A DNA stretch of 64,000 nucleotides from Candidatus Nomurabacteria bacterium (GTDB taxonomy: Bacteria; Patescibacteriota; Patescibacteriia; HK-STAS-PATE-3): contig CP060223.1 in the NCBI GenBank assembly GCA_023898465.1, forward strand, positions 512,001 to 576,000, given 5' to 3'. Both the position numbers and the translations under genes were made by a program. Under the pieces are notes generated by a model. It was not told where the DNA came from. It saw nothing but the letters and a program-made list of their open reading frames with translations, and did not search any database. Of the stretch, positions 1 through 64,000 are shown one piece after another (positions within the stretch are counted from its first letter, which is position 1; each line of letters begins with the position of its first letter).

Positions 1-191
1 CTCACATGATCACGAAATGCAGCAAAATATGCTAGACGACCATTCCAGTCATAATAAGGCATACCATAGCTTATCTTTTCTTCCGCCTTAGGTGCTACGG
101 TTGTTATTAATTTCCGTATTTGCCGTAGCATTGGCTGGGCTTTCTTCGGCGCTGCACTAATATATGCACTTACTGTTTTAGCTTTTTGCAT
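1..191 (-). CDS. DUF1801 (YdhG-like) family protein, 3' part of gene; ATG at 189-191 and the gene runs off the window start
   Basis: Manual reverse translation gives MQKAKTVSAYISAAPKKAQPMLRQIRKLITTVAPKAEEKISYGMPYYDWNGRLAYFAAFRDHVS, matching the DUF1801 signature (isYgMP..., nGrl.yf) from memory. Confidence 0.55.
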   Translation of the reverse strand, partial: MQKAKTVSAYISAAPKKAQPMLRQIRKLITTVAPKAEEKISYGMPYYDWNGRLAYFAAFRDHV

Positions 192-193
192 AG

Positions 194-514
194 CTACTTC
201 TTTCTTGCGGTTTTCTTATTTCGTTTCTCAAGTATCCCTCGTACTGAAGGACTAACTGCTTTATCTTTTCTATGAATACAGCCTAACCAACAACATGGAC
301 GTCGCATACCTTCCTTTAGCTCACTCACCACTCGTCGGACATGCTCCTTTCTCGTTTCTTCCTTTTTCACAAAGGTGGTCCAACAAATCCACTCATTACG
401 AGCAAGTGGTGTAAGTTTCTCCCATAATCCAAGAGCGGCCTTATCAGCGCTTAATGCTTTTTGTAGGTCAGGTGGAACTGTATGAGCTGTTCCAGGGGAA
501 ATTTTTTGAGACAT
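194..514 (-). CDS. YdeI/OmpD-associated family protein (bacteriocin-protection-like)
   Basis: 106-aa ORF with ATG verified at 512-514. Motifs WEKLTPLARNEWICW and RRV are typical of the YdeI family. It is adjacent to a DUF1801 gene, as is common for this pair. Confidence 0.6.
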   Translation of the reverse strand: MSQKISPGTAHTVPPDLQKALSADKAALGLWEKLTPLARNEWICWTTFVKKEETRKEHVRRVVSELKEGMRRPCCWLGCIHRKDKAVSPSVRGILEKRNKKTARKK

Positions 515-567
515 TTTAGTCGTAGTGTTTATTTCTTCACTTCTGATATTAACACATGCAAGATGTA

Positions 568-813
568 TTATGAAATATCAATTTCAGCTTGGTAACCCGC
601 TTCGCGAACCGCTTGAATAAGCTGGTCAGCCTTTACCTCATCACCGTGCGTAACCTCGGTGCGTGCTTTCGCATAATTAGTTTTTGAAGAATCAACACCA
701 GGCAAATCCTCAATACTATCATCAATGGTCATGCTACATGAAGTACAATGCATACCACTAATTTTTAGAAGGGTCTTTTGCCTATCGCTTTGTTTTTTAC
801 GTTGAAAAAACAT
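568..813 (-). CDS. copZ: Heavy-metal-associated (HMA) domain copper chaperone, CopZ-like
   Basis: 81 aa with the GMHCTSC metal-binding motif and a ferredoxin-like HMA fold pattern. ATG at 811-813. Last gene of the copper operon. Confidence 0.75.
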   Translation of the reverse strand: MFFQRKKQSDRQKTLLKISGMHCTSCSMTIDDSIEDLPGVDSSKTNYAKARTEVTHGDEVKADQLIQAVREAGYQAEIDIS

Positions 814-829
814 AATTGGATATTGTGAA

Positions 830-1876
830 TTAAATAACTTCCATCACGCCTGTATACATACCCATAGAACATGAATATGTATATCGGCCCGGTTGCGTTG
901 GAGTAAATTGAAAACTTTGTCGGTCAGTGGGACGCAAAAAAGTGTCAATACCAAATTGTCGAAAAGTAAAAGCAACCGCACAAGAATATACGTCATTACT
1001 CTGCAATATCAACTCCACTGGCTTATTCTTTTCAACCGCAAAATATCGGGGCGAGTACCCTTGACCCAACACGTTAATGGTTACTCGCTGCACACCGTTA
1101 GTAAGTACCACTTCATCACTAACAGCCTTTGGTGTGCTTGTGTTCTGAAATTTTGCAATAATTTTTTCATACGTAATTGGTGCATCATACACATTAAGGA
1201 TCCCGTTGAAGCTGATAAGCGACAAGACAATCAAAATAGCAGCGGCAGTTTTTTGAAACCATCCATGCATCGTATCTGAGAGCTTCGCGGTCATGACGCC
1301 AAGTAAGGTAAAAATTGGTGAAGTACCAAGCACAAAGAAAAACATAATAAGGGCTCCAGCTATAGGACTGCCACTAGTAACTGCCACCACTTCCATTGCC
1401 TGAGTAACGCCGCAAGGGATAAAGACGGTCAAGACCCCTAATACTGCGGGGGCAAATAAAGTATCGCTCTTACTTGATTTCTTCACAAAGCGCTGCAGCC
1501 AACGCGGTGGCTGAAATGCTAAGAAGCGAAAGATTGGATGCACGTTTAATAAGTTCATTGCTGTAGCAAACATAAACAACGCTGCAGCAAGTTGAAAAGC
1601 GATACGCACATTTAATCCTATCGCTAACACTGAACCAAGCCAGCCAAGCAAAAAACCAAAGGCGGTGTGTACAATTAATTTCGCTAGTAAAAAAATACCT
1701 ACTGGCCAAATATCTGTTCCGCGGATTCGTGCATCGCTAGATTTTAGTGATGTTTTTCCGTTTTCAGATCGTTCCTTCTGATTAGCTATCACGCCTGCCA
1801 ACAACCCCCCTTGGACAGCTAGGCAGGTTAAGCCACCGGTAGTTAAGCCTGCTAAGAAAAAAACCCAATAATTCAT
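830..1876 (-). CDS. DsbD_2/TauE-like polytopic membrane domain fused to a C-terminal cupredoxin-like domain
   Basis: 348 aa. N-terminal multi-TM region has Cys in TM1 (TCLAVQGG) and TM4 (FIPCGVT), the CcdA/DsbD-like arrangement. C-terminal roughly 100 aa ([12 protein letters not shown]...[17 protein letters not shown]) resembles a cupredoxin fold. The ATG overlaps the copA stop as ATGA. Confidence 0.5.
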
Positions 1877-4104
1877 ATGTGTGATCGAAACGTTTTTAAT
1901 CGTAAGGCATTAAGCACAACTGAAACACTTGAAAAGGCCATTGCAGCGCCTGCCCAAATTGGATTGATAGTAATTCCCCAAATCGGCGCTAATGCTCCCA
2001 TGGCAACGGGTATGAGAAGAACATTATAACCAAAAGCCCAAGCAAGATTTTGCCAAATATTCTTCATAGTTGCTCGAGAAAGCGCAAGAGTCACTGGAAT
2101 TAACCGTAAGTCTGGACGAAGTAACACAACTCCAGCGGTCGCAATAGCAACATCAGTTCCCTGCCCCATTGCAATACTTAGATCCGCCGCTGCCAAGGCA
2201 GGCGCGTCGTTAATTCCATCCCCAATCATTGCGACGCCTTTTTTCTGCTGCTGCAGCTCTTTTATTCGCTGCTCTTTTTCTTGTGGAAGCACCTGTCCGA
2301 TAACTTGCGAAAGTTTAAGCTCACGCTGCACGTGCTGCGCTGCTTCTCTAGTATCACCAGTGAGCATTATGGTCTGTATGCCCTGATGATTTAAGGCGGC
2401 AATTACGCTGGCGGATTCCTCACGTATCGTATCAGCAATACTAAAGGAGACGAGGGCTTCATGATTGTCGGCCACATATACACGAGACATATTCACTGGC
2501 ATGAATTGAGCCTGGTCTGCATCGATTTGGATATTCTCTTGAGCCAACAGTGAGGCACTACCAATATTCATTTGACCGATAGTATCCTTAGCCCGAACTC
2601 CTTTTCCGGGCACATCAATTATTTCAGGCGCTGTTTCTGCGCTAGGTATTCCTTTGTCATTGATATACTGCGCAATAGCTTTTGCTAAAGGATGATTTGA
2701 GCGTTCTTCAATTGTCCGGACACGGCCAAGTAACTCTTGCTGCTCCTGGACGGAAAAAGTACGCATCATTTGTATATCTTGTACACGGGGCTTGCCTTCC
2801 GTTAAGGTGCCAGTTTTATCAAACACAATGGTCTGCACACGTCTCCCCAATTCAAGCGCTTCAGCATTTTTTATAAGTATCCCAAGCTCTGAACCCTTAC
2901 CAATGCCGACCATAATTGAAGTGGGAGTGGCTAAGCCGAGCGCGCAGGGACAAGCAATAATAAGCACACTCACCATGCTTACAAGTGCGTGTGCCCAAAC
3001 TGGATCTGGTCCAAAAAATAACCAAAGTCCAAAAGTGAGCAATGAAAGAGCGATAACAATTGGCACGAAATATGCTGAGATCTTGTCAGCTAAATTCTGT
3101 ACCGGGGGTCGAGATCCTTGCGCTTCTTCAACTAAGCGTACGATTTGTGCCAGCATAGTTTCATCACCCACTCGTCTTGCTTCCATCTCAAAAGCACCGC
3201 TAGTATTCATAGTTGCGCCAATTACCTGGTCTCCTGCCTTTTTCTCTACTGGCAAGCCTTCCCCAGTCACCATGCTTTCGTCTACCGCAGAGGATCCAGA
3301 CACAATATTCCCATCAACAGGAACTTTTTCACCTGGCTTCACTAAAATACGGTCTCCTACACGCACGTCAGTAAGGGGAAGATCCTGCCAAGTTTTTTTT
3401 TGAAATACATGCGCTATTTTTGCCTCTAGCTTCAACAAACGCTTCATTGCTGTAGCTGCCTGACCTTTTGCTCGCAACTCGAGAAATTTACCCAGTAACA
3501 CTAATGTAATTACCGTAGCTGAAGTTTCAAAGTACGCTAGCTGACTAATACCTAATGCCGCTAATTGATTTTCGTAAACTATTGAGAATGCTGAGGAGGC
3601 ATAGGCTACGCTAGTTCCTAAGGCGATAAGCGTATCCATATTGGCCGTGCGATTTTTCAGCGCAGACCAAGCGCTCAGGTAATAGTTTTTTCCAGCCCAA
3701 AACTGTACCGGGGTGGCAAGTATCCACATCAACCATGACTGACGCAGCCAATCAGGCGCTCCTGGCACCATCGCGCCAATAAGCAATAGTACAGTGAGTG
3801 GGAAAGAAACAAACAATCTCTGTCTCAACTGACGCAACTCTTCGACTCGTTCCTTTTCCGTAAGATCGCCGTGATCATGTACGCCTATGTGCGCTTTATA
3901 ACCCAACTTTGCAACGGTTTGCCCTATTTCATACTCTGGAGTTGCATGAGGGTCGAAGCTAACTGCTGCTTGATGATTTCCATAATTTACCGTTGCCTCT
4001 TTTACACCTGGAAGTTTCTTTAGACGACGTTGGATATTTGCCGCACAGCTTGCGCAATGCATGCCAGACACATGAAAATTGATCTGTTGGACATTATTTG
4101 GCAT
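1873..4104 (-). CDS. copA: Copper-translocating P1B-type ATPase
   Basis: HMA motif GMHCASC, CPC transmembrane motif ([12 protein letters not shown]), DKTGTLT phosphorylation site and GDGINDAP hinge. Start placed at the internal ATG (4102-4104, MPNNVQQ...) rather than the 42-codon ORF extension. Confidence 0.9.
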
Positions 4105-4573
4105 ATTTTCCTGGATTTTTTTGAAAAGCCTTTTTACATCCACTCGCGCAAAAATAATATTTCTTCCCCTGATATTGCATGGCCGCGCCGGCCGTACTCG
4201 GAGAGACACGCATGTGACATACAGGGTCATGCACGATTGGCATAAGATCCTTCATTGTCCTACTGAATTCATCAGGTTTTTTATCGCCCTGTTGAACAAC
4301 AATAATGTCGCGAATAAGTTGACTCGCCTTAGCAAAATTCGGATGAGCTAAATGGTATCGAAGACGCTTTCCCAGCCGATGATAACTTACCGCTCCAGCA
4401 TCACGAAGTATTTTAAGATGCTGACTGAGATTTGCTTGTGGCAAACCAAGCATGTCTTGCATTTCCTCAACCGTTGCTGGGCCTTCTTTTAGTAAATGTA
4501 AAACCTCCAAACGGCGCGGATGTGCAAGCGCTTTTAAAAGCTTGGCGTGGAGTTTAAAAACTTGTTCATACAT
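4094..4573 (-). CDS. ArsR/SmtB-family metalloregulator with C-terminal YHS/TRASH metal-binding domain
   Basis: HTH region [11 protein letters not shown]...[13 protein letters not shown]-terminus DPVCHMRV...[14 protein letters not shown] matches the YHS/TRASH pattern. ATG at 4571-4573. Overlaps the copA start. Confidence 0.75.
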
Positions 4574-4591
4574 ATTCGCTATTTCGAATAT
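4572..4591. promoter_or_regulatory. Candidate operator: inverted repeat ATATTCG-N6-CGAATAT overlapping the start codon of the ArsR-family regulator
   Basis: Perfect 7-bp inverted repeat with a 6-bp spacer read directly from the sequence at 4572-4591. ArsR/SmtB regulators typically autoregulate from dyad operators near their own start. Confidence 0.3.
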
Positions 4592-4623
4592 ATATACTTC
4601 AGAAAAAACTGTCAAGAAATCCC

Positions 4624-5880
4624 CTATCGAATGTAGACGACCGCGCCTGTGCTAAAGGTGTTTATATCTTTACACGCCTGACCTGGAAAAACCTCAGCCC
4701 GTAATTTACGACTCTCCAGCATCTCTACCATAAAACATCCAGCTGAACTTGTTCCTGAACGCAGCTCCAGAGTGCTGCTCAAACTTGATCTATCCCAAAC
4801 TTGGCCATCAGCGTAATAGACTTGCTCGTAAAGGTCATAGGCTACCCGGCCGTTTTCTGGACTAATATCAACTGGCTTAGCAGCGTCGTGAGCAATAGTG
4901 AACTGTGAAGCGCCATCTGGCCAGTTACCTATTGAAATTACCGTAGCGCTAGGGTCGAGATGATCTGGAGCGATCGCGAGATGGGTAGTCCAATACGCAG
5001 ACGGATCATTGCCCGCATAACCATTTGTGGTCCCATCAGGATTCATCACAAACCAGGTGCCAATTAACCGTCCATCAATATCATAGTCAATCTTGCCGCT
5101 ACGTGGTTCAACTGTACGTAAATACTGGGTCAAAGCTAGGGAGCGAAGTTCTTCAGTGTAGTACGGCAGCGGATCAACAGTATGAATCTTCCACGATTCA
5201 CGCTCATAATGCTCCGGCACCACGAAGCCGCTAAGCTCGCTCTCTGTATCCCAAACAGCAAAATCGAGAGTCTGCCCGCCGATACTCCCTATACGTTGTC
5301 CAGCCTTCACAGGTAAATCAATACTATTCCCCTGCTGCTGATAGGCACTAAGTATATCAGGTGCTAAACCAGTGACTAAATCATAGTAGTAAAATAGATG
5401 ACAACTCATGCTGAATACTATCCGAAAGTCTGTCACGGTCTTGTTCGCATTTTGCCCCTGACCAGAGTGGGTACGCGTCCCTATATCAACAATCCGCGCA
5501 TCGGCCATTGCGTATACTGGATAGGCATCAATAGGTGAATCAAAAGGCTCGGGTGAGAAGTATTGATGATCAATTGGGGTGACGTGCCCACCGATCATTA
5601 ATCCGTATGGGATAATAAATCCAACATCGCTAGGGTCCATGGGATAATCGGTAAGCAAGGGTTTGTCGGTTCCCTGACAATGTCCATGACTTAATTCCTG
5701 ACCAGCTACATCAGCCGGCGTCCTCGCCTGCTCTTGTGTATTGATATTTTCTTCATTTTGCATTGAGGAGTTTTGATTTTGACTAACAGTATTGTCGTTA
5801 TTTCTACGAGTGAATAGCACAATAAGCACTGCCAGAAGAATGAGGACAGCGATGATGACGAGCGTCGCTACTTTTTTCAT
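4624..5880 (-). CDS. Secreted/membrane-anchored hypothetical protein
   Basis: 418 aa. N-terminal hydrophobic anchor (VATLVIIAVLILLAVLIVLF) followed by a low-complexity N/Q-rich linker. No confident domain. ATG at 5878-5880. Confidence 0.5.
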   Translation of the reverse strand: MKKVATLVIIAVLILLAVLIVLFTRRNNDNTVSQNQNSSMQNEENINTQEQARTPADVAGQELSHGHCQGTDKPLLTDYPMDPSDVGFIIPYGLMIGGHVTPIDHQYFSPEPFDSPIDAYPVYAMADARIVDIGTRTHSGQGQNANKTVTDFRIVFSMSCHLFYYYDLVTGLAPDILSAYQQQGNSIDLPVKAGQRIGSIGGQTLDFAVWDTESELSGFVVPEHYERESWKIHTVDPLPYYTEELRSLALTQYLRTVEPRSGKIDYDIDGRLIGTWFVMNPDGTTNGYAGNDPSAYWTTHLAIAPDHLDPSATVISIGNWPDGASQFTIAHDAAKPVDISPENGRVAYDLYEQVYYADGQVWDRSSLSSTLELRSGTSSAGCFMVEMLESRKLRAEVFPGQACKDINTFSTGAVVYIR

Positions 5881-5969
5881 ATGGGTAAGTATAGCATAGA
5901 AAAAATAGCTTACTCAGTATGAGTAGATTTTAATAGGCATTAAAAGGATTTTCGCTGTAAAATATCTCT

Positions 5970-6446
5970 TTACTGCCCTTGCTCGAAATCCTTCAGGATA
6001 CGCAAGTATTTTGCTTGAGTATCACTACCAATTTGTGGATGCGTAAAAACCGGCATTACACCGGTTATTGCTATGATATTTCTTACTTCATCAAAATAGA
6101 ATCCATCCAACGTTGCAATAAAGAGCCAAGAAGGATTCCAAGACTTAGCCATCCGTTTAGCATCTATAAGCACATATTCAGGACTTAGTTGTTTTTGATA
6201 TTTTACCTCTATCAATCTGACTTCGCTTGTTGCATGATCAATGACAGCGAAATCTGGCGCGGTACGTAAAATATTAACTGTTGGATTATCTTGTGAATAA
6301 CCCTGCTGGATAAGCTCAGGGATAATTTTTTCATACCCAAATTCGAGTACTGTAAATTGGCGTGATTCGCGAAACATTTGTGCAAATATCGTTTCAGCAA
6401 TTTTACCTTTAATGAGATTGTGAGTGAATTCTGTTGAGGTAGACAT
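5970..6446 (-). CDS. Hypothetical protein with PD-(D/E)xK nuclease-like motif
   Basis: 158 aa with a PDFAVID ... EVRLIEVKYQ arrangement (D ... E-x-K) typical of the restriction-endonuclease-like fold. ATG at 6444-6446 overlaps the stop of the upstream small ORF (TAATG). Confidence 0.5.
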   Translation of the reverse strand: MSTSTEFTHNLIKGKIAETIFAQMFRESRQFTVLEFGYEKIIPELIQQGYSQDNPTVNILRTAPDFAVIDHATSEVRLIEVKYQKQLSPEYVLIDAKRMAKSWNPSWLFIATLDGFYFDEVRNIIAITGVMPVFTHPQIGSDTQAKYLRILKDFEQGQ

Positions 6447-6598
6447 TATTTTTTCTTAATAAACTTTTTCAACTTTACTTGAATGTAGGTTGCCGCAATA
6501 GTAAACAGAAGTATTATTCCAAAAGCAGGAAGAAATACTTTCAGCATTATTCCCATAAACCTACTTGTACCTTCAACAAGCTGAGGATCGGCAGGCAT
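6445..6598 (-). CDS. Small single-TM membrane peptide (50 aa), not in the ORF track
   Basis: Manual translation gives MPADPQLVEGTSRFMGIMLKVFLPAFGIILLFTIAATYIQVKLKKFIKKK. Its ATG (6596-6598) immediately follows the TAA of the zinc-ribbon ORF, and its TAA overlaps the ATG of the downstream 158-aa ORF. Confidence 0.35.
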
Positions 6599-6784
6599 TT
6601 ATCTTGTTTTCTTCTTATAGCAGCTATAACAAAGCGAACGATCGCGGGAAATAACTGTACCACAACTCCGGCACTTTTTCGTGCCATACTTTTTTACACT
6701 CGAAGACTTTTTCTTAGTCTGGCATGAGTAGCACAGTGTATACGTTCCTGTTGTTTTTGTTCCACAGCGGCTGCATTTAGGCAT
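6599..6784 (-). CDS. Tandem (double) zinc-ribbon small protein
   Basis: From the internal ATG (6782-6784): MPKCSRCGTKTTGTYTLCYSCQTKKK...CRSCGTVISRDRSLCYSCYKKKTR. Two repeats of CxxCG-x7/8-LCYSC. The annotated longer ORF begins with TTG in a different register from the upstream small ORF. Confidence 0.45.
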   Translation of the reverse strand: MPKCSRCGTKTTGTYTLCYSCQTKKKSSSVKKYGTKKCRSCGTVISRDRSLCYSCYKKKTR

Positions 6785-6789
6785 ACTTA

Positions 6790-6966
6790 CTACGCCCCCA
6801 AAAACTTCAGCGCCTCGTAGACAAAGAAAACGGGCCAGATAATCGCTTTTAACAAACCGAGTACGCCAATCCAAAATGAAGTCGCTACCGAGATATAGTA
6901 GATAGCGGCACCGATCAGACCGAGACCATAGAAAGCCCCACTACTCCCTGCATTTGCCTTATTCAT
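6790..6966 (-). CDS. Small membrane protein (58 aa), not in the ORF track
   Basis: Manual translation gives MNKANAGSSGAFYGLGLIGAAIYYISVATSFWIGVLGLLKAIIWPVFFVYEALKFLGA. A strong Shine-Dalgarno (AAGGAG) lies 7 nt upstream of the ATG at 6964-6966. Stop TAG at 6790-6792. Confidence 0.45.
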   Translation of the reverse strand: MNKANAGSSGAFYGLGLIGAAIYYISVATSFWIGVLGLLKAIIWPVFFVYEALKFLGA

Positions 6967-7000
6967 ATAACTCCTTAACTAATTATGTTTACAGGACAAA

Positions 7001-7258
7001 TTATACCACTTCGCGACGAACATAAAATAGACAACAAAGGGATACAGTCGCCGGAAACAAATATACCAAATCAAACCACCCTATTTGATCAGTGATAGTC
7101 AAAAAAATATTCAACAACATGAGTAGAGCAAGCATCCAGTAGGCCCACTTCTTTTTCAATCGTAATTGCCAAGTAAGTAAGAAGAGCGCAAAAGCATTTA
7201 CTAACGCAAAGCTAGAATAAAAGAAGCGGTAATCTGAGTCGCGAAATAACCAAAACAA
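7001..7258 (-). CDS. Hypothetical small membrane protein (TTG start; true start unclear)
   Basis: Hydrophobic 85-aa ORF. The reading frame stays open upstream with no ATG, so the start codon is uncertain. Confidence 0.2.
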   Translation of the reverse strand: MFWLFRDSDYRFFYSSFALVNAFALFLLTWQLRLKKKWAYWMLALLMLLNIFLTITDQIGWFDLVYLFPATVSLCCLFYVRREVV

Positions 7259-7391
7259 CGCAAAGCATACCCAGAAGGCCGCAATGCTATAGAGTAGTCG
7301 AATGGTAAAAGTGAAATAATTTATAGTCGAAGCATATTATTGATAAGTGGAAAGGAAAAGCCGCCGGTAAAGACCAACGGCTAGATGAAAT

Positions 7392-7679
7392 CTAGGCCGC
7401 TCGTTGCTCAGTCCTCAGGATAGCAGAAGCACGACGATACGCTTTGTCTCGCACCGCCTTTGGTACATCCTGCTCTCTTAAGGCACCTTGAATCGAGCCT
7501 AGCTGCACCTCATTCCCCTTACGATAAAAGGTGAGCACAAAGCCTTCAGCGCCTATTTCCACTCGACCATGTAGACGATCAACCTCCAGCACCTCGGTCT
7601 CTGCATCTTGTTCACCCATATGAGCCTCCTGGTCGGGAAAAAGCTCTTCTTGGATTGGTCGCATGTGTCTTTCACGCAT
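7392..7679 (-). CDS. Hypothetical protein
   Basis: The C-terminal 95 aa (from the ATG at 7677-7679) have ordinary composition. The longer 161-aa ORF N-terminus looks non-genic. No domain recognised. Confidence 0.3.
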   Translation of the reverse strand: MRERHMRPIQEELFPDQEAHMGEQDAETEVLEVDRLHGRVEIGAEGFVLTFYRKGNEVQLGSIQGALREQDVPKAVRDKAYRRASAILRTEQRAA

Positions 7680-7980
7680 ATATATATTGTACGCCTCAAG
7701 CAGGAAAAGTAAAAGTAGTCTTGACGAGCCCAAGGCTCGGGGTTTATTATAGCGACACTTCTCAAGCCGACAGAGAAGTTGTCTCAGAATCCGTTTTGTC
7801 GGCACTCTCGCGTGAATGTTTCGCGGTTCATCGAGAGCGTAGAACGGCGATAGGCTGATGGGACCGATCCCACTCAAAAGCCGAAAAAAAACGGGATCCT
7901 GCCCCAGGCATCAATACTTGTCGCCCGAATTCCAATCGGGAAACATAGATGCGCTGGGGCTCCATTTTTTTATAGATACC

Positions 7981-8008
7981 TAAAAGCCAGGAGCTGCCCT
8001 CTCCTGGC
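7981..8008 (-). terminator. Intrinsic terminator downstream of the anti-sigma-like gene
   Basis: 8-bp stem GCCAGGAG/CTCCTGGC (7986-7993 / 8001-8008) with a 7-nt loop, followed on the minus strand by a U-rich run (TTTTA then A/T-rich). Confidence 0.5.
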
Positions 8009-8034
8009 CTTTGAGGCTGAAAGGAGGAATGAGC

Positions 8035-9186
8035 CTAATTATCTATTTCAAAATCCCAGAGTGCTTGTACCTGCGACGCGCTTAGGCCGGTGCGTGTCGC
8101 AATCTCTTGAGCCAAACTTGAGGTGCTGGTATTTGCAGAGGTCCACTCATAGCGCTGTGTATCACCACGGCGGGCTTTAATTTCTGTGCCATCTTCACGT
8201 ACCCGGACTTCTATTTCCCATTGGGCTTCTTCTTCATCGCCGTGATCCTCTGAATCGTTTGAATTACTATTACTGTTATGTGAATTGGTATCATCATTCA
8301 CATTTCCTTCATGAGAGTTGGTTGCATCTACATGCGTATTCTTATTATCATTTCCATGATCATCATTGGTGTCAGAATGGTCATCACTGCTATTGGCATT
8401 TTGCAGATCTACACCATCATACTCAATTTTGATAGCTGCCCGAACTTGGGCTTCGCTTAAGCCTAAACGGTCGGTAACTGCTTTAATAATTTCTTCACGA
8501 TCAGTCGTAGTCAGGGTAAACTCACTGTGCTGATTTGCTACTTCAGCCTGAACAAAGGCTTGTGCACCAGCTACGTGCACTTCAATTTCAATTCGCTGAA
8601 GACTATGACTGTTTTGTGCGTCTTCAATCTCACGCAGTTTTACTTCAACGTTACTTAGCGTCGCTGCAGCATGCTCATTTTCTTTGGCTTCTAATTCATC
8701 GCGCACTTCAGCTACGGTTTGTTGCGCATTTTGCAGAGCGGAATTTACATGATCAGCAGCATCTCGAGCTAGTTGCTCCTTTTGCTCTTGCTCTAACTCA
8801 GCTAGCTCTTTTGCTCGCTCAGCTGCAATCTCAGCCTGGATGCGGAGTCGCGCCTCAGCTGAGGTGGCTAAATTTAAACGGACTTGCTCGACGGCTTGAT
8901 CAATACCAAAGAGCCAATCTCCTGGCTTGGCATTATTCGCTGCGAGGACAGTGCCGGTGCCGCTGCCTAATAACACGATAGCGATAAGGATGCTTGCAAT
9001 CATATTTTTGTGATTAAGGAAAAAACCTGATCGCTGCTTATATCGATCAGCTTCCGGGACTGTTACGCTCGATGCAGCCATACGCAAACGAGCCTCAATA
9101 CGTTCACGGGCAGCCGGAGATAAAGACTGAGAATGAGACATCTTTAACAGCTTGATAATTTCTTTTGATGAAAAATGTTTCGACAT
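8035..9186 (-). CDS. Membrane-anchored coiled-coil protein, putative anti-sigma factor (DUF5667-like)
   Basis: 383 aa immediately downstream of the ECF sigma gene. N-terminal cytoplasmic segment, one TM helix (ASILIAIVLLGSGTGTVLAA), a long Ala/Glu/Gln-rich coiled-coil, then a His/Asp/Asn/Ser-rich low-complexity block (DDHSDTNDDHGNDNKNTH...SHNSNSNSNDSEDHGDEEE). Confidence 0.5.
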   Translation of the reverse strand: MSKHFSSKEIIKLLKMSHSQSLSPAARERIEARLRMAASSVTVPEADRYKQRSGFFLNHKNMIASILIAIVLLGSGTGTVLAANNAKPGDWLFGIDQAVEQVRLNLATSAEARLRIQAEIAAERAKELAELEQEQKEQLARDAADHVNSALQNAQQTVAEVRDELEAKENEHAAATLSNVEVKLREIEDAQNSHSLQRIEIEVHVAGAQAFVQAEVANQHSEFTLTTTDREEIIKAVTDRLGLSEAQVRAAIKIEYDGVDLQNANSSDDHSDTNDDHGNDNKNTHVDATNSHEGNVNDDTNSHNSNSNSNDSEDHGDEEEAQWEIEVRVREDGTEIKARRGDTQRYEWTSANTSTSSLAQEIATRTGLSASQVQALWDFEIDN

Positions 9187-9190
9187 ATAT

Positions 9191-9736
9191 TTACGAATAA
9201 GAGAGTTGTTCCATTTCCTTGCGTAAGGCTTGCAAAGCCCTATGTTTCAATACGCGCACATTGAGAGCACTGATCTGCATTACTTTTGCCACTTCACTTA
9301 TACTTAGATCCTCTCGATAAAGCATATGGAGCAGAGTTGCGTAGCGTTCAGGAAGGCGGGTTAAGGCTGATTCCATTTCCCGCTCCATTATTACATCTGG
9401 CATCTCATCCGGATCACTTGATAAAGTATGACTCACGCTCTCAATATCAACCTGGGTGCGTTGGCCACGATAATGATCAATCAAGCGGAAACGGGCAATT
9501 TGAAAAAGCCAGGTAGAGAATTTTGCATGTTTCTGCTCCTTATATCGGGGCAATGAGCGAATCATTTCAAGAAAAACAGTTTGGGTTAAATCCTCAGCTG
9601 TTTCCTGACTACTGACCCGCATAAGCAAGAAACGGAACACCCGGTCTCCGAAAAGGTGGAAAAGTTCGGCCACCCCTTCTTGATCCCCTTGTTGCGCTCT
9701 GGCGACGATTTCCTGTACTTGGCTTTCGTGTTGCAT
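9191..9736 (-). CDS. RNA polymerase ECF-type sigma-70 family sigma factor
   Basis: Region 2 (FLEMIRSLPRYKEQKHAKFSTWLFQIARFRLIDHYR) and region 4 HTH (LSISEVAKVMQISALNVRVLKHRALQALR). ATG at 9734-9736. Confidence 0.85.
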   Translation of the reverse strand: MQHESQVQEIVARAQQGDQEGVAELFHLFGDRVFRFLLMRVSSQETAEDLTQTVFLEMIRSLPRYKEQKHAKFSTWLFQIARFRLIDHYRGQRTQVDIESVSHTLSSDPDEMPDVIMEREMESALTRLPERYATLLHMLYREDLSISEVAKVMQISALNVRVLKHRALQALRKEMEQLSYS

Positions 9737-9798
9737 AGCGTATATTAGTATATCGGAAATAGGATTATTTTGTTACATCTACCAAGAAATGCTATTAC

Positions 9799-9827
9799 TT
9801 GACATTTTTTCATATCTAGTCTAGTAT
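9799..9827 (+). promoter_or_regulatory. Sigma70-like promoter TTGACA-N17-TAGTAT
   Basis: TTGACA at 9799-9804, 17-nt spacer, TAGTAT at 9822-9827. The same -35/-10 pair recurs upstream of csrA, which supports it being a genuine promoter consensus in this genome. Confidence 0.4.
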
Positions 9828-9835
9828 ATGCACTC

Positions 9836-10191
9836 GATGTTCATTAGAAATGAGAGAGAGGCGGGATGAGATAGGTGTCCCCCCAGACACCTCGCTACCT
9901 TCATACAGCGGTAGTTGCATCATCCCACTGCCCGAAGCGGCTCCCCACCCTTGTTACTACTTGTACTGGCTTCATCCCTAAGGATCCCCCGCCAGTCTGG
10001 TGCTGACATGTTCGGCGTCATATCCTTATGGTCTATTGGCTGCAAAGCTGATCACCTTTTGTGATGATGACTCACCGATGCTTCGGCTCAGATGCCTCTC
10101 TCTCCACCTACGCCTGCGCACCTGAGCACTCCCCCAGGCTCACTGCGCATGTGCCCCCGTCGTGTCGTTGTACCGACGGGGGTGCTTTTTT
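9836..10191 (+). ncRNA. Candidate structured non-coding RNA (unidentified class), about 355 nt
   Basis: GC-rich (roughly 55-60%) stretch with no ORF of 60 codons or more, lying between two minus-strand genes. It has its own plus-strand promoter upstream and a strong intrinsic terminator at its 3' end. Contains several local hairpins, for example GGTGTC-CCCCCCA-GACACC and a GC-UUCG-GC tetraloop. Confidence 0.35.
10154..10191 (+). terminator. Rho-independent terminator
   Basis: 9-bp GC-rich stem CCCCCGTCG/CGACGGGGG (10154-10162 / 10174-10182) with an 11-nt loop, then TGC TTTTTT. It is oriented for plus-strand transcripts only. Confidence 0.6.
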
Positions 10192-10232
10192 ATAAAAAGA
10201 AATCCCCAGGCCGATTGGTCTGGGGATGAGAA

Positions 10233-10679
10233 CTAGAACTGTTGTGCTGAACGCATCCGATGAAGCGTGCTACACACCAGTCCAATACCAGAGCGACGCT
10301 CTACACAGAACTGATACACCCGTTGCGCCGCCATGAGCTTTTCATAGAGCGCCTGACCATGCTTAGTGGCTAGTTCGTTTCGCATCTCCCGGTCTAGACC
10401 TTGGTAATACGAACCAAGCAGCAGATAGCGCACTAGAAGCCACCCCAGTAACCCGGAGCTGAGCAGCATCGCTGTTAAAGCACCGGGCAGAGTCAGATAC
10501 CCGAGCAAATCCTCCAGTCTTGCCCAGTAGTACACTGCAACAAGCTCAAATAGCAGAAACGCTAGCGTGGCTATAGTTGACCCTATCCGGATAAACAGGC
10601 GCCACCTTTTCACTCTCTCGCACAACTCTAGAATCTCTTCTTCTTGAACACTGAGTTGCGCGTAGAGGAAATTCGACAT
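10233..10679 (-). CDS. Hypothetical membrane protein
   Basis: ATG at 10677-10679 with a strong Shine-Dalgarno (GAGGGAGGTG) upstream. Two or three predicted TM helices. Lies directly downstream of the heliorhodopsin gene. Confidence 0.5.
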   Translation of the reverse strand: MSNFLYAQLSVQEEEILELCERVKRWRLFIRIGSTIATLAFLLFELVAVYYWARLEDLLGYLTLPGALTAMLLSSGLLGWLLVRYLLLGSYYQGLDREMRNELATKHGQALYEKLMAAQRVYQFCVERRSGIGLVCSTLHRMRSAQQF

Positions 10680-10745
10680 ATGCACCTCCCTCTTGCATAC
10701 CCAAAAGCAGTCTACACCCGCTGCACTGCAGGTCAAGCATTCAGG

Positions 10746-11528
10746 TTAAGGCCGGAGAGTACCGGAAAACATTTGCCAGGCTAGAGCTGATTTCGCCACC
10801 AGGGACAAAATCATATAGGCCTTTTCACCGTAGAGATAGTCCTGCCATTTCCCTATCTTCTTATACTGCAGGACCATGTTAATCGCGAAGATGTTAAAGG
10901 TGACAAAGATGGTGGCCACAATGAAATAAACAAAGGTAGGAATCTCCACTCCGGTCGACTGTACCGCGCCAATGAAGAAAGCAACAATGACCAGCCAGGG
11001 AATTAAGCCAGCCAAAACTCCTATCCAGTACGAAAGCCAATTCGTATGCTTGGTCGTCTGATTATGTACTTCCATCATCAAGCCCATGAGATTCATAATC
11101 GCATTCAAGGCAAACAGCGAAATGAGTAGCCAAAGATCGTACACACCACAAAGCATGGCAATAACTACAATCATAACTGACGAGGATAAGGCATACTCAG
11201 CCCAACGCAGCTTGTTGATGCCCTTTTTCAAATTCTCCTCATACCATTCCCGCAAAGGTCCGGCTAGAAGGAAATGCGCAAAAGCAGAAAGGAAGAGAAA
11301 GACCGCTACGGTGGGGCCTAAGCGTAAGTCAAACAAATGCTCAGGAAGTGGAGCTACACCAAAAACTGGATTATTTGGATCGATTTTCAGGTATGAAGTA
11401 ACAACTGGTAAAGATGAATTATTGCTTATCAAAACCATAATGACGCCTTGCACGAAGTGAAGGGCGGCCATTGACCAATTCCAGACTTGTAGTTTTTTTA
11501 ACTGCTCTTTTTGACTACGCATTTTCAT
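10746..11528 (-). CDS. Heliorhodopsin
   Basis: 260 aa, 7 TM. Close motif-level match (from memory) to heliorhodopsin 48C12: LQVWNWSMAALHFVQ vs LQNFNRIAGVFHLLQ; RWAEYALSSSVMIVVIAMLCG vs RWVEYSLSSSVMIVLIAQICG; GEKAYMILSLVAKSALAWQMFSGTL vs GERAYIVLSLVAKSALAWQIFSGTL. This includes the TM7 Schiff-base Lys (SLVAKS), the counterion Glu (RWAEY) and both conserved His. Confidence 0.85.
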   Translation of the reverse strand: MKMRSQKEQLKKLQVWNWSMAALHFVQGVIMVLISNNSSLPVVTSYLKIDPNNPVFGVAPLPEHLFDLRLGPTVAVFLFLSAFAHFLLAGPLREWYEENLKKGINKLRWAEYALSSSVMIVVIAMLCGVYDLWLLISLFALNAIMNLMGLMMEVHNQTTKHTNWLSYWIGVLAGLIPWLVIVAFFIGAVQSTGVEIPTFVYFIVATIFVTFNIFAINMVLQYKKIGKWQDYLYGEKAYMILSLVAKSALAWQMFSGTLRP

Positions 11529-11546
11529 ACCCCCCCCTTTTTTTCT

Positions 11547-11885
11547 TTACTTAAACCGTTTGCCTAGCCACGCGCCAATCCAAACGGCAAAAAGAATAAT
11601 ACCAAAAAGAATAAGTTGCCACAACCATTGTTCGCTTTCACGCCATAGCATTAGTAGCACGAATAGTGCAGCTGGTACTAGCCAAATACCCGTCCACGCT
11701 TTCCAAAGTGATGGAAACGCAAAAGTAAAGCCAGCGCTAAAAAGCAAGTACACTGCAAAAATTATTGCTCCAGCAACTATGTAATCATTTATCCCGGCGC
11801 TATCAGAAAAAAGCACATTCAGGACGAGAAAAAATCCAAAGAGGCAGCTAAGTAGACAGGCAAGGATAATCAAAAACGTACGCAT
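11547..11885 (-). CDS. Small polytopic membrane protein, hypothetical; immediately upstream of and co-directional with heliorhodopsin
   Basis: 112 aa with three or four hydrophobic helices. ATG at 11883-11885. An 18-nt gap separates it from the heliorhodopsin start. Confidence 0.5.
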   Translation of the reverse strand: MRTFLIILACLLSCLFGFFLVLNVLFSDSAGINDYIVAGAIIFAVYLLFSAGFTFAFPSLWKAWTGIWLVPAALFVLLMLWRESEQWLWQLILFGIILFAVWIGAWLGKRFK

Positions 11886-11925
11886 ATACTAAAGTATATC
11901 ACTTGCCTCGGTCTTTGCGTAGTAC

Positions 11926-13614
11926 TTACTTAGGCTCTGCTACTGGATCTGTAAGCGACGCTCCTGCTGCTGCCATCTCTTCGTGTTCAGCGTCTCTAGG
12001 TAAGAAGAAGGATGCAATGAGGGTGAGTAAGGTAAAAGCAGCTGCGTAATTCATCACATCTTTGTTTGAATCAACGATTGCCTCGTACTGTAGACGGGAT
12101 AACTGCGGCAGCAGTTCAGCTGGGATGTTAGAGGTATCACCCGGTTCAGCGTTACCGAAAGTACGAGCCTGCTCCTCAATCGCTTCAATCAACTGAGGCT
12201 TCATTGCCTCAGGGATATTTACCAAGTCCTGGACGCCTGTTTCAACATGAGAGAGTAAGGAGCTTAAGAGAATCGTCCCAATAATAGCCGTACCAAGTGC
12301 CTGGCCCACAGTACGGAAGGTGGTATTTAAACCTGACGCTTGGCCAGAAAACTGCAGTGGAATAGTGGCTAAAGTAAGATTGGTAATCTGGGACATGATT
12401 AATCCAAAACCAAAGCCATACAAGGCAAGACCGGGAATCAAATCCCATTGACTCATATCAACTGAGAACTCGCTCTTGAGCACAAAAGCACTGATGAAAG
12501 AGATGAGAATGCCGAGCTGAATAATGTAGCGAGCGTGGAAGCGACCAGTGAAACGTGAGAAAAGCCCAGCGGCGATAAACAAGGCGATCGACATCGGCAT
12601 CAATGCTAGGCCCGTATCAAAGGCGCTTAAACCCAAAATAGCCTGTAGTAAAACTGGAATGGTAAAGAAGATGCCAGATTGAGCTAATACGAGAATGGTC
12701 AATGTCACAATGCCAGTGGAAAAAGCTCGATTCTGCAATATCACTGGATTCATAAGGGGCACTAAACCATCTGCACGTTGTGAACGATGTAAGCGTCGCT
12801 GCCAAAAACCAAAAAAGATGAGTATGAGCACGCCAAGGGCTACTGCTATTGGGGTAATGGAAAGGTCAAAAGGATGTATAGCAATATCGCCCATAGAATA
12901 AATCTCTTTTGCCTTCCACCAACCGTACTGACTTGCTTCCAAGAGGCCAAACACCACCGAACCAAGACCAAACGCTGACAGGATGGCGCCTAAATAATCA
13001 AGCTTCTCGCGTGAAGCATCATGCGTGCGTGGATCACGAATATAGCGAGCCAGAGCGAGAATAACTATGACAATAATCACCTCAGTAGCAAAAGCCCAGC
13101 GCCAGCTAAAATGCGTAGTCATATAACCGCCGAATAGTGGTCCAAGTGCTGCAGTCGCGCCAGCGGTGCCGCCCCAGATGCCGAAGGCAATGCGCAAATC
13201 CCTGCCGCGGTAATTCGCCAAAATAAGCGAAACAGTAGCTGGCATCATCAATGCCGCTCCAATGCCCTCAATAATTGACCAGCCTAATATCAACACATTT
13301 ACGTTCGGACTGAGTGCGGCAGTGATAGTGCCGGTCGCATACACCACTACGCCGATAAGGAAAAGCTTTTTGCGGCCATACATATCACCTATTCTGCCAC
13401 CAGTGAGCATAAAGGCTGCCATAACAAGAGAATAGATGGTGATGGCCCACTGCACATTTCGCAAGCTTGTACCGAGATCATGCACAACGTTTCGAATAGA
13501 AACATTAAGCATGGTGGTATCAAAGATGATAATCACCAAAGCAAGGCTAAGTACAACTACTAGGCCCCACTTCTGGAACCAAGCGCGAATAGGATGTGAA
13601 GTATTTGTTTCCAT
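11926..13614 (-). CDS. MFS transporter, DHA2 (EmrB/QacA-like, 14-TM) family
   Basis: Typical MFS motif (GRIGDMYGRKKLFLIGV) and a 14-TM organisation. Start taken at the ATG at 13612-13614 (METNTSHP...) rather than the TTG of the longer ORF. Confidence 0.85.
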   Translation of the reverse strand: METNTSHPIRAWFQKWGLVVVLSLALVIIIFDTTMLNVSIRNVVHDLGTSLRNVQWAITIYSLVMAAFMLTGGRIGDMYGRKKLFLIGVVVYATGTITAALSPNVNVLILGWSIIEGIGAALMMPATVSLILANYRGRDLRIAFGIWGGTAGATAALGPLFGGYMTTHFSWRWAFATEVIIVIVILALARYIRDPRTHDASREKLDYLGAILSAFGLGSVVFGLLEASQYGWWKAKEIYSMGDIAIHPFDLSITPIAVALGVLILIFFGFWQRRLHRSQRADGLVPLMNPVILQNRAFSTGIVTLTILVLAQSGIFFTIPVLLQAILGLSAFDTGLALMPMSIALFIAAGLFSRFTGRFHARYIIQLGILISFISAFVLKSEFSVDMSQWDLIPGLALYGFGFGLIMSQITNLTLATIPLQFSGQASGLNTTFRTVGQALGTAIIGTILLSSLLSHVETGVQDLVNIPEAMKPQLIEAIEEQARTFGNAEPGDTSNIPAELLPQLSRLQYEAIVDSNKDVMNYAAAFTLLTLIASFFLPRDAEHEEMAAAGASLTDPVAEPK

Positions 13615-13715
13615 AATTGCAAAAAAATGAATGGCCGTACTCACCCGGAGCACTCCCGGATAATAACGTAACGTCAAGTATACTCGCCGCTCAATAACTT
13701 GTCGAGACTACGGCA

Positions 13716-14219
13716 TCATATCTTCCGAGCGTCATAGGCCCAGTGTAGCAGCGCCTGACGTTGCCGACGGCGACAAGCCATATCACGAGGCGCGCAATAC
13801 TTCTTGATTTGACCAACGTGACGACGAATAGCTTTCCAGCGCTTTATTTGACGCTCATCCTCCCTGGGAATACGACGGCCTGAATAATAGCGACAGTACC
13901 ATTGAAACCAACCTCGTGGATCCTCTGGATAAATCCAGCCTTTGCGCTGCCACTCTGCTAAAGATTGACTAGCGTCGACAGCAAAGAAATTGAGGTGGGG
14001 ATTATGGGTGGAGGATAATCGTGCGCCGCGAAACCATGAAGCGGGAAATTCTTTTTGACAATCATTGAGGTACTTACCCCCAAAAACACCTAGTCGCAGC
14101 ATCTGCGCAGGACTTAATTCAGGCGTAAACTCTGGAGCAAAGTTTCGGCCAGGCGCTTCTGTCCGGTAGTATGTGTAGGCCTGCTGAAAGCTATCGTTTA
14201 CTTTAACTTTTTTCTTCAT
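13716..14219 (-). CDS. Conserved hypothetical protein
   Basis: 168 aa from the ATG at 14217-14219. Trp/Arg-rich conserved-looking segments (PRGWFQWYCRYYSGRRIPREDERQIKRW). No confident family assignment. Confidence 0.45.
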   Translation of the reverse strand: MKKKVKVNDSFQQAYTYYRTEAPGRNFAPEFTPELSPAQMLRLGVFGGKYLNDCQKEFPASWFRGARLSSTHNPHLNFFAVDASQSLAEWQRKGWIYPEDPRGWFQWYCRYYSGRRIPREDERQIKRWKAIRRHVGQIKKYCAPRDMACRRRQRQALLHWAYDARKI

Positions 14220-14520
14220 AATCCCCTGTTGAAGCTTGCCGCACCCAGCGCTGCTCAATATAGAGCACTCGCCACCACCATCGCCCTAAGAAATACCCAC
14301 CAATCGCTCCAAGTAGTAACAAGCCAATTTGAATGTATGGTGGAAGCGCACATCCCCAGGTCCAATGTATAACCTGTCCATTTTTCTCAGCCCAGCTTAA
14401 ATACCACTGCTCAATTCCTAAATGTAACAGCAAACTTAACAGCACGCCGAACACAGTAGCGCTAATGAGATAAAGTGCATGTTTGAACGGGGTTGCTTTA
14501 AGTGGTCCGCGATGAAACAT
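14203..14520 (-). CDS. Hypothetical small membrane protein
   Basis: ATG at 14518-14520. Two hydrophobic helices. It lies 2 nt after the stop of the giant surface protein gene. Confidence 0.4.
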   Translation of the reverse strand: MFHRGPLKATPFKHALYLISATVFGVLLSLLLHLGIEQWYLSWAEKNGQVIHWTWGCALPPYIQIGLLLLGAIGGYFLGRWWWRVLYIEQRWVRQASTGDYEEKS

Positions 14521-14522
14521 AT

Positions 14523-17500
14523 TTAGAAAAGATTTAACCAACCAAAGAGGTCTTGCACTGATCCTAGGATTACCTGCACAACTGTTTGTTCTTGCTGTGG
14601 AGTAAGAATAGTCAGAGGCTCAGACACCGAGGTCTGTCCACTGGAATCCGTGCTCTCCACCTTGAACTGATACACCGAACCTGGCTCAAAACTTGTCAAA
14701 ACGACAACGTGCCGTTTCGTATAGTTTGTATCAAGTGGCGTGGCTTCGGTAATTGCTTCATCAGCACTGGCAACACCCTGTCGATAGTACACTCGACTAG
14801 TGGCTGGCTCATTTGTTAGCCAGCTGATGATGGTTTGGACTTTAGTATCACGGCCCGGGGAAAGGGCTGAGTCAGTTTGAATCTGCGAGATAAGCGGAGG
14901 CGCATTCTCATCGCCGGTCACAAAGGAGTCAAGCGTCTTGGAAACCGTATTGCCATCTGCATCAACACTTACCAACTCAATTGCGTAAGTCACTCCAGAC
15001 TCAAAACTATCTACAGTCACCTGATGAATAATGGTTTGCGTATCATCTCGAACACTGCTTAACTCATCGACCGCTTTGATGTTATTGCGATAAGGTATCA
15101 CCCGTACAGTGGCATCTGCATCACGAGTGGTGGTCCAGCGGAATACCGCTTCCTCGCTTGATATTTTTTCGACGGCATAATTTTGAATATCAAAAACCTG
15201 CGGATCAGTAGTGAAACTAAAGTCTGCACTTTGCGTTGTCTGGCTAATCTTTGTTCGACTACGCACTTGGTAATGATAGGTTGTATCAGGCTGTAAGTTG
15301 TAAACCGTAACTGAATGGGTCGTGCTATAGGTTTCCGCATCACCCACCACCTGAGTATACTGTTGTGCCAGAGCAAAGTCAGCATCTGAAGCGTAAGCTA
15401 CCAGGGCATTAGAGTCTTTATCAGTTCTCCATTGGATAGTGACTGAAGTTGGACCAACATCCACGCGAGGCTCTCCACTAATAAGCGGAGTAGGAATTAT
15501 TTTTGATAACTCCTCGATGAGTTGATACTGCTCTTCTAAACTTAGCTCTAAAATATCAATGCTAACATTGCCATAGAGATCATTCAGTAGATCAAGATTT
15601 TCTTCAAGGATATTCTTAATCTCATCAGGATTGTTTCTATCGATTGGTGCAGTGCCAGACGTAGTGAATGTTTTATCGCCGGTAATCGACGTGTTGCCGC
15701 TTGCATCAACGGAAATAACTCGATAATGATAAGTAGACCCACTGTTTAATTGTTGCAGAGTAAGGCTATGACTGGTGGCATAAGTCCAGTCACCATAAAT
15801 AGTTCCGTAAACTGTGGTAAGGCCAAATTGAATAAAGCTATTCGCTTCCTCACTTGTAGTCCAACGCACAGTGGCAGCGCTATCGCTAATGTTTACCACC
15901 TCGATGCCGGTTATGCTTGGATTTGTCTCATCCTTACTACCATCAATAGCATCTTGTTCACGTTGCTCTACATCTGATTCCTCAGACAGCATTTCTAAAG
16001 TGCTAAAGGATTTTTCTGTACTCGTTGTGCTATTACCTGAAGCATCAACTGACGAAACAGTGTAATAGTATGTCGTCTTAGGGCTGAGATTACTTAAGGT
16101 AACTAAATGGGTTAGGTTGAGACTTTCGTCTAAGCTCGTTGTAACCGTATAATTTCCCGAGCTTGTCCCATAACGCAATTGAGATGTTGCTCGCTCGTTA
16201 CTTAGCCAGGTAACTACTGCTCGAGTGTCAATGACCGGATCGGCCTGTATATTTGATAAGACTGGTGGCACTGTATCACTAGTCGTAACAAAGGAGTAAT
16301 ATTCACCACCGTTGTTATCAAAAGCTACGCCTGAGGTTACATAGTAGTAATACAGGGTACCGTTTGTCAGTCCTGATAACTTCACTAAATGATTCATCGT
16401 TGGTGGAGTATCCAGACCAACCTCAATGGCATCACTCATATCTGAATTCACTGAATAGAAGACGTGTGAATCAGACTCTACATCAGTTAACCAGCTTATA
16501 CTCGCTTCAGTATTACTCACCTCTTGCGTACTTACATTAGAAATTGCTGGACCACTTAAGGTTGTTACCGTATATCCATCACCTCCGTCAGAGTCAGTTG
16601 CCGAGTTCCCACCCGGATCCTCTGAACGAACTCTGAAATAGTACGTTGTCGAGGGATCGAGTCCGGTAAGTATGACTCGGTGAACACCAACACCTGCTTC
16701 ATTATCCATCAGAGTTGCAACACCGATAGTCGTACCAAAATCAGCTGGGGTATCTGAATATCCAATAGTAGAATCAGAGAGCTCATCTGTCTCCCAGGTA
16801 ATAGTGACCGTCTGAGTACCTATCTGACTGGTTGCTACATTTGAAATAGTTGGAGGCGTACTATCAGTACCTCCTTGTCCGTTGGCAGACTCTGAGACAA
16901 CCGCCGAGTAGTAAGAAAAATTTCCATCGCTATCTTCGCTTGATATCTTATACCAATAGCTTGTATCTGCTGTAACACTTTGATCGAGATAATAGTTAAT
17001 TGCTCTATCGCTTATGTGGCTAATCGTACTATAGCTCGTGCCGTCTGTTGAACGATACACCGTGTATTCGCTAAAGCCTGGGTCGGGCAGTGCTACTGCC
17101 TTCCAAGAAATAAAGAGTTGATAGGCATCAGCTTCTACATTACTAATATCACGAATAATCACTGTTGTTGGTGTTTCTGGTGTTACCGCTGATGCACTAC
17201 TGCTGGTATTTTTGTACGCATCACGGAAACGGACATAGACTGTATCTGGATCAGTAACCAAGGAAATAGTTGAGGAAGAGGCATAGCTTACCCACGTCGC
17301 GCCAACAAAGTCACTCCGCAAAGATACTTGCATTTCAAGGCTGCTATCATCAGAGCCGGAGAGATCGAGAGAAGCGGGGTCAGTACGTGCGTCCACCACA
17401 ATTGCCGGACTACCGAGGACTGGGTCTTTTACATCAAGAGTAAAGGCGCTTGTTTCATCGCTGGCTGTATTATTTGCTAATTCCCCATCATCAATAGTGA

Positions 17501-19943
17501 CTCTAATTAAGGTAGTGGTGCTATAGGTCCCATCGATTTGGGCTTTTGCGTTCCAGCTTGCACTATATTCAGTGTAATTAGTTTCATCGATGTCTTTAGG
17601 ATCGGTTGCCCCGGATGATAGCCCTGTGGTCACGTTAAACCAATCAAGGCCATTATTTAACGAATATTCAAAACTCGGGGTCACCTGTCCTGAGCCAGAG
17701 CTGCCATCTGGGTCACGAACTGAGTAAGTGATAAGCACGCTACCATCACTGCTTTGCTGGGTAGCTGTTGGTGCGCCCTCAAACTCAGGCGGTGCATTTA
17801 CCACATACACCATAGTTGCATCATACAGTGTTGGCGCCGCATAACCGTTTGAAGACTCTAGCCATACCTTATACTGCATCCACTGATCATTCGTACTATC
17901 GGTATGAGTGCTATTCACCGTCTCTCCGCCACTTGGATCAGTATAATAATCCCCTGTGCCGCTAGGACCAAGCCAGCTTGACCAAGTACCAGGAGATCCT
18001 GAGCTATCTGGAGCGGTCCGAATCTGAAATTTGATTTCAGTACCACTCGGTAGATTTTCTGTCCAGCGCATACCCCCCAGCGCATTTAATGCATCGGTGC
18101 TATCAAAAGCAGATGAGGTCAGTGTTTGTGATGATGGGTATTGTTGATAACCGATGCTAATGTCTTCAAAGTGCGGCGAAGCACTAGTATCACTCGTCGA
18201 CATACTCACTCGATATTGAATGTATTGCTCACCATCCGTGACGCAAGCGTCAGAACTAATATCATTCCCGCTCGTTAAATTACCGCATCCGGACCAATCA
18301 GGTGCTCCACTCATGCCTGAATCATTTGAGGTACGAGCCTGAACAGTTAAAGTGGTGCTTCCTGGAACGGTAGCATTCCAACTTAAGGTATCAAAAACAG
18401 TGTTTCCGTTTGTATTAAGTGCCGCTGAGGTGAAAGTGCCCGGTGTAAGATAGGTTGAAGGAATATTAATGGCTAATCCGCTTGCACCATCAGCCATATA
18501 GCTAGTGGTGCCTGATTGCAACACATGTTTTCCGAGCGCGGTAAGTGCGGTGCTGCTCACTTCTGATGGAGAGGTTGGATTGCTCACATCAAGCACTTTT
18601 AAGCTTGCGTCATCAATAATGTACAAGTCTGTGCCTACCGCCTCTACTGAACGCACATCAGTCAAACCTGTACTATAAGCCCCTATGCGAACCGGGACAG
18701 ATGGATTACTAATATCAATAATAGTGACACCAACCGAGGAGTCTGCGGTATATGCGTAGCTACCTACTATAGCTACATCATATCCTTCATCAAAGGCTTC
18801 AAAATCATACGAATATCCTCGTACACCGCTAATAGAACCCGGGGTTCCAATATTGTATATGTTTAAACTCGCAGCCTCTCCGTAATCATCGTACCCAACC
18901 CCATATAAGTAATCACCATCAGCAACCAGGCGATACGGTCTTGCTTGATATGAAACGTTTGACGCACTGAGACTTGGGTTTACCGGATCCGCCAAAGACA
19001 ACACATAAATGCGCATCACACGACAAAAACCTGAACAACCTCCTACTGCAAAACCGGCATACAAATATGATCCACGAAGGTATACGCTGTACACCTCTCC
19101 CGTGCTTGTATATTGCCCTACTAAGCTCGGCGCATTTTTGTTGCTAATATCCACTACACGAACATCACCGGTATAGTCAGCAAGATACGCATAGTTGCCT
19201 GAAACGGTAACGTCTCGCGCGTCGTTTGTGTCGACACTACCAAGGGGCTGAGGTGATAAAGGATTCGAAATATCAAAAATTTTCAAACCATCAACGCCAT
19301 CGGCAATATAGGCATAATTACCGTCGACAAAAACTCCTTTTGCGTCAGTGGTGTCGGAATAGGCAGTGCCACCACTTGATTGGGCCAACTCAACATAGGC
19401 CCCACTTCCCGATCCCGTGACTTGAGTGCTACTCGTGGTACCTGTACCAAAATCAGCATCACTCGTTTGCACGAGAGACTGCGACGTGGTAGTTAAGCTT
19501 AGTTCCGTGCCAATGTTAAGGTTTGCATCAGCTGCTGAGTACTCATTCCAACCTGTCTGATCACCTGGATGCTGAGCAGTATTTGCAGTTTGACCACCGC
19601 TCCAGTCTGTCTGCACCCAATAATAAGTGGCCGCTCGAGAGGAACCAATAGTGAGAGCCCAAAATGTCACGCTAATGAGTAAAACAGACGAAATAATTGC
19701 TCCTGCGTAACGTCGAGAACTTTTAAAAGGCTTTATTACCTTTTGCGCTACCTTTTTATTACGTTTTAAGGAAATGGCAAGTACCCATCCAAAATATAAT
19801 GGGATAAACGCGGTATAAGGACGCTGCTTCTTGCGTTTCGCGCGAAGAAGCGTTGTTTTTTTCTGTAAGCTGGCTGATAAAGAAAATATTCCGAAACCAG
19901 CTCTTTTTGGGGGGCTTTTTTTCGCCGACCTTTTTTTGGTCAC
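14523..19943 (-). CDS. Giant (1806 aa) cell-surface protein with LVIVD beta-propeller repeats and multiple Ig/FN3-like beta-sandwich repeats
   Basis: N-terminal basic region plus a TM anchor (AGAIISSVLLISVTFWALTIG). LVIVD-repeat signature (GNYAYIADGVDGLKIFDISNPLSPQPLGS ... VSGNYAYLADYTGDVRVVDISN). A long Ser/Thr-rich region with repeated roughly 90-aa beta-sandwich-like units (YTVYRSTDG..., TTYYFRVRSED..., TTYHYQVRS...). GTG start at 19943. Confidence 0.8.
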   Translation of the reverse strand: MTKKRSAKKSPPKRAGFGIFSLSASLQKKTTLLRAKRKKQRPYTAFIPLYFGWVLAISLKRNKKVAQKVIKPFKSSRRYAGAIISSVLLISVTFWALTIGSSRAATYYWVQTDWSGGQTANTAQHPGDQTGWNEYSAADANLNIGTELSLTTTSQSLVQTSDADFGTGTTSSTQVTGSGSGAYVELAQSSGGTAYSDTTDAKGVFVDGNYAYIADGVDGLKIFDISNPLSPQPLGSVDTNDARDVTVSGNYAYLADYTGDVRVVDISNKNAPSLVGQYTSTGEVYSVYLRGSYLYAGFAVGGCSGFCRVMRIYVLSLADPVNPSLSASNVSYQARPYRLVADGDYLYGVGYDDYGEAASLNIYNIGTPGSISGVRGYSYDFEAFDEGYDVAIVGSYAYTADSSVGVTIIDISNPSVPVRIGAYSTGLTDVRSVEAVGTDLYIIDDASLKVLDVSNPTSPSEVSSTALTALGKHVLQSGTTSYMADGASGLAINIPSTYLTPGTFTSAALNTNGNTVFDTLSWNATVPGSTTLTVQARTSNDSGMSGAPDWSGCGNLTSGNDISSDACVTDGEQYIQYRVSMSTSDTSASPHFEDISIGYQQYPSSQTLTSSAFDSTDALNALGGMRWTENLPSGTEIKFQIRTAPDSSGSPGTWSSWLGPSGTGDYYTDPSGGETVNSTHTDSTNDQWMQYKVWLESSNGYAAPTLYDATMVYVVNAPPEFEGAPTATQQSSDGSVLITYSVRDPDGSSGSGQVTPSFEYSLNNGLDWFNVTTGLSSGATDPKDIDETNYTEYSASWNAKAQIDGTYSTTTLIRVTIDDGELANNTASDETSAFTLDVKDPVLGSPAIVVDARTDPASLDLSGSDDSSLEMQVSLRSDFVGATWVSYASSSTISLVTDPDTVYVRFRDAYKNTSSSASAVTPETPTTVIIRDISNVEADAYQLFISWKAVALPDPGFSEYTVYRSTDGTSYSTISHISDRAINYYLDQSVTADTSYWYKISSEDSDGNFSYYSAVVSESANGQGGTDSTPPTISNVATSQIGTQTVTITWETDELSDSTIGYSDTPADFGTTIGVATLMDNEAGVGVHRVILTGLDPSTTYYFRVRSEDPGGNSATDSDGGDGYTVTTLSGPAISNVSTQEVSNTEASISWLTDVESDSHVFYSVNSDMSDAIEVGLDTPPTMNHLVKLSGLTNGTLYYYYVTSGVAFDNNGGEYYSFVTTSDTVPPVLSNIQADPVIDTRAVVTWLSNERATSQLRYGTSSGNYTVTTSLDESLNLTHLVTLSNLSPKTTYYYTVSSVDASGNSTTSTEKSFSTLEMLSEESDVEQREQDAIDGSKDETNPSITGIEVVNISDSAATVRWTTSEEANSFIQFGLTTVYGTIYGDWTYATSHSLTLQQLNSGSTYHYRVISVDASGNTSITGDKTFTTSGTAPIDRNNPDEIKNILEENLDLLNDLYGNVSIDILELSLEEQYQLIEELSKIIPTPLISGEPRVDVGPTSVTIQWRTDKDSNALVAYASDADFALAQQYTQVVGDAETYSTTHSVTVYNLQPDTTYHYQVRSRTKISQTTQSADFSFTTDPQVFDIQNYAVEKISSEEAVFRWTTTRDADATVRVIPYRNNIKAVDELSSVRDDTQTIIHQVTVDSFESGVTYAIELVSVDADGNTVSKTLDSFVTGDENAPPLISQIQTDSALSPGRDTKVQTIISWLTNEPATSRVYYRQGVASADEAITEATPLDTNYTKRHVVVLTSFEPGSVYQFKVESTDSSGQTSVSEPLTILTPQQEQTVVQVILGSVQDLFGWLNLF

Positions 19944-19988
19944 GACAAAATTATCCCACTTTTTCCACTATTGAGCAAGTGAAAACTA

Positions 19989-21188
19989 TTACTTATATCG
20001 CAGCGCTTCCAATGGATCCATATTTGCAGCGCGACGTGAAGGAAAAATACCAGTTAAGAAACCGATGAAGGTGGAAAAAACAATAATAACCACAACAAAC
20101 CACAGTGGTTCATAAAATAAATCTAAAGAGCGTCCACCTAAGCGCATCGCCAGGAAATTTAATCCAACATTAGTAATTTGACCAGCCAAAAATCCTAATA
20201 ATACGCCACCCAGACCACCGAGAAAGCCCATCAACATTGACTCGATTAAAAACATCTTACGAATATCCGCTCGCGTAACACCAACCGAGCGCATAATACC
20301 TATTTCATTAATACGTTCGAGTAAGGCAATTGTCATGGTATTAAACATACCAATTGCTGAAACAACTAAGGCAATTAATCCAAAGAGACCGAGGATGATT
20401 TGTAGCACGTTAAATATCTGATTTGCCTGGGAGATGATGTCGGATAATGAGGAAACAAGGTATCCACGAGCAATAATTTGATCACGAACAGTCGCCAGCG
20501 CATCCTGCTCAGCTACTTTCACCTTTACTAGGTCATAGGACTCAATGTCATCAATGCCCAACTCTTGAAGCGGCACATAGGCAAAACTTGATGTTTCATC
20601 TTCAATAATTCCCTGAACTGTGAAGCTCTGCTCCACCTCACGCACATCAACGGTTTCAAAACCCTGCTCATCAAGCTGTGCCACATATACGGTCATAGTC
20701 ACTTCTTGATGCAACATCTCGTCAGCACTCTTATTAAAGAGCTTAGCGGCAGCACTTGATAACACAATTGCCTGACTTGCCTCACTGCTAAATATTTCAC
20801 CTTGATCGACTTGCAAGCCATGTAGTCTGAAAAAATTTGGGTCTACTGCTTGTAAAAGGGAGTCACTGCTCAAGCCCTGGAAGTGGATCTGGCCGGAAAA
20901 GCTCTTCAAACGCGCAGTTTCTGTTACCTCTGGTAAATCCTCTAGATTCTTTAAGGATGCGTCATCCAACACAACCAAGCCGGAATCTCCAGGGGCAACA
21001 TCTAAGCTTAACAATGCATCGGCGGTGGTAATTTGGCTTAAAATAACTCTTTGTAAACCATAGCCTAGCGATACGAGGAAGAGCACTGCGCCAATACCGA
21101 TACCCACGCCTAAGATCGTTAAAAAGGTCCGCATTGGACGGGTAGTAAACATACGCGTCGAAAGTGAAAGGAGATCCGGAATACGCAT
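19989..21188 (-). CDS. ABC transporter permease, FtsX/MacB-like
   Basis: N-terminal TM helix, a large periplasmic domain and a C-terminal FtsX-type 3-TM bundle (GIMRSVGVTRADIRKMFLIESMLMG). ATG at 21186-21188, 2 nt after the ATPase stop. Confidence 0.85.
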   Translation of the reverse strand: MRIPDLLSLSTRMFTTRPMRTFLTILGVGIGIGAVLFLVSLGYGLQRVILSQITTADALLSLDVAPGDSGLVVLDDASLKNLEDLPEVTETARLKSFSGQIHFQGLSSDSLLQAVDPNFFRLHGLQVDQGEIFSSEASQAIVLSSAAAKLFNKSADEMLHQEVTMTVYVAQLDEQGFETVDVREVEQSFTVQGIIEDETSSFAYVPLQELGIDDIESYDLVKVKVAEQDALATVRDQIIARGYLVSSLSDIISQANQIFNVLQIILGLFGLIALVVSAIGMFNTMTIALLERINEIGIMRSVGVTRADIRKMFLIESMLMGFLGGLGGVLLGFLAGQITNVGLNFLAMRLGGRSLDLFYEPLWFVVVIIVFSTFIGFLTGIFPSRRAANMDPLEALRYK

Positions 21189-21190
21189 AC

Positions 21191-22537
21191 TTACTCGACC
21201 TGATACTTACCTAACATAATTAGTTCTAGACGGCGAGCTAATTTACGAGCTGTTTGTCTGTTATATCCTAAGCCGCCCTCATCCCACGGTAAATCAAATT
21301 GACGAAAAGCTTCTTTTTGATCAATAACACCCTGTAAACGATTTTGAAGTACTGTATTGAAACGACGCAGTTCATCCGCGCTCCTCATATGAATAGCAAA
21401 CACATCGAGGAGATAATGTCGAATTGTGTGCACTCGTTCTTCTTCGCTTGTAGCTTGCGCTTCGCCCTCTCTTTGCTGAAGTAGTTTAATTTCCTCGACA
21501 AGCTGGGCGATCTTTTCAGTCATCTTTTCTGCGGTGCGATGATCCAAGCCAAAGCCGCCGTCCTCAATATTGAGGTCAAGTAACTGTTCTAAACGCTGAT
21601 CCTCACGCAGCCCGCTCATCAACATGTGCTGCACTTGCTCCTCTAGCTTTGACAATTGAGGAAGTGTTAATCCTGTCAGCACCTCGGTAACAATCTCACG
21701 CGACTTATAGGGCAGAAGCAAATGTTCAATATGCTGAGGCTCTAAGGTGGTATATGATCGCAGGAGTAATTCGAGATTATGCGGCACAACGGGCGGCACC
21801 TCTTTTACCTCTTTCACGCCGGGATGAATAGCTCGGTTCACTTTCGTCTGAATGATCTGCCCATCCTTCATATAAAAAACCCGATGGGCTAAATGCAAAT
21901 GGGCCGGATTATGCGTGACGAGAATAATCGTCTTATTTCTTTTCTCATTTAGCTCATGAATCAAATCCATCACATCATTGGCTGACTTTGAATCAAGGTT
22001 TCCAACCGGCTCATCCGCAAGCACAATGTCGGGATTATTTACTAGAGCGCGACAAATAGCCACTCGTTGCTGCTGACCACCAGAAAGCTCTGTTGGCAAT
22101 TTTTCAGCCTGGGTAATCACGCCAAAGTGCTTGAGAAGCTCGTTAGCAAGCTTAGTTCGCTCGGCCACCGCAGTATGAATTGCCATTTGCGGCAAAAGTA
22201 CATTTTTGCGAACTGATAAGGTTGGTATCAAATAGAAGGCTTGAAAAATCATGCCAATCTTATGCTGGCGATACTCAGCAATCTCTCGCATGGTCAGATG
22301 AGCAATGTCTTTTTTATCTACTGAAATATTTCCATGCGTATGGGTTTCTAGGCCAGCAATTGAATAGAGTAAGGTAGACTTTCCACAACCCGAAGGGCCA
22401 AAGAAAATAATAAATTCACCTGGATAAATTTCCAGGTTAATACGCTGAAGTGCTTTCACTTCATTCTTGCGACCCATAAAATAGGTCACGTTAAGGTCTT
22501 TTACTTCAATAATTGGCTGTAGTACTTGCTTGCCCAC
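21191..22537 (-). CDS. ABC transporter ATP-binding protein (MacB/LolD-like) with an unusual roughly 220-aa C-terminal extension
   Basis: Walker A GPSGCGKST, signature LSGGQQQRVAICRAL, Walker B ILADEP. The C-terminal half has no recognisable domain but contains an internal repeat (EDGGFGLDHRTAEKMTEKIAQL / DEGGLGYNRQTARKLARRLELI). GTG start. Confidence 0.85.
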   Translation of the reverse strand: MGKQVLQPIIEVKDLNVTYFMGRKNEVKALQRINLEIYPGEFIIFFGPSGCGKSTLLYSIAGLETHTHGNISVDKKDIAHLTMREIAEYRQHKIGMIFQAFYLIPTLSVRKNVLLPQMAIHTAVAERTKLANELLKHFGVITQAEKLPTELSGGQQQRVAICRALVNNPDIVLADEPVGNLDSKSANDVMDLIHELNEKRNKTIILVTHNPAHLHLAHRVFYMKDGQIIQTKVNRAIHPGVKEVKEVPPVVPHNLELLLRSYTTLEPQHIEHLLLPYKSREIVTEVLTGLTLPQLSKLEEQVQHMLMSGLREDQRLEQLLDLNIEDGGFGLDHRTAEKMTEKIAQLVEEIKLLQQREGEAQATSEEERVHTIRHYLLDVFAIHMRSADELRRFNTVLQNRLQGVIDQKEAFRQFDLPWDEGGLGYNRQTARKLARRLELIMLGKYQVE

Positions 22538-22597
22538 CTTCGCGTATACTCCGACAGCTGAATAAAACTCTTTTAAGTATACGCTTTTTTGAGGAAC

Positions 22598-23716
22598 TTA
22601 TCTAGTTTTTGCCTGCCAAATAGGCATTTGCGCAAGTTCCGCCATTGCTTCACTTGCCTCAATAATTCCCCCTCCAATAAGCTCATCCCCTTGATAAAAC
22701 ACGATGAACTGTCCTGGCGTGACTGCACGCTGTGCTGTAGTGAAAGAAACGCGCAAGTGCCCATCCTGCTTCTCAATCACGCAATCCTGGGCTGGCTGAC
22801 GGTAACGAATGCGAGCCTGGCAATGATAAGGAAATTCTGGCTCTCTCATTGTCCAACTTGGCTCAATCATGCTCAGCCAGGTAGAGTAAAGCAAAGGGTG
22901 CTTATTCCCCTGCACGGCAATAAGACGATTATGCTCGGTATCTTTTACTGCCACATAGTACGGAATACCCGTGCCGCTCACCCCTAGGCCTTCTCGCTGG
23001 CCAATGGTGGCAAATATACTTCCCTGGTGCTGACCAATAACCTTACCCTCTGGAGTTATCACCTCGCCGGGCTGCTTGTGCAAGCGTGTTTGTAAAAATT
23101 CAGCGATATTCACTGGACCAACAAAGCAGATACCCTGGCTGTCTTTTTTCTCCGCTGTGCGCAGTCCGGCTTCTCGCGCCATCTTTCGCACTTCAGGTTT
23201 TGTATACTCACCGATTGGAAAAAACGCGTAGGGCAAACTGCGCTGATCTAAACTCATGAGAAAATACGACTGATCTTTGTTGCTATCTAAACCCTGGAGA
23301 AGATGAGACCCATCTGCATCATGACGCACTCGGGCATAATGTCCGGTTGCAACTGCATCATATCCTTCGGCAAGCGCCCGTTGTAAAAATAATCCAAACT
23401 TAATCTCCTTATTACAAAGAATATCAGGATTTGGCGTGCGACCTGCAGCGTATTCTGCAAAGAAGATATCCATAACCCGTTGACGATACTCTTCTTCAAA
23501 ATCCCAGACTTCGAAAGGAATGCCTAACTGGGTAGCAACCCGGACCGCATCTTTGCGATCAGCTTCTTCTGAGCAGTATGGCGAAATCTTGGACTTGGTC
23601 CAGTTTTTCATAAATACGCCCGTGATGTCATATCCTTGGTCTCGCAATAAAAGTGCGGCAACCGAAGAATCAACCCCACCGGACATACCTACGGCGATTT
23701 TTTTCTTCTTCGTCAT
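22598..23716 (-). CDS. mnmA: tRNA-specific 2-thiouridylase
   Basis: PP-loop SGGVDSS, plus CSEEAD and catalytic Cys motifs characteristic of MnmA. ATG at 23714-23716 (MTKKKKIAVGMSGG). Confidence 0.9.
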   Translation of the reverse strand: MTKKKKIAVGMSGGVDSSVAALLLRDQGYDITGVFMKNWTKSKISPYCSEEADRKDAVRVATQLGIPFEVWDFEEEYRQRVMDIFFAEYAAGRTPNPDILCNKEIKFGLFLQRALAEGYDAVATGHYARVRHDADGSHLLQGLDSNKDQSYFLMSLDQRSLPYAFFPIGEYTKPEVRKMAREAGLRTAEKKDSQGICFVGPVNIAEFLQTRLHKQPGEVITPEGKVIGQHQGSIFATIGQREGLGVSGTGIPYYVAVKDTEHNRLIAVQGNKHPLLYSTWLSMIEPSWTMREPEFPYHCQARIRYRQPAQDCVIEKQDGHLRVSFTTAQRAVTPGQFIVFYQGDELIGGGIIEASEAMAELAQMPIWQAKTR

Positions 23717-23759
23717 AGCGACGCAATGTACCACATGCCGAAGCCTGATGCAAGCATCT

Positions 23760-24905
23760 TTACTTGCCTAGCGCGGTATAGAGGTCATAGACATCAGTCG
23801 TACCCTCTCGCAAAACTTCAACATACATACGGACGCTCCCATCGCTCTGCGTAATAACTTCCGGCTGTCGAATACTGCGATTGTTTGGACCGAGCAATAC
23901 GGCTTGATTGGTTTTCGTAAAAGTGAGTCCATCACTGCTCTCGGCTTGGAAAATTGCCAAGCTTTGTACAATGTTCCCGTCTTGCGAAATGTCACTTCGC
24001 GGCGCAGCGTAATAGAGAATGTAATCCTCCCCTAGGTAGTGAAGCGCTGGATCATATACCGTTGCGGCTATGCGTTCACCTTCCCAGATCCAGTCCTGAC
24101 CAACATTTTCTGAAAGCATGCTCACAATTCGATCACCCTGAGACTCATATACCATACGCAAGTTGCCATTTGGGAGAAGCAGGAGATCAGGACTACTCAA
24201 CAAGCCTGCATCATTACGAGCACCATCAACAATTTTGCCGTGCTGGCTAAAACGCAATCCATCAGAAGAAAAGGCTACATAAAAAGCGCGAGGTTGATCA
24301 ATCTGCGGCACTTCAATTTTTTGTCGAGGTGATAACTCATACACCATGATGAAATACTCACTCGAAATTTGAAGCACTGCTGGATTATGAATTTCCGGAC
24401 GGCGATCAAAAGGAATGCTAGTGTCCTCAGAAATGCCGGTTGACTCGGGATCACCAAATTCTACCCCATCTTGAGAAGTTCTCCGATAAATATTCCCATC
24501 CTGCACATAGTAGAGTGCGATCGTGCCATCGGGGTACACAATACTTGAAACATTAGTAATACCTCGTAAGATCGGCTCATCACTGAGGGTCCAGCTTTGT
24601 GGCGCGTCAAGGTCAGGCGCTTCTGGTATGACAAAGGAATAATCGTTTTCTGCGCTTGAGGTATTGGTGATAGGCCCCGGGGTTAATGTAGTTCCAGGGT
24701 TATACCAACGGGTGAGCAGAGCTATGCTAAAAAGGACAATTGAAAGCACAAGTGTCTGCCAATACAAACGCGGAATACTATACAACTTTGTTTTTTTGTT
24801 TCGCGTCGACCTAATCCGATTCCTCAAGGTCGTCCCAGCGACCGAGGATTTCCTTTTGGGTCTGCTGGAGGCACGACGCGCAGTAGTCTTCACTGCCCTC
24901 CTCAT
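23760..24905 (-). CDS. Membrane-anchored secreted hypothetical protein, possible beta-propeller (BNR/glycoside-hydrolase-like) fold
   Basis: Basic N-terminus and TM anchor (LYWQTLVLSIVLFSIALL). Repeated S-x-D-G-x-x-F motifs (AFSSDGLRFSQ, ESSDGLTFTK) reminiscent of BNR or GH32/43 propellers. The fold call is low confidence. Confidence 0.45.
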   Translation of the reverse strand: MRRAVKTTARRASSRPKRKSSVAGTTLRNRIRSTRNKKTKLYSIPRLYWQTLVLSIVLFSIALLTRWYNPGTTLTPGPITNTSSAENDYSFVIPEAPDLDAPQSWTLSDEPILRGITNVSSIVYPDGTIALYYVQDGNIYRRTSQDGVEFGDPESTGISEDTSIPFDRRPEIHNPAVLQISSEYFIMVYELSPRQKIEVPQIDQPRAFYVAFSSDGLRFSQHGKIVDGARNDAGLLSSPDLLLLPNGNLRMVYESQGDRIVSMLSENVGQDWIWEGERIAATVYDPALHYLGEDYILYYAAPRSDISQDGNIVQSLAIFQAESSDGLTFTKTNQAVLLGPNNRSIRQPEVITQSDGSVRMYVEVLREGTTDVYDLYTALGK

Positions 24906-25023
24906 ATTTTTTCTTGCACTGTTTACAAGTTTTCACTGACTCAGTATAACAGAAATCTTTTTTTAGCCCAAAAAAACCAAAGTGGCATGGAAAGAAACAA
25001 TACGTTATACTGCTCGTATGCAT
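24811..25023 (-). CDS. Possible small zinc-ribbon protein (70 aa) overlapping the 5' end of the 23760-24905 gene in another frame
   Basis: ATG at 25021-25023. CKQCKKKYEEGSEDYCASC forms a CxxC-x11-CxxC zinc ribbon with an acidic tail. It overlaps 95 nt of the neighbouring CDS, so it may be spurious. Confidence 0.2.
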   Translation of the reverse strand: MHTSSITYCFFPCHFGFFGLKKDFCYTESVKTCKQCKKKYEEGSEDYCASCLQQTQKEILGRWDDLEESD

Positions 25024-25398
25024 ATTATTTTTCGTTGGATTCTTAACGCACTCGCCCTCCTCCTGGTCGCCTATCTCCTGCCTGGATTTGCGGTTGATTC
25101 TTTTTATGCCGCGCTTATTACCGCGCTTATCCTAGGCATCCTGAACGCGGTTATCCGACCGCTGCTCATCATCCTCACCCTGCCCGTTACCATCCTCACT
25201 CTCGGACTTTTCACCTTTGTGATTAATGCCCTGCTTATCTGGTTTGTAGCGAGCTTTGTGCAAGGATTTCAGGTTGATGGATTTGGACCTGCTTTCCTAG
25301 CTGGATTACTACTTTGGATTATTTCTTGGTTCACCAACGGACTTACAAAAAAGCGCAACACAAAACCAAAAGTGGAAGTATTAGGTCAACCTAAATAG
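25018..25398 (+). CDS. Phage holin family 4_2 / DUF360 (YvlD-like) membrane protein
   Basis: MHIIFRWILNALALLLVAYLLPGFAV...NAVIRPLLIILTLPVTILTLGLFTFVINALLIW matches the DUF360 signature. ATG at 25018-25020. Confidence 0.65.
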   Translation: MHIIFRWILNALALLLVAYLLPGFAVDSFYAALITALILGILNAVIRPLLIILTLPVTILTLGLFTFVINALLIWFVASFVQGFQVDGFGPAFLAGLLLWIISWFTNGLTKKRNTKPKVEVLGQPK

Positions 25399-25404
25399 CC
25401 CTGC

Positions 25405-26886
25405 ATGCAACGCGCCTCCGGAGTCTTACTGCCGGTCTCTTCACTACCTAGTCCCTATGGCATTGGTGATTTTGGGCCATCTGCGTATACCTATGTAGAT
25501 TGGCTGCAGGAAGCAGGTCAGAGATACTGGACCATCCTGCCTCTCCTTATCCCTGACTCGCTGGGGTCACCCTTTAATACCGTTTCCGCCTTTGCGCTGA
25601 ATTGGCAACTTATTAGCCCGGAACTTCTGGTACAACAGAAACTCCTTGATGCAAAAACTGCTCGTGCGCTACAGAGTGATGCAAAACGAGTTCGCCATCG
25701 TGAGGTAGCGCAAACAAAACGCCGAATTTTGCACCAAGCTTGGAAATATTTCCTTCTTCATGCAAGCGCTCAGCAACGGCGTGACTTTGCTGCTTTTCAA
25801 AAGCAAGAAAAAGACTGGCTAGACGATTTTGCGCTTTATATGGCAATCAAAGAAACGCAGCGAGGTCGACCCTGGTTTCGTTGGATCAACGTCTATCGAG
25901 AACGAGATTTTAAAGCACTGCAAAAGTTTCGCGAGAAACAAAGCGATAGGATACAGCAGCACGCTTTTGGCCAATGGGTTGCTACTCAACAATGGCAGTC
26001 ATTAAAAGACTATGCCAATAAAAAAGGTGTGCGTATTTTTGGCGATCTCCCTTTCGCCGTAGCGCATGACAGCGTTGATGTTTGGAGTCATCCAGAACTT
26101 TTTTACATAAGCCCGCAGGGTAAATCCCTCCAAGTACTTGGAGTTCCACCTGATAGTTTTTCTAAAACCGGACAACTGTGGGGTTCACCGGCTTATAAGT
26201 GGAAAAAACACGCAGCTACTCACTTCCAGTGGTGGGTGCAACGCTTTGCTAAAGCAAGTCAGCTCTATGACATGCTCCGGCTCGATCATTTCCGTGGTTA
26301 CGCAGCGAACTGGGTTATTCCTGGAAAAGCAAAAACAGCCAAGGGTGGACACTGGGAAAAAGTGCCTGGTAAAAAACTCTTCCGCGCAATTCAGAAAAAG
26401 GCTCAACACCTACACTGTGTGGCCGAAGACCTGGGTGTCATAACACCGGATGTGATTGCGCTAAGGAATGCTCTTCAATTTCCCGGCATGCGCATACTTG
26501 AATTTGGCCTAAGTGATGGCAAGCGAAGTGTGCACCATCCTGATAATTATCCAATAAACTGTGTAGCCTATACCGGCACCCACGACCTCCCTCCACTCAA
26601 ACAGTGGTTCCACAATGCAAAGCGCACAAGTAAAATGAATGCGACACGCTATGGGCAGAGCGACACCCAACACATTGGGCAAAATCTCATCCACGCCCTG
26701 CTATGGAACAAAGCGAAAATAGTAATCATACAAATGCAAGACCTGCTTGCGCTTGGCCAGGGCAGCCGTATAAACACCCCAGCCACCAAGCGAAATAACT
26801 GGAGCTGGAGATTGACTTCGACCTCTCTCAGCAAAAAAACAGCGCGAGAGCTAAAAAGTCTGCTCAAAGAAACGCGTCGGATCTAG
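25405..26886 (+). CDS. malQ: 4-alpha-glucanotransferase (amylomaltase, GH77)
   Basis: N-terminal GVLLPVSSLPSPYGIGDFG and conserved GH77 catalytic regions (FRLDHFRGY, CVAEDLG). 493 aa. Confidence 0.9.
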   Translation: MQRASGVLLPVSSLPSPYGIGDFGPSAYTYVDWLQEAGQRYWTILPLLIPDSLGSPFNTVSAFALNWQLISPELLVQQKLLDAKTARALQSDAKRVRHREVAQTKRRILHQAWKYFLLHASAQQRRDFAAFQKQEKDWLDDFALYMAIKETQRGRPWFRWINVYRERDFKALQKFREKQSDRIQQHAFGQWVATQQWQSLKDYANKKGVRIFGDLPFAVAHDSVDVWSHPELFYISPQGKSLQVLGVPPDSFSKTGQLWGSPAYKWKKHAATHFQWWVQRFAKASQLYDMLRLDHFRGYAANWVIPGKAKTAKGGHWEKVPGKKLFRAIQKKAQHLHCVAEDLGVITPDVIALRNALQFPGMRILEFGLSDGKRSVHHPDNYPINCVAYTGTHDLPPLKQWFHNAKRTSKMNATRYGQSDTQHIGQNLIHALLWNKAKIVIIQMQDLLALGQGSRINTPATKRNNWSWRLTSTSLSKKTARELKSLLKETRRI

Positions 26887-26963
26887 TCTTTACTTTTCTT
26901 GTAGAATGCGATAAGTATTGTACAGATTTTGGATAGGTCGCACATTAAAATGGAGGTAATCGG

Positions 26964-27563
26964 ATGTCGCTTATTCAGGCTCGTGTACACGAGCAAATAG
27001 CCTTCAGCAATCAAGCTGATTTCACACGACTACTGCAGCGCTATCTCGTCGCGGACCAAATCCAGCCGGGGCATCAGAACGGTACAGCTGAAGTCTCGGA
27101 AAGGCCGCGGGTGGTTCGTTTTCCTGGATGCCTGGTAGTGACGGCCGCCTATCGAAACCTCGCAGTTGGAGGGATCGACCGGTCAGACCTGCACAGACTG
27201 CATCACTTGCACGCATCACTTCGCGCCGAGCTGTATGAACCTGATGAGCTGGCCCGGGTTGGATTCTGGTCGCAGACTGATCCGGCTGCCGTCGTCACTC
27301 TCACAGCCCTGGGTGGCGGGATTCAAGAGGTTCGCTTCTTCGAATCCGAATGGCAAAGGTGCGATCAAATTCCACTCTTCTTCCAACGACTCCGTGAAGA
27401 GCATGGCGATGACGCAAATATCATCGTGCTAGAAGCGGCAGCTGCGAAGGAGATGCTCGAACTGGGCATCACGCCAAAGAGCTTGCAGTGTTTCTTGGTC
27501 CAGATCGATGCCCACCGGGTTTCTGTCGTCGACAACTTCATGCCAACTTTCGTGCCCAAGTAG
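26964..27563 (+). CDS. Hypothetical protein (within GC-rich island)
   Basis: 199 aa. ATG with an upstream GGAGG Shine-Dalgarno. No domain recognised. Confidence 0.5.
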   Translation: MSLIQARVHEQIAFSNQADFTRLLQRYLVADQIQPGHQNGTAEVSERPRVVRFPGCLVVTAAYRNLAVGGIDRSDLHRLHHLHASLRAELYEPDELARVGFWSQTDPAAVVTLTALGGGIQEVRFFESEWQRCDQIPLFFQRLREEHGDDANIIVLEAAAAKEMLELGITPKSLQCFLVQIDAHRVSVVDNFMPTFVPK

Positions 27564-27575
27564 GAGGATCTCCCA

Positions 27576-27608
27576 GGCCCTGAGGTAAACACTTCAGGGC
27601 CTTTTTTA
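27576..27608 (+). terminator. Intrinsic terminator after the 26964-27563 gene
   Basis: Stem GGCCCTGAG/TTCAGGGCC with an 8-nt loop, followed by TTTTTTA. Confidence 0.55.
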
Positions 27609-27621
27609 TTTTACGTATGAC

Positions 27622-27649
27622 TTGACAAAAGCCCTCTTTTTAGTATACT
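27622..27649 (+). promoter_or_regulatory. Sigma70-like promoter TTGACA-N16-TATACT upstream of the 27719 gene
   Basis: TTGACA at 27622-27627 and TATACT at 27644-27649. The downstream gene has an AAGAGGAGG Shine-Dalgarno. Confidence 0.4.
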
Positions 27650-27718
27650 GGCCGGTCTAGAAATAGTAGTAGCTATCGAACGGAACGTATATTCACAAAG
27701 GGAAGAGGAGGCTCAAAC

Positions 27719-29161
27719 GTGGTGCAGAAGACTGCCACGGCTTGGGTCGTGGCATTCATTCTTCTGTTCTGCCACGCTCAAGCCTCGACTGCTACAGTCA
27801 CTCATTTCGTTTTTGGCATGCGCGGCAACGCGAATGTCGACGTGTGTGACAACGGCGACCTTCGCCAGTTTCACACCACGCCGGCAGGTGGACTCGTATT
27901 CACCAGTATGGGAGGTGGCGAATTCGAGATCGGTCTCGAGGGTCAAGTCAGCTGCAGTCGTGATGGAGGAGGTGGAGAAAACCTCATCCAAAACGGCGCT
28001 TTTGACCAGGGCACTTGCTCAGAATGGGAATTGGAGGACCCCAATGGACGCGCTGCAGCATCCTGTAGCAATGAGGGTCGCGTCACCGTGCAGAGTAGCG
28101 GACAATACTACGAAGTCCAGCTCAAGCAATCGATCCCGCTGATCAATGGTCAATGGTATCGTCTGAGCTTCGACGGCGACAGTAGCGTTCGCCACATCAT
28201 ACCGGTCGGAATTATCAATCCGGCCAGCTATGATTCGATCGGCCTCTGGGCTGATTGCGATCTGCACACCGATCGACGCAGCTTCGAATACCTTTTTCGC
28301 TCCAGTGAGACCATCTCTGATGCACGCTTCAGTTTCTACATTGGTGAACATCCGGCGACCTATCGTTTCGACAACGTAACGATAGTGCCGGTTGATCCCA
28401 GTGCAGACTGTTTCCGTGCTCCAGGTGAACTCATTGTGAACGGAGGGTTCGAGTGCGATCAGGTCTGCCAGCACGCTTGGCGATTCGAGGATCACTTTGG
28501 ACCCGGCTATGCTCTGTGCGATGCTGTGTCCCATAGTGGTGCTCACTCAGCCAAGCTACGACCAGCTCAAGCGGGTCAGTACTACGAAACGCAGTATCAG
28601 CAGCTTGTCACTGTCCAACAGGGACAACGCTATGAATTGCGTTTCTACGCCCGGACCAATCGTGACCCGCAGACTATTGTGGTCGAGCTGGTTGACCCAC
28701 AGAGCTTTGCGAACCGCGGACTCGTCTTTGGTCCCGTGCTCAACAGTAGCTGGACTGAGGTGCGACAAAGCTTCACTGCCAATCGTAGTGGTGTTGCTCG
28801 TCTCGGTTTTGCGGTTGGTAACTGGGACCCTGGTACTCCGGTCTGGATCGACGACGTCAGCTTGCGTCCGGTACTTAGCGTCGGAGGCGGTGACGCACAA
28901 AGCGCGACACCATCAGCCCTGGCCACCCAAGCGAACGCTGCAGTCTTTGCTCTAGAGCAACGAGCTGATGTTCGTATCAACGTCTTTGACGTGGGAGGAC
29001 GTCAAATTGCTGGCGAGTCTCGCTCCTTGTCTGCCGGGACTCATACCTACATCTGGGACGGATTGCTGCACAGCGGTGTCCGTGCTCCCAGCGGCATTTA
29101 CTTTGTCCAGGTCACCGGCGCTAGTGTCCATGCCATCAAACGCATTGTAATGGTGCGTTAG
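27719..29161 (+). CDS. Secreted protein with two CBM4/9-like carbohydrate-binding-type domains and a C-terminal T9SS type-A (Por/FlgD-Ig-like) sorting domain
   Basis: Signal peptide (MVQKTATAWVVAFILLFCHAQAST). Two NG(A/G)F(D/E)... jelly-roll-like segments. The C-terminal roughly 75 aa (VRINVFDVGGRQIAG...LSAGTHTYIWDGLLHSGVRAPSGIYFVQVTGASVHAIKRIVMVR) match the T9SS CTD consensus (vyDv.Gr.v...l.aG.h...WdG.d..G..v.sGvYfv.l). GTG start. Confidence 0.6.
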   Translation: MVQKTATAWVVAFILLFCHAQASTATVTHFVFGMRGNANVDVCDNGDLRQFHTTPAGGLVFTSMGGGEFEIGLEGQVSCSRDGGGGENLIQNGAFDQGTCSEWELEDPNGRAAASCSNEGRVTVQSSGQYYEVQLKQSIPLINGQWYRLSFDGDSSVRHIIPVGIINPASYDSIGLWADCDLHTDRRSFEYLFRSSETISDARFSFYIGEHPATYRFDNVTIVPVDPSADCFRAPGELIVNGGFECDQVCQHAWRFEDHFGPGYALCDAVSHSGAHSAKLRPAQAGQYYETQYQQLVTVQQGQRYELRFYARTNRDPQTIVVELVDPQSFANRGLVFGPVLNSSWTEVRQSFTANRSGVARLGFAVGNWDPGTPVWIDDVSLRPVLSVGGGDAQSATPSALATQANAAVFALEQRADVRINVFDVGGRQIAGESRSLSAGTHTYIWDGLLHSGVRAPSGIYFVQVTGASVHAIKRIVMVR

Positions 29162-29194
29162 AGGCTGGAACCATGCGTCAACACATCTACAACA

Positions 29195-29230
29195 GCGCCT
29201 GAAGAGATTTACTCTCTCAGGCGCTTTTTT
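29195..29230 (+). terminator. Intrinsic terminator between convergent genes
   Basis: Stem GCGCCTGAAGAG/CTCT-CAGGCGC (one bulge) followed by TTTTTT at 29225-29230. Confidence 0.55.
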
Positions 29231-29287
29231 GTATATGAAAAGCCGCCAAAGTTCCGAAGAAGCTTGGCGGCGAGAGACGAGGAGGGA

Positions 29288-29611
29288 TCAGGCGCCCTCA
29301 GTACTGACCTCCTCCTTCCCGCAAAGATGCAGGATGAATGACAATAGCGTGAGGAACCCGAGGATCCCGCCTGCAATAAGCAGGAACCAGCGGCCGAGGT
29401 CTCCGAAGAAACCCCGATAGACTCCTTCGATGAAGGGACGATGACCCGTGCCTTCAAACACGAGTACCGTGGGGAATCCTCCCCAAAACATGAGGAGGGA
29501 GATGATCGCAAGAGTCGCCACCGACACACCCATGGCAAAGGGCGACAGAATGATCGCCAGTCCCATGTGCTTTCCGACCAGCTTGAGCAAACCCGTAAAC
29601 AAGCGTGCCAT
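29288..29611 (-). CDS. Hypothetical membrane protein
   Basis: ATG at 29609-29611 (MARLFTGLLKLV...). Two or three TM helices. No family recognised. Confidence 0.45.
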   Translation of the reverse strand: MARLFTGLLKLVGKHMGLAIILSPFAMGVSVATLAIISLLMFWGGFPTVLVFEGTGHRPFIEGVYRGFFGDLGRWFLLIAGGILGFLTLLSFILHLCGKEEVSTEGA

Positions 29612-29721
29612 AATAGTATTCCTCGTATGTACCGACCTCAAAAGGTCGAGTTTGAGTCAATGTACAAAACGTATCTGGGCAATATAATAGCACATTTCGT
29701 TTATTTTGTCAATATATAAAG

Positions 29722-30996
29722 CTAAAATCTTGCTAATCTTGGCGAATTATCATGCAATACTGTGCTTGCTGCAATAGTTTTACGGAAGCCCACTCGCTCT
29801 TGCGCATGCTTCCGTACATTCCACATTGCTCCCCAACGCAACATATACGCACCATAACGCTCATGCACTCGATCAATCACTGCTTCAACAGCATCGTGAT
29901 TTACCTCGGGCCAAATCTTGAGCTGACCGCTCCTTGGGCGTAAGCGAAAAGTGCCTATGCCTAAAAAAGTAAGGAAGCGTCCATGAACTTCTGGTGCTAA
30001 CATATCCCAGGCCAATTGAAAAAGCTTTCGCCCTTCGCGTAGCCCATCACCTAACTTACGCTGTCCACCGTGTGAAGCGCCTTCAGCCATACGGGTATAT
30101 TCACTTGGCACACTGCGAGCCATTGCCCAGATGCCATGGGCTTCTAAGTTCTTCTGGCGCAATTCCCGAGCAGTCTTTTCGCAAAGCTTCATCAACACCG
30201 CTCGGTGAAAAGTGTGATCGCGCGTACGTTCACGCAAGACATGCGTATGTCCAATTGACTTCGGGTCTCGCTCCTCCTGCACACCGCCTAATTCAATCCC
30301 TTGCACATTTGCCCAGAGCTCATAGCCACGCACTCCGAGAGCCTCCATTAGATTAGTAACTGGATAGCGATAAAGATCCTCGAGAGTAAAAATACCTAAA
30401 GCATGCAGGCGACGTTCATAGCCCTTATTAATCCCCCAAGCCTCAGTCACTGGTCGGCCGGCCAAGTAGCTTGGCACCTGGCGCCGCTCAAGCACAACCG
30501 TCCCACCCTTTGGCGCAATATCAGAGGCGAACTTAGCTAACCAGCGAGTTGGTGCTACCCCAATGGAACACCGCAGCCACTCGCCCACCTCGCGAAAAAT
30601 ACGCTGACGAAAAGCCTCACCTATCTTCGCCACTTCATCAAGTGAATGGGCGTCACCAGTGAAATCAACAAAAGCCTCGTCAATTGAGTAAGGCTCGATA
30701 TCCTCAGAGTACTCAGCCATGATACGAAAAATTGCTTCAGTGGTGGAATGATACTTTGGTGGATCAACCTCTACCACCTTCAGGGCAGGATAAATGTGCA
30801 AACCATCCTTCACCCGCATACCAGTCACAATGCCTAACGCTTTTGCTTCTCGTGAAGTGGCAATCATGCAGCCTCCCGGCGCCATGGTGGCGGCAATGCC
30901 GACCGGCCGACCTCGCAACTTCGGATTCGCCTGCTGCTCGACTGAGGCGAAATACGAGTTCATATCGAAATGGAGAATGAGGCGAGAATGAGACAT
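29722..30996 (-). CDS. dinB: Y-family DNA polymerase IV
   Basis: N-terminal ILHFDMNSYFASVEQ and conserved palm/finger motifs (SIDEAFVDFTG, the catalytic D/E region). 424 aa. Confidence 0.85.
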   Translation of the reverse strand: MSHSRLILHFDMNSYFASVEQQANPKLRGRPVGIAATMAPGGCMIATSREAKALGIVTGMRVKDGLHIYPALKVVEVDPPKYHSTTEAIFRIMAEYSEDIEPYSIDEAFVDFTGDAHSLDEVAKIGEAFRQRIFREVGEWLRCSIGVAPTRWLAKFASDIAPKGGTVVLERRQVPSYLAGRPVTEAWGINKGYERRLHALGIFTLEDLYRYPVTNLMEALGVRGYELWANVQGIELGGVQEERDPKSIGHTHVLRERTRDHTFHRAVLMKLCEKTARELRQKNLEAHGIWAMARSVPSEYTRMAEGASHGGQRKLGDGLREGRKLFQLAWDMLAPEVHGRFLTFLGIGTFRLRPRSGQLKIWPEVNHDAVEAVIDRVHERYGAYMLRWGAMWNVRKHAQERVGFRKTIAASTVLHDNSPRLARF

Positions 30997-31136
30997 ACGA
31001 TTACTTAACTAGATTGACAAAACAAGCTTATGGGTGGTAAGTAAGAGGACTGTCTGATGCCCCTGAATCGGGTGTCTGTGAGCACTTACTCACATCCGTG
31101 GTGGAGACAGTGTTCCTTACACAGGAGGTAAAACCT

Positions 31137-31655
31137 ATGAGTCGCAAGAGTGCTCACCAAACGAGGACTCCATCAGACATCAACGAAGAATCACCCTTTC
31201 TCAGAACGCTCTACTATTCCTTGATGAAGTGGAGTACGGTCCCGAGGAAAGAGATCGTGCCCGAACTACAGGACGAAATGAGACTGCGAGCTGAGACAAT
31301 GGGTCTCAGCGTCACTCTCTCCAGCGGCGTTCAGGGACCGAGCTACACCGACGTCGTGCTTGGGCTTTACGTCCTGCTGACCCGTAGCTACGTCGAGAGG
31401 TCTATCCAGAACATCATCTGGGGAGTCCTGGGTCACTGCACAAATCATCAGTTCGCCAAGTTCATCCGTTTGACCAACGCGCGGCACAACCCTAATCCCG
31501 AGAGCAGGACAAGGGCGATGAGGGCGCTCTATGAAATCGCTTCATTGGGCCATAGTCGCTGGCTCAATGTTGGGAAGTCCTGGCAACGGGGCGCGAGGTG
31601 GCGCATGAACGAGCTGATCAACTCTGGTCGCTTCGAGGCCCCAATCTATTGGTAA
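31137..31655 (+). CDS. Hypothetical protein
   Basis: ATG at 31137 with an AGGAGG Shine-Dalgarno. 172 aa. No domain recognised. GC-rich. Confidence 0.45.
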   Translation: MSRKSAHQTRTPSDINEESPFLRTLYYSLMKWSTVPRKEIVPELQDEMRLRAETMGLSVTLSSGVQGPSYTDVVLGLYVLLTRSYVERSIQNIIWGVLGHCTNHQFAKFIRLTNARHNPNPESRTRAMRALYEIASLGHSRWLNVGKSWQRGARWRMNELINSGRFEAPIYW

Positions 31656-31666
31656 GGAAGCTACAT

Positions 31667-31699
31667 AGCCCAGACACTCCGGTGTGCTGGGCTTTTTTC
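31667..31699 (+). terminator. Intrinsic terminator
   Basis: Stem GCCCAGACAC/GTGTGCTGGGC followed by TTTTTT. Confidence 0.55.
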
Positions 31700-31884
31700 T
31701 ACTTCACAAACTCCACCTTTTCACACTCACTGCAATACATAGGCTTCATCGCATGCGTCACAAAGGAAGGTAAAGCACGCATAGGCTTAGCGCATTGACT
31801 GCAGCGCTTTGTGCCCCGCTCCTGTTTTGTTTCTCGAATCGTACGCGGTGTCATATATTTTCGTTTGCCCTCCATAGACACCAT
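31699..31884 (-). CDS. Small zinc-ribbon ORF (CxxC-x17-CxxC), possibly the C-terminal fragment of a frameshifted gene
   Basis: 61 aa with CSQCAKPMRALPSFVTHAMKPMYCSEC. Overlaps by 34 nt, in another frame, with the upstream 86-aa ORF. Confidence 0.3.
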   Translation of the reverse strand: MVSMEGKRKYMTPRTIRETKQERGTKRCSQCAKPMRALPSFVTHAMKPMYCSECEKVEFVK

Positions 31885-32111
31885 TCCAAGCGTATGGTGT
31901 CAAAACAAAGATCAAAAGTGTTGTCCTGGCTTGAAACAGCAAAATGATAATAAAGCTTATTGCCATCTCGGCGCCGATAGGTCAGATTCACCCGCTCCAC
32001 TCGATAGCGCTTCTTGCCCCAATGAAAAGCAATCGGCGTAACCTGACGGTCGCGAAAGGCTACTAAGACGCCGATGGGATCAGCTTCCTGGGTATATGCT
32101 TCGGATTGCAT
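31851..32111 (-). CDS. Hypothetical ORF, possibly the N-terminal fragment of the same disrupted gene
   Basis: 86 aa of ordinary composition. An overlapping downstream zinc-ribbon ORF suggests a frameshift or pseudogene. Confidence 0.3.
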   Translation of the reverse strand: MQSEAYTQEADPIGVLVAFRDRQVTPIAFHWGKKRYRVERVNLTYRRRDGNKLYYHFAVSSQDNTFDLCFDTIRLEWCLWRANENI

Positions 32112-32281
32112 GGCTTTTTCGCTTTTACTTACCTTTCTAGTATAACCGAAGAAAAACCGAAAGTCAACCCCGAGTGCAAACGAGGAGGGTGACTTTCGTC
32201 TCGCCCTTGCCTATCCCCCGCCTTTGCTCTAGGCTACACTGCAGACCTTTGCTCTTTACCGTCCTGACCAAAGGAGGCACT

Positions 32282-32680
32282 ATGGTCATCGGAAACGTCG
32301 GAGCAGCGCTACTGCACCAACGTCATGGTGTCCGAGTCTTTCTCTATGTTTTGCATGCAACGCGAAAGTGCGTGATCGTGCCACTGCAAACCGAGTCAGC
32401 CATCCTCACCACGGCCGAAGTTCCAACGGTCATTAGGAGAGTCCTGGAAGTCGAAACCAGCCTCACGAAGGGTGCGGCTAGCTTCAGTCTACTTCTCCGC
32501 TCTCGCCGAAACCCTGATCGTCTGGAAACCTGGGATATCGAAAATCCTGAAGGAGATATCACCTTCAAGCCCGGAGCTACAGCAACGGAAGTCACCAACC
32601 GTGTGAGAACAGCGATCATGGCACACCAAGATCGGGAACGCGTGTTTCCCGAGCTCGAACAATCTACCACCGCGGCCTAG
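32282..32680 (+). CDS. Hypothetical protein
   Basis: ATG at 32282 preceded by an AAAGGAGG Shine-Dalgarno. 132 aa. No domain recognised. Confidence 0.4.
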   Translation: MVIGNVGAALLHQRHGVRVFLYVLHATRKCVIVPLQTESAILTTAEVPTVIRRVLEVETSLTKGAASFSLLLRSRRNPDRLETWDIENPEGDITFKPGATATEVTNRVRTAIMAHQDRERVFPELEQSTTAA

Positions 32681-32695
32681 TGCTGCGGTGGCTTC

Positions 32696-34465
32696 TTATG
32701 TAAATTTGATAACCTGCCCAGGTTGAAGAGACTTACCTGATTGCGTCTGTGGCTGACTATGTTTCTCTTGTGCCTGAACAGACTTTGACTGCTCAGCTTG
32801 CTTCGGAGTATTTTTGGCTGGCTGACTCTTTTCCTGAGGTTGCTTCTTCTTAGGCTTCGCTGTGAATTGCACAGGACCTTTACTCAGCGCCTCGTGTAAG
32901 CTAATTTCTTTTGGTGGCTCAGGAGCTACTTCACGCAACTGCTCAGGCTCAGGTGCCGTTTGTGTAAAATTCGGTCGATCGTTTCTTCCCTGCTCTCGCT
33001 CATTGCGTGGACGGGAGCTGTTTTGATTACCTTGAGGATTTGGTTGACGATTTCGGTCATTCCCGCCTGATCGTTGTCGAGATCCGCCGCCTTGATTTTG
33101 ACGCGGTCCACTTCCCCCTCGACGATCATTTCCACCCCTATTACCGCCGCTACGATTTCCGCCACCCTGGGAACCCTGTCCGAGGAAGATTTCATCAACT
33201 CCAGTCCATCGGCGGATTTTATCTTCTACAATCTCTCGCTTCTTAGCATAGCGCTCACGTGACACCTCAATCACTTTTTGCCCATTACCGGTTGGACCGC
33301 TCACTGGCTCCAGAGTTGTAGCGGAAAAAGGCTCAGAAGCTACTCCATCAATCATTAAGCGGAGATAAATATCGTACTTGGTCAGGTTTACTAAATCAGT
33401 CTCAGTGAAGGTGGGATCAAACTCTTTAGCCAAAAACTCTGCATCAGCGGCACCAACACGGAAACACACGATCGATCCGACGTTGCCAAAAACAGCCGCG
33501 CGAACTTGCTCATCTAACTGCTCAATATACTGGTGAGCCATGATAAGATTTAAGCGATACTTACGCGCCTCTGACAAAATGTTGGCAAAGCTCTCAGTGG
33601 CAAAGTTTTGAAATTCGTCAACATAGAGGAAAAAATCTTTACGATCTTTTTCCGCAATGTCTACGCGACTCATGGCCGCCAACTGAATCTTGGTAATCAT
33701 CATACCACCCAGCAAAGCTGCATTATCTTCACCAATACGGCCTTTGGAAAGGTTCAGTAAGACAATCTTTTGCTCGTCCATCAATTGCCGCAAATCAAAA
33801 GTACTCTTCGGCTGGCCAATGATATTACGAATCATTGATGAGGAAAGAAATTGACCAATCTTGTTTTGGATAGGTGAAACAGCTTCGGTACGGAATTGGT
33901 TAGCGTATTGGCCGAATTCCTCATGCCAGAAAGCCTTCACAATAGGATCAGTTAGCTTCTCCACCACTTTTGATCGATAGTCGTTGTCGACGAGAATACG
34001 AGGAATACCCAAAAGTGTTGACCCAGGATACTCAATCAAGGAGAGAATACTATTGCGCAAAATGTATTCCAATCGAGGTCCCCATGAGTCGCTCCACATT
34101 TTTTTAAACACCGAAACAAGACCCGAGGCTACTAAGTGGCGGTGGGCAGGGTTTACACTTTCTAAGACGTTGAAGGCTACCGGATAATCTACATCAGCCG
34201 GATTAATATACACCACATCATTAATTCGATGTGAAGGAATGTAATCTAAAATCTTTTCCACAAAGTCACCGTGCGGATCAATCACAGCTAAGCCATGACC
34301 AGCTCGCACATCCTGGATCATCATATTTTCAAGCACCGTCGTCTTACCCATACCGGTCTTACCGATAAAGTACATGTGACGGCGTCGATCATCTATTCTA
34401 ATACCAAAGCGCCGCTGCTGATTGCGGAAATTCGTTTTAGCAAAAAAATTAATATCTTCACTCAT
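32696..34465 (-). CDS. VirD4/TraG/TraD-family type IV coupling-protein-like P-loop ATPase with a Gly/Arg/Gln-rich C-terminal tail
   Basis: Walker A GKTGMGKTT. Walker B plus TraG-D_C-like segment LYVDEFQNF...ARKYRLNLIMAHQYIEQL. The C-terminal roughly 170 aa are low complexity (GGNRSGGNRGGNDRRGGSGPRQNQGGG...). Confidence 0.7.
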   Translation of the reverse strand: MSEDINFFAKTNFRNQQRRFGIRIDDRRRHMYFIGKTGMGKTTVLENMMIQDVRAGHGLAVIDPHGDFVEKILDYIPSHRINDVVYINPADVDYPVAFNVLESVNPAHRHLVASGLVSVFKKMWSDSWGPRLEYILRNSILSLIEYPGSTLLGIPRILVDNDYRSKVVEKLTDPIVKAFWHEEFGQYANQFRTEAVSPIQNKIGQFLSSSMIRNIIGQPKSTFDLRQLMDEQKIVLLNLSKGRIGEDNAALLGGMMITKIQLAAMSRVDIAEKDRKDFFLYVDEFQNFATESFANILSEARKYRLNLIMAHQYIEQLDEQVRAAVFGNVGSIVCFRVGAADAEFLAKEFDPTFTETDLVNLTKYDIYLRLMIDGVASEPFSATTLEPVSGPTGNGQKVIEVSRERYAKKREIVEDKIRRWTGVDEIFLGQGSQGGGNRSGGNRGGNDRRGGSGPRQNQGGGSRQRSGGNDRNRQPNPQGNQNSSRPRNEREQGRNDRPNFTQTAPEPEQLREVAPEPPKEISLHEALSKGPVQFTAKPKKKQPQEKSQPAKNTPKQAEQSKSVQAQEKHSQPQTQSGKSLQPGQVIKFT

Positions 34466-34468
34466 GGA

Positions 34469-35887
34469 TTATATTGGGAGATTACTGGGCGGTTGATCCT
34501 TTTCCTCGGCGTCCGAACTGAGCACCTCTTGATCAGGGTCCACCGGCACGGACTGAACTTGCTTTGCTCGACGAATTGGCACCACTTCAACTGGTAAACT
34601 GCTTGGAGGTTCAGCGCGGCGAGCTTCTGTCTTCTGCACTAATGGAGCTTTCACGTTCACTACTGGGAAGTGATAAATGGTGGCAAGCTCTTCAATGTTC
34701 AGCACATAGGGATCAGCACCGGTCGACATGTCACGATTTTGGAAGGCTCGTAAAATTCGCTTCTTCTTAGTGGCAATCCGTTTTTCTTTACCCAAGTATT
34801 TTGCTTTTGGCTTTGTCTTCTTATCGACTTTGAAGCCATTCATGTCCAGGGTATTAAATTGCTTTAAGGCTCCGGTAATACCTGGCACGCGATCCTTGGA
34901 AAAAGAATCGCCTTCGCCTAAGTATACAATACGCATTTTACAATCGAAATAGAGCTTGGCGGTCTTGTACGAAATCGCTTCAATAACTGCTTTATCGTTT
35001 GGCGTTAAGTGACTCATGATAGAAGCCTCTTTTGAATCCGAGGATTCCTCTTTACCAAAAGGACTGACAAGGTCAGCGGTAAAGGTTTCAGTCAAGCCAC
35101 TGGCAACCTGTTTTGGTAGCCAAAGCACATTATCAAGCAAGCCTCCACCACCTCCACTTGATCCATAGGTTGCCTTAGCGAGCTTCTTAATAATTCCCCG
35201 AGCTCCATCCAGCCACGAATCATCATCTGGTGGCACAATCATTGTCTGAATCCAAAGCTGCTCACCTGGTCGTAAGCGGCTCATATATTCAAGCAGTGAT
35301 GCCATCGGATCAAGCAGCTGCTGCGTCATCGTATGCTCAAAAGCCGGATAGGTGCGGATCGGGTAATAATCCTTTTGACGCAACACAATATCCGCTCCCC
35401 AGAGATCGTACTCTTCGTTTGGAAACTGGGCGACAAACTGCTGGGTGTAGTCCTCTACTTCGCTAATTTCCGCGTCTGGATACTGTGCGTAAAAAGCCGA
35501 CTCAACTAAATCACGATATTGAATAGGAATCCGCACGAGATATTGGATAAAGCCGCCGATGCTGATAATTTCAAAGCTGAGCGGTGGCTGAAACTCTCCC
35601 TTAATATTTTTTTCGTACCAGGAGGGTGCTGACTCAACACCATGGATGTGCGCAAAAGCTGACTCGAGCGCCTTCGGTGTCTGCTCAGTTTCACGTGGTA
35701 CATCAATCGCTAAAATGACGTACTCAATAGTAGACGCAAAACGCTCCTGGGCGTAACCAGTCCATAGCTTGAAGCCTCCCCAAAACAACGCAACGATAAT
35801 AATAAGCCAGCCGCCATGTGTAAAGAGAAACCAGGTGATGGCGAAAGGGTTAGAAAATTCGCTGAGGAAGGAAAAATCAATTGTCAT
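34469..35887 (-). CDS. Hypothetical membrane protein, conserved partner immediately upstream of the VirD4-like ATPase
   Basis: 472 aa with an N-terminal TM (WFLFTHGGWLIIIVALFWGGF) and a Gly run (SSGGGGGLL). Its stop lies 4 nt from the ATPase start. Confidence 0.55.
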   Translation of the reverse strand: MTIDFSFLSEFSNPFAITWFLFTHGGWLIIIVALFWGGFKLWTGYAQERFASTIEYVILAIDVPRETEQTPKALESAFAHIHGVESAPSWYEKNIKGEFQPPLSFEIISIGGFIQYLVRIPIQYRDLVESAFYAQYPDAEISEVEDYTQQFVAQFPNEEYDLWGADIVLRQKDYYPIRTYPAFEHTMTQQLLDPMASLLEYMSRLRPGEQLWIQTMIVPPDDDSWLDGARGIIKKLAKATYGSSGGGGGLLDNVLWLPKQVASGLTETFTADLVSPFGKEESSDSKEASIMSHLTPNDKAVIEAISYKTAKLYFDCKMRIVYLGEGDSFSKDRVPGITGALKQFNTLDMNGFKVDKKTKPKAKYLGKEKRIATKKKRILRAFQNRDMSTGADPYVLNIEELATIYHFPVVNVKAPLVQKTEARRAEPPSSLPVEVVPIRRAKQVQSVPVDPDQEVLSSDAEEKDQPPSNLPI

Positions 35888-35920
35888 TTGCGTGTTTGTT
35901 TGAGCACGGACGGAAAAGGG

Positions 35921-37066
35921 CTAGGCTGTGGGTATTTCGGGTGGTGTTTGCGTTAAGGTATAGTCCCCGTTATCTAATCGAGTAAACATTTGTCGATTGG
36001 TCAGCGCCAAATGAATGGTGTTCTTTTTCACGACACGCTGAGAAAGCACCTCAGCAACCAGTGCTTCTCGGCTCATCGGCTCACCTTTTTTGCGAAGAAT
36101 GTCAGCTAACACTTCAGCTACCACACCTTCTTTGTAGCCCCACTCGCGCAAGGCATAAATTCCACGGCCAACTAACACATATTCCTTATTGAGAATCAGC
36201 TCATTATGCACGGTCGGCGGATATGCTTTACGAGGATCAAAGCCGGCGGTATTAATCCGCTTTGCAATTTCAGTGAAGTGAAGAGGTTGGCCCTCTTTCT
36301 TTAGGATAAGGTAAATCTTATCATTCATACGACGAGGAGAAATGCTTCCCCAGCTCGTCAAACCATATTCGTCAAAAGGATTGCGTCCTAAATCCTTACC
36401 CAGCTGCAAGGCTGAATGCAACATATCATCTGACAACGCATGCTCATGAATTTTTGCAAACTCTGTCTGGCGAAACTCTTGGAGTAAGTCTGGCAACTCA
36501 ACCGGGTGTCCGATCTTGGTAACCACGCTGACTAACTCACGAACAGTCTGTCGCAAGAGATCGAGTCCGGCACCCTTTAGTTTCCAGGCCCGGCGCATTG
36601 TTTCGCTCTCAGGCATCAATTCAACAGTATCTTTTAGTAATTCACTCAAGACAAAAATAACCGCTCGGCGATTCATGTCGCTTGGACCAGAAAAGCTGAG
36701 TAAGTGTTCGAGGAGCGCTTCCTCTTCCATAATGCCGCCCCGAGCAGTCAGCGTGGTAGTCAAAAGCTGCTGCACCTGGTGCATTACCTGATCAAAGACC
36801 TTGGCTCGGCGGATTTTCTTTACCGCAGTTCCCTCAATCTGGCGAATACGCTCACGAGTAACCTGATAAAGCGCACCAATCTCTTCTAGGGTCTGCGTTT
36901 CTTTGCCGCTTAAACCGTGTCGGCGACGTAAAATATCCTCTTCCTTTCCTGTTAGCTCTTTGAGTAACAAAGAAATGGTTTCAGAGGGGTTAAATTGCTC
37001 CATATCAGTTTGCTGCTTGGAGCTGAGGATTTTGTCCAAAATTGAGTTGGACTCGTTTGTATCCAT
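35921..37066 (-). CDS. Sigma-70 region-4-type HTH domain protein fused to a large C-terminal domain (putative transcription regulator)
   Basis: N-terminal LEEIGALYQVTRERIRQIEGTAVKKIRR is a region-4 HTH. The remaining roughly 300 aa have no recognised domain. ATG at 37064-37066. Confidence 0.55.
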   Translation of the reverse strand: MDTNESNSILDKILSSKQQTDMEQFNPSETISLLLKELTGKEEDILRRRHGLSGKETQTLEEIGALYQVTRERIRQIEGTAVKKIRRAKVFDQVMHQVQQLLTTTLTARGGIMEEEALLEHLLSFSGPSDMNRRAVIFVLSELLKDTVELMPESETMRRAWKLKGAGLDLLRQTVRELVSVVTKIGHPVELPDLLQEFRQTEFAKIHEHALSDDMLHSALQLGKDLGRNPFDEYGLTSWGSISPRRMNDKIYLILKKEGQPLHFTEIAKRINTAGFDPRKAYPPTVHNELILNKEYVLVGRGIYALREWGYKEGVVAEVLADILRKKGEPMSREALVAEVLSQRVVKKNTIHLALTNRQMFTRLDNGDYTLTQTPPEIPTA

Positions 37067-37100
37067 TGACGTATTGCTTACAATCAAGCGTACTAACGAT

Positions 37101-37129
37101 AATATAGCACATTAGCAAAAATATGTCAA
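37101..37129 (-). promoter_or_regulatory. Sigma70-like promoter (minus strand) TTGACA-N17-TATATT upstream of the region-4 HTH gene
   Basis: Reverse complement of 37124-37129 is TTGACA and of 37101-37106 is TATATT, with a 17-nt spacer. Confidence 0.35.
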
Positions 37130-37177
37130 GCTATTTGACCAAAACAAAAAACCTTTCAATCCGTCCCCTATCTTAGC

Positions 37178-38089
37178 TTAACGAAAGCGTCGCGCTCGCC
37201 AATTATGCCACTCAACCAATAACGTGCTGGCAATGAAAATTGAGGAGTAAGTTCCCACGATAATACCCGCAATCAGCGCTATCACAAACATACGAATTGA
37301 CTCTCCTCCCAGTACCGCCAGAGCAACTAATACAAACAATGTCGTCATCGAGGTATTAATAGAGCGCGACATGGTCTCATTAATACTCCGGTTAGCGATT
37401 TCTTCAAAAGGCTCATTATGATAACGCTGGATACCCTCACGAATACGATCAAAAACAACAATGGTATCGTGCACTGAGAATCCTAGCACCGTAAGTAAAG
37501 CTGTTACAAAAAGTGAATCAACCTCTGTGCCAAATATCTGACCAAAGAGCACAAAGAGACCTACGATAATAGAAATATCATGAATCAATGCAACAATCGC
37601 GCCAACGCCAAATACCCAACTGGGCACCGGTCCGCCACGAGAAATCTTACGGAAGGCCCAAGTGATATACGCGATGATACCTATGAGAACTAAAGCAATG
37701 GCTGAATACGCTTTCTTGCGCAACTCTTGACCAATACTCGGTCCAATCGCAGTAAATGAATCTTCACTCACCTGCTCTTCTTGTAAAGCGCTTAAGGCAT
37801 CTAGGACTGATTGGCGCTCGTCATTGCTTAAGGCGCGTGTTTTTAGGATGAGGCTTTTTTCGTTAGAAGGAACTGCTTGATAAGAACCCAGGTCTAGAGG
37901 ATTCAATGCGTCTTGTATCGTCGAAAGTTCTGGACGAAGTTCTGGGAAGCTTATCTCCAATCGAGAACCGCCAGTGAAATCAATACCAGGCTTCAAGCCC
38001 CAAATCAAAGCACCGACAATAGAGGCCACAACAAGTATCGCGGAAATGATAGTAAAATATTTTCGCTTTTGGATAATCTTTAGCGTCAT
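37178..38089 (-). CDS. secF: Protein translocase subunit SecF
   Basis: SecF-type N-terminus (IIQKRKYFTIISAILVVASIVG...GIDFTGG) and a 6-TM SecDF C-domain. Its ATG at 38087-38089 overlaps the secD TGA (ATGA). Confidence 0.85.
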   Translation of the reverse strand: MTLKIIQKRKYFTIISAILVVASIVGALIWGLKPGIDFTGGSRLEISFPELRPELSTIQDALNPLDLGSYQAVPSNEKSLILKTRALSNDERQSVLDALSALQEEQVSEDSFTAIGPSIGQELRKKAYSAIALVLIGIIAYITWAFRKISRGGPVPSWVFGVGAIVALIHDISIIVGLFVLFGQIFGTEVDSLFVTALLTVLGFSVHDTIVVFDRIREGIQRYHNEPFEEIANRSINETMSRSINTSMTTLFVLVALAVLGGESIRMFVIALIAGIIVGTYSSIFIASTLLVEWHNWRARRFR

Positions 38090-39750
38090 ACTTGTTCCTT
38101 CTTCCGTACTCCATACAGCCAGGCCACACTCACCCATCGTTGAGTGAGACGTAAGAATGTGCGCGTAACTACAATGGCTGAAAACATACTTACTAAAATA
38201 CCAATCGCTAAGGTAATCGCGAATCCTTTAATGATACTTGTACCAAACCAGGCCAAGATAAAAGTGGTAATTAAACTTGAAATGTTTGAATCGCGAATAG
38301 ACAACCAAGCGCGTCGGAAACCCTCTTCAATCGCTTGATTAAGTGGTCGACCTTCACGCAACTCTTCTTTCATGCGTTCAAAAATAAGCACGTTTGCGTC
38401 TACTGCCATTCCGATGGAAAGAATAAATCCAGCAATTCCAGCTAGAGTCAAAGTCACTGGCCAGAGAATAAAGATGGCAAAAACTACGGCGGAGTATACC
38501 CCTAAAGCCAAAACTGAGATAAGGCCAGGCAAGCGATAATAGAGAATCATAAAGAGCGCAACTAAGCCGAGCCCAATTATGCCAGCAACAAAACTAGACT
38601 GCACTGAACGCTCACCAAGGGTTGGTCCTACATTCTGTTGAGAAACAAGCGTAATTGGTACTGGCAGTGCACCAGCATTTAAATTACGAGCTAAGTCTCG
38701 CGCTTCTTGCAAGGTAAAATCACCTGAGATAACCGCTTCTCCACTCGTGATAGCCTGCTGAACTGTTGGTAAGCTTAATGGGAAGCCATCTAAATAAATA
38801 GCCACCACCTTGCCAACATTGCGCTCAGTAATTTCTTTAAAAAGCTGTGTACCCTCGCTATTGAAATTCAAACTAATCTCTGGAGTATTGGTAGTTTGAT
38901 CAAACACGACTGAAGCTCGTTCCAAATCCTTACCCGATAGCCCAGTTGCCACAAAATCGGTTGAGGGTTCAGTTGACTGCAGTATAAAAAGAATATGACT
39001 ACCTTGAACTTCTCGCACATCTTGCCCATCTTGATTCGCTGTACGCTCGTCGGTCTTCTTAATAATATGCAGACCGAATTGCGATTCAACCAGCTCCGGA
39101 TACACCTGCCCGACCGCTAAATCACCGAAGAGAACGTCATCGAATTCTTGCACGAAAGTGCCTTGTTGCGCAAAACCGAGATCGCCCCCATTATCTTTAC
39201 TACCCGGATCTTCGGAATAGAGTTGGGCCAATTGAGCAAAATCAGCGTCAGGTTGAAGCGCTTGTGCTAATACGTCTTGTGCTTTTTTTCGCACTTCTTC
39301 GTTTTGCGCCTCTATGGCTGCTGGATCCTCTGGTGTGGTCTCAATCTGTTCACGAAATTCTAAGGTTGGAGTTTGACCAATCTGCGCGATTGCCTGGTTC
39401 ACGTCAGTGACACCTGGTAATTCAATCGAGACTCGCCATTGATCGCCAGCCTTTTGCGTTTGGACAACTGGCTCGGATACACCAAAGGCATTCACTCGAC
39501 GCTCAATAACATCGCGAACACCTTCTACAGCGTCTTGCGCCTCAGCTGGAGCTACTTGCGATAGATCAGCGTCATAGAGCAATGACACGCCGCCTTGCAA
39601 ATCCAAACCCAGCTGAACAGGTAAATCAATAGTCCAGTCTACTGGCCCTACGTGAATCCGGATTGGTTTTTGATAGTCAATGGTACCAGCTAGCAGGGTG
39701 AGCAATAGAATCCCGGCAAAACTGAGCCAAACTTTCTTCCGTACGGTCAT
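38086..39750 (-). CDS. secD: Protein translocase subunit SecD
   Basis: GLDLQGG motif, a periplasmic P1 domain and a C-terminal 6-TM domain. 554 aa. Confidence 0.9.
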   Translation of the reverse strand: MTVRKKVWLSFAGILLLTLLAGTIDYQKPIRIHVGPVDWTIDLPVQLGLDLQGGVSLLYDADLSQVAPAEAQDAVEGVRDVIERRVNAFGVSEPVVQTQKAGDQWRVSIELPGVTDVNQAIAQIGQTPTLEFREQIETTPEDPAAIEAQNEEVRKKAQDVLAQALQPDADFAQLAQLYSEDPGSKDNGGDLGFAQQGTFVQEFDDVLFGDLAVGQVYPELVESQFGLHIIKKTDERTANQDGQDVREVQGSHILFILQSTEPSTDFVATGLSGKDLERASVVFDQTTNTPEISLNFNSEGTQLFKEITERNVGKVVAIYLDGFPLSLPTVQQAITSGEAVISGDFTLQEARDLARNLNAGALPVPITLVSQQNVGPTLGERSVQSSFVAGIIGLGLVALFMILYYRLPGLISVLALGVYSAVVFAIFILWPVTLTLAGIAGFILSIGMAVDANVLIFERMKEELREGRPLNQAIEEGFRRAWLSIRDSNISSLITTFILAWFGTSIIKGFAITLAIGILVSMFSAIVVTRTFLRLTQRWVSVAWLYGVRKKEQV

Positions 39751-39870
39751 ACGGGAAGATTGTAGGACAAAAAGAGTAAGTAATCAAGTGGCGAAAAACA
39801 AAACTCGGCATGACCATTAGGCATCACGCACCTGTTACTATTTGGCTTTTACCGCCTGCTCGTCCCCAGC

Positions 39871-41292
39871 TTAATCCTGCACTACCACTTTGGTTCCTAT
39901 TGGCGCCCACTCATACACCCACTTTGCATTCGATTCTGAGATATTAATGCAGCCATGGCTCATAGGATGACCAAAGTTATTATGCCAATACGCGGTGTGC
40001 AGATAGTAATGTGGAGTGAAATTAAGATTCCACTTCACGTCCTTAATATCGTAGTTGTCCGGATGCTGCGGGCCGTAGGTCCACTCATAGTCCATGACCG
40101 GCACTTTGCGATAAATCGCGAACTCACCTTTTGGTGAAGGATAGCGCGCTACTCCGCTGGAGATGAGGAAGCTATTTTGGAGGACTCCATCGTCATAGGC
40201 ATATAAGCGCTGCTCAGAAAGATCCACCACAATGCGTTTCCCTACCTGATCCACACTTGCAACGACCAAGCGATTTGGCCCAGTCACAATTTCGTCTTCA
40301 CCATCTGCATCAATATCGCCAGCGGCAATGAAGAGGCCGCCACGGAAATCTCCACTATAGGCAAAGAAGTCGCGCAGGTATTCGCCCTGCGCAGTGAAGG
40401 CACGTACGTGTGGTCCACCGTTTCCATTGGCTGCTACGAGTAATTCATCGCGACCATCAAAATCTAAATCCGCTCCAGCAATATTTACCCCACCACGGAA
40501 CGCTAGCGGAAAGGCGATGAACTCACTAATGATAGGGCGATCTGGTGCTACGTCATATACCTTCACCCAAGCATGGCCAAAGCGATGCAGCGCGAAAAGA
40601 ATTTCGTCATCACCATCACCATTCACATCCGCAGTAGCCACACTTAACCCGCCGCGTTCGTATTTTGCAAATGGCCAAAAGTCCAGACCTTGATATTCAC
40701 CATCAAGTGAAAAAAGTCTAGCTTGGTTTCCGCTATCAAAACCCGAAGCAGTAATAATCATACCAGTGCCGCTACCATTGAGATCGCCACAAGCAACAGT
40801 AACTCCGCCACGAAAAGCGCTGTCGTAGGCCATGAAGCTAGAAAGCTCCTCGCCTTCCATGGTGTAGACCTTCACATTTGGTCCGCCGCCGCGACGTGGA
40901 CCGGTCACGATTTCTGCAATACCGTCATTATTCAAATCACAACTCGCCACGTAAATACCTTTTCGGAACGCATCCATATACGCATAGAAGCTGCTGAGCT
41001 TTACTCCCTCGCTCGTGAAGACTTGCACGTTTGGTCCGCCGCCTGGACCCGCTCCCACAATTATTTCATCTTTACCATCTCCGTTTACATCTCCAGTCGC
41101 TACGCTTGCTCCACCTTGAAAGGCTTCAGTGAAACCGTAAAACTGATTTACCTGACTAAAGTGCGTATCAAAAATTCTTATCTCAGGTGAAAGAGAGAGC
41201 TGCACTGCCTGAGCGCCTGAAACAAAAAACACCCCGAAGAGGAGCGTCGTTATGAGTAAGGTATACTTCTGAGCTAGAAAATACTTTTGCAT
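39871..41292 (-). CDS. FG-GAP repeat protein with C-terminal L,D-transpeptidase (YkuD) catalytic domain
   Basis: Repeated D-x-N-x-D-G-x-D-E-I FG-GAP/VCBS calcium-binding motifs (ATGDVNGDGKDEIIVGAG, CDLNNDGIAEIV, ADVNGDGDDEILF, GDIDADGEDEIV). The C-terminus carries an SHGCINI active-site motif. Start at the ATG at 41290-41292 (MQKYF...) with a signal peptide. Confidence 0.75.
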   Translation of the reverse strand: MQKYFLAQKYTLLITTLLFGVFFVSGAQAVQLSLSPEIRIFDTHFSQVNQFYGFTEAFQGGASVATGDVNGDGKDEIIVGAGPGGGPNVQVFTSEGVKLSSFYAYMDAFRKGIYVASCDLNNDGIAEIVTGPRRGGGPNVKVYTMEGEELSSFMAYDSAFRGGVTVACGDLNGSGTGMIITASGFDSGNQARLFSLDGEYQGLDFWPFAKYERGGLSVATADVNGDGDDEILFALHRFGHAWVKVYDVAPDRPIISEFIAFPLAFRGGVNIAGADLDFDGRDELLVAANGNGGPHVRAFTAQGEYLRDFFAYSGDFRGGLFIAAGDIDADGEDEIVTGPNRLVVASVDQVGKRIVVDLSEQRLYAYDDGVLQNSFLISSGVARYPSPKGEFAIYRKVPVMDYEWTYGPQHPDNYDIKDVKWNLNFTPHYYLHTAYWHNNFGHPMSHGCINISESNAKWVYEWAPIGTKVVVQD

Positions 41293-41298
41293 TTGTTT

Positions 41299-41424
41299 GT
41301 CTTTCCAAAAGAAAAGGGAGAACGGGTGAGGAATCAATTTGGACTCGCTAGAAAGCTAGTAAACCCGAAGTGATTCCTCACCCGATAAGACTCTTTTTGT
41401 GTCTCTTTTTGTTTTTGGAAAGAG
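41299..41424. repeat. Long nested inverted repeat (about 125 bp) in the divergent ldt/sodN intergenic region
   Basis: Perfect 14-bp arms CGGGTGAGGAATCA (41323-41336) / TGATTCCTCACCCG (41371-41384) around a 34-nt centre containing GCTAGAAAGCTAG. Outer arms GTCTTTCCAAAAG (41299-41311) / CTTTTGGAAAGAG (41413-41424) extend the structure. Confidence 0.5.
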
Positions 41425-41473
41425 CCGACTGCATACATCATAGCACACTTTTCGCTTCTCGTCAACATATATC

Positions 41474-41501
41474 TTGAGTTCGCTGCTCCTTTTGCTACAA
41501 T
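41474..41501 (+). promoter_or_regulatory. Candidate sodN promoter TTGAGT-N16-TACAAT, with inverted repeat GCTGCT-N14-AGCAGC spanning the -10
   Basis: Read from the sequence. The dyad flanking the -10 element is a plausible repressor site. Confidence 0.3.
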
Positions 41502-41533
41502 AGCAGCACTCAGCATTTACTCTCGACACTTCT

Positions 41534-41986
41534 ATGAAGAAAAAAATTAAGAGCATTTTCTCTAAAGTACTATTTGGCGAGGAGGCTTCGGCCCACTGTG
41601 ATGGACCTTGTGGAGTATACGATGGTGCCTCCGCGGAAATTGCCGCGCGAGCAGCAGTGAGCATGACTAAGAAGCTCCTTGAGCTCACAACGCCCACTCC
41701 GCAATCAAGTCCAGAAGATAAACTCAACTACCACCACACCGTTGCCCGCTATACACTGATCAAAGAGGAGCAAAGTGAAATTGCCAAGCGCGAACTTCTC
41801 ATACTCTGGACTGATTTTTTCAAACCAGAGCATCTCGATGCTTTTCCTGATTTGCATGAGTTCATTTGGAAGCTTGCCAAACAGTGTTCATATGTGAAGC
41901 AGCACGTTGATCTCGAAGCAGCTGAAAAAATGCACGCTGATATCATGAAGCTGGCTGAGATGCATCATCAGGCCTCTCACCACTAA
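41534..41986 (+). CDS. sodN: Nickel-containing superoxide dismutase precursor
   Basis: Ni-hook motif HCDGPCGVYD immediately after a 20-aa N-terminal propeptide (MKKKIKSIFSKVLFGEEASA). Four-helix-bundle length (150 aa). Confidence 0.9.
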   Translation: MKKKIKSIFSKVLFGEEASAHCDGPCGVYDGASAEIAARAAVSMTKKLLELTTPTPQSSPEDKLNYHHTVARYTLIKEEQSEIAKRELLILWTDFFKPEHLDAFPDLHEFIWKLAKQCSYVKQHVDLEAAEKMHADIMKLAEMHHQASHH

Positions 41987-41987
41987 A

Positions 41988-42287
41988 ATGCATTTTAATC
42001 TACCTCGACATATTGTTGTGCGAGGTGAAAGTATGCTGCCTGCGCTAAAGCCCGGGCAGCATTGCTTTGTGCTCCCCTACTACTTTAGCTCTCCAAAAAT
42101 AAATGATGTGGTGCTGGCTCGCGATCCACGAAATAATGCCTTGATCATAAAACGCATCGCTGAAGTACAAAAAATGGGTGAACACAATTTGTATACACTG
42201 CATGGTGACAACGCTGCGAAAAGTACTGACAGTCGCCAGCTTGGTCAATGGGATAGGAAGAATATCCTAGGTAGAATTTTTGTCTAA
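41988..42287 (+). CDS. sodX: NiSOD maturation endopeptidase (S26 signal-peptidase-like)
   Basis: S26 catalytic Ser motif (RGESMLPAL) and the Lys/Asp box region (IIKRIAE...GDNAAKSTDSR). 99 aa. Starts 1 nt after the sodN stop. Confidence 0.8.
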   Translation: MHFNLPRHIVVRGESMLPALKPGQHCFVLPYYFSSPKINDVVLARDPRNNALIIKRIAEVQKMGEHNLYTLHGDNAAKSTDSRQLGQWDRKNILGRIFV

Positions 42288-42806
42288 GCGCTGCTTCTTA
42301 TGTCTACCTTGCAGCACGATAACAAAGCCTATAGTGAAAGCTAACAAGACTCCTCCAGCAATACTGAGAATAAGCACTCCCCGGGCAATTTCTTCCGGGT
42401 CAGAAGCTTTTGCCGCAACACGAAATGAAAAAGTTTTTTCTACCAACTCGCCATCAGCGGCAATTACTTTTACATTCAGGTCATAGGTCCCGGGCAAGCT
42501 AAAGCGATAAAGGAAATCAGGACTATTCGCACTCATATTAACAGCTGCTAAAACGATGTCATCTTGAGAAAGACTAACCTGTACGTTCTGGGCTAACTGA
42601 TCACGAATTTCTTCACCGTCCAAGACAAAAACAAACTTGGTGCTTTGCAGTATCATCACATCTTCTGCATCAGAACGTAGATCAAGCGTATGTGTCTGAG
42701 CAAAGACCAATTGTCCCCACAACAATCCGAGCATTAAACTGATAAGCAACAGTAGTCCCGGATATACACGGGTAAGAAAAAAAATATCTTGTCGACCTAA
42801 TCTCAT
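42267..42806 (-). CDS. Secreted/membrane hypothetical protein
   Basis: Signal peptide (LLLLISLMLGLLWGQLVFAQT) and a C-terminal TM anchor. ATG at 42804-42806. Confidence 0.45.
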   Translation of the reverse strand: MRLGRQDIFFLTRVYPGLLLLISLMLGLLWGQLVFAQTHTLDLRSDAEDVMILQSTKFVFVLDGEEIRDQLAQNVQVSLSQDDIVLAAVNMSANSPDFLYRFSLPGTYDLNVKVIAADGELVEKTFSFRVAAKASDPEEIARGVLILSIAGGVLLAFTIGFVIVLQGRHKKQRLDKNST

Positions 42807-42822
42807 AATAATCTCTTTCACG

Positions 42823-43290
42823 CTAACGCTTTAACCAATCGTATGGGTGATCGATGTATTGCGATGCGGTAAAACCAAGCTTGCGACAAATACCCTCTAC
42901 TCCAGCCTGATCTTTGCCTTGAATCTCTAAAAAGGTTCCCAGGTCATGTACGTGATCAATCGCCACCTCGACACCATCTTGTTTAAATAACTCGCGATGC
43001 TTTTCAATCTTTACCAAGTTTTCATCCTGCTTCACTTTGCCATCGCGATCTGCGGCACTAAGGTGCTCCTGCGTAAGCTTGAAAAGTGCACCTTCCTTTT
43101 CAATAAATTCATGAAGAGTGGTACGACCTGAGACGGTAATTTTCTCAGTTTTACCACTATCTCCACCAGACCCCAAATAGTAGTCGACTTCATCAACTTC
43201 AGTCCCATCTCCTAAGTCAAGCTTCTCCTTGATCATTGGAATAAAGGAGTCCTTGATGCGGATCATGATTTGGAAATAGGTCTCTGTCAT
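42823..43290 (-). CDS. CYTH-domain protein (CyaB-like / triphosphate tunnel metalloenzyme)
   Basis: About 155 aa with an acidic N-terminal motif, and a C-terminus (GTFLEIQGKDQAGVEGICRKLGF...SQYIDHPYDWL) that matches the CYTH pattern. Confidence 0.55.
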   Translation of the reverse strand: MTETYFQIMIRIKDSFIPMIKEKLDLGDGTEVDEVDYYLGSGGDSGKTEKITVSGRTTLHEFIEKEGALFKLTQEHLSAADRDGKVKQDENLVKIEKHRELFKQDGVEVAIDHVHDLGTFLEIQGKDQAGVEGICRKLGFTASQYIDHPYDWLKR

Positions 43291-43355
43291 AACATCCCTA
43301 GTATAGCATAAAACCGATAGCACTTGAACCCCGACTCAGTGCTACAGGTATATTC

Positions 43356-44054
43356 CTAACTTTGTGGAATACGCGCTTTTATTTTAGGACTTTGGAGCTC
43401 GCGCAACGCATCTAAGGCTATCCAGCGACCACTCTTACTTGGTGAATCTTTGAGGATTTTAGCAGTCTCAATAGCTAAGCTATGCAAAGTACGATTTCGT
43501 TTACCAATCTGACGCAGGGCCCAATTCACTGCTTTTTTCACAAAGTTACGCTCATCGCCTGATTGCGCAATGCAGGCCCGTAGGAAAGGCACGAATTGCC
43601 TGTCTTCTGCTGTTTTATGATGCCAAGCCAAAGCAGCCATGAGCGCAAACCCGGCTCGACGGACAAATTCTTCTTTACGCTTAGCCCATTGCAGAGCAAT
43701 CGCAAATGCATATGGGGTCTTATCAAATAAACTCGCGCAGACCTGATCACACACGTCCCATGAATCAAAATCTTTTACCCAAGCATTCATCTGAGCTTTA
43801 CTTACCCTACTCGGTTCATCGATGAAAGCAGCCAGAATACGTGCTTCATGTTTAGCGCTTTTCCAGAGAGCCAGCGCCAGGGCATGATCTTTGCCGTACT
43901 GCTTAGCGTATTTGCGTAACCAAACTACCGACACACCAAAAGCGCTTTGCGTTTTAATACCAAAGCGACTCATGCCGGCTCGATTCTTCGCGCTCCCCTG
44001 CTTCTTTAGATCTGATAATATTTTTTGTACTTGCGCTTGAGTAGACATATTCAT
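43356..44054 (-). CDS. DNA alkylation repair protein (AlkD/AlkC-like HEAT-repeat glycosylase family)
   Basis: Helical-repeat protein matching the DNA_alkylation family (RAGMSRFGI, WVKDFDSWDVCDQ, ALRQIGKRN). Confidence 0.75.
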   Translation of the reverse strand: MNMSTQAQVQKILSDLKKQGSAKNRAGMSRFGIKTQSAFGVSVVWLRKYAKQYGKDHALALALWKSAKHEARILAAFIDEPSRVSKAQMNAWVKDFDSWDVCDQVCASLFDKTPYAFAIALQWAKRKEEFVRRAGFALMAALAWHHKTAEDRQFVPFLRACIAQSGDERNFVKKAVNWALRQIGKRNRTLHSLAIETAKILKDSPSKSGRWIALDALRELQSPKIKARIPQS

Positions 44055-44111
44055 ATTGCGCGGCCGAAGAATTCATTTTCGGCGAAGATACATTCTTCGC
44101 CTACGGGAAGT

Positions 44112-44891
44112 TTATAACAATTTTTGTTGGCCGGGTTTGCGCTCTACCTCTCTGGCTGCTGCACGATACGCACAGTAGTCACAATCCTCGGCAGAGTCAG
44201 GTATATGTGAGCTGGATAAACAATCTTTTGCTTCTACCAGCACTTCGTCTACCCATCCATCATTTCCTTTGTATGGAATCACCTTCACATCAAACTCAAG
44301 CTTGGCATCAAAGGCCTTTGCATCAGTTTTACCATTGCAATAGACAAAGTAAGCGGTCGGAGAAACTTTAAAACCATTTTGACGCAGAAGCCATTGATAC
44401 ACTTCAACCTGCCGCTTATACCCAATCTGCCAATCAGCGTCTAATGAAACCTCGCCGTCTTTTGCCGTCGCCTTGTAATCAACCACGTGCAACTCATCTT
44501 TATCATTCACCCAGATGTCATCTACACCACCGGTTACCAGGAAACCACTTGGCACGTGATGAAAAGCAACTCCGCCTCGCAGCGCATCACGCCATTCATC
44601 CATTTTTGCATGGGCAAAAGGAATCGCTTTGATGCCATAGGCCGCTAACATGGGATGAGCAGTTTTTTTCACCCGATGCAGGTCAAATTCCTTTTTTAAT
44701 AATGCATCAACTGCGGAGTTGAGATTAAAGGGAAATCCTGGTGGCTGTGCTACGCCTAATCGCCGATCAAGATAAAAACATCTTTGACAATTGAGAAAAA
44801 GGTCAATCTTTGATCGACTAAGTCGGAAAGGACGAGTACTTTTTGGATCGTAGAGATTAGATTTCCGACGCGGATTATAGTATTGACTCAT
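44112..44891 (-). CDS. PD-(D/E)xK nuclease family protein with C-terminal Cys cluster (Cas4/RecB-nuclease-like)
   Basis: VVDYKA ... QVEVYQ core. N-terminal Cys (CQRCFY) and C-terminal CDYCAY are typical of Fe-S Cas4-like nucleases. It is a standalone gene. Confidence 0.6.
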   Translation of the reverse strand: MSQYYNPRRKSNLYDPKSTRPFRLSRSKIDLFLNCQRCFYLDRRLGVAQPPGFPFNLNSAVDALLKKEFDLHRVKKTAHPMLAAYGIKAIPFAHAKMDEWRDALRGGVAFHHVPSGFLVTGGVDDIWVNDKDELHVVDYKATAKDGEVSLDADWQIGYKRQVEVYQWLLRQNGFKVSPTAYFVYCNGKTDAKAFDAKLEFDVKVIPYKGNDGWVDEVLVEAKDCLSSSHIPDSAEDCDYCAYRAAAREVERKPGQQKLL

Positions 44892-44986
44892 GTAGTAAAA
44901 GCATAGCGTGAAAAGGGCCTCAAGGCAACCAATTCAAGTGGTAAAAGTAAAACGCCTGGCAAATAAGTATTCACCAGGCGTCTCAT

Positions 44987-45670
44987 TCAGCTCAGCGGAT
45001 GAGCCTCCAGGTAGGCATTGAGCTCCTGGATACCGCTCGCAACACGTCTCCCTTCATCAGGGGTGATTTCTTCTTCCTCCTCCAGTAGCGAGAGGAGTCC
45101 GGAGAGTGTGAAGAGGGAGTGGAGTTGAATTCCGTTCTTGGCCAAATCCCGCATCCCTCCGCCTTCCCGATCCACCACCACGAGACAGTCGGTCACTACC
45201 AGACCCTTCTCTCGCAGAGCCTGTGCTGCCTCTAGCTTGGAGTCAGCCGCTGTGACGACATCATCAAGCATGAGGCAAGCAGCACCAGCTTGCATGCTCC
45301 CATGCACGATCGAAGCAATCTTCCGCTTCCCTCCCGCCTCACCCTTCTCCATCCGAAGGAGTCGGTCAGCTGGCAAATCAGCTGAGAAGACAAAACTCTC
45401 AGCAAGCGGTTCCGCCGCCGTTGGCAAACCCACGACATGAAAGAAAGCCAGCTCCCTCCGCTGTGCACAGAGACGAAACTCACGGGCAATCTCTGTGATC
45501 AGCAGGGCGGTAAGCTCGCCCCGAGGTGCTACACGCAGGTTGATGTAGATTGGAGAAAGCGGAGCTTCGGGCAAACGATCGTGCACCTTCAGTCTGAATT
45601 CACCCGTCTGCACAATCCCCTTACGGTAGAGCTGCACCCCCAAACGCCTGAGTCTCGATTCCGTAGTCAT
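44987..45670 (-). CDS. pyrE: Orotate phosphoribosyltransferase-like (PyrE family) protein
   Basis: PRPP-binding loop LMLDDVVTAADS (compare E. coli VMLVDDVITAGTA). The N-terminal GEFRLKVH...SPIYINLR region is PyrE-like. This gene is GC-rich (about 57%). Confidence 0.6.
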   Translation of the reverse strand: MTTESRLRRLGVQLYRKGIVQTGEFRLKVHDRLPEAPLSPIYINLRVAPRGELTALLITEIAREFRLCAQRRELAFFHVVGLPTAAEPLAESFVFSADLPADRLLRMEKGEAGGKRKIASIVHGSMQAGAACLMLDDVVTAADSKLEAAQALREKGLVVTDCLVVVDREGGGMRDLAKNGIQLHSLFTLSGLLSLLEEEEEITPDEGRRVASGIQELNAYLEAHPLS

Positions 45671-45759
45671 CGCGCCTCCCCTCTTCTTGCCTGTAGAAAA
45701 AAGTGCAATAAATCGGCCTCACGCTAACATGAAGTTAATCCTTGGTCAACTAAAAACTA

Positions 45760-46296
45760 CTATGGCCTTTGGTAATACCCTAGCAGCTGAGCCTGCGCCA
45801 ATATATGTCCTTGCATTACCTGCTCTAAATCATCCTTGGTAGCACCCTCCTCCAAATCTAAAAAGGTATCTAGAGCATATAAGGTAAAAATATACCGATG
45901 TGTTCCATTTGGTGGACAGGGGCCGCCCCATTGCAAACGCTGAAAATCATTCGTGCCTTGTCGGGCATTAGGCGGAACACTATTTTCTACTATCTCATTG
46001 GTATCTGGTGAAATATCCCAAACTATCCAATGATCCCAAGTGCTTCCCGGCGCATCAGGGTCATCCATCACTAGCGCAAAACTGACCGTGCCGTCCGGAG
46101 TTTCACTAATATGCAAAGGTGGATTCACATCATCTCCATCGCATGTATACTGTGAAGGAATTTTTTCACCTTCTTGAAAGGCTGTACTCGTAAGTCGCAT
46201 ATCTCCCTCCTTGCTAGCATCTTTCTTGCTAGCTATGAAATAAAGAAGTACTGCGCCGCAAAAAAGAGCAATAACTATTATGAGACGAATACGCAT
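45760..46296 (-). CDS. YbhB/YbcL-family PEBP (Raf-kinase-inhibitor-like) protein
   Basis: DDPDAP and HRYIFTLYALD motifs. Signal anchor at the N-terminus. Confidence 0.8.
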   Translation of the reverse strand: MRIRLIIVIALFCGAVLLYFIASKKDASKEGDMRLTSTAFQEGEKIPSQYTCDGDDVNPPLHISETPDGTVSFALVMDDPDAPGSTWDHWIVWDISPDTNEIVENSVPPNARQGTNDFQRLQWGGPCPPNGTHRYIFTLYALDTFLDLEEGATKDDLEQVMQGHILAQAQLLGYYQRP

Positions 46297-46405
46297 GCAT
46301 CCTCACTATACACCTGATGAGCGAACAAGCAAGCTATACATAGAGAAGATAAAGGGCGTGTAAAGTCAACTTGACGTGCTAAAAAGAAAGCAGTAGGCTA
46401 GCGCT

Positions 46406-46609
46406 ATGGAAAAGGTATTGAATAAAGTGGCTGAGTACCGGCAGAAAAATGAAGAGACCCAAGAGGAACTTGCGGCAGCTGTTGGCGTCACCCGCCAAAC
46501 GGTTATTGCTATTGAGCGAGGTAACTACACCCCTTCGGTTCGGCTTGCGTTAAAAATCGCCCAGCATTACAGTAAAAAGACTGATGATATTTTTTCACTC
46601 GACGAATAA
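46406..46609 (+). CDS. XRE-family (Cro/C1-type HTH) transcriptional regulator
   Basis: 67 aa. ETQEELAAAVGVTRQTVIAIERG matches the HTH_XRE signature. Confidence 0.8.
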   Translation: MEKVLNKVAEYRQKNEETQEELAAAVGVTRQTVIAIERGNYTPSVRLALKIAQHYSKKTDDIFSLDE

Positions 46610-46612
46610 CGT

Positions 46613-46966
46613 ATGAATACGCGCGCCACGCTTATCCTCGCCATAATCATTATTTTACTGAGTCTAGGCCTGCTTAATCCTTTTGATTGGTGGATGCCGA
46701 GTACCCTAGAAATGTCTTTCATCGTTATTTTAGCGCTGATCGGTTTTGCTTATGCTGCTTTTTTCTGGAAAGAGCGTCCGCGAGATGAGCGAGAAGAACA
46801 TGTACAACGAAAAGCCGGACGCAGCGCCTTCTTAGCTGGCATCCTCATCGGTATTACAGGCATCATTGTACAAGGCCTGCAACATGCCTTAGATGCTTGG
46901 CTCATTGCCACCGTAGCCGTTATGTTGCTAGCAAAGATTATTGCAACACTCCAGCAGGAAAAATAA
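46613..46966 (+). CDS. Small membrane protein (DUF2178-like), co-operonic with the XRE regulator
   Basis: 117 aa with three or four TM helices. It starts 4 nt after the regulator stop. Confidence 0.5.
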   Translation: MNTRATLILAIIIILLSLGLLNPFDWWMPSTLEMSFIVILALIGFAYAAFFWKERPRDEREEHVQRKAGRSAFLAGILIGITGIIVQGLQHALDAWLIATVAVMLLAKIIATLQQEK

Positions 46967-47122
46967 TCAGCTTATAGCATAATTCGTCCAATAGCACCCA
47001 ACATGCTTGCGTGCCGAACCCCCGCACCATGTTAGATGCGGGGAAAGGCATGTAAAGTCGACTTGACATATAAAAACTTGCCGTTTACACTAAGGGCAAT
47101 TACTTTTAAACCCGGAGATCCC

Positions 47123-47758
47123 ATGCTTAACATCAAAGATCAACGAGGCCTCAGCGGTCTAACCATTGCAGCGATAATCACCATTATTGCAGTTGCTTTG
47201 GGGTTAATTATTTATTTTACCAGCACAAATTCAAGCAACAGCAACGAAAACGAATCCATGATGCAAGATGAAAATACAAACGAAGCGATGATGGATGACC
47301 ACATGGATGACAATACAAATGAGGCCATGGTGGACGACGAAGAACACATGATGGAAGACGACACAAACACCAATAGCGACGCCATGATGGAGGATGACGA
47401 GCATGCAATGGAAAAAGATGGCAGCGCAAACACTAACTCGGTTAGCGCCGCTCCTGGTCAATACATTGATTACACGCCAGCTGCTTTTGCTAGCGCCAGC
47501 GATGAAAAGCGTGTGCTTTTTTTTCACGCCACCTGGTGTCCAACCTGCAAAGCTGCGAACGAAGCATTTACATCGCGGCTTGATGAGATCCCTTCAGGAG
47601 TTGTCATTTTAAAAACTGATTACGATTCCCAAACTGCCTTAAAAAATAAGTACGACATCACCTACCAGCACACTTTTGTACAGGTCGATGCCGATGGAAA
47701 TGAATTAGCAAAATGGAATGGTGGAGACGTTGACCTCTTAGCAAGGAAGCTGCAATAA
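47123..47758 (+). CDS. Membrane-anchored thioredoxin-family protein with acidic Met/Asp/Glu/His-rich repeat linker
   Basis: N-terminal TM, a roughly 80-aa low-complexity block (NTNEAMMDDHMDDNTNEAMVDDEEHMMEDD...), then a thioredoxin fold (FFHATWCPTCKAANEAF). Confidence 0.7.
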   Translation: MLNIKDQRGLSGLTIAAIITIIAVALGLIIYFTSTNSSNSNENESMMQDENTNEAMMDDHMDDNTNEAMVDDEEHMMEDDTNTNSDAMMEDDEHAMEKDGSANTNSVSAAPGQYIDYTPAAFASASDEKRVLFFHATWCPTCKAANEAFTSRLDEIPSGVVILKTDYDSQTALKNKYDITYQHTFVQVDADGNELAKWNGGDVDLLARKLQ

Positions 47759-47762
47759 ATCC

Positions 47763-49496
47763 ATGCTATTACTTATTGGATTTGCCTTTCTCGCCGGTGT
47801 CGTCACCGTCCTCTCACCCTGTATTCTGCCAATACTACCGGTTATCCTGACTGGATCAGTGACTGGCAGTAAACGGAGGCCGCTCGGAATTGTTCTCGGC
47901 TTTATTTTAAGCTTCAGCTTTTTTACACTTTTCCTGGCCACCATTGTGCAGTCTACTGGAATCTCAGCCGGGGCTTTACGGACCTTCTCAATTGTCGTGC
48001 TCTTCGGCTTTGGGGTTAGCCTCCTCTTCCCTCGAGTCCAAGTCTGGCTAGAGCAACTTTTCTCGCGCCTTTCTAGCCGAGCACCCCGTCAAGCAAATCG
48101 AACTGGCTTTTGGGGCGGCATCCTCATCGGACTTAGTATTGGCTTGCTATGGACGCCTTGTGTCGGCCCAATCTTGGCATCGGTTATTTCACTCGCGCTC
48201 ACCGGCTCAGTAAGCAGCGGCGCCGCATTTATCACCCTAGCCTATGCTATCGGAACAGCTATTCCAATGCTGGCGATCATGTATGGCGGACGTCATCTCT
48301 TGCAGCGAGTGCCTTGGCTAATGCAAAACACCGGTCGCATCCAAAAGGCTTTTGGTGTGTTCATGATTATTACGGCAATTGGTATTTCAGCCAACCTTGA
48401 TAGGAAATTTCAAACCTTTATTCTCGATACCTTCCCAAACTATGGCATTGGCTTAACTAAGATTGAGGACAACGAGCAAGTCCAGCAAGAATTAGATAAG
48501 CTTAATGCTGAGCCAAATGAAGATATCCAAGGCAAGCCTATGAACGAAGCAACCCAGAGCAAAAAAGAAGACACGCCCGCGCCTGAGCTCATCCCAGGCG
48601 GTGAATGGTTTAATTCCGATCCACTAAGCTTAAAAGAGCTGCGTGGTAAAGTGGTACTGGTTGATTTTTGGACCTACAGTTGCATTAATTGCCAGCGCAC
48701 CCTCCCCTACCTCAGGGACTGGTGGGAGAAATACAAGGATGATGGACTGGTCATCATTGGCGTACACACACCTGAATTTGAATTTGAAAAAGATCCTGAT
48801 AACGTGGCAAAAGCATTGCGGGATTACGAGATTGATTATCCGGTCATGCAGGATAACAACTTCGCTACCTGGTCAGCATATAAAAATCGCTATTGGCCCA
48901 GGAAGTATTTAGTCGATCAAAATGGTAACATCATCTATGATCACATTGGCGAAGGTGGCTATGAAGAAACTGAACGACAAATCCAAGAGGCATTACAAAA
49001 CGCAGGCAAGTCAGTCAATGCAAGTATTAGCACCGAAACAACGGATACTGATTTCACCCAAATTGCTACACCGGAGCTTTATTTTGGCTCAGCTCGAAAT
49101 CAATACCTCGGCAACGGTACTCAATTTCAAACTGGATCCCAAGAGCTCACTCTGCCGGATGATATGAAAAAAAATATGCTCTACCTAAGCGGAACTTGGA
49201 ACTTCCAGGACGAGTACGCAACAAATTCAAATACGGCAAGTATTACACTTCCCTATCAAGCGAAGAATGTCTACATGGTGGCAGCAGCGGATAACGCTGT
49301 GCAGCTGCAACTCAAGTTGGATGGAGAAAACCTTAGCTCAACTCAAACAGGTGCAGATGTCGATAAAAACGGTCAGGTTACCATACAAGCCCACACCCTT
49401 TATCATCTCATTAGCACAGAAAACTACGGCAGCCATACACTGACGATTGAAATCCCAGCCGCTGGACTAGAGGCTTACACTTTTACCTTCGGGTAA
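47763..49496 (+). CDS. Cytochrome c biogenesis CcdA/DsbD-type transmembrane domain fused to TlpA/ResA-like thioredoxin domain plus C-terminal unknown domain
   Basis: CcdA Cys motifs in TM1 (LSPCILPILP) and TM4 (WTPCVGPILASV). A redoxin CxxC (WTYSCINCQRTLPYL). 577 aa. Confidence 0.8.
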   Translation: MLLLIGFAFLAGVVTVLSPCILPILPVILTGSVTGSKRRPLGIVLGFILSFSFFTLFLATIVQSTGISAGALRTFSIVVLFGFGVSLLFPRVQVWLEQLFSRLSSRAPRQANRTGFWGGILIGLSIGLLWTPCVGPILASVISLALTGSVSSGAAFITLAYAIGTAIPMLAIMYGGRHLLQRVPWLMQNTGRIQKAFGVFMIITAIGISANLDRKFQTFILDTFPNYGIGLTKIEDNEQVQQELDKLNAEPNEDIQGKPMNEATQSKKEDTPAPELIPGGEWFNSDPLSLKELRGKVVLVDFWTYSCINCQRTLPYLRDWWEKYKDDGLVIIGVHTPEFEFEKDPDNVAKALRDYEIDYPVMQDNNFATWSAYKNRYWPRKYLVDQNGNIIYDHIGEGGYEETERQIQEALQNAGKSVNASISTETTDTDFTQIATPELYFGSARNQYLGNGTQFQTGSQELTLPDDMKKNMLYLSGTWNFQDEYATNSNTASITLPYQAKNVYMVAAADNAVQLQLKLDGENLSSTQTGADVDKNGQVTIQAHTLYHLISTENYGSHTLTIEIPAAGLEAYTFTFG

Positions 49497-49501
49497 AGTA
49501 G

Positions 49502-49939
49502 CTATACGGTTGTTTGCATTTTGCGCATTTCGTTACGGCGCAGAAGCAGGCTCACTACAAAAATTCCGAGGTAGAAAAAGAATCCATACACACAAGCTGG
49601 GAGGGATTCTGGCTTCTCCGCAGCCAACCACAATTCGTATACCGAGAGACTCAGTGCAAAAAGCGTGCCCACCAAACCTAACCAAACTAAAGCATTGGCG
49701 ATACCTTTTGAACTTCCCTTCACCCAATAGATTGCGGATAAAATTCCAATAGCCACATACATGGCAAATCCATATACGCAGTTTGGTAAGCCAACAATAT
49801 ATACAGGGTTCACTCCGCAGCTAATAATGGTTTGACCACATCCGTTCGCAAACAAATTTACATAGCTTAAATAGCCTGACAAGAGACCGCCCAACACCAC
49901 GAAAAGCAAAATCAAAGTTAAGGCCAACGAAGATTTCAT
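49502..49939 (-). CDS. Cys-containing 4-TM membrane protein, possible VKOR/DsbB-like thiol-oxidoreductase partner (speculative)
   Basis: Loop Cys pair CGQTIISCG (C-x6-C) and a duplicated P(N/A)CVYGF motif. It is adjacent to the CcdA-thioredoxin fusion. ATG at 49937-49939. Confidence 0.4.
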   Translation of the reverse strand: MKSSLALTLILLFVVLGGLLSGYLSYVNLFANGCGQTIISCGVNPVYIVGLPNCVYGFAMYVAIGILSAIYWVKGSSKGIANALVWLGLVGTLFALSLSVYELWLAAEKPESLPACVYGFFFYLGIFVVSLLLRRNEMRKMQTTV

Positions 49940-50035
49940 ATGTTTCAAAGTTAAGGAATCTTTAACACCTCGGCTTGCAGCGCGCGACAGTTTTTTAGAC
50001 CGTGAGCCCGCTGCAAAACAAGTTTCAAAGAAATA

Positions 50036-50272
50036 CTATTGCTGAGGCATCGAAGGCATGCTCGATGAACCTGACTTGCCTTTTGCTGGCAAGGTAACAA
50101 GCACGTACAACGCTGAGAGACCAACGAGGACGTAGACGATCTTGGAAACCACTGAGAGATCGCCAAAAATAGTTGCTACCAAATCAAATTCAAAAGCACC
50201 GTATAGACCCCAGTTAAGGCCACCAATGACGAGAAGGATCATTGCGATCCAATCCATTACATTCATTTTCAT
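50036..50272 (-). CDS. DUF378 family small membrane protein
   Basis: VIGGLNWGLYGAFEFDLVATIFGD...IVYVLVGLSALYVL matches DUF378. Confidence 0.65.
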   Translation of the reverse strand: MKMNVMDWIAMILLVIGGLNWGLYGAFEFDLVATIFGDLSVVSKIVYVLVGLSALYVLVTLPAKGKSGSSSMPSMPQQ

Positions 50273-50407
50273 AACGTTACTCACCCCCTTTCTTGTTATG
50301 CTGTGAATAAGTATAGCACTGAATGAAAAATAGTGCTATATATTGGGATTTATTACTAGAATACAAAAACCCCGCTTTCACGGGGCTTTTGTTTAGTGCA
50401 ATACAAA

Positions 50408-50836
50408 TTACTGCCACACGGCTAAAATAGCCCCCATAACAAGGAGCTGAACCAGGTGATAGCCAGTGGTAATGGCAAAGTGGCCAAACTTCTTAAACTC
50501 AAATAAGTAGTTTGTACCAACAGTGGCAAAGACAAATCCTAGCCACATCCAAAAACCGGTAAGCAACCCATCTACCAATGTGGTAACTTTTACATACCCA
50601 ATGACATGCGCAAGTACATAAGCTACAACTAAAGAAAGAATAAAGGCAAAGAACATTGATCTTGCCGGATTCCCCTCTTTAATTTGCTCCTCGGTTTTTC
50701 CTACAAAGCCCATCCAGGCCTTACCAAAAACGCTTCGTGCGTACCAAATACTACCAACCAACATGGATGAGGCACCAGCAACTAAAACCGCCCAATAATT
50801 AATAGCTACATCGAACACATAATCACCCCCTTTCAA
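50408..50836 (-). CDS. Hypothetical 4-TM membrane protein (DUF1761-like)
   Basis: Hydrophobic 142-aa ORF with a TTG start. The family call is from memory only. Confidence 0.45.
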   Translation of the reverse strand: MKGGDYVFDVAINYWAVLVAGASSMLVGSIWYARSVFGKAWMGFVGKTEEQIKEGNPARSMFFAFILSLVVAYVLAHVIGYVKVTTLVDGLLTGFWMWLGFVFATVGTNYLFEFKKFGHFAITTGYHLVQLLVMGAILAVWQ

Positions 50837-50865
50837 AACTTGTGCATAGTATATACGATTGGGGT

Positions 50866-51990
50866 TTAGGCGTCATCTGCCGTTTGGGTAGTGCAGGGAC
50901 AAGCAACCTTATCGAGTTGTAAGCGCTCGAGGATAGGCTCCGCTTCTTTATCTGTAGCCGGACGAGGCCTCGCATAGTCATCAATAATAACCGGTACGAA
51001 GTCTAAACCAGTGACACCCTCCTGGCTATCGATTTCGATATCAGCCAGCATCCCCTCCCTGGTTGGTTGTGACCACATTTGATCAAAAATAAAATTACCT
51101 AGACTGTAGAGAATATACTTCCCCTTATACGCTTCGATATTTTGCACCACATGAGGATGATGACCAATCACTAGCTCTGCTCCAGCGTCAATTGCTGCAT
51201 GAGCGAAATCAATCTGCTGCTGTGTTGGCGTGTAAGTATATTCAATACCAGAGTGCATCGAAACAAACACATAGTCAGCCATCTCTTGCGCTCGCTGCAC
51301 AGCGGACTGCATATTTGCTATGTCCATAAACGCAGTCCCAGGCTGCGTGTCGCTTGCGCCATAGCTGGCTGGAACTAAGGAGCTCCAGGTGTACGCAACG
51401 ATGGCGATGGTAATTCCATTACGCGTCAGCAAGGCCGGCTGCTCCGCCTGATCTAAATCTTCGCCTGCCCCGGTCGAGGCGATCCCGGCTGCGTCCAGAT
51501 AGCTTATCGTATCTAACAATCCATCATTTCCAAAGTTAGGACTGTGATTATTTGCCAAGGAAACTGCGGAAATATTTGCGTCAGCCATTAGCTCTTCAAC
51601 CCCAGGGTTAGCCCGGAAGCTTAACTCTTCTGCTTCAATATGCCGACCGGCTGTAATAGGACACTCCAGGTTTGCGAACACTGCATCGGCCTGCTGTAAA
51701 ATATCTTTCATGCCAGAGAAGGGATAGTCATTTCCCTTTTTCGCCATCTTATCTGCCACAGTACGAGAAAGCATAATATCCCCCACAGCATAGAGATGCA
51801 TGCTTTGTGACGATTCTTCAGGCACCTCACTCAAGTCTGTTGAGGGCTCATAGACAAGCTGATCTTGTAGTGAAGCGTATACCCTCGGTGCTCGCCCGGC
51901 AATCTTATTTGCCACCTGAGCAATACAAAACCAACCTGCGCCTAAGACCAGGATGATAACAACTACGGGATAAAAGTAACGGGCAGACAT
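50866..51990 (-). CDS. CapA/PGA_cap family metallophosphatase-fold protein (poly-gamma-glutamate capsule-synthesis-like)
   Basis: LYAVGDIMLSR ... FANLECPIT ... and HSGIEY motifs characteristic of PGA_cap. ATG at 51988-51990. Confidence 0.8.
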   Translation of the reverse strand: MSARYFYPVVVIILVLGAGWFCIAQVANKIAGRAPRVYASLQDQLVYEPSTDLSEVPEESSQSMHLYAVGDIMLSRTVADKMAKKGNDYPFSGMKDILQQADAVFANLECPITAGRHIEAEELSFRANPGVEELMADANISAVSLANNHSPNFGNDGLLDTISYLDAAGIASTGAGEDLDQAEQPALLTRNGITIAIVAYTWSSLVPASYGASDTQPGTAFMDIANMQSAVQRAQEMADYVFVSMHSGIEYTYTPTQQQIDFAHAAIDAGAELVIGHHPHVVQNIEAYKGKYILYSLGNFIFDQMWSQPTREGMLADIEIDSQEGVTGLDFVPVIIDDYARPRPATDKEAEPILERLQLDKVACPCTTQTADDA

Positions 51991-52071
51991 ACCCACACGA
52001 TACCCTATTTTCCAAAAACGAGGAATAAGAAAGGCCTGCCGACACCGAAAGATGACGACAGGCCATAGTGG

Positions 52072-52494
52072 TCAACGAGGATTGACCGGCTGCTTGGGCG
52101 AAGACTTGGGCTTCGAAGAAGGCTTTTTGTCCACTCCATTGGACCGAGGCCTTCTCGACTTTCCGGTCCTTGTGGACGGCAGTCTGAAAGCTTCTTTCAC
52201 TCGCCCCGCCGCCAATTCCAGCTTGCTGGGCTTGGCAGACGAGCTATTCACCTCGGGTGCTTGCTTGGCGTCAGCGAAGTTCTGTGCGACCTCGCCATGA
52301 GCTTGAGCTGAAACACCGGATGCCCGACGATTCTCATCGCGCACCCGATCGTAGATCTCTTCCCGGTGGACAGCGACATTCTTCGGCGCATCAACGCCAA
52401 TCTTGACCTGTCCACCCTTCACATCCAGGATGATGATCTTGACCCGATCACCTACCCGGATATTCTCCCCCAACTTCCTTGTCAAAATGAGCAT
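52072..52494 (-). CDS. csrA: Carbon storage regulator CsrA with roughly 75-aa basic Lys/Pro/Ser-rich C-terminal extension
   Basis: [51 protein letters not shown] is a canonical CsrA core. The ORF continues for about 75 more codons. GC-rich. Confidence 0.75.
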
Positions 52495-52575
52495 GACTCT
52501 TGTACTCCATTGCTTGGCTGTGTGGCCATCCTTGGTTTCTCGGGCGCCAAAAACGCCCTCCTGTTGCAAACGGAG

Positions 52576-52604
52576 ATACTACGCGAGTCTCTCTATTTTG
52601 TCAA
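52576..52604 (-). promoter_or_regulatory. Sigma70-like promoter (minus strand) TTGACA-N17-TAGTAT upstream of csrA
   Basis: Reverse complement of 52599-52604 is TTGACA and of 52576-52581 is TAGTAT. This is the same hexamer pair as at 9799-9827. Confidence 0.35.
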
Positions 52605-52665
52605 CCATGCACCGAACCTGGTACGGAGTGAGTCCCACACCAAACTTGGTGTGGGGTCAACCACT

Positions 52666-53010
52666 CTAGAGACGGTCTATCTTAACGGCCAGAATAAAAT
52701 CGTTTTCATGCAAACCGCGAATGGCATGAGTAAACAAGGTGAAATCGACTTTATTATAGTGAACGCAAAAGTCAGGGTGATGTCCTTCGGACTCGGCTAG
52801 CCCTTCAACCTTACGTAGGAATGCCATAGCAGCTCGGAAGTCGTCAAAAGTGAAACGCTTTTGCAGTGTCTTCATTTCCACACCATTCTTCTCTATTACT
52901 TTCACTTCCCAGTTAGAAAGCTGCGGGAGAAGCTGAGCTATCTCTTCATCAGTTGCCGGCGGTATACCGCCCTCGCATGGAACGCATTTCTTCGCTAGGA
53001 GCTCACTCAT
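52666..53010 (-). CDS. Pterin-4a-carbinolamine dehydratase (PCD/DCoH)
   Basis: CVPCEGGIPP N-terminus and the EGHHPDF..HYNKV..TLFTH catalytic motif. Confidence 0.8.
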   Translation of the reverse strand: MSELLAKKCVPCEGGIPPATDEEIAQLLPQLSNWEVKVIEKNGVEMKTLQKRFTFDDFRAAMAFLRKVEGLAESEGHHPDFCVHYNKVDFTLFTHAIRGLHENDFILAVKIDRL

Positions 53011-53236
53011 CTTTTTTCTCCACCACGATAGTGCATTCGGTCACCAATGCTGCTAAAGCACCAACTGCGGCAAAAACTGGCGCAATCACCGCGCCGACCG
53101 CTGCCCAGGTAACTGGAATTTCCAGCATGGTTTTATCATCTTGCCGTATGCTAATGCGACGAACATTGCCTTCGTGGATGAGTTCCTTGATCTTGCGAAC
53201 AAGGTCCTCACCATTGACTTTAAATTCTTCAGTCAT
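53003..53236 (-). CDS. DUF4342 family protein
   Basis: KVNGEDLVRKIKELIHEGNVRRISIRQDDKTMLEIPVT plus a C-terminal hydrophobic helix. ATG at 53234-53236. Confidence 0.6.
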   Translation of the reverse strand: MTEEFKVNGEDLVRKIKELIHEGNVRRISIRQDDKTMLEIPVTWAAVGAVIAPVFAAVGALAALVTECTIVVEKKDE

Positions 53237-54047
53237 TGCTTTGTTCTCCAAATTGTTGCTTAAGAGTCTTGGTAGCTTGCGCTAAAGTGGATGTATAGGC
53301 CTCACCGGCTGCCACAACTGCACTTCGCCGTGCTTCGCTTAGCTGTTGTAGGTCATCGCTACTTGCTCGTAAATCACTAAGTGCAATTTGTAAAGTTCGC
53401 TTCGCAGCGGCAAAAGCATCAAGAAGTGTGCTCTTCACCGCGCTCGCATTTACACCACTAACACAATCAATTTTCGCTGCATCTAGAGCAACTGCAATTT
53501 CGCTTTTATACTCATCAGTTGCTGCGGCAGTAATGCTTTTACGTTCAGCCAATAAATCCTCAAGCCCTTTACGATATGTCGCCAACGCTGCATCAACGGC
53601 TGCACGACGAATCTCTATCGCGTCTTCAACATTTTGGATAAATGCTTCCACCGCTTGCTTCTGAATTTCCGTATTTGCCCTTGCACGTAAGCGAGTAAAT
53701 TGTTGTAGACGATTTTTATCCCAGGTATCCCGATGCTCATCAAGCGATTGCTCGCGACTTTCCACCCGGGTATTCCAGCTTTGCTCACGACGATTTTGTA
53801 CGAGGCTTACCGCATCCTCCTTAGCAGAGAAACGCTGGCTTTGCTGTACAAGTAAAGTATCAAGCCGCGTACATAGCGCTGATTCCACTTGCTCTTGTAA
53901 TTCCGCGCTACGTGCGTTTGTAGCGTCAGCCACATTTCGCGCTTTATTTACCGCAGATCCGAAATTTACTTGAGCCAAAGCGAGTGTTGGCAAAACAGCT
54001 AACACGATTAGGGCAACTATTGAAATGCGATGCGTGGTGTAGCGCAT
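53229..54047 (-). CDS. Secreted coiled-coil hypothetical protein
   Basis: Signal peptide (ISIVALIVLAVLPTLALAQ), then Ala/Glu/Arg-rich helical repeats. Confidence 0.45.
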   Translation of the reverse strand: MRYTTHRISIVALIVLAVLPTLALAQVNFGSAVNKARNVADATNARSAELQEQVESALCTRLDTLLVQQSQRFSAKEDAVSLVQNRREQSWNTRVESREQSLDEHRDTWDKNRLQQFTRLRARANTEIQKQAVEAFIQNVEDAIEIRRAAVDAALATYRKGLEDLLAERKSITAAATDEYKSEIAVALDAAKIDCVSGVNASAVKSTLLDAFAAAKRTLQIALSDLRASSDDLQQLSEARRSAVVAAGEAYTSTLAQATKTLKQQFGEQSND

Positions 54048-54048
54048 A

Positions 54049-54396
54049 TTAAGGCAAGTCACTTTCAGTATAAGCCTGACCTAAATCAGTCAACGCTTGT
54101 TCGTCCTCGCTCAAAAGAGCTGCGTCGTCGGTTTTTAACGTAGTCGTTTCCTCAACCTGTGCATCTGAGGCTAATGCGTTAGCAATACTATCAATATCAT
54201 CGCTAGGCTCTGGTGGCACTGCTGAGAGCTCAGTGGTCTCAATATTTACATTTAATTGACCTGCAGTATTTGTACTATGTGGACTTGAGTTAGTATTATC
54301 CTCAGATACACTCTTTGACGAGCTAAAAAAATATACACCGCCAAAGGCAAGCGTTGCCAGAAAGAGTATGAGAATAATGAGGGTTGAAGCTCGCAT
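54049..54396 (-). CDS. Small secreted hypothetical protein
   Basis: Signal anchor (LIILILFLATLAFGGVYFF) and an acidic C-terminus. Confidence 0.4.
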   Translation of the reverse strand: MRASTLIILILFLATLAFGGVYFFSSSKSVSEDNTNSSPHSTNTAGQLNVNIETTELSAVPPEPSDDIDSIANALASDAQVEETTTLKTDDAALLSEDEQALTDLGQAYTESDLP

Positions 54397-54451
54397 AGCA
54401 AAAAGTAGCTAGCTACAGCATAGCAAACCTCAAGGTGAATGGAAACCTGGC

Positions 54452-55789
54452 CTAATAGGGCTGCACGTCTAGAGGAAGATCTGTCGCAGTCGGGACTGCA
54501 TTACCTGCAACACTCTCATCATCATTCATCGGCACTACCAGGTAATAGGCAAATGAGGTAGCAGTATCAGCGTCGTCAATTGAACCAATAAAACGATAGG
54601 ATGGCTCGTAAAGGCGCTTACCGTCTGTGGTCGGCGTCCAAACCTGCACGTACGCTGGCTCAACTGATTGCACAGCTATATTCTGGGTATGTACTTGAGC
54701 GTTTTCGTTCGGTTGAGCAACTTGATCACGCCCTGGTCCCCATTTATTATCCTGCAGCTCATCCCAGGCCTGTGAAGCGCTCTTAGCAAAAATCTTCTGA
54801 TCTGATTCCTGTAAAAGCACTGGAATAACTGGGCCGGTAACATTTATCACTTTTGCCTCTGCGCCAAATTCAATTGTCACATAACGAATCAATTCACCAC
54901 TCTGATCGATGACTGGTACGCCATTTATTTCTTGGGTGTAATACACGGAGATAAAGGGCGTGTTCTCTGTCGCATTGGCAACATAAGGACCTACTGCGTC
55001 GGCTGGCAAAAGATTTCTCGACTTTAGGTAGTCTTCAGCTAGCTGCTTAGCCTCGTCTGCTGTTGGGACTGCGCTCTGATGCGTTGACAACCAATCTGCG
55101 CTTGAGAGTAAGGAATACCAATAGCGATTATCCTGAGCATAGGCATAAAGCTGATACGCATTTGGATCGCTCAATACAGTGGCGTCTGGCGGAGTTAAGG
55201 TATCTCCACTATTCTCTACGCTAGGAGTAACCACGCCGGCCTCAAAAGAAACGTTATCTTCATCAAAGACGGTAGAGCGAATAGTATCAGCTAAACCGAA
55301 TTGCTGCGCGATGGCAGTAAAATCTTCTTCTGTAACATTTCTAACGTTTTCAGAGTAAGTGCTTTGCTCTGATGTCTCCTGATCAAGAGTATTCCCATTC
55401 CAAGTATATGCATATTGCCAAACACTGAGCTGCGAAGTTTCTAAGCTAGGATTCACTGCATCAGATTCACCTAAAGTTATGCCCTGACTTGAATCGGTGT
55501 CTTGATATTTTGGTGCGCCAAAGAGCATCGCGCCAGTAACCGCTAAAGCGATTAACGCGAGTCCGCCAAAGTATGGCGCCCATCGAGGCCATTGACGAGC
55601 AACCGGCAAAGCAGCTTTGATTGGAGCCGATGGTAAACTAGGTGTTGTTTGTGCCTGTGGTAAAATTTTTGCAGCCGAAACTTGTCGAGATTTGGCTCGA
55701 GGCTTTTTCTGGCTAGGTTTTTTCACGCTGGTTGTTTTTCGAGCTGCTTTTGCTGTTGTCTTCTTCGTTCGTTTTTGTGTTACAGGCAT
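54452..55789 (-). CDS. Membrane-anchored extracytoplasmic hypothetical protein, first gene downstream of the MacB-like ABC pair
   Basis: Basic N-terminus (KRTKKTTAKAARK...), a TM (GGLALIALAVTGAMLF) and a roughly 350-aa extracellular domain. ATG at 55787-55789. Confidence 0.5.
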   Translation of the reverse strand: MPVTQKRTKKTTAKAARKTTSVKKPSQKKPRAKSRQVSAAKILPQAQTTPSLPSAPIKAALPVARQWPRWAPYFGGLALIALAVTGAMLFGAPKYQDTDSSQGITLGESDAVNPSLETSQLSVWQYAYTWNGNTLDQETSEQSTYSENVRNVTEEDFTAIAQQFGLADTIRSTVFDEDNVSFEAGVVTPSVENSGDTLTPPDATVLSDPNAYQLYAYAQDNRYWYSLLSSADWLSTHQSAVPTADEAKQLAEDYLKSRNLLPADAVGPYVANATENTPFISVYYTQEINGVPVIDQSGELIRYVTIEFGAEAKVINVTGPVIPVLLQESDQKIFAKSASQAWDELQDNKWGPGRDQVAQPNENAQVHTQNIAVQSVEPAYVQVWTPTTDGKRLYEPSYRFIGSIDDADTATSFAYYLVVPMNDDESVAGNAVPTATDLPLDVQPY

Positions 55790-55808
55790 GGAATACTGCA
55801 AAAATTAA

Positions 55809-57050
55809 TTATTCGTAGCGAAGTGCGTCGATTGGATTTAGTCGGGCGGCTCGGATAGCCGGAGCAACTCCGAATATCACGCCAATAAGTACCGAGAAGG
55901 CTATTCCGATAAAGGCGATCCTGATGTCCAGGAATGTGCTCAAGCCCAGCTTGGCTTGAATAAATATCCCGGCAATGATCGACAAGCCTATACCTATCAA
56001 TGCACCAACAATGCTTAATATTACCGATTCTATGAGAAATTGTAAAAGGATGTTTGCTCCTGAAGCGCCAATCGCCTTTCGTAGGCCGATTTCCTTTGTT
56101 CGCTCAGTCACTGACACGAGCATAATATTCATAATGCCAATTCCTCCGACGATCAGTGAAATAGCAGCAATGCCCGCTACCGCGCCAGTGAGAATGCCGA
56201 AAAACTGATCAAACAAATCAAGAATATCGTCTGCGGTTAAGACTGAAAAATCTTTCACTCCTTTGTGATTGGCAAGTAGCTTTTCTTGAATAGCATCAAC
56301 ACCAGGTTGCACTTGCTCGGTTTTATCAAAGCGAGCAACAATTCGGAAAATGTTTAAGGTATCAAGCACGTCCTCAGCTGTAGAGACCGGAATGAGAATT
56401 GATTCATTGAAGTTAGGAACCTTGCCGAGTACGCCATTAGACTCACCGCTAAACAATTCTGAAGAGCTCGCGTAAGTACCAACAATCGTAAATTTCTCGT
56501 CGAGAAGCATAAAATCCTGACCTAGTGCGCCATCTGGGAAATACATATCCGCAAAATCACTTCCCACGATCGCCACCCTAGCGCTGTCAGTCATTTCACT
56601 ACTAGAAAAACCTCGACCATTCACGAAGTTAAACTCAAGCAAGGTATCAATGTCCGAAGTCGTTGCCATAATCAAGGGTTGGAATGGCGTATCCTCATTA
56701 ATACTTACCGCTCCAGGAACGATCATCATGGGTGCTACAACACTCGCCCCATCAATCGTACGTATGCTGGCAACATCCTCGAGACTAAGGGAAGAGAGAC
56801 TGGCAAAACTGGTAATCGCTCCCCCGCCTTCCTCTCCACCGAGGTCACCTGAAATGACTGCGGCAATATTTGCACCAAAATCAGAAATTGAGCTTTCAAA
56901 TTCCTTCTGCACACCGGTACCGATGCTTACCAGAGTTACCACCGAAAAAACACCGATGACTATGCCAAGCATGGTTAAGAAGCTACGTAAGCGACTGTTC
57001 CAGATAGCACTTAGGGCTAATCGTAAATTCTCCCAAATGAGATTAAGCAT
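55809..57050 (-). CDS. ABC transporter permease, FtsX/MacB-like
   Basis: N-terminal TM, a periplasmic domain and a C-terminal FtsX bundle (GLRKAIGASGANILLQFLIESV). ATG at 57048-57050. Confidence 0.85.
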   Translation of the reverse strand: MLNLIWENLRLALSAIWNSRLRSFLTMLGIVIGVFSVVTLVSIGTGVQKEFESSISDFGANIAAVISGDLGGEEGGGAITSFASLSSLSLEDVASIRTIDGASVVAPMMIVPGAVSINEDTPFQPLIMATTSDIDTLLEFNFVNGRGFSSSEMTDSARVAIVGSDFADMYFPDGALGQDFMLLDEKFTIVGTYASSSELFSGESNGVLGKVPNFNESILIPVSTAEDVLDTLNIFRIVARFDKTEQVQPGVDAIQEKLLANHKGVKDFSVLTADDILDLFDQFFGILTGAVAGIAAISLIVGGIGIMNIMLVSVTERTKEIGLRKAIGASGANILLQFLIESVILSIVGALIGIGLSIIAGIFIQAKLGLSTFLDIRIAFIGIAFSVLIGVIFGVAPAIRAARLNPIDALRYE

Positions 57051-57708
57051 CGCGCACCTCCCCATCACGGATAAGTATTCTACGCTGAGCGTAGGCCGCC
57101 ACTTCATCATCATGAGTAACCATTACAAGGGTTCGGCCCTGTGCATGCAGCTTGGCAAAGAGGTTCATAATATCTACACCGGTTTTAGAATCCAAATTAC
57201 CAGTTGGCTCATCGGCAAAAATAACTTTAGGGTCATTCACAAGCGCCCGCGCAATCGCAACGCGTTGCATCTCTCCGCCTGATAACTGACGCGGTGCATG
57301 ATGCGCCCGATCAACCAAGCCAACCTGCTCGAGGATCTCCATTACCTTTTCTTTGCGATTCTTTTTCCGACTATAGGTTAAAGGTAGCTCCACATTTTTC
57401 ATCGCACTATAGCGAGGTAAGAGATTAAAACTCTGGAATACGAAACCGATTTCCTCTAAGCGAATCTTGGCTAAGGCGTTTGAGCCTAAGCCCTGGATTA
57501 AACGTCCATCAAAATGGTATTCCCCACTGCTTGGTAAATCCAAACAACCTAGGATATTTAAAAGCGACGACTTACCTGACCCAGAGGGTCCCATAATGGC
57601 GACAAACTCCCCTTTGGCGACCGATAGATTTACACTGTGCAGAACCTCAAGTGAGTGATCACCTAACTGATACGCCTTAACTACATTTTTTAACTCAAGT
57701 AGTGCCAT
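57043..57708 (-). CDS. ABC transporter ATP-binding protein (MacB/LolD-like)
   Basis: Walker [10 protein letters not shown], signature [15 protein letters not shown], Walker [12 protein letters not shown]. 221 aa. Confidence 0.9.
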
Positions 57709-57711
57709 AAC

Positions 57712-58509
57712 TTATTCCAAAATTCGACTTAAGACTACACCAATAAGGTAAGCTGATCCAGAAGCAATTGCGCCGACCGCTAACATCTCTAAGCCACCCT
57801 TCCAAAACGTGATGGTGGAAATTTTTGATCGAAAGGCGCCAGTAAAAAACATGGTTAATCCGGTCAGCACCATAGAGGCAGTGAAGGCAAACATACCAGC
57901 ATAGCCAAAGAGGAAAGGAAGTAGAGGAACGAAACCAGCCAGCGCAAAAGCAATAAAAGTGGCTAGACCGTGTTTAGCTGGATGGTAATCATCGTCTTTA
58001 AAAATACCTAATTCCTCTTTCATCATTATTTCAATCCATATCTCACGATTGCTGCACACGGTAGCAACCGCGTTATCAAGTGCCTGACCCTGAAATCCCC
58101 AATGCGCAAAAATCTCCTTGATCTCGTGTTGCTCAATTTCAGGAAAGTTATCAATTTCCCAGTTCTCTTTTTCGTGCTGCTTTTTTTCGTATTCACCCTC
58201 TGAGCGTTTACCTAAGTAATTACCTAAGCCCATTGATAAGCCATCACCGAGAAGATTGGCCGCACCAATGATGATAATTACCGTAGCAGCTAAATCGGCG
58301 CCCGCGGCACCAGCCACTACTGCAAAAGTCGTGACGAGACCATCGCTGGCTCCAAATACAATATCAGCCAGGTAGCGCCCTGTAGCTCGCTGGTGAAAAA
58401 CATCCTCTACCTGATGGTGGGTATAATTTTCCGGTAAGTTTAGCACCTGCTTCTTACGCTGCAGCGCTTCTTCTAGCTCTTTAGGAAATGTGTTTGGGAT
58501 ATTTTTCAT
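57712..58509 (-). CDS. VIT1/CCC1-family iron/manganese transporter
   Basis: GASDGLVTTFAVVAGAAGA, a cytoplasmic metal-binding-domain-like middle region (EKENWEIDNFPEIEQHEIKEI) and C-terminal TMs. ATG at 58507-58509. Confidence 0.85.
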   Translation of the reverse strand: MKNIPNTFPKELEEALQRKKQVLNLPENYTHHQVEDVFHQRATGRYLADIVFGASDGLVTTFAVVAGAAGADLAATVIIIIGAANLLGDGLSMGLGNYLGKRSEGEYEKKQHEKENWEIDNFPEIEQHEIKEIFAHWGFQGQALDNAVATVCSNREIWIEIMMKEELGIFKDDDYHPAKHGLATFIAFALAGFVPLLPFLFGYAGMFAFTASMVLTGLTMFFTGAFRSKISTITFWKGGLEMLAVGAIASGSAYLIGVVLSRILE

Positions 58510-58560
58510 AGCAGGCACGTAGCACTATAACGCGTACAGGCTAAGCTAGCAATATCTTGA

Positions 58561-59157
58561 TTATTGGCACAATACTGTCGGCACCCCGCCTTGCAGCTCA
58601 GTTAAACAACCAGCCACTCGGGCGCGGGTAGTGCAATGGGCAGTCACGTTTTGCAAATCATCATCAGTTCTATCCCCTTGCGGAATATCGCCTTCTTGCA
58701 CGATGCAACGACCGATGCAATCACCGCTGTCACTGCACTCATTACCGCCGTCCTCAGCCCAGAGAGAGCACCCATCAGGAATAGTGGTACCACTCGGTCC
58801 CCATAGCCCGTCAAAAGCCAAGCACGCGCTCTGCGTTGAGGGCAGACAAAATCCATCTTGCCAAATCCATTCGCCTTCGGCTACTTCACAGGCACTCTGA
58901 CTCTGCGGTGCGTCAGCGCTTGTCTTTGGTGCTGGTGGCGCTACCGTTTCAGGAATCTCTTGCTCTGGCTGTAAGGCGAAGTTGTTGTTTGAGGAGTTTA
59001 CCGCATTAGTATTTTGCAGAAGCGCTGGGGCATTTTCATTTACTACAGTCTCATTTGCATTATACAGCTTCCATAAAATCCCCAAACCAACCACTAAGAT
59101 AAAAATACTGACGATAAGTAGGGGGCCGCTTAGATTTTTATGGCGCGGACGAAACAT
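58561..59157 (-). CDS. Secreted Cys-rich hypothetical protein
   Basis: Signal anchor. Ten Cys in the C-terminal roughly 100 aa. No family recognised. Confidence 0.45.
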   Translation of the reverse strand: MFRPRHKNLSGPLLIVSIFILVVGLGILWKLYNANETVVNENAPALLQNTNAVNSSNNNFALQPEQEIPETVAPPAPKTSADAPQSQSACEVAEGEWIWQDGFCLPSTQSACLAFDGLWGPSGTTIPDGCSLWAEDGGNECSDSGDCIGRCIVQEGDIPQGDRTDDDLQNVTAHCTTRARVAGCLTELQGGVPTVLCQ

Positions 59158-59158
59158 A

Positions 59159-59374
59159 TTATTCTTGATCTACTTTCTTCTTCATTTGTTTCACCGTATT
59201 CTCCATTTCCCCTAAGCGTTTCTTCAACTCTTTAGCCAGGGTGAGGCCCCGCTCAAATAGCTGCATTGCTTCGTCTAAATCTAAATCGCTTGATTCGAAA
59301 CGGTCGGTAATTTTTTGTAGCTCCTGAAATGATGATTGGAAGCTTATTTTTTTCTGTGATCGTTTTGTAGTCAT
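59159..59374 (-). CDS. xseB: Exodeoxyribonuclease VII small subunit
   Basis: 71 aa. FQELQKITDRFESSDLDLDEAMQLFERGLTLAKELKKRL matches the XseB pattern. Its ATG overlaps the xseA stop. Confidence 0.85.
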   Translation of the reverse strand: MTTKRSQKKISFQSSFQELQKITDRFESSDLDLDEAMQLFERGLTLAKELKKRLGEMENTVKQMKKKVDQE

Positions 59375-60639
59375 GTGTGTGAAGTGTTAACCGTTGAGTC
59401 AATATTTCCTTGATGAACTTGGGTGCGAATGCGCTGTCCCTTTTGAATACCTTTTGCATTGCGGATGACTGCGCCTGTTTTAGCATCGCGAGTAATGCTA
59501 TATCCCCGATCCAAAGTCGACTGCGGGGATAAGGATATGAGTAGCTGCTCGCTATGCTCTACACGCTGCCGCCAAGAAGTAAGCATATTCATAAAGCCCT
59601 GTTCTTGTTGCGAGGCTAAATGACTTAACTCTTGATCAGCTTGTGAAAGTGCTAAAGAGAAGCGGCGAAAGCTTGAGGTAAAGACTTGCAAAAGATTGCG
59701 CAATTCCTCGGTCTGCACTTGGGAACGATCAAGTATGCTTTGGATTGCTTCTTGGATTCGCGCTTCTTGTGCACGCAAGAGTGCCGTATATCGCACATCT
59801 ATAGTATCAAGCATTGCATCAAGTGCAAAGTTGATTTCTCGTCGATCTGGCACAGCCAACTCCGCCGCGTTTGAAGGTGTAGCCGCTCTTTTATCAGCTA
59901 CTAAATCGGCGATAGTCCAATCGCGCTCATGACCTACTCCACAGATTACCGGCACCTCGCTGGCGAAAACAGCTCGAGCAACCTGTTCATCATTAAAGGC
60001 GTGGAGGTCCTCGATTGAGCCTCCTCCTCGAGTCAAAATAATCACATCGGGTTTGAGACTTTGCATACCTCGCAGAGCAGCCACGATGTGATTTGCTGAG
60101 CCCGTCCCCTGTACTGGCACTGGGGCGAAGTGAATATCTGCGCCACCCCAACGATTACCTAGCACACGCAGGACATCATTATAGGCTGCGGCATCAGGAG
60201 AGGTAATCAGCCCGATGCTCTCAGGGAAACGTGGCAGCGCCCGCTTCCGTGCCTCGCTAAAAAGTCCTTCACCTTCCAGCTTGGCTTTTAACTTTTCCAG
60301 GGCTTGTTGTATTGCCCCAGCGCCCACCGGCCGGATTTCCATAACCTTGAAATGAAAACTACCACGACGTTGAAAAAGGGAGGGATAGCCAACCACCTGC
60401 ACTTCCATGCCATTCTCAATCGGCACATTCATTTCCCAGGTCATCGCGAAACAGAGCACCGCGCTCTTGGCATCCTTAATTTCAAAGTAGACTAAATTAC
60501 CCTTTGGCTCACGATAGGCCGTCACCTCACCCTGGACAGTGACCACGCCGACTGCTTGTTTCAAAAGCTCGCGAACGCCCTGGACCAGCTCGTGGACTGA
60601 GTAGATTCGTTGAGCGTTTTTTATGCGCATCTCAGGCAT
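59371..60639 (-). CDS. xseA: Exodeoxyribonuclease VII large subunit
   Basis: N-terminal OB fold (YSVHELVQGVRELL...VTVQGEVTAYREPKGNLVYFEIKD) and the catalytic middle domain. Start taken at the ATG at 60637-60639. Confidence 0.85.
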   Translation of the reverse strand: MPEMRIKNAQRIYSVHELVQGVRELLKQAVGVVTVQGEVTAYREPKGNLVYFEIKDAKSAVLCFAMTWEMNVPIENGMEVQVVGYPSLFQRRGSFHFKVMEIRPVGAGAIQQALEKLKAKLEGEGLFSEARKRALPRFPESIGLITSPDAAAYNDVLRVLGNRWGGADIHFAPVPVQGTGSANHIVAALRGMQSLKPDVIILTRGGGSIEDLHAFNDEQVARAVFASEVPVICGVGHERDWTIADLVADKRAATPSNAAELAVPDRREINFALDAMLDTIDVRYTALLRAQEARIQEAIQSILDRSQVQTEELRNLLQVFTSSFRRFSLALSQADQELSHLASQQEQGFMNMLTSWRQRVEHSEQLLISLSPQSTLDRGYSITRDAKTGAVIRNAKGIQKGQRIRTQVHQGNIDSTVNTSHT

Positions 60640-60735
60640 AGGGGTAGTATAGCATTTTGGATAAGAAAAACCGCGCCATCCTCCTTCGCATAAAGCGATG
60701 GTCGATAACGCGGTCTGCACGAGCTCAAAGGCGAG

Positions 60736-61452
60736 CTAGCCACATGGCGGACGCTCGACCAGTAGACTGGCCAAAGCGACCTGTTCGCCCCAACTCAACC
60801 AAGTCGGCATAATAACCGCTTGGCGTTCCCAATGGGTACCGGCGCAGTCTTCCTGAACAGGAAGAGACTGAAGATAGTTCAGGATAGCCCTAGCCTTGTC
60901 CTCAGCCGACTGTCTCGTGTTCAGAATCTCACCGATGCGATCCATCGAAAGACCAAGGAAGCCTGGCCCAGACAGATTGATGAAAAACACCGTGGGCCGA
61001 TTCTCAGGTTCCCGACCGAAGTAGACGTTGTCTTGCATCCCCGGATCTTGAATATCCAAGAGAGCGAAGTTGACATCGCCACGAACATCGAAGACGCCGT
61101 CTGTGATCACTTCGTCACCTTGACATCGACGACCTTGGTCAACGTAATCCACTCTACCCAGGTAGCCTACCACCCTCACGTTGATGAGGCTGGAGAACTG
61201 GATCTCGTCCGAAACCATGCCGATGAGGTGGTCCGGTTGGTTACGATACAGCGCCTGATCAGCCATGTCTTTGATCAAGGCCTGACGCTTATCGCGATTC
61301 CAGTCCGTATGTACGAACACGGGTCCGGTTGCATCGACGAGCGTCGGTCGTTCTTGCGAAGACTCGGGTGGCGTTGGCTCTTTCCCACCACAAGCAAAGT
61401 TGCTGAAGGACAGGGCCAACAGTGTAACCAAAGAAAAAATCCACGAACGCAT
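60736..61452 (-). CDS. Putative lipoprotein/secreted hypothetical protein
   Basis: Signal peptide with Cys (LLALSFSNFACGG). ATG at 61450-61452. GC-rich. Confidence 0.4.
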   Translation of the reverse strand: MRSWIFSLVTLLALSFSNFACGGKEPTPPESSQERPTLVDATGPVFVHTDWNRDKRQALIKDMADQALYRNQPDHLIGMVSDEIQFSSLINVRVVGYLGRVDYVDQGRRCQGDEVITDGVFDVRGDVNFALLDIQDPGMQDNVYFGREPENRPTVFFINLSGPGFLGLSMDRIGEILNTRQSAEDKARAILNYLQSLPVQEDCAGTHWERQAVIMPTWLSWGEQVALASLLVERPPCG

Positions 61453-61557
61453 CAGATACCCCCAGTTATTGGAACTCTTGTAAGTGATTCCACTCTCGCA
61501 GAATCGTGAAATGAGCCTGTTTCTGCCGCGAAAACATCCGGCATGAAACACCGTAAC

Positions 61558-61869
61558 CTAGCATCTGCAGGTGATTTTGTCAACCATTAGCCCCAGGCGA
61601 AAATGGTCATCTTCGCCTGGGGTATACATATTTTGCAAAAGTAAAGACGCGATGCCCTCTCCATCGCGTCTGTATAGCTCTTCATCCGGATCTTCCGGGA
61701 AATCACAGCTAGGATTAATATGCGTCTTCCAAACGATCAATCGATGCTCCTGATTCGGTAAGACCTGGACCACTCCCTCATACATCTCACCGGGATAAAT
61801 CGGTTGACAGCAACGATCGCACCAATGCGCAACTTGAGCAACGCTATGATAAGAGCGTAGGCAAATCAT
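61558..61869 (-). CDS. Hypothetical Cys-containing protein
   Basis: 103 aa with CDRCC and C-terminal CRC. No family recognised. Confidence 0.35.
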   Translation of the reverse strand: MICLRSYHSVAQVAHWCDRCCQPIYPGEMYEGVVQVLPNQEHRLIVWKTHINPSCDFPEDPDEELYRRDGEGIASLLLQNMYTPGEDDHFRLGLMVDKITCRC

Positions 61870-61908
61870 TACTCCCTCCTTCTTGCCTATCTCACTATAA
61901 TGCGAAAA

Positions 61909-62823
61909 CTAACTGTCTCGCAAGCGCAGTCTACCCTTTACCCTTTCCACAATCCTTTCTTTGCCCAAAGCATCCAGCGCGGTGGTGAAGCGCGTACGTT
62001 CAGCTTTTGGGTATGATTTTTGTATGTGTCGAAAAAGCTGCGCCGCACTCATCGCTTCAACAGTTAGTAGGGCGACGATACGACCGCGATAAAAACGACT
62101 TGAGTCGTGGAAGGGACTGGCCGGGCGCTTTGTGCGCGGTAAAGCTTTTCCCTGCTGACGTAACTTCTGAATCTGGGGAAAGGCCTGACAGGTATTGCGT
62201 AGCGGGCAGGTTTCGCATAAGGGATCACGCGCGATACAAACAGTAGCACCAAAATCCATCATAGCATGTCCCCATTTCCAAGCTTGGGTGGACGGGAGCA
62301 CCGAGGCAGCTAAGACTGCCATTTCCTTTGTGCTCAATTTTGGCTGCGTGTCTAAGCCGACAAAAAAACGAGTCAACACACGCTCAACATTCGTATCAAC
62401 CATTGCTACGGATATCTCAAAGGCAAAGGCAGCAACCGCTCGAGCAGTATAGGGCCCGATACCCGGTAGCGCTTCAAGCAACTCCACATCGGCCGGAAAC
62501 TTACCTTTGTATTCACGGACTAGCTCCTGCGCGCTTCGTTGTAAGTTTATAGCGCGACGATTATAACCCAAGCCTGACCATTGCCGTAGAACACTTGAAC
62601 GAGGAGCTGCAGCCAAGGCGCGTACCGTAGGAAATTCTTGTAAGAAAGCAAAGTAGCGCGGAATCACCCGACTGACCTGCGTTTGCTGCAACATAATTTC
62701 AGAGACGAGTATGCGATAAGGGTCACGAGTTTTCCGCCATGGTAAATCGCGCTGATGGGCCGCGAACCATGCTAAAATTCGTTGTTGAAATTTCTTTCGC
62801 CGGGTTGTGCTGGGTAGCTTCAT
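61909..62823 (-). CDS. mutY: MutY-family HhH-GPD adenine DNA glycosylase (non-canonical C-terminus)
   Basis: N-terminus LPWRKTRDPYRILVSEIMLQQTQVSRV. An HhH-GPD core. A 4Fe-4S loop CIARDPLCETCPLRNTC (C-x6-C-x2-C-x5-C). The C-terminal roughly 70 aa are not NUDIX-like. Confidence 0.8.
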   Translation of the reverse strand: MKLPSTTRRKKFQQRILAWFAAHQRDLPWRKTRDPYRILVSEIMLQQTQVSRVIPRYFAFLQEFPTVRALAAAPRSSVLRQWSGLGYNRRAINLQRSAQELVREYKGKFPADVELLEALPGIGPYTARAVAAFAFEISVAMVDTNVERVLTRFFVGLDTQPKLSTKEMAVLAASVLPSTQAWKWGHAMMDFGATVCIARDPLCETCPLRNTCQAFPQIQKLRQQGKALPRTKRPASPFHDSSRFYRGRIVALLTVEAMSAAQLFRHIQKSYPKAERTRFTTALDALGKERIVERVKGRLRLRDS

Positions 62824-62951
62824 CGCGCCCAGTATAGCATGAATAAAGACCCAGAATTATACATCTATAGATCCTAAAAGTTGACAGAAAGCATAAAGTG
62901 TTTTTAGCTCTGCATACAGTTCTTTATCCAACCGTCCAGAAGGAGTTGCCT

Positions 62952-63320
62952 ATGTGTACGACTCTGGAACAGCCTTCCGCGATTTCAGTCACAGTCAATT
63001 GCACCTTCCAGCTTGAGCCGCCTGAGTCGCTTCCAAGGGAATGTGTGCAACAAGGCCTGGTACTCAGATACACCATCAGCATCGACTCGGCACCGGGAAA
63101 TCTCAAAGATGGATCTCAAGTTCATCTCAAAGACCTGCCGCCCGAGCATCGCCAGTTCTGGGATGAGGTCGAGCGCGAGATCGAGGCCTTCCTGGGGCGA
63201 ATCAAACCCGCTCTACCAGGCTGGATAGTGAACCACATCTCCTGCTTCGTGCACGACCAGGATGCGTCTCCTAGCGTGATCACCAATCGGAATCTTCCAG
63301 CGCGAATAATCCCTGGTTGA
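62952..63320 (+). CDS. Hypothetical protein
   Basis: ATG at 62952 with a GAAGGAG Shine-Dalgarno 6 nt upstream. 122 aa. No domain recognised. Confidence 0.45.
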   Translation: MCTTLEQPSAISVTVNCTFQLEPPESLPRECVQQGLVLRYTISIDSAPGNLKDGSQVHLKDLPPEHRQFWDEVEREIEAFLGRIKPALPGWIVNHISCFVHDQDASPSVITNRNLPARIIPG

Positions 63321-63373
63321 TACTCAAAGACCCTCGACATGTTCGGGGGTCTTCCTTTTATGCTATGAAGTTT

Positions 63374-64000
63374 TTAGTCCCAATGAATATTGAGACTGGA
63401 AACGCCAAGGTCGAGAGTTAAGCTGAGATGTTTTTCTGCAGTGTCGTAATTGTCTGAGCGATAGGTTTTCTCACCTGTCTTACTGAAGCCATCCAGATTC
63501 TTCGAAGATAATCCAGCATCAACGTTTACATCTACTCCTAGGGTACTTGGCACGCTAATATCAACTGAGCTAGCTCCAGCATCAATAGCTACTTCACTCT
63601 CATCAAGTAAATCCCCTAGCGTGAGATTAAGACTTGAAGCTCCCGTAGCAATAGTCAACTTGCGCAGCATCACTTCAGTGAAATCTAAATCCATACTCAT
63701 GGCACCGCTCTTGATCAAAAGATCAATTGGCAACTCTCGCGTTAAGGAAAGATCAAGCTGATTAATGTGTGATCCAAGGCCGCTCCAATTTCCTTGAGTC
63801 TTCCATTCTACCGTCTGCACACTATCCGCATTCACATCGCTTACTTGTGACAGGCTCGTAAAGTCCGATTTAAAAGTTCCTTGGGCTAATTCAGCATCGC
63901 CAGCTTGCATATCTAATGAACCTGCTCCCATATCAATAGTCAGGTCTGCTGCAACCACGTCCGTTGCGCGCGCTAAGTCAATGTCTTTTAGTTCAACTTC
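63374..64000 (-). CDS. DUF4097-like beta-helix repeat ('putative adhesin') protein, 5' end beyond window
   Basis: Repeated L-D-L/V-D-x-S beta-strand units (SLDMQAGDAEL, SMDLDFTEVML, SLNLTLGDLL, SVDISVPSTLGVDVNVDAG). The frame stays open to the window end (the annotated M is an internal GTG). Confidence 0.55.
   Translation of the reverse strand, partial: EVELKDIDLARATDVVAADLTIDMGAGSLDMQAGDAELAQGTFKSDFTSLSQVSDVNADSVQTVEWKTQGNWSGLGSHINQLDLSLTRELPIDLLIKSGAMSMDLDFTEVMLRKLTIATGASSLNLTLGDLLDESEVAIDAGASSVDISVPSTLGVDVNVDAGLSSKNLDGFSKTGEKTYRSDNYDTAEKHLSLTLDLGVSSLNIHWD

Follow-up and report, generated by a model that had tools for sequence, protein, structure and literature searches.

A GC-rich stretch in a 'Candidatus Nomurabacteria' genome is probably a mosaic of native and foreign-looking genes that includes a gene for a predicted glycan-binding protein with a FlgD/T9SS-type tail

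From the analysis of 64,000 nucleotides of a 'Candidatus Nomurabacteria' (Patescibacteria/CPR) genome, hereafter the window, we propose with moderate confidence that the GC-rich stretch at positions 26951-32691 is a mosaic of native genes and lineage-specific foreign-looking genes and not one island. The CBM/CTD cassette within it would have been acquired horizontally, and its main product is probably a secreted, glycan-binding protein that acts independently of T9SS. Besides small hypothetical genes, the stretch contains genes for a Y-family polymerase and for a protein with a Sec signal, two CBM4_9 modules and a FlgD-Ig domain. The features are as follows (SD, Shine-Dalgarno site; CTD, C-terminal domain).

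25405..26886, plus strand: malQ, 4-alpha-glucanotransferase, native left flank (NF011080, 574 bits; 100% identical to USN54042.1)
26964..27563, plus strand: h199, first cassette gene, coding for a hypothetical cytoplasmic protein of 199 aa (GGAGG SD, ATG start)
27575..27602, plus strand: intrinsic terminator after h199 (12-bp stem, then TTTTTATTTT)
27622..27649, plus strand: promoter-like sequence preceding the CBM gene, TTGACA-16-TATACT with extended TTGACAAAA (11/12 matches)
27719..29161, plus strand: CBM/CTD gene, predicted secreted protein of 480 aa (Pfam and NCBIfam matches; domain limits from AF2)
Residues 1-23 of this protein: signal peptide, predicted cleavage between AQA and ST
Residues 26-73: small beta domain
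Residues about 86-225: CBM4_9 module 1
Residues about 237-384: CBM4_9 module 2
Residues 387-405: disordered linker
28934..29158 (residues 406-480), plus strand: C-terminal domain, Ig-like beta sandwich (PF13860, TIGR04183, alignment, AF2, Foldseek)
About 29194..29231, plus strand: intrinsic terminator after the CBM gene (AGCGCCTGA...TCAGGCGCT, then TTTTTTG; read directly from the sequence)
29288..29611, minus strand: h107, small membrane protein (2-3 hydrophobic helices from hydropathy segments), last gene of the cassette
29704-29712: h107's own TTGACAAAA promoter
29722..30996, minus strand: dinB, Y-family DNA polymerase, native (IMS, 130.7 bits, and IMS_C)
31137..31655, plus strand: h172, hypothetical 172-aa protein, a strain-specific insert separating dinB from z61 (AGGAGG SD; TTGACAAAA at 31014)
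31699..31884, minus strand: z61, small CxxC...CxxC zinc-ribbon protein, native (58 aa if the start is 31875; overlaps the end of h86)
31851..32111, minus strand: h86, conserved 86-aa protein, upstream partner of z61, native (conserved in L089 and L092)
32282..32680, plus strand: h132, hypothetical 132-aa protein, GC-rich and fast-evolving (AGGAGG SD; GC 0.549)
32667..32691, plus strand: terminator-like hairpin between h132 and the TrwB-like gene (10-bp stem, 8 GC pairs)
32696..34465, minus strand: VirD4/TrwB-like coupling-protein ATPase, native right flank, head of a conserved CPR block (TrwB_AAD_bind)

Across the 64 kb, GC peaks in the 5741-bp segment that starts at 26951 (GC 0.527); all segments of that length outside it average 0.461 ± 0.011 with a maximum of 0.495. 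This bears out the GC-elevated stretch of about 5.7 kb at 26950-32690 described in a sequence-only reading; the upper end of the 52-62% given there is too high, since 1-kb segments range from 0.49 to 0.56, against about 0.43-0.48 in the flanks. In tetranucleotide composition the 5-kb segment 27001-32000 is the strongest outlier (z = 2.9), its deviation being equalled solely by a repetitive 1806-aa gene. GC3 is 0.56-0.69 for five genes of the region (among them h199 with 0.595 and an overall GC of 0.555, h107 with 0.685, and h172 with the top value of 0.694) compared with 0.35-0.48 for most flanking genes. Part of the GC rise is intrinsic, since dinB and the 86-aa gene of the outgroup contig L092 also exceed their neighbours in GC.

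The foreign-looking genes are h199, CBM/CTD, h107, h172 and h132; they come with consensus promoters and terminators of their own, with long leaders and AGGAGG ribosome-binding sites, and have the highest GC3. The mean SD duplex energy of these five is -10.3 kcal/mol versus -1.8 in 28 other genes (Mann-Whitney p = 6e-4), and SD sites are missing from nearly all host genes. Strong AGGAGG sites had been attributed to the whole island; this holds for h199, CBM, h172 and h132, with a weaker site in h107, but dinB lacks one, as host genes do. Likewise, the GTG starts reported there are clear only for the CBM gene (behind a GAGGAGG SD); the others came from longest-ORF reading, and the SD sites favour ATG at 31137 and 32282. 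The clean intrinsic terminators were recovered at 27575-27602, 32667-32691 and about 29194-29231, the last missed by the terminator scanner because its loop exceeds 8 nt.

The native genes were recognized by comparison with two other contigs, L092, from a more distant relative, and L089, from another run and another strain (~85-95% identical). Reading along L092, MnmA comes first, followed by a 382-aa gene, a holin-like gene, malQ, dinB and the genes of a 55-aa zinc-ribbon protein and an 86-aa protein; the gap separating malQ from dinB measures 43 nt. Since dinB, z61 and h86 are thus syntenic with malQ, and since the named relatives of dinB are all Patescibacteria (48-65% identity; Kerfeldbacteria and Parcubacteria among the labels), these three genes are native and no part of an acquired island. 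The identification of dinB as a Y-family polymerase stands, and the taxonomy of its relatives gives no foreign origin for it. The L092 DinB shows 65% amino acid identity. Z61 has weak zinc-ribbon matches and no annotation in the NCBI record, with 77% identity to L089 and 50% over the zinc ribbon to L092; h86 is 98.8% identical to L089 (dN/dS 0.02) and 71% to L092, with no family match and no PDB match. The suspected frameshift-like split gene at 31699-32111 is in fact this pair of overlapping small genes, conserved as a pair in both other lineages (the overlap in L092 is 4 nt), which rules out a frameshifted gene. By contrast h172 is missing in both L089 and L092, which have spacers of 325 and 245 nt at this place, and no family match was found for it. 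H132 is 51% identical to L089 (dN/dS 0.28) and was not seen in L092, whose contig stops nearby.

A 2.8-kb cassette of h199, CBM/CTD and h107 lies between malQ and dinB and is absent at the same site in L092, the one outgroup in which the empty site was seen. It would have been inserted between convergent malQ and dinB, after the L092 lineage had split off but before two strains with ~90% DNA identity diverged; the latter limit follows from the CBM gene having diverged from L089 (91.7% nucleotide identity) as much as the core genes (dinB 89.5%, malQ body 87-93%). The insertions are not accompanied by an integrase, a transposase, a tRNA or an att-like repeat. H199 gave no match in Pfam, NCBIfam, PHROGs, PADLOC or PDB, yet is a real gene, as its dN/dS against L089 is 0.17 (64% amino acid identity). 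At the position of h107, L089 has a non-homologous 105-aa membrane protein (about 41% nucleotide identity).

The CBM/CTD gene is kept under purifying selection, its product being 94.8% identical to that of L089 with a dN/dS of 0.08 over the whole gene. The two CBM4/9-like modules suggested for this signal-peptide protein were confirmed by Pfam CBM_4_9 (61.4 bits, over two stretches). An AF2 model of the full protein (mean pLDDT 77.6) matched tandem CBM22, CBM4 and SGBP-B in Foldseek. The signal peptide was called by visual inspection together with the helix in the AF2 model; it would direct export by the Sec pathway, after which the two jelly-roll modules are predicted to bind glycans. Most likely, the protein is an old horizontal acquisition retained as a T9SS-independent secreted glycan binder.

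Its tail shares ancestry with the type A sorting domains of the T9SS and has the FlgD/T9SS-Ig fold. The C-terminal T9SS/FlgD-Ig sorting domain proposed earlier has HMM support from FlgD_ig (PF13860, 29.6 bits, cut-off 27), whereas TIGR04183 (Por_Secre_tail, the NCBI model for T9SS type A) reaches 20.5 bits, just short of its cut-off of 23, which is passed by P0262 (a homologue of the whole protein, see below) and seven more distant relatives. In an alignment of 20 C-terminal relatives the N-terminal PNPF motif is missing from our protein, while the end motifs 'PSGIYFVQV' and 'KRIVMVR' (D, E) are retained. The tail differs from that of L089 by nine synonymous and two nonsynonymous codons (dN/dS 0.07). 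Some of its named relatives belong to candidate division KSB1 or to the Bacteroidota, and the domain may ultimately stem from FCB-type bacteria that possess a T9SS. The immediate donor would have used SD sites and could be another CPR bacterium.

The best-surviving alternative, which we regard as rather unlikely, is that there was no transfer from outside the CPR: the family would be a long-standing resident of the Patescibacteria, the GC, SD and promoter signals would reflect gene-specific expression, and L092 would have lost the gene. The closest homologue, P0262, is 42% identical end to end with the same architecture; its gene, which lies on a 2.2-kb contig (L090/L091), has a GGAGGAGG SD and, like the L089 CBM gene, the CPR-like TTGACAAAA promoter motif upstream. 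P0349, a relative of the CTD, is labelled Patescibacteria and the CPR locus L030 encodes two proteins with such tails, so the family could indeed be long resident. Purifying selection, core-like divergence between the strains and the gene-intrinsic GC of dinB and h86 agree with this. However, the L030 genes have a GC of 0.37-0.39 against 0.26-0.31 for their host, which suggests repeated import; most relatives with a canonical PNPF, and the named ones, are of FCB type; the five orphan genes of the region share one deviant GC3 and SD signature; and the site in L092 is empty.

The sequence-only reading had favoured recent acquisition, possibly from an FCB-group donor. What stands is that the cassette, h172 and h132 differ from the host in GC3 and SD sites and that the tail has KSB1 and Bacteroidota relatives. 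That the whole 5.7 kb arrived recently as one island from a T9SS-bearing FCB-group donor is improbable. In its favour, the GC rise is continuous and drops off sharply where malQ and the TrwB-like gene end; moreover, the order secD-secF-sigma-DUF8128-TrwB recurs in 80 metagenome loci, and in 0/80 is dinB, malQ or the CBM gene found next to TrwB. Against a single island are the native dinB, z61 and h86, without SD sites like the host, the separate strain-specific indel of h172, and the lack of mobility genes and att sites. The region is also not recent, because it is shared with L089 at core-like divergence. Bacteroidota use SD sites little, so the strong AGGAGG sites fit a direct Bacteroidota donor poorly.

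Among the scanned ORFs of the 64-kb window, where T9SS core genes were sought, no T9SS gene was found. A heliorhodopsin gene is also present in the window; heliorhodopsins have been reported from monoderms only. CPR bacteria have been proposed to lack an outer membrane (10.1101/2025.01.22.634366). Since the host should have neither an outer membrane nor a T9SS, the tail would not be a T9SS export signal here. Speculatively, it might instead act on the machinery of the cell that the CPR bacterium lives on, whose surface PorU/PorZ attachment complex would recognise the tail and anchor the lectin secreted by the episymbiont on a T9SS-bearing surface. The strong purifying selection on the tail in an organism expected to lack T9SS, the retention of D and E with loss of PNPF, the recurrence of such tails among CPR-type sequences and the epibiont lifestyle of the CPR are in keeping with this. 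Nevertheless, we consider it very improbable: it is purely speculative, the fold is closest to FlgD (see below), and FlgD-type Ig domains are found inside proteins too, as repeats that play no part in sorting (45 internal copies in 8/150 relatives).

The GC-rich stretch is a genuine part of the closed genome. It belongs to a single NCBI contig of 1,082,586 bp, and three independent assemblies cover it. Logan contigs of two runs match positions 26877-39161 (100%) and 29441-40867 (99.99%). An assembly or binning chimera, in which foreign sequence would have been fused to a CPR contig near 26.9 and 32.7 kb, had also been suggested and can be dismissed. Two Logan contigs end at 26877, 9 nt ahead of the malQ stop, and several left-flank proteins lack an exact match in those runs, but L089 is continuous from malQ to within the TrwB-like gene, spanning both borders, and L003 and L088, at 99.99-100% identity, connect the region with typical CPR genes over 8-13 kb. 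The Logan contigs end in a stretch that is hypervariable between strains (67-77% identity), which accounts for graph breaks; the last ~300 nt of malQ differ strongly between strains, with 69-76% identity to L089 at the 3' end.

In the mosaic that we prefer, the FlgD/T9SS-type Ig tail of the CBM/CTD protein may be retained as a folded surface or interaction module. Modelled alone, it gave a pLDDT of 89.6. The top Foldseek match was FlgD (7eh9; TM 0.73, rmsd 1.9 Å), followed by PorU, PorZ and the CTDs of NucA, mirolase and RgpB; in fold, the tail is nearest to FlgD itself, ahead of the CTDs of T9SS proteins.

The 5741 bp that begin at nucleotide 26951 have a GC content of 0.527, the highest of any segment of that size in the 64 kb window; same-size windows outside the stretch have a mean of 0.461 ± 0.011 and a maximum of 0.495. 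Sliding-window GC thus bears out the sequence-only reading, which had placed a GC-elevated region of about 5.7 kb here. The elevation holds, but the top of the 52–62% range ascribed to it was too high, since 1-kb windows reach only 0.49–0.56 inside the stretch versus about 0.43–0.48 in the flanks. Tetranucleotide content agrees that the stretch is deviant, the same 5 kb being the strongest outlier of the window (z = 2.9); its sole equal is the region of a repetitive 1806 amino acid gene (z = 2.7). The product of the latter gene (14523–19943) has LVIVD repeats, fibronectin type III and purple acid phosphatase N-terminal-type domains. The genes of the GC-rich stretch and its immediate flanks are:

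25405–26886, malQ, left flank
26964–27563, h199, first gene of a cassette between malQ and dinB
27719–29161, CBM gene of the cassette, whose product ends in a C-terminal tail (residues 406–480)
29288–29611, minus strand, h107, last gene of the cassette
29722–30996, minus strand, dinB
31137–31655, h172
31699–31884, minus strand, z61, a zinc-ribbon gene
31851–32111, minus strand, h86, coding for an 86 amino acid protein
32282–32680, h132
32696–34465, minus strand, TrwB/VirD4-like ATPase gene, right flank

The rise in GC is uneven from gene to gene.

Base composition of the genes
h199, CBM gene, h107, h172 and h132: GC 0.55–0.57, GC3 0.56–0.69
dinB: GC 0.51, GC3 0.475
the two small minus-strand genes: GC 0.47–0.48, GC3 0.47–0.53
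most flanking genes: GC 0.42–0.48, GC3 0.35–0.48

An assembly chimera had been suggested as one explanation. Two Logan contigs stop at nucleotide 26877, and exact-protein look-ups gave no match for malQ or for the 399, 260 and 785 amino acid left-flank proteins; a malQ search of species-representative genomes returned only matches of 29–40% identity (a cyanobacterium and a Clostridia MAG). A chimeric left half, to which the contig ends and missing exact matches might point, is ruled out by the NCBI record and by contig L089. In the former, malQ and the proteins of the region are identical to USN54042-45 and USN53053-57, all on a single 1,082,586 bp contig of a "Candidatus Nomurabacteria bacterium" MAG. 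The latter, a 6.4 kb contig from another run and another strain (85–95% nucleotide identity), crosses the whole region with malQ, h199, the CBM gene, a 105 amino acid gene, dinB, two small genes, h132 and the 3' end of the TrwB-like gene. Logan contigs of two runs, matching 26877–39161 at 100% and 29441–40867 at 99.99%, join the region to typical CPR genes, and the chimera is thereby refuted. On the right flank the order TrwB/VirD4-like ATPase, DUF8128, sigma-70/HARE-HTH, SecF and SecD (32696–39750) recurs in many of 80 metagenome loci and is kept in dozens of CPR contigs (loci L008–L087). Since the conserved synteny always stops at the 3' end of the ATPase gene in these loci, that end is a recurrent breakpoint.

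Sliding nucleotide identity to L089 is 87–93% in the body of malQ, 87–97% in the CBM gene and 81–96% in dinB, and falls to 67–77% in h199 and the last ~300 nucleotides of malQ. This variability between strains explains the contig ends at 26877; de Bruijn graph assemblies often break at strain-variable stretches. Two segments, 26550–27650 and 29290–29620, are hypervariable between these two ~90% identical strains.

Among long contigs, L092 (GCA_043800725.1) carries the dinB closest to that of the window; it comes from a more distant relative, in which the genes are ordered MnmA, a 382 amino acid gene, a holin-like gene, malQ, dinB, a 55 amino acid zinc-ribbon gene and an 86 amino acid gene. Amino acid identities to the window are 62% for MnmA, 72% for the holin-like protein, 47% for malQ, 65% for dinB and 71% for h86. 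The convergent malQ and dinB are separated by 43 nucleotides in L092 versus 2835 in the window, where the gap holds h199, the CBM gene and h107; all three are missing from L092, which has dinB, z61 and h86. As malQ adjoins dinB-z61-h86 there, these three are native neighbours of malQ. The share of dinB and the 86 amino acid gene in the GC rise is intrinsic to these genes, because both are GC-rich in L092 too (0.48–0.50 versus 0.38–0.45 in their neighbours), and GC elevation alone over-calls an island, dinB being native. L089 lacks h172 only, with h107 replaced by a non-homologous small membrane protein. The gene h172 is missing from both contigs, and h132 shows 51% identity between strains.

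A single, recent island from an FCB-group donor, as first proposed, gives way to a mosaic with an older acquisition, both on L092 synteny and because the named dinB relatives are all Patescibacteria (48–65% identity). The genes that deviate in composition are not present or absent as one unit across L089 and L092. The best-supported reading is a native malQ / dinB-z61-h86 backbone carrying small, self-contained, foreign-looking insertions. The putative frameshift-like split gene at 31699–32111 turns out to be a conserved pair of overlapping genes, found in L089 and L092; h86 has 98.8% identity in L089 (dN/dS 0.02), and the pair overlaps by 4 nucleotides in L092.

The trio of dinB, a CxxC...CxxC zinc-ribbon protein and the 86 amino acid protein is conserved (window 29722–32111, L092 1716–3633, L089 3570–5590). 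Its two small genes are linked by overlap or translational coupling, and they may form an uncharacterised accessory pair to the CPR Y-family polymerase; the 86 amino acid protein is highly conserved and belongs to no known family. The NCBI record does not annotate the zinc-ribbon gene. Beyond the 86 amino acid gene, at the contig end, L092 has a 247 amino acid transposase-like ORF (211–954; weak IS66 DDE match, E-value 0.006), and synteny with the window stops there.

The ribosome binding sites separate the inserted genes from the native ones. In pairings of upstream sequence with the canonical anti-Shine-Dalgarno, the five lineage-specific genes gave a mean duplex energy of -10.3 kcal/mol versus -1.8 kcal/mol in 28 other genes, among them dinB, z61 and h86 (Mann-Whitney p = 6e-4); just two of the 28 reach -7 kcal/mol. 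The strong AGGAGG sites remarked on earlier are therefore both real and informative. The GTG starts reported with them hold for the CBM gene, the others being mostly longest-ORF artefacts. In the inserted genes, TTGACA(AAA)-type promoters lie ~100 nucleotides upstream, the leaders are long and AGGAGG sites are present. Among host genes with ATG starts, 26 of 28 have sites weaker than -7 kcal/mol, and many carry a TATACT/TATAAT-like box ~6–10 nucleotides 5' of the ATG (for example 4624–5880, 9191–9736, 25018–25398, 32696–34465, 38086–39750 and 61909–62823). Many of them look leaderless because this -10-like box immediately precedes the ATG, which suggests that leaderless transcripts are widespread among the host genes.

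Five copies of the 9-mer TTGACAAAA occur in the window, about one being expected, at 27622, 29704 (minus strand), 31014, 52596 (minus strand) and 61575 (minus strand). Each lies upstream of a GC-rich gene, namely the CBM gene, h107, h172, the gene for a CsrA-domain protein and a 271 amino acid gene, and it also precedes the homologue in L089 and in L090, one of two contigs carrying the protein P0262 described below. As a marker of foreign genes it was ruled out, with 3.3 copies per 64 kb in 80 other CPR loci, and probably represents a promoter form in general use among CPR bacteria. A 16-nucleotide inverted repeat around dinB (29701–29716 and 31010–31025) is just two divergent TTGACAAAA promoters.

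Other lone GC-rich genes lie at 44987–45670, 52072–52569, 60736–61551, 10233–10736 and 62898–63320 (GC 0.52–0.57, GC3 0.56–0.61, neighbours about 45%). The first has a strong GGGGAGG Shine-Dalgarno site and a weak phosphoribosyltransferase-like PHROG match; the second has a CsrA domain. They may be further small insertions of the same kind.

The claimed Y-family polymerase is indeed present: the dinB product carries the catalytic core PF00817 (IMS, 130.7 bits) and the little-finger domain PF11799 (IMS_C, 35.5 bits). It scores 160–200 bits against the NCBIfam Pol IV models, under their equivalog cut-offs, and so is assigned at the family level and to no specific orthologue. The other ORFs of the region, apart from the CBM gene, had no match in Pfam, NCBIfam, PHROGs, PADLOC or PDB; PHROGs, PADLOC, viral-contig scans and PDB sequence searches gave no lead on the hypothetical proteins and no sign of a phage, plasmid or defence origin, and the small proteins, scanned against Pfam at permissive settings, returned weak zinc-ribbon matches only. 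The intrinsic terminators noted earlier were recovered by scan after h199 and h132 and read from the sequence after the CBM gene. Integrase or transposase domains were not found in any gene of the region (Pfam, NCBIfam, PHROGs), nor tRNA or Rfam families in scans of the window, and the repeat search yielded short chance-level repeats only, with no att-like flanking pair. The region therefore lacks the marks of a mobile island (integrase or transposase, tRNA/att target, direct repeats).

The 480 amino acid CBM protein matches PF02018 (CBM_4_9) over two stretches with 61.4 bits (cut-off 25.9). An AlphaFold (AF2) model with a mean pLDDT of 77.6 shows the following parts.

Predicted parts of the CBM protein (residues)
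5–17, signal helix
26–73, small beta domain
about 86–225, jelly roll 1
about 237–384, jelly roll 2
387–405, disordered linker
407–478, C-terminal beta sandwich

The putative signal peptide MVQKTATAWVVAFILLFCHAQA, cut before ST, has a charged n-region, a hydrophobic helix (5–17) and an AxA site, as judged from the sequence and the model. The tail stands at the extreme C-terminus, ending at residue 480, of a protein with a putative N-terminal Sec signal, and Sec export is probable. The NCBI model (USN54044.1, 470 amino acids) starts 10 codons 3' of the GTG supported by the Shine-Dalgarno site (27719–27748), which removes the n-region of the signal peptide; the 480 amino acid start is kept in L089 and agrees with P0262. 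Foldseek matched the body of the protein to tandem CBM22 (4xup), CBM4 (1gui, 3k4z and 2y64) and a Bacteroides surface glycan-binding protein (E-values 1e-12 to 1e-8). Family score and beta-jelly-roll fold place it in CBM4/9; from its domains it would bind glycans and have a surface or attachment role.

The tail had been read as a T9SS/FlgD-Ig sorting domain. Homology, fold and the cut-off of PF13860 (FlgD_ig, 29.6 bits versus 27) uphold this reading, but the curated T9SS thresholds do not: TIGR04183 (T9SS type A) gives 20.5 bits versus a cut-off of 23 (E-value 3.6e-4), and PF18962 (Por_Secre_tail) has no match at E ≤ 0.01. The T9SS-like call is therefore borderline on curated thresholds. The motifs PSGIYFVQV and KRIVMVR are present and PNPF is absent (ATQANAAVFALE); PNPF is also missing from P0262 and two other relatives (P0324 and P0331), and most relatives have it. 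Modelled alone, from an alignment without the L030 sequence treated below, the tail reaches a pLDDT of 89.6 and forms an Ig-like beta sandwich with six strands of at least three residues and two short bridges. The best Foldseek match is FlgD (7eh9; TM 0.73, rmsd 1.9 Å, 28–29% identity), followed by PorU (6za2), PorZ (5m11) and the C-terminal domains of NucA (8glk_D), mirolase (8qb1) and RgpB (7pq4), so the fold fails to tell T9SS C-terminal domains from FlgD.

In comparison with L089, the CBM gene of the window has a dN/dS of 0.08. The tail alone differs in nine synonymous and two nonsynonymous codons (dN/dS 0.07), which argues that it is maintained and not decaying. At 91.7% nucleotide identity the CBM gene has diverged like core genes, placing the cassette in the common ancestor of both strains; it is not a recent arrival. 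A later transfer of the CBM gene between strains, for which a first malQ dS of 0.99 might have spoken, was rejected: the value is too high because of the divergent malQ 3' end, and in sliding-window identity the gene body is on a par with the CBM gene and dinB.

A word-based homologue search with the CBM protein gave three weak relatives only, and an exhaustive HMMER search gave 3319 at E ≤ 1e-3. The one end-to-end homologue is P0262 (42% identical), on two 2.2 kb contigs of 58% GC. P0262 (27.9 bits) and seven more distant relatives pass TIGR04183, within a range of 26–38 bits. The domain, common in its entirety to the window tail in the alignment, lies at the extreme C-terminus in 20 relatives, and eight others have it as internal repeats. 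The named relatives belong to candidate division KSB1 (two), Bacteroidota ("Por secretion system C-terminal sorting protein") and one "Patescibacteria group bacterium" (P0349). A tail profile run on 0.87 Mb of CPR loci translated in six frames matched one locus: L030, a CPR contig of 28% GC with a TrwB-like gene, DUF8128, RuBisCO (form II/III-type), AMP phosphorylase and an e2b2-like gene. Two adjacent tail-bearing proteins are encoded at 10800–13174 of this locus, one of 626 amino acids that passes PF18962 (37.1 versus 27 bits) and one of 109 amino acids consisting of just a signal peptide and the tail; the GC content there is 0.37–0.39 versus 0.26–0.31 in the surroundings. Both L030 tails are canonical Por_Secre_tail domains. 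We found no relevant report in the literature of T9SS-type tails or C-terminal sorting domains in CPR/Patescibacteria.

A heliorhodopsin gene lies at 10746–11528 (Pfam, 329 bits), followed by a GC-rich 167 amino acid orphan gene; heliorhodopsins have been reported from monoderms only. CPR bacteria have been proposed to lack an outer membrane (10.1101/2025.01.22.634366). T9SS components were absent from the scanned ORFs of the 64 kb window (genome 1.08 Mb). In a host expected to lack both an outer membrane and a T9SS, the tail is unusable in the canonical way. The main insertion encodes a lectin-like, probably Sec-exported protein, and its T9SS-type tail would most simply be an Ig-like module retained in an organism unable to run a T9SS. 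The evidence for the direction of transfer is a single outgroup with an empty site (L092), together with composition and Shine-Dalgarno use. A putative ultimate FCB origin of the tail rests on homology and the few named relatives, and the immediate donor may have been a different CPR bacterium.

It seems improbable to us that Patescibacteria repeatedly gain T9SS type A-tailed secreted proteins and keep them under purifying selection for a second, T9SS-independent role, such as wall anchoring. The cases behind this idea are the closed Nomurabacteria genome with its sister strain, L030 and P0349. Its boldest, speculative form is mimicry, in which the attachment complex of a T9SS-bearing host would fix the lectin of the symbiont to the host surface. 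Returning to the retained module, this lineage has conserved a T9SS-type sorting domain that it should not be able to use, with similar cases in other Patescibacteria. If general, this would bear on surface decoration and host attachment by ultrasmall epibionts and on the role of T9SS-like tails outside T9SS organisms. For annotation it is a warning that a "T9SS sorting domain" match does not imply a T9SS. In addition, three independent signals (empty-site synteny, GC3 and Shine-Dalgarno use) tell foreign-looking from native genes in a closed CPR genome.

Horizontally acquired islands and islets of reduced genomes likewise show deviant GC and tetranucleotides, orphan genes, promoter-gene-terminator units and presence or absence between relatives. 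Unlike them, the region has no integrase, tRNA target, direct repeats or transposase, and unlike a one-element island its deviant stretch is interleaved with native genes, amounting to several small insertions. Two tandem CBM_4_9 jelly rolls are also found in tandem CBM4/CBM22 proteins and surface glycan-binding proteins (Xyn10C CBM22-1/CBM22-2, 4xup; B. thetaiotaomicron SGBP-B, 7kwb; 1gui). Like the surface glycan-binding proteins, the CBM protein has no catalytic domain, but its identity to these structures is only 13–23%, and its gene has no polysaccharide utilisation locus or glycoside hydrolase beside it, except for the native, cytoplasmic malQ. With the T9SS type A proteins of Bacteroidota/FCB (RgpB, PorU, PorZ, NucA) it shares the succession of Sec signal, modules and a ~75 amino acid C-terminal Ig-like sandwich, as well as the motifs V.L.VFD..GR.V, G.H...WDG, PSG.YF and a basic hydrophobic end, (K/R)..(M/L).V(R/K). 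It differs from them in scoring under both curated cut-offs, in lacking PNPF and in its host, a Patescibacterium expected to have no outer membrane or T9SS. With FlgD, the hook cap (PF13860; 7eh9, 3osv), the tail shares a Pfam family and its closest structure; unlike FlgD, the CBM protein lacks the N-terminal region of FlgD, is not encoded among flagellar genes, and carries the domain at the C-terminus of a secreted lectin-like protein. The novelty lies only in the host, which is unusual for this known domain, and does not extend to a new system.

Follow-up and report, generated by a model that had tools for sequence, protein, structure and literature searches.

What could a VirD4/TraG-like coupling ATPase do on a bacterial chromosome when it is accompanied by a membrane protein but by no other conjugation genes? 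Two adjacent ORFs from Candidatus Nomurabacteria raise this question. Both are present on the minus strand of the 64-kb stretch of DNA analysed here (the window): a gene for a membrane protein, referred to below as the partner, followed by the ATPase gene (Table 1). The initial annotation put 4 nt between them; the spacer from the partner TAA to the ATPase ATG is 3 nt (TCC). It also had a sigma-region-4 HTH gene and secDF following the pair. These genes are indeed present, but on this shared strand their higher coordinates place them transcriptionally upstream of the pair, not downstream. A promoter-like site ahead of the sigma-r4/HARE-HTH ORF is possibly the start of a three-gene transcript; it has 11/12 consensus matches and is the best of 10 sites in a consensus scan, which is weak evidence alone because shuffled sequence gives 11.1 sites. 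At the other end, a hairpin placed between the ATPase stop codon and a convergent ORF (32174-32680) is possibly a bidirectional terminator. As the initial annotation had it for relaxase, VirB4 and pilin genes, no relaxase, VirB4, pilin, T4P or competence family matched any ORF of at least 150 aa in the whole window, which also holds no integrase, other transfer gene or mobile-element gene, and neither comEC nor comF near the pair. Among its other contents are DNA-repair genes (dinB at 29722-30996 and, at 43-45 kb, genes for a PD-(D/E)XK nuclease and for alkylation repair), and G+C content is slightly up at 26-34 kb (0.49-0.53 vs about 0.46).

Table 1. Coordinates of the genes, protein domains and candidate signals at the locus (positions in the 64-kb window).
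Feature	Position	Strand	Size or basis
ATPase ORF	32696-34465	-	589 aa
T4CP-like ATPase core (aa 1-427), nucleotide-binding domain plus all-alpha domain	33185..34465	-	Pfam, hhalign, BLASTP
ATPase Walker A, GKTGMGKT, aa 35-42	34340-34363	-	
ATPase Walker B, LYVDEF, aa 280-285	33611-33628	-	
Disordered basic ATPase tail (aa 428-589), RGG-like stretch	32699..33184	-	composition, pLDDT
Partner gene, DUF8128 (PF26449) protein, predicted N-terminal half of split T4CP-like protein	34469-35887	-	472 aa
Single transmembrane helix of partner, aa 17-39, predicted membrane anchor	35771..35839	-	Kyte-Doolittle 19-residue mean 1.93; AF2 helix aa 14-53
Cytoplasmic folded domain of partner, aa 56-405, with disordered loop 240-287	34673..35722	-	predicted fold resembles VirB4 N-terminal domain
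Disordered C-terminal tail of partner, aa 411-472, two P-P-x-x-L-P motifs	34472..34657	-	pLDDT <50
Sigma-70 region 4 + HARE-HTH gene	35921-37087	-	388 aa from TTG start; Pfam Sigma70_r4 2.4e-11, HARE-HTH 2.4e-7
secF/secD	37178-39750	-	
Promoter-like site, TTGACA-17-TATATT with TG extension	37101..37129	-	14 nt upstream of sigma-r4/HARE-HTH ORF
G+C-rich hairpin, 10-bp stem, 8 G-C pairs	32667..32691	.	terminator-like scan, pattern match only

The Walker motifs and the TraG-D_C-like segment reported for the ATPase were both recovered. GKTGMGKT, LYVDEF and a further motif, AHQYIEQ (aa 310-316), are invariant in 25 ATPase homologues and align with the motifs of TrwB, and TraG-D_C scores 23.5 bits (cut-off 22) over aa 280-342. 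Two other coupling protein (T4CP) families also exceed their cut-offs: TrwB_AAD_bind at 48.7 bits (cut-off 20.5), covering aa 25-336 including the all-alpha insert, and T4SS-DNA_transf at 28.0 bits (cut-off 20.1). TrwB_AAD_bind and TraG-D_C match in all 25 homologues tested; homologues of the ATPase number >8,000. By hhalign, the ATPase aligned with TrwB at 94% probability (269 columns; aa 22-319 with TrwB 117-393, spanning the insert) and with TrwK/VirB4 at 2%, and TrwB was the only solved structure retrieved by sequence. A phmmer search with TrwB as query recovered the ATPase ORF at every locus holding one (80 ORFs); with TrwK as query, zero ORFs were returned at the related loci, and no VirB4-like ORF lies within 8 kb at the 80 loci. 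In the AF2 model, the domain between Walker A and Walker B consists of helices only (aa 106-230, pLDDT 75-93), and the best structural matches include DotL and Cag-beta, which are T4CPs of effector systems. The VirB4 model TIGR00929 scores 18.2 bits on the ATPase against a cut-off of 643, and CagE_TrbE_VirB matches neither it nor the partner. Because the ATPase also falls far under the cut-offs of the NCBIfam equivalogs TraD and VirD4, it belongs to no named subfamily. We conclude from its motifs and profile matches that the ATPase is T4CP-like, as the initial annotation had supposed, and that it stands nearer to the T4CPs than to VirB4, FtsK or HerA proteins.

The chain contains no transmembrane helix (maximum Kyte-Doolittle 19-residue mean 1.29). 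Its long Gly/Arg/Gln-rich tail was described correctly: aa 428-589 are 15% Q, 14% G, 9% R and 8% N, carry a net charge of +14, and have pLDDT <50 except around aa 523-528. The alignment of 25 homologues also shows two conserved short motifs in the tail, ISLHEAL (aa 521-527) and LQPGQVIKFT at the C terminus, and the tails of some homologues contain a treble-clef zinc finger.

The partner is a membrane protein, as first described, with one hydrophobic helix near its N terminus. It does, however, have a family assignment: it is 100% identical to a protein (P0001) with a precomputed PF26449.1 (DUF8128) match, a family also found on nearly all of its homologues, which number >2,000 (cluster representatives at 50% identity, >3,100). 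The predicted fold of its cytoplasmic domain matches the VirB4 N-terminal domain at the level of fold only, with EccE of the type VII secretion system as second-best match; searches against TrwK, TrsD and the other Pfam families (in a copy without PF26449) gave no sequence or profile signal. The flexible tail that follows contains EPPSSLP at aa 426-432 and ends in PPSNLPI. E426, P427, P428, L431 and P432 do not vary among 27 homologues, and this first motif is the linker immediately before the ATPase domain in homologues in which the two proteins are fused.

These fused homologues bear on the view that the locus encodes a pair of two proteins. A 916-aa Ca. Saccharimonas protein (P0406) aligned by BLASTP over aa 1-371 with partner aa 5-433 (E 3e-52, 31% identity) and, collinearly, over aa 378-795 with ATPase aa 1-417 (E 4e-149, 50% identity). 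The break point falls exactly in the linker after the EPPxxLP motif. Both domains occurred in one ORF at 39 of the 80 metagenome loci retrieved with the ATPase motif, and all 120 Saccharimonadia proteins of 909-991 aa contained PF26449 together with PF10412. Single-chain homologues of 780-1050 aa, with DUF8128 and TrwB_AAD_bind, occur in many Patescibacteria and are the commoner form there; in most of them a single hydrophobic helix at the N terminus precedes K/R-rich sequence. The split forms fall into one derived clade in a neighbour-joining tree of ATPase cores, built without support values. An upstream DUF8128 domain was undetectable for ∼12 ATPase homologues of the metagenome sample. We conclude that, as judged by sequence, the partner and the ATPase are the halves of one membrane-anchored T4CP-like protein that has been split.

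The pairing of the two genes proved to be conserved: at 77 of 80 species loci the ATPase gene comes after the partner gene (median gap 4 nt). Of the 70 species loci with enough sequence, 56 have the sigma-r4/HARE-HTH gene immediately upstream, and this gene also precedes the fused gene in Saccharimonadia; its product is probably a DNA- or RNAP-binding partner or regulator. The secDF neighbourhood held up in part. Of the 58 species loci with sufficient sequence, 48 have secD and secF upstream, and the order secD-secF-HTH-partner-ATPase recurs in dozens of species with partner identities of 38-59%, within a syntenic block of at least six genes that includes an L,D-transpeptidase gene. In contrast, secDF is absent at the fused-gene loci of Saccharimonadia and at other fused loci, which confines the secDF linkage to the split clade. 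The gene order in Saccharimonadia is instead dprA-topA-HTH-fused gene, with dprA and topA two to four genes away, and a tail-less class of fused paralogues adjoins ribonucleotide reductases at 5 loci. Median identity across species is 64% for the ATPase vs 56% for SecD. The pair is chromosomal, vertically inherited and very conserved, without mobile-element genes around it in the window, and its role is not plasmid conjugation.

What, then, might it do? Our overall reading, to which we assign a probability of roughly 0.55, is that the locus encodes a split T4CP-like protein, a membrane-tethered motor that moves nucleic acid, probably with an unlinked T4SS. The upstream product contributes one membrane-spanning helix, the cytoplasmic DUF8128 domain and a flexible tail, and the downstream product is a soluble VirD4/TrwB-type ATPase with a basic disordered tail. 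The partner may tether the ATPase to the membrane on its cytoplasmic side, with the partner's C-terminal PPxNLP peptide probably substituting for the lost covalent link, and the complex could form a ring, as TrwB does. Such a ring would use ATP to pass nucleic acid, most likely DNA, to or from a membrane channel, for which the Patescibacteria T4SS, presumably encoded elsewhere in the genome, is the most likely candidate; the sigma-r4/HARE-HTH protein is a candidate DNA-recognition or regulatory partner. That the function is DNA translocation, probably with an unlinked T4SS, we infer. The link to DNA is circumstantial: it rests on the basic RGG-like tail, the poly-K/R tails and zinc fingers of homologues, the dprA-topA order, the presence of comF, recG and radA in ABY1 T4SS loci (PMC12102498) and the example of CedD (PMC11823120). 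The initial annotation stated that standalone T4CP-like pairs had already been proposed to act in DNA uptake or protein translocation, but we found no paper proposing a role for them; the nearest statements are the work on CedD and a remark that T4CP homologues of Patescibacteria are distant from virB4 and may be exapted (PMC12102498).

Three other explanations each account for part of the evidence. One is that a conjugative element happens to be integrated in the window and that the ATPase is simply its coupling protein; the T4CP family matches, the slightly raised G+C content and the relaxase-like and Tcp genes beside a plasmid homologue (see below) speak for this. Yet the 64 kb contain no relaxase, VirB4, integrase or other transfer gene, VirB4-like ORFs are missing within 8 kb at all 80 loci, gene order is kept across dozens of species, the ATPase is conserved above SecD, and IMG/VR yielded no relative of the partner, so that this explanation is close to refuted. 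The common ATPase fold could also have led to mis-assignment of a helicase or translocase of the HerA/FtsK type that acts in DNA repair or in segregation. DUF87, the HerA central domain, scores 28.9 bits on the ATPase (cut-off 23.2) and is above cut-off in all 25 homologues, and the window contains repair genes. However, the DUF87 model also matches T4CP/VirB4 relatives, and TrwB_AAD_bind scores higher over a region that includes the all-alpha insert; hhalign matches the ATPase to TrwB. In addition, the FtsK/SpoIIIE combination of motor domain and gamma (winged-helix) domain is absent, FtsK_SpoIIIE matches neither the ATPase nor the 25 homologues, no NurA-like nuclease gene adjoins the pair in the window or at related loci, and the neighbourhood of the repair genes is not conserved (among the loci compared, dinB occurs at L001 only); we regard this explanation as improbable. 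We think it equally hard to credit a helper for protein export or membrane biogenesis that acts with SecDF, an idea suggested by the upstream secD and secF genes, by DotL and Cag-beta among the structural matches and by EccE as the partner's second-best fold match. Against it, the secDF linkage is clade-specific and part of a longer syntenic block, and no sequence feature points to a protein substrate.

A T4SS-independent DNA motor deserves more weight, although we still consider it unlikely. Here a membrane-tethered ring would serve DNA uptake through ComEC (ComFA-like) or chromosome handling at the membrane (FtsK/SftA-like), and the HTH protein would recognise sequence or direction. Of 5,713 Patescibacteria T4CP homologues in 2,918 genomes, only 148 lie near virB4 (PMC12102498). 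Tn-seq in Ca. Southlakia epibionticum ML1 showed that the fused gene SEML1_0293 is non-essential in laboratory epibiotic growth, whereas the T4SS is essential, as is SEML1_0294, the sigma-r4/HARE-HTH orthologue (Wang et al. 2023, PMC10633639); what makes that T4SS essential therefore cannot depend on SEML1_0293. The basic tail, the proximity of dprA and topA in Saccharimonadia and the paralogues beside ribonucleotide reductases, which fit nucleotide scavenging, also agree with such a motor. On the other hand, one transmembrane helix per subunit is unlikely to make a DNA pore alone, the N-terminal domain is similar to the VirB4 region responsible for docking onto T4SS membrane subunits, and the plasmid homologue examined belongs to a conjugation module. 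TM7x has a separate annotated ftsK (PMC10768705) and Ca. Southlakia an essential FtsK-fold protein, SEML1_0142 (PMC10633639), and the window offers no comEC or comF near the pair.

These results bear on a gap in the Patescibacteria, which have T4SSs without a recognised coupling protein and thousands of orphan T4CP homologues. These orphans gain an anatomy (one transmembrane anchor, a DUF8128 module like the VirB4 N-terminal domain, a TrwB-like motor and often a basic tail) whose domain boundary is marked by the natural split, along with a deeply conserved sigma-r4/HARE-HTH neighbour and a link to monoderm conjugative coupling proteins. A vague annotation thus becomes a set of testable questions: docking of the N-terminal domain on VirB3/VirB6-like subunits, DNA as substrate, and loading by the HTH protein. 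Such tests are feasible because Ca. Southlakia is genetically tractable and its fused gene is dispensable. If the N-terminal domain is truly homologous to that of VirB4, the family would also bear on the divergence of VirB4 and VirD4. More speculatively, and in our estimate rather improbably, DUF8128 plus T4CP could be a surviving VirB4/VirD4 intermediate, in which an N-domain of VirB4 type is joined to a motor of VirD4 type, domesticated by Patescibacteria as a housekeeping DNA-import or DNA-handling machine that works together with the pilus-bearing T4SS and the sigma-r4/HARE-HTH protein as DNA-recognition factor, a bacterial counterpart of Ced for nucleotide scavenging or repair in organisms unable to make nucleotides.

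Among known systems, the ATPase resembles TrwB of R388 (VirD4/TrwB/TraD) in its P-loop nucleotide-binding domain, which is interrupted between the two Walker motifs by an all-alpha domain. Unlike TrwB, its chain lacks the two-helix N-terminal membrane domain; the anchor comes instead with the ∼350-aa DUF8128 domain, a separate polypeptide here and fused in relatives. Unlike TrwB-type T4CPs, the tail is basic rather than acidic, no relaxase or T4SS is encoded nearby in the window, and the gene, inherited vertically on the chromosome, shows unusual conservation. With VirB4 (TrwK of R388), the partner shares the predicted fold of the N-terminal domain, although without sequence or profile similarity, and the ATPase half is T4CP-like instead. 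TrsD of pGO1/pSK41 and its Patescibacteria homologues beside virB4, described as remotely similar to the N-terminal part of VirB4 (PMC12102498), resemble the partner in being separate proteins encoded just upstream of an ATPase gene; TrsD differs in its length (227 aa) and in preceding VirB4 rather than a T4CP, and hhalign detected no relation between it and the partner (probability 0.1%).

The fused DUF8128 and T4CP proteins of Saccharimonadia (e.g. SEML1_0293) are orthologous and have the same sigma-r4/HARE-HTH gene directly upstream, but they are single chains with poly-K/R patches in their tails, and their genes lie beside dprA-topA and the dcw cluster rather than secDF. The same fused architecture is found in a DUF87 protein of a Shouchella clausii plasmid (NZ_CP012476.1, WP_248290882.1, 883 aa), with E-values of 2.9e-40 for the N-domain profile and 3.4e-51 for the ATPase profile. 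It differs in having no N-terminal transmembrane helix and an acidic tail, and it adjoins Replic_Relax (relaxase-like), TcpC, TcpE and a large ATP-binding protein, which form a transfer module. Because this fused Bacillaceae plasmid homologue stands beside relaxase-like and Tcp-type genes, we conclude that the family shares ancestry with a monoderm conjugative coupling protein. The archaeal CedD/TedD proteins (PMC11823120) offer a functional analogy only: CedD lacks the DUF8128 domain, and its model NF053655 scores 32.2 bits on the ATPase, over aa 14-91 only, against a cut-off of 600. Like the ATPase described here, CedD/TedD are chromosomal, non-conjugative VirD4-like ATPases encoded apart from the rest of the system; some CedD orthologues lack a transmembrane domain, and CedD is required for DNA import (PMC11823120). 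Coupling of the split protein to an unlinked T4SS would parallel the way in which CedD serves the Ced DNA-import system.

The ATPase and its partner lie behind a gene for a sigma-70-region-4 and HARE-HTH protein (the HTH gene) and behind secDF (see table). The initial annotation had correctly found these genes beside the pair, but they are upstream on the same minus strand and do not follow it; likewise, the spacer between the partner TAA and the ATPase ATG is 3 nt and not 4 nt. Pattern matching alone suggests a strong promoter-like site ahead of the HTH gene and, behind the stop codon of the ATPase ORF, a hairpin rich in G+C. As had been noted, no relaxase, VirB4 or pilin gene is nearby: a Pfam search of all ORFs of at least 150 aa in the 64-kb window gave no match to relaxase, VirB4, pilin, type IV pilus or competence families. 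Neither a tRNA nor an Rfam family was found in the window.

Coordinates, strands and products of the features discussed
Feature	Position	Strand	Product	Remarks
ATPase ORF	32696-34465	-	589 aa	
Partner ORF	34469-35887	-	472 aa	
HTH gene (sigma-70 region 4 + HARE-HTH)	35921-37087	-		Upstream of partner; Pfam
secF	37178-38137	-		Upstream; Pfam
secD with PPIase insert	38086-39750	-		Upstream; Pfam; 52-nt overlap with the secF ORF as called; a PpiC-type peptidyl-prolyl isomerase domain (Rotamase, aa 144-235) follows the first periplasmic segment and precedes the P1 head
L,D-transpeptidase (YkuD) fused to FG-GAP repeats	39871-41337	-		Belongs to a block conserved upstream of secD at 16 loci of related species
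Nickel superoxide dismutase	41534-41986	+		
Heliorhodopsin	10746-11528	-		Full-length (Pfam Heliorhodopsin, E 2.1e-98), in a small Patescibacteria genome
LVIVD repeats and several purple-acid-phosphatase-N/fibronectin-III domains	14523-19943	-	1,806 aa	Probably a large surface protein
CsrA-domain ORF	52072-52569	-	165 aa as listed	Domain at aa 26-77; either far longer than usual or true start later

The partner is 100% identical to H6760_02675, a hypothetical protein encoded on a 1,082,586-bp contig of a Candidatus Nomurabacteria MAG, which identifies the window as part of a Patescibacteria (CPR) chromosome. Although it had been described as uncharacterised, a family assignment exists, PF26449 (DUF8128), which is precomputed on nearly all family members; searched against a Pfam set without the PF26449 model, the partner had no match even at E = 10. 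A word-indexed search gave >2,000 matches, clustering at 50% gave 3,129 representatives, and all named homologues among the matches listed are from Patescibacteria or an unclassified 'bacterium'.

Ca. Southlakia epibionticum ML1 encodes, directly downstream of a Sigma70_r4 and HARE-HTH gene, SEML1_0293, a 921-aa 'T4SS DNA-binding domain-containing protein' with T4CP domains from residue 402 (PMC10633639). To ask whether its N-terminal 380 residues correspond to the partner, we used the ATPase motif DEFQNFAT to pull 80 loci from metagenome contigs and searched these with the partner and ATPase profiles. Both domains occupied one ORF at 39 loci, the partner domain first and the ATPase immediately behind it, and adjacent genes at 11; a further 28 had the ATPase only, about half of them truncated at a contig end. 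Pairwise BLASTP against P0406, a 916-aa fused protein of Candidatus Saccharimonas, aligned partner aa 5-433 with aa 1-371 (31% identity, E 3e-52) and ATPase aa 1-417 with aa 378-795 (50% identity, E 4e-149). With one fused protein as query, 120 proteins of 909-991 aa were retrieved, all 120 with PF26449 followed by PF10412. The junction in the fused chains ('...KTAEPPxKLPvltgd...ISAFGxTNFRG...') corresponds to the EPPSSLP motif of the partner and then the ATPase N-terminus (DINFFAKTNFRN); the split partner has gained ~40 extra residues, ending in a second P-P-x-N-L-P motif. We conclude from these sequence comparisons that the partner and the ATPase are halves of one protein. The initial annotation was thus right about their adjacency, but what it regarded as two distinct, paired proteins is one split protein, collinear with P0406.

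In a neighbour-joining tree of the ATPase core, rooted on TrwB (the T4CP of R388) and carrying no support values, fused forms occur in several deep branches and split forms make up one derived clade. Given this arrangement, gene fission is the simpler reading of the split form. About 12 stand-alone ATPase homologues, with no DUF8128 detected upstream with filters off, were also seen; those at loci L093, L108, L111, L139, L141, L155 and others fall inside or near the split clade, and the ORFs upstream of them vary (599 aa in L093, 417 aa in L155). Another locus, L158, has an HTH gene, a partner gene and two tandem ATPase ORFs, one of which groups with the fused forms and may represent a local duplication or a second paralogue. 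Tail-less fused paralogues of ~780 aa (DUF8128 + T4CP), with no upstream HTH gene, occur at loci L103, L126, L128, L129 and L153 with ribonucleotide reductases a few genes away. By Pfam these are B12-dependent class II enzymes in L126 and L153 and the anaerobic NrdD with its activase in L129, and those of L103 and L128 were detected solely by phmmer with the L153 query; the proximity may hint at a link of these paralogues to nucleotide supply.

Four Pfam models matched the ATPase at gathering thresholds: TrwB_AAD_bind (48.7 bits, aa 25-336), DUF87 (28.9 bits), T4SS-DNA_transf (28.0 bits) and TraG-D_C (23.5 bits). TrwB_AAD_bind, DUF87 and TraG-D_C matched 25 of 25 ATPase homologues and FtsK_SpoIIIE matched none of the 25, and TrwB was the sole solved structure retrieved by the ATPase sequence search. 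With hhalign templates from an R388-like plasmid, the ATPase family profile aligned to TrwB at 94% probability across 269 columns that include the all-alpha insert, as opposed to 2% for the VirB4 protein TrwK; by phmmer over 80 related loci and the window, a TrwB query retrieved 80 ATPase ORFs and a TrwK query none. Against pSK41 proteins, for which single-sequence templates limit the test, the hhalign match to the T4CP TrsK was weak (5.8%) and that to the VirB4 protein TrsE reached 82% over only 99 C-terminal columns. Since the ATPase matches TrwB and there were no matches to FtsK_SpoIIIE, its classification as T4CP-like withstands the alternative, raised with the initial annotation, that it belongs with FtsK/HerA. 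The catalytic motifs are intact, and the chain contains no hydrophobic helix. Its C-terminal 162 residues are disordered, rich in Q/G/P/S/R/N and net positive (+14), and they include an RGG-like stretch, in agreement with the long Gly/Arg/Gln-rich disordered tail described earlier; they also contain two short conserved motifs, ISLxEAL and the C-terminal LxPGQVxxF. Some orthologous tails (P0161, P0172, P0199, P0221, P0230 and P0237) have a treble-clef zinc finger (PF23477; CYECGK...CPTCFK in P0221) where the window ATPase tail has the RGG-like stretch instead.

The AF2 model of the partner (pLDDT 74.9, pTM 0.69) shows a long helix (aa 14-53; hydrophobic core, aa 17-39), a folded alpha/beta region formed by aa 56-239 and aa 288-405, and, both disordered, a loop and the tail (aa 411-472). 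Because the single TM helix of the fused chains lies at the N-terminus, with K/R-rich sequence after it, the predicted topology must place DUF8128 on the cytoplasmic side together with the ATPase. The VirB4 match of the partner model must be to the VirB4 N-terminal domain, because none of the 60 structure matches listed is another P-loop ATPase and both 4ag5 (the VirB4 C-terminal domain) and TrwB, although in the structure library, are absent from them. A sequence-level link to VirB4 or pSK41 TrsD was rejected: hhalign of the partner family profile against TrwK and TrsD gave probabilities of at most 0.9%, a profile of 17 diverse N-domains found only a chance match among all PDB sequences, and a Pfam scan of the same 17 at E up to 1 returned nothing relevant. 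Because these searches were negative, we place the predicted relation to VirB4 at the level of fold only.

With one genome for each GTDB species, the partner profile located >515 loci, of which 80 were analyzed, including Kerfeld-, Buchanan-, Uhr-, Falkow-, Magasanik- and Komeili-bacteria and Parcubacteria. The ATPase gene came next after the partner on the same strand at 77 of these 80 (median gap 4 nt), and of the other three, two stop at a contig edge; the pairing is therefore conserved, as had been proposed. Median identity to the window protein was 64% for the ATPase, 56% for SecD, 48% for SecF, 43% for the HTH protein and 41% for the partner, and a scan of IMG/VR found no partner relatives. 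The cross-species identities are consistent with a constrained core gene and not a mobile-element gene. The HTH gene is directly upstream at 56 of 70 species loci and also precedes the fused gene in Saccharimonadia (gene order dprA, topA, HTH, fused gene), whereas secDF is upstream at 48 of 58 split-clade loci and absent at fused loci. Linkage to the HTH gene thus runs deep, while that to secDF is confined to the split clade, for which reason we dropped secDF adjacency as a functional clue. In Ca. Southlakia Tn-seq data, the HTH orthologue SEML1_0294, annotated only as 'RpoS', is essential and the fused SEML1_0293 is not (PMC10633639).

The ATPase half is a TrwB-like motor encoded at a conserved chromosomal locus, and the modelled partner carries the only membrane anchor and a VirB4-N-domain-like module. 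We propose that the partner would tether the motor to the membrane, probably via the terminal PPxNLP peptide, and that the assembly would be a ring passing DNA to a channel or receiving it from one; the channel would most likely be a T4SS encoded elsewhere. The case for DNA as the substrate is circumstantial: it comprises the T4CP nature of the ATPase, the basic tails (RGG-like in the window protein, with poly-K/R in Saccharimonadia and treble-clef zinc fingers in some homologues), the DNA-binding neighbour, the proximity of dprA and topA in Saccharimonadia, the presence of comF, recG and radA within ABY1 T4SS loci (PMC12102498), and the example of the archaeal CedD (PMC11823120). However, the Southlakia T4SS is essential and SEML1_0293 is not (PMC10633639), which speaks against a simple coupling role. 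We also considered that the pair replaces a missing FtsK, and dropped this idea because TM7x has an annotated ftsK (PMC10768705) and Southlakia an essential FtsK-fold protein (PMC10633639). For a split protein with a DNA-translocating function we estimate a probability of roughly 0.55; the structural and evolutionary part of this statement is near certain, and the functional part is tentative, with a chance between one in three and one in two.

That many Patescibacteria T4CP homologues lie distant from virB4 is already published (PMC12102498), the N-domain is already known as a Pfam DUF, and that an orphan T4CP has a partner will be no great surprise to the specialist. In the literature searched and read, we found no mention of how DUF8128 relates in fold to the VirB4 N-domain, of DUF8128 and T4CP occurring both split and fused, of their deep linkage to the essential HTH gene, or of the Bacillaceae transfer-module homologue described below. 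The analysis makes what orphan Patescibacteria T4CPs do a testable question.

A precedent for a motor encoded apart from its system is the archaeal CedD, a VirD4-like ATPase required for DNA import (PMC11823120). By tblastn, ATPase relatives (29-41% identity) occur on plasmids of Bacillus, Streptomyces, Staphylococcus, Clostridium, haloarchaea, Sulfolobus and one Sulfitobacter, and weak partner matches on plasmids fall inside 'DUF87 domain-containing' genes of Bacillaceae; the Streptomyces match H9 carries no annotation. In an 883-aa protein of a Shouchella clausii plasmid, a match to the N-domain profile (E 2.9e-40) is followed by one to the ATPase profile (E 3.4e-51), as in the fused chains. 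Adjacent genes encode a Replic_Relax protein, TcpC and TcpE as well as a large ATP-binding protein, together a monoderm transfer module. The DUF8128 and motor architecture is thus present in such a module, where a coupling protein is expected, in agreement with the published proposal that monoderm conjugation machinery gave rise to the Patescibacteria T4SS (PMC12102498).
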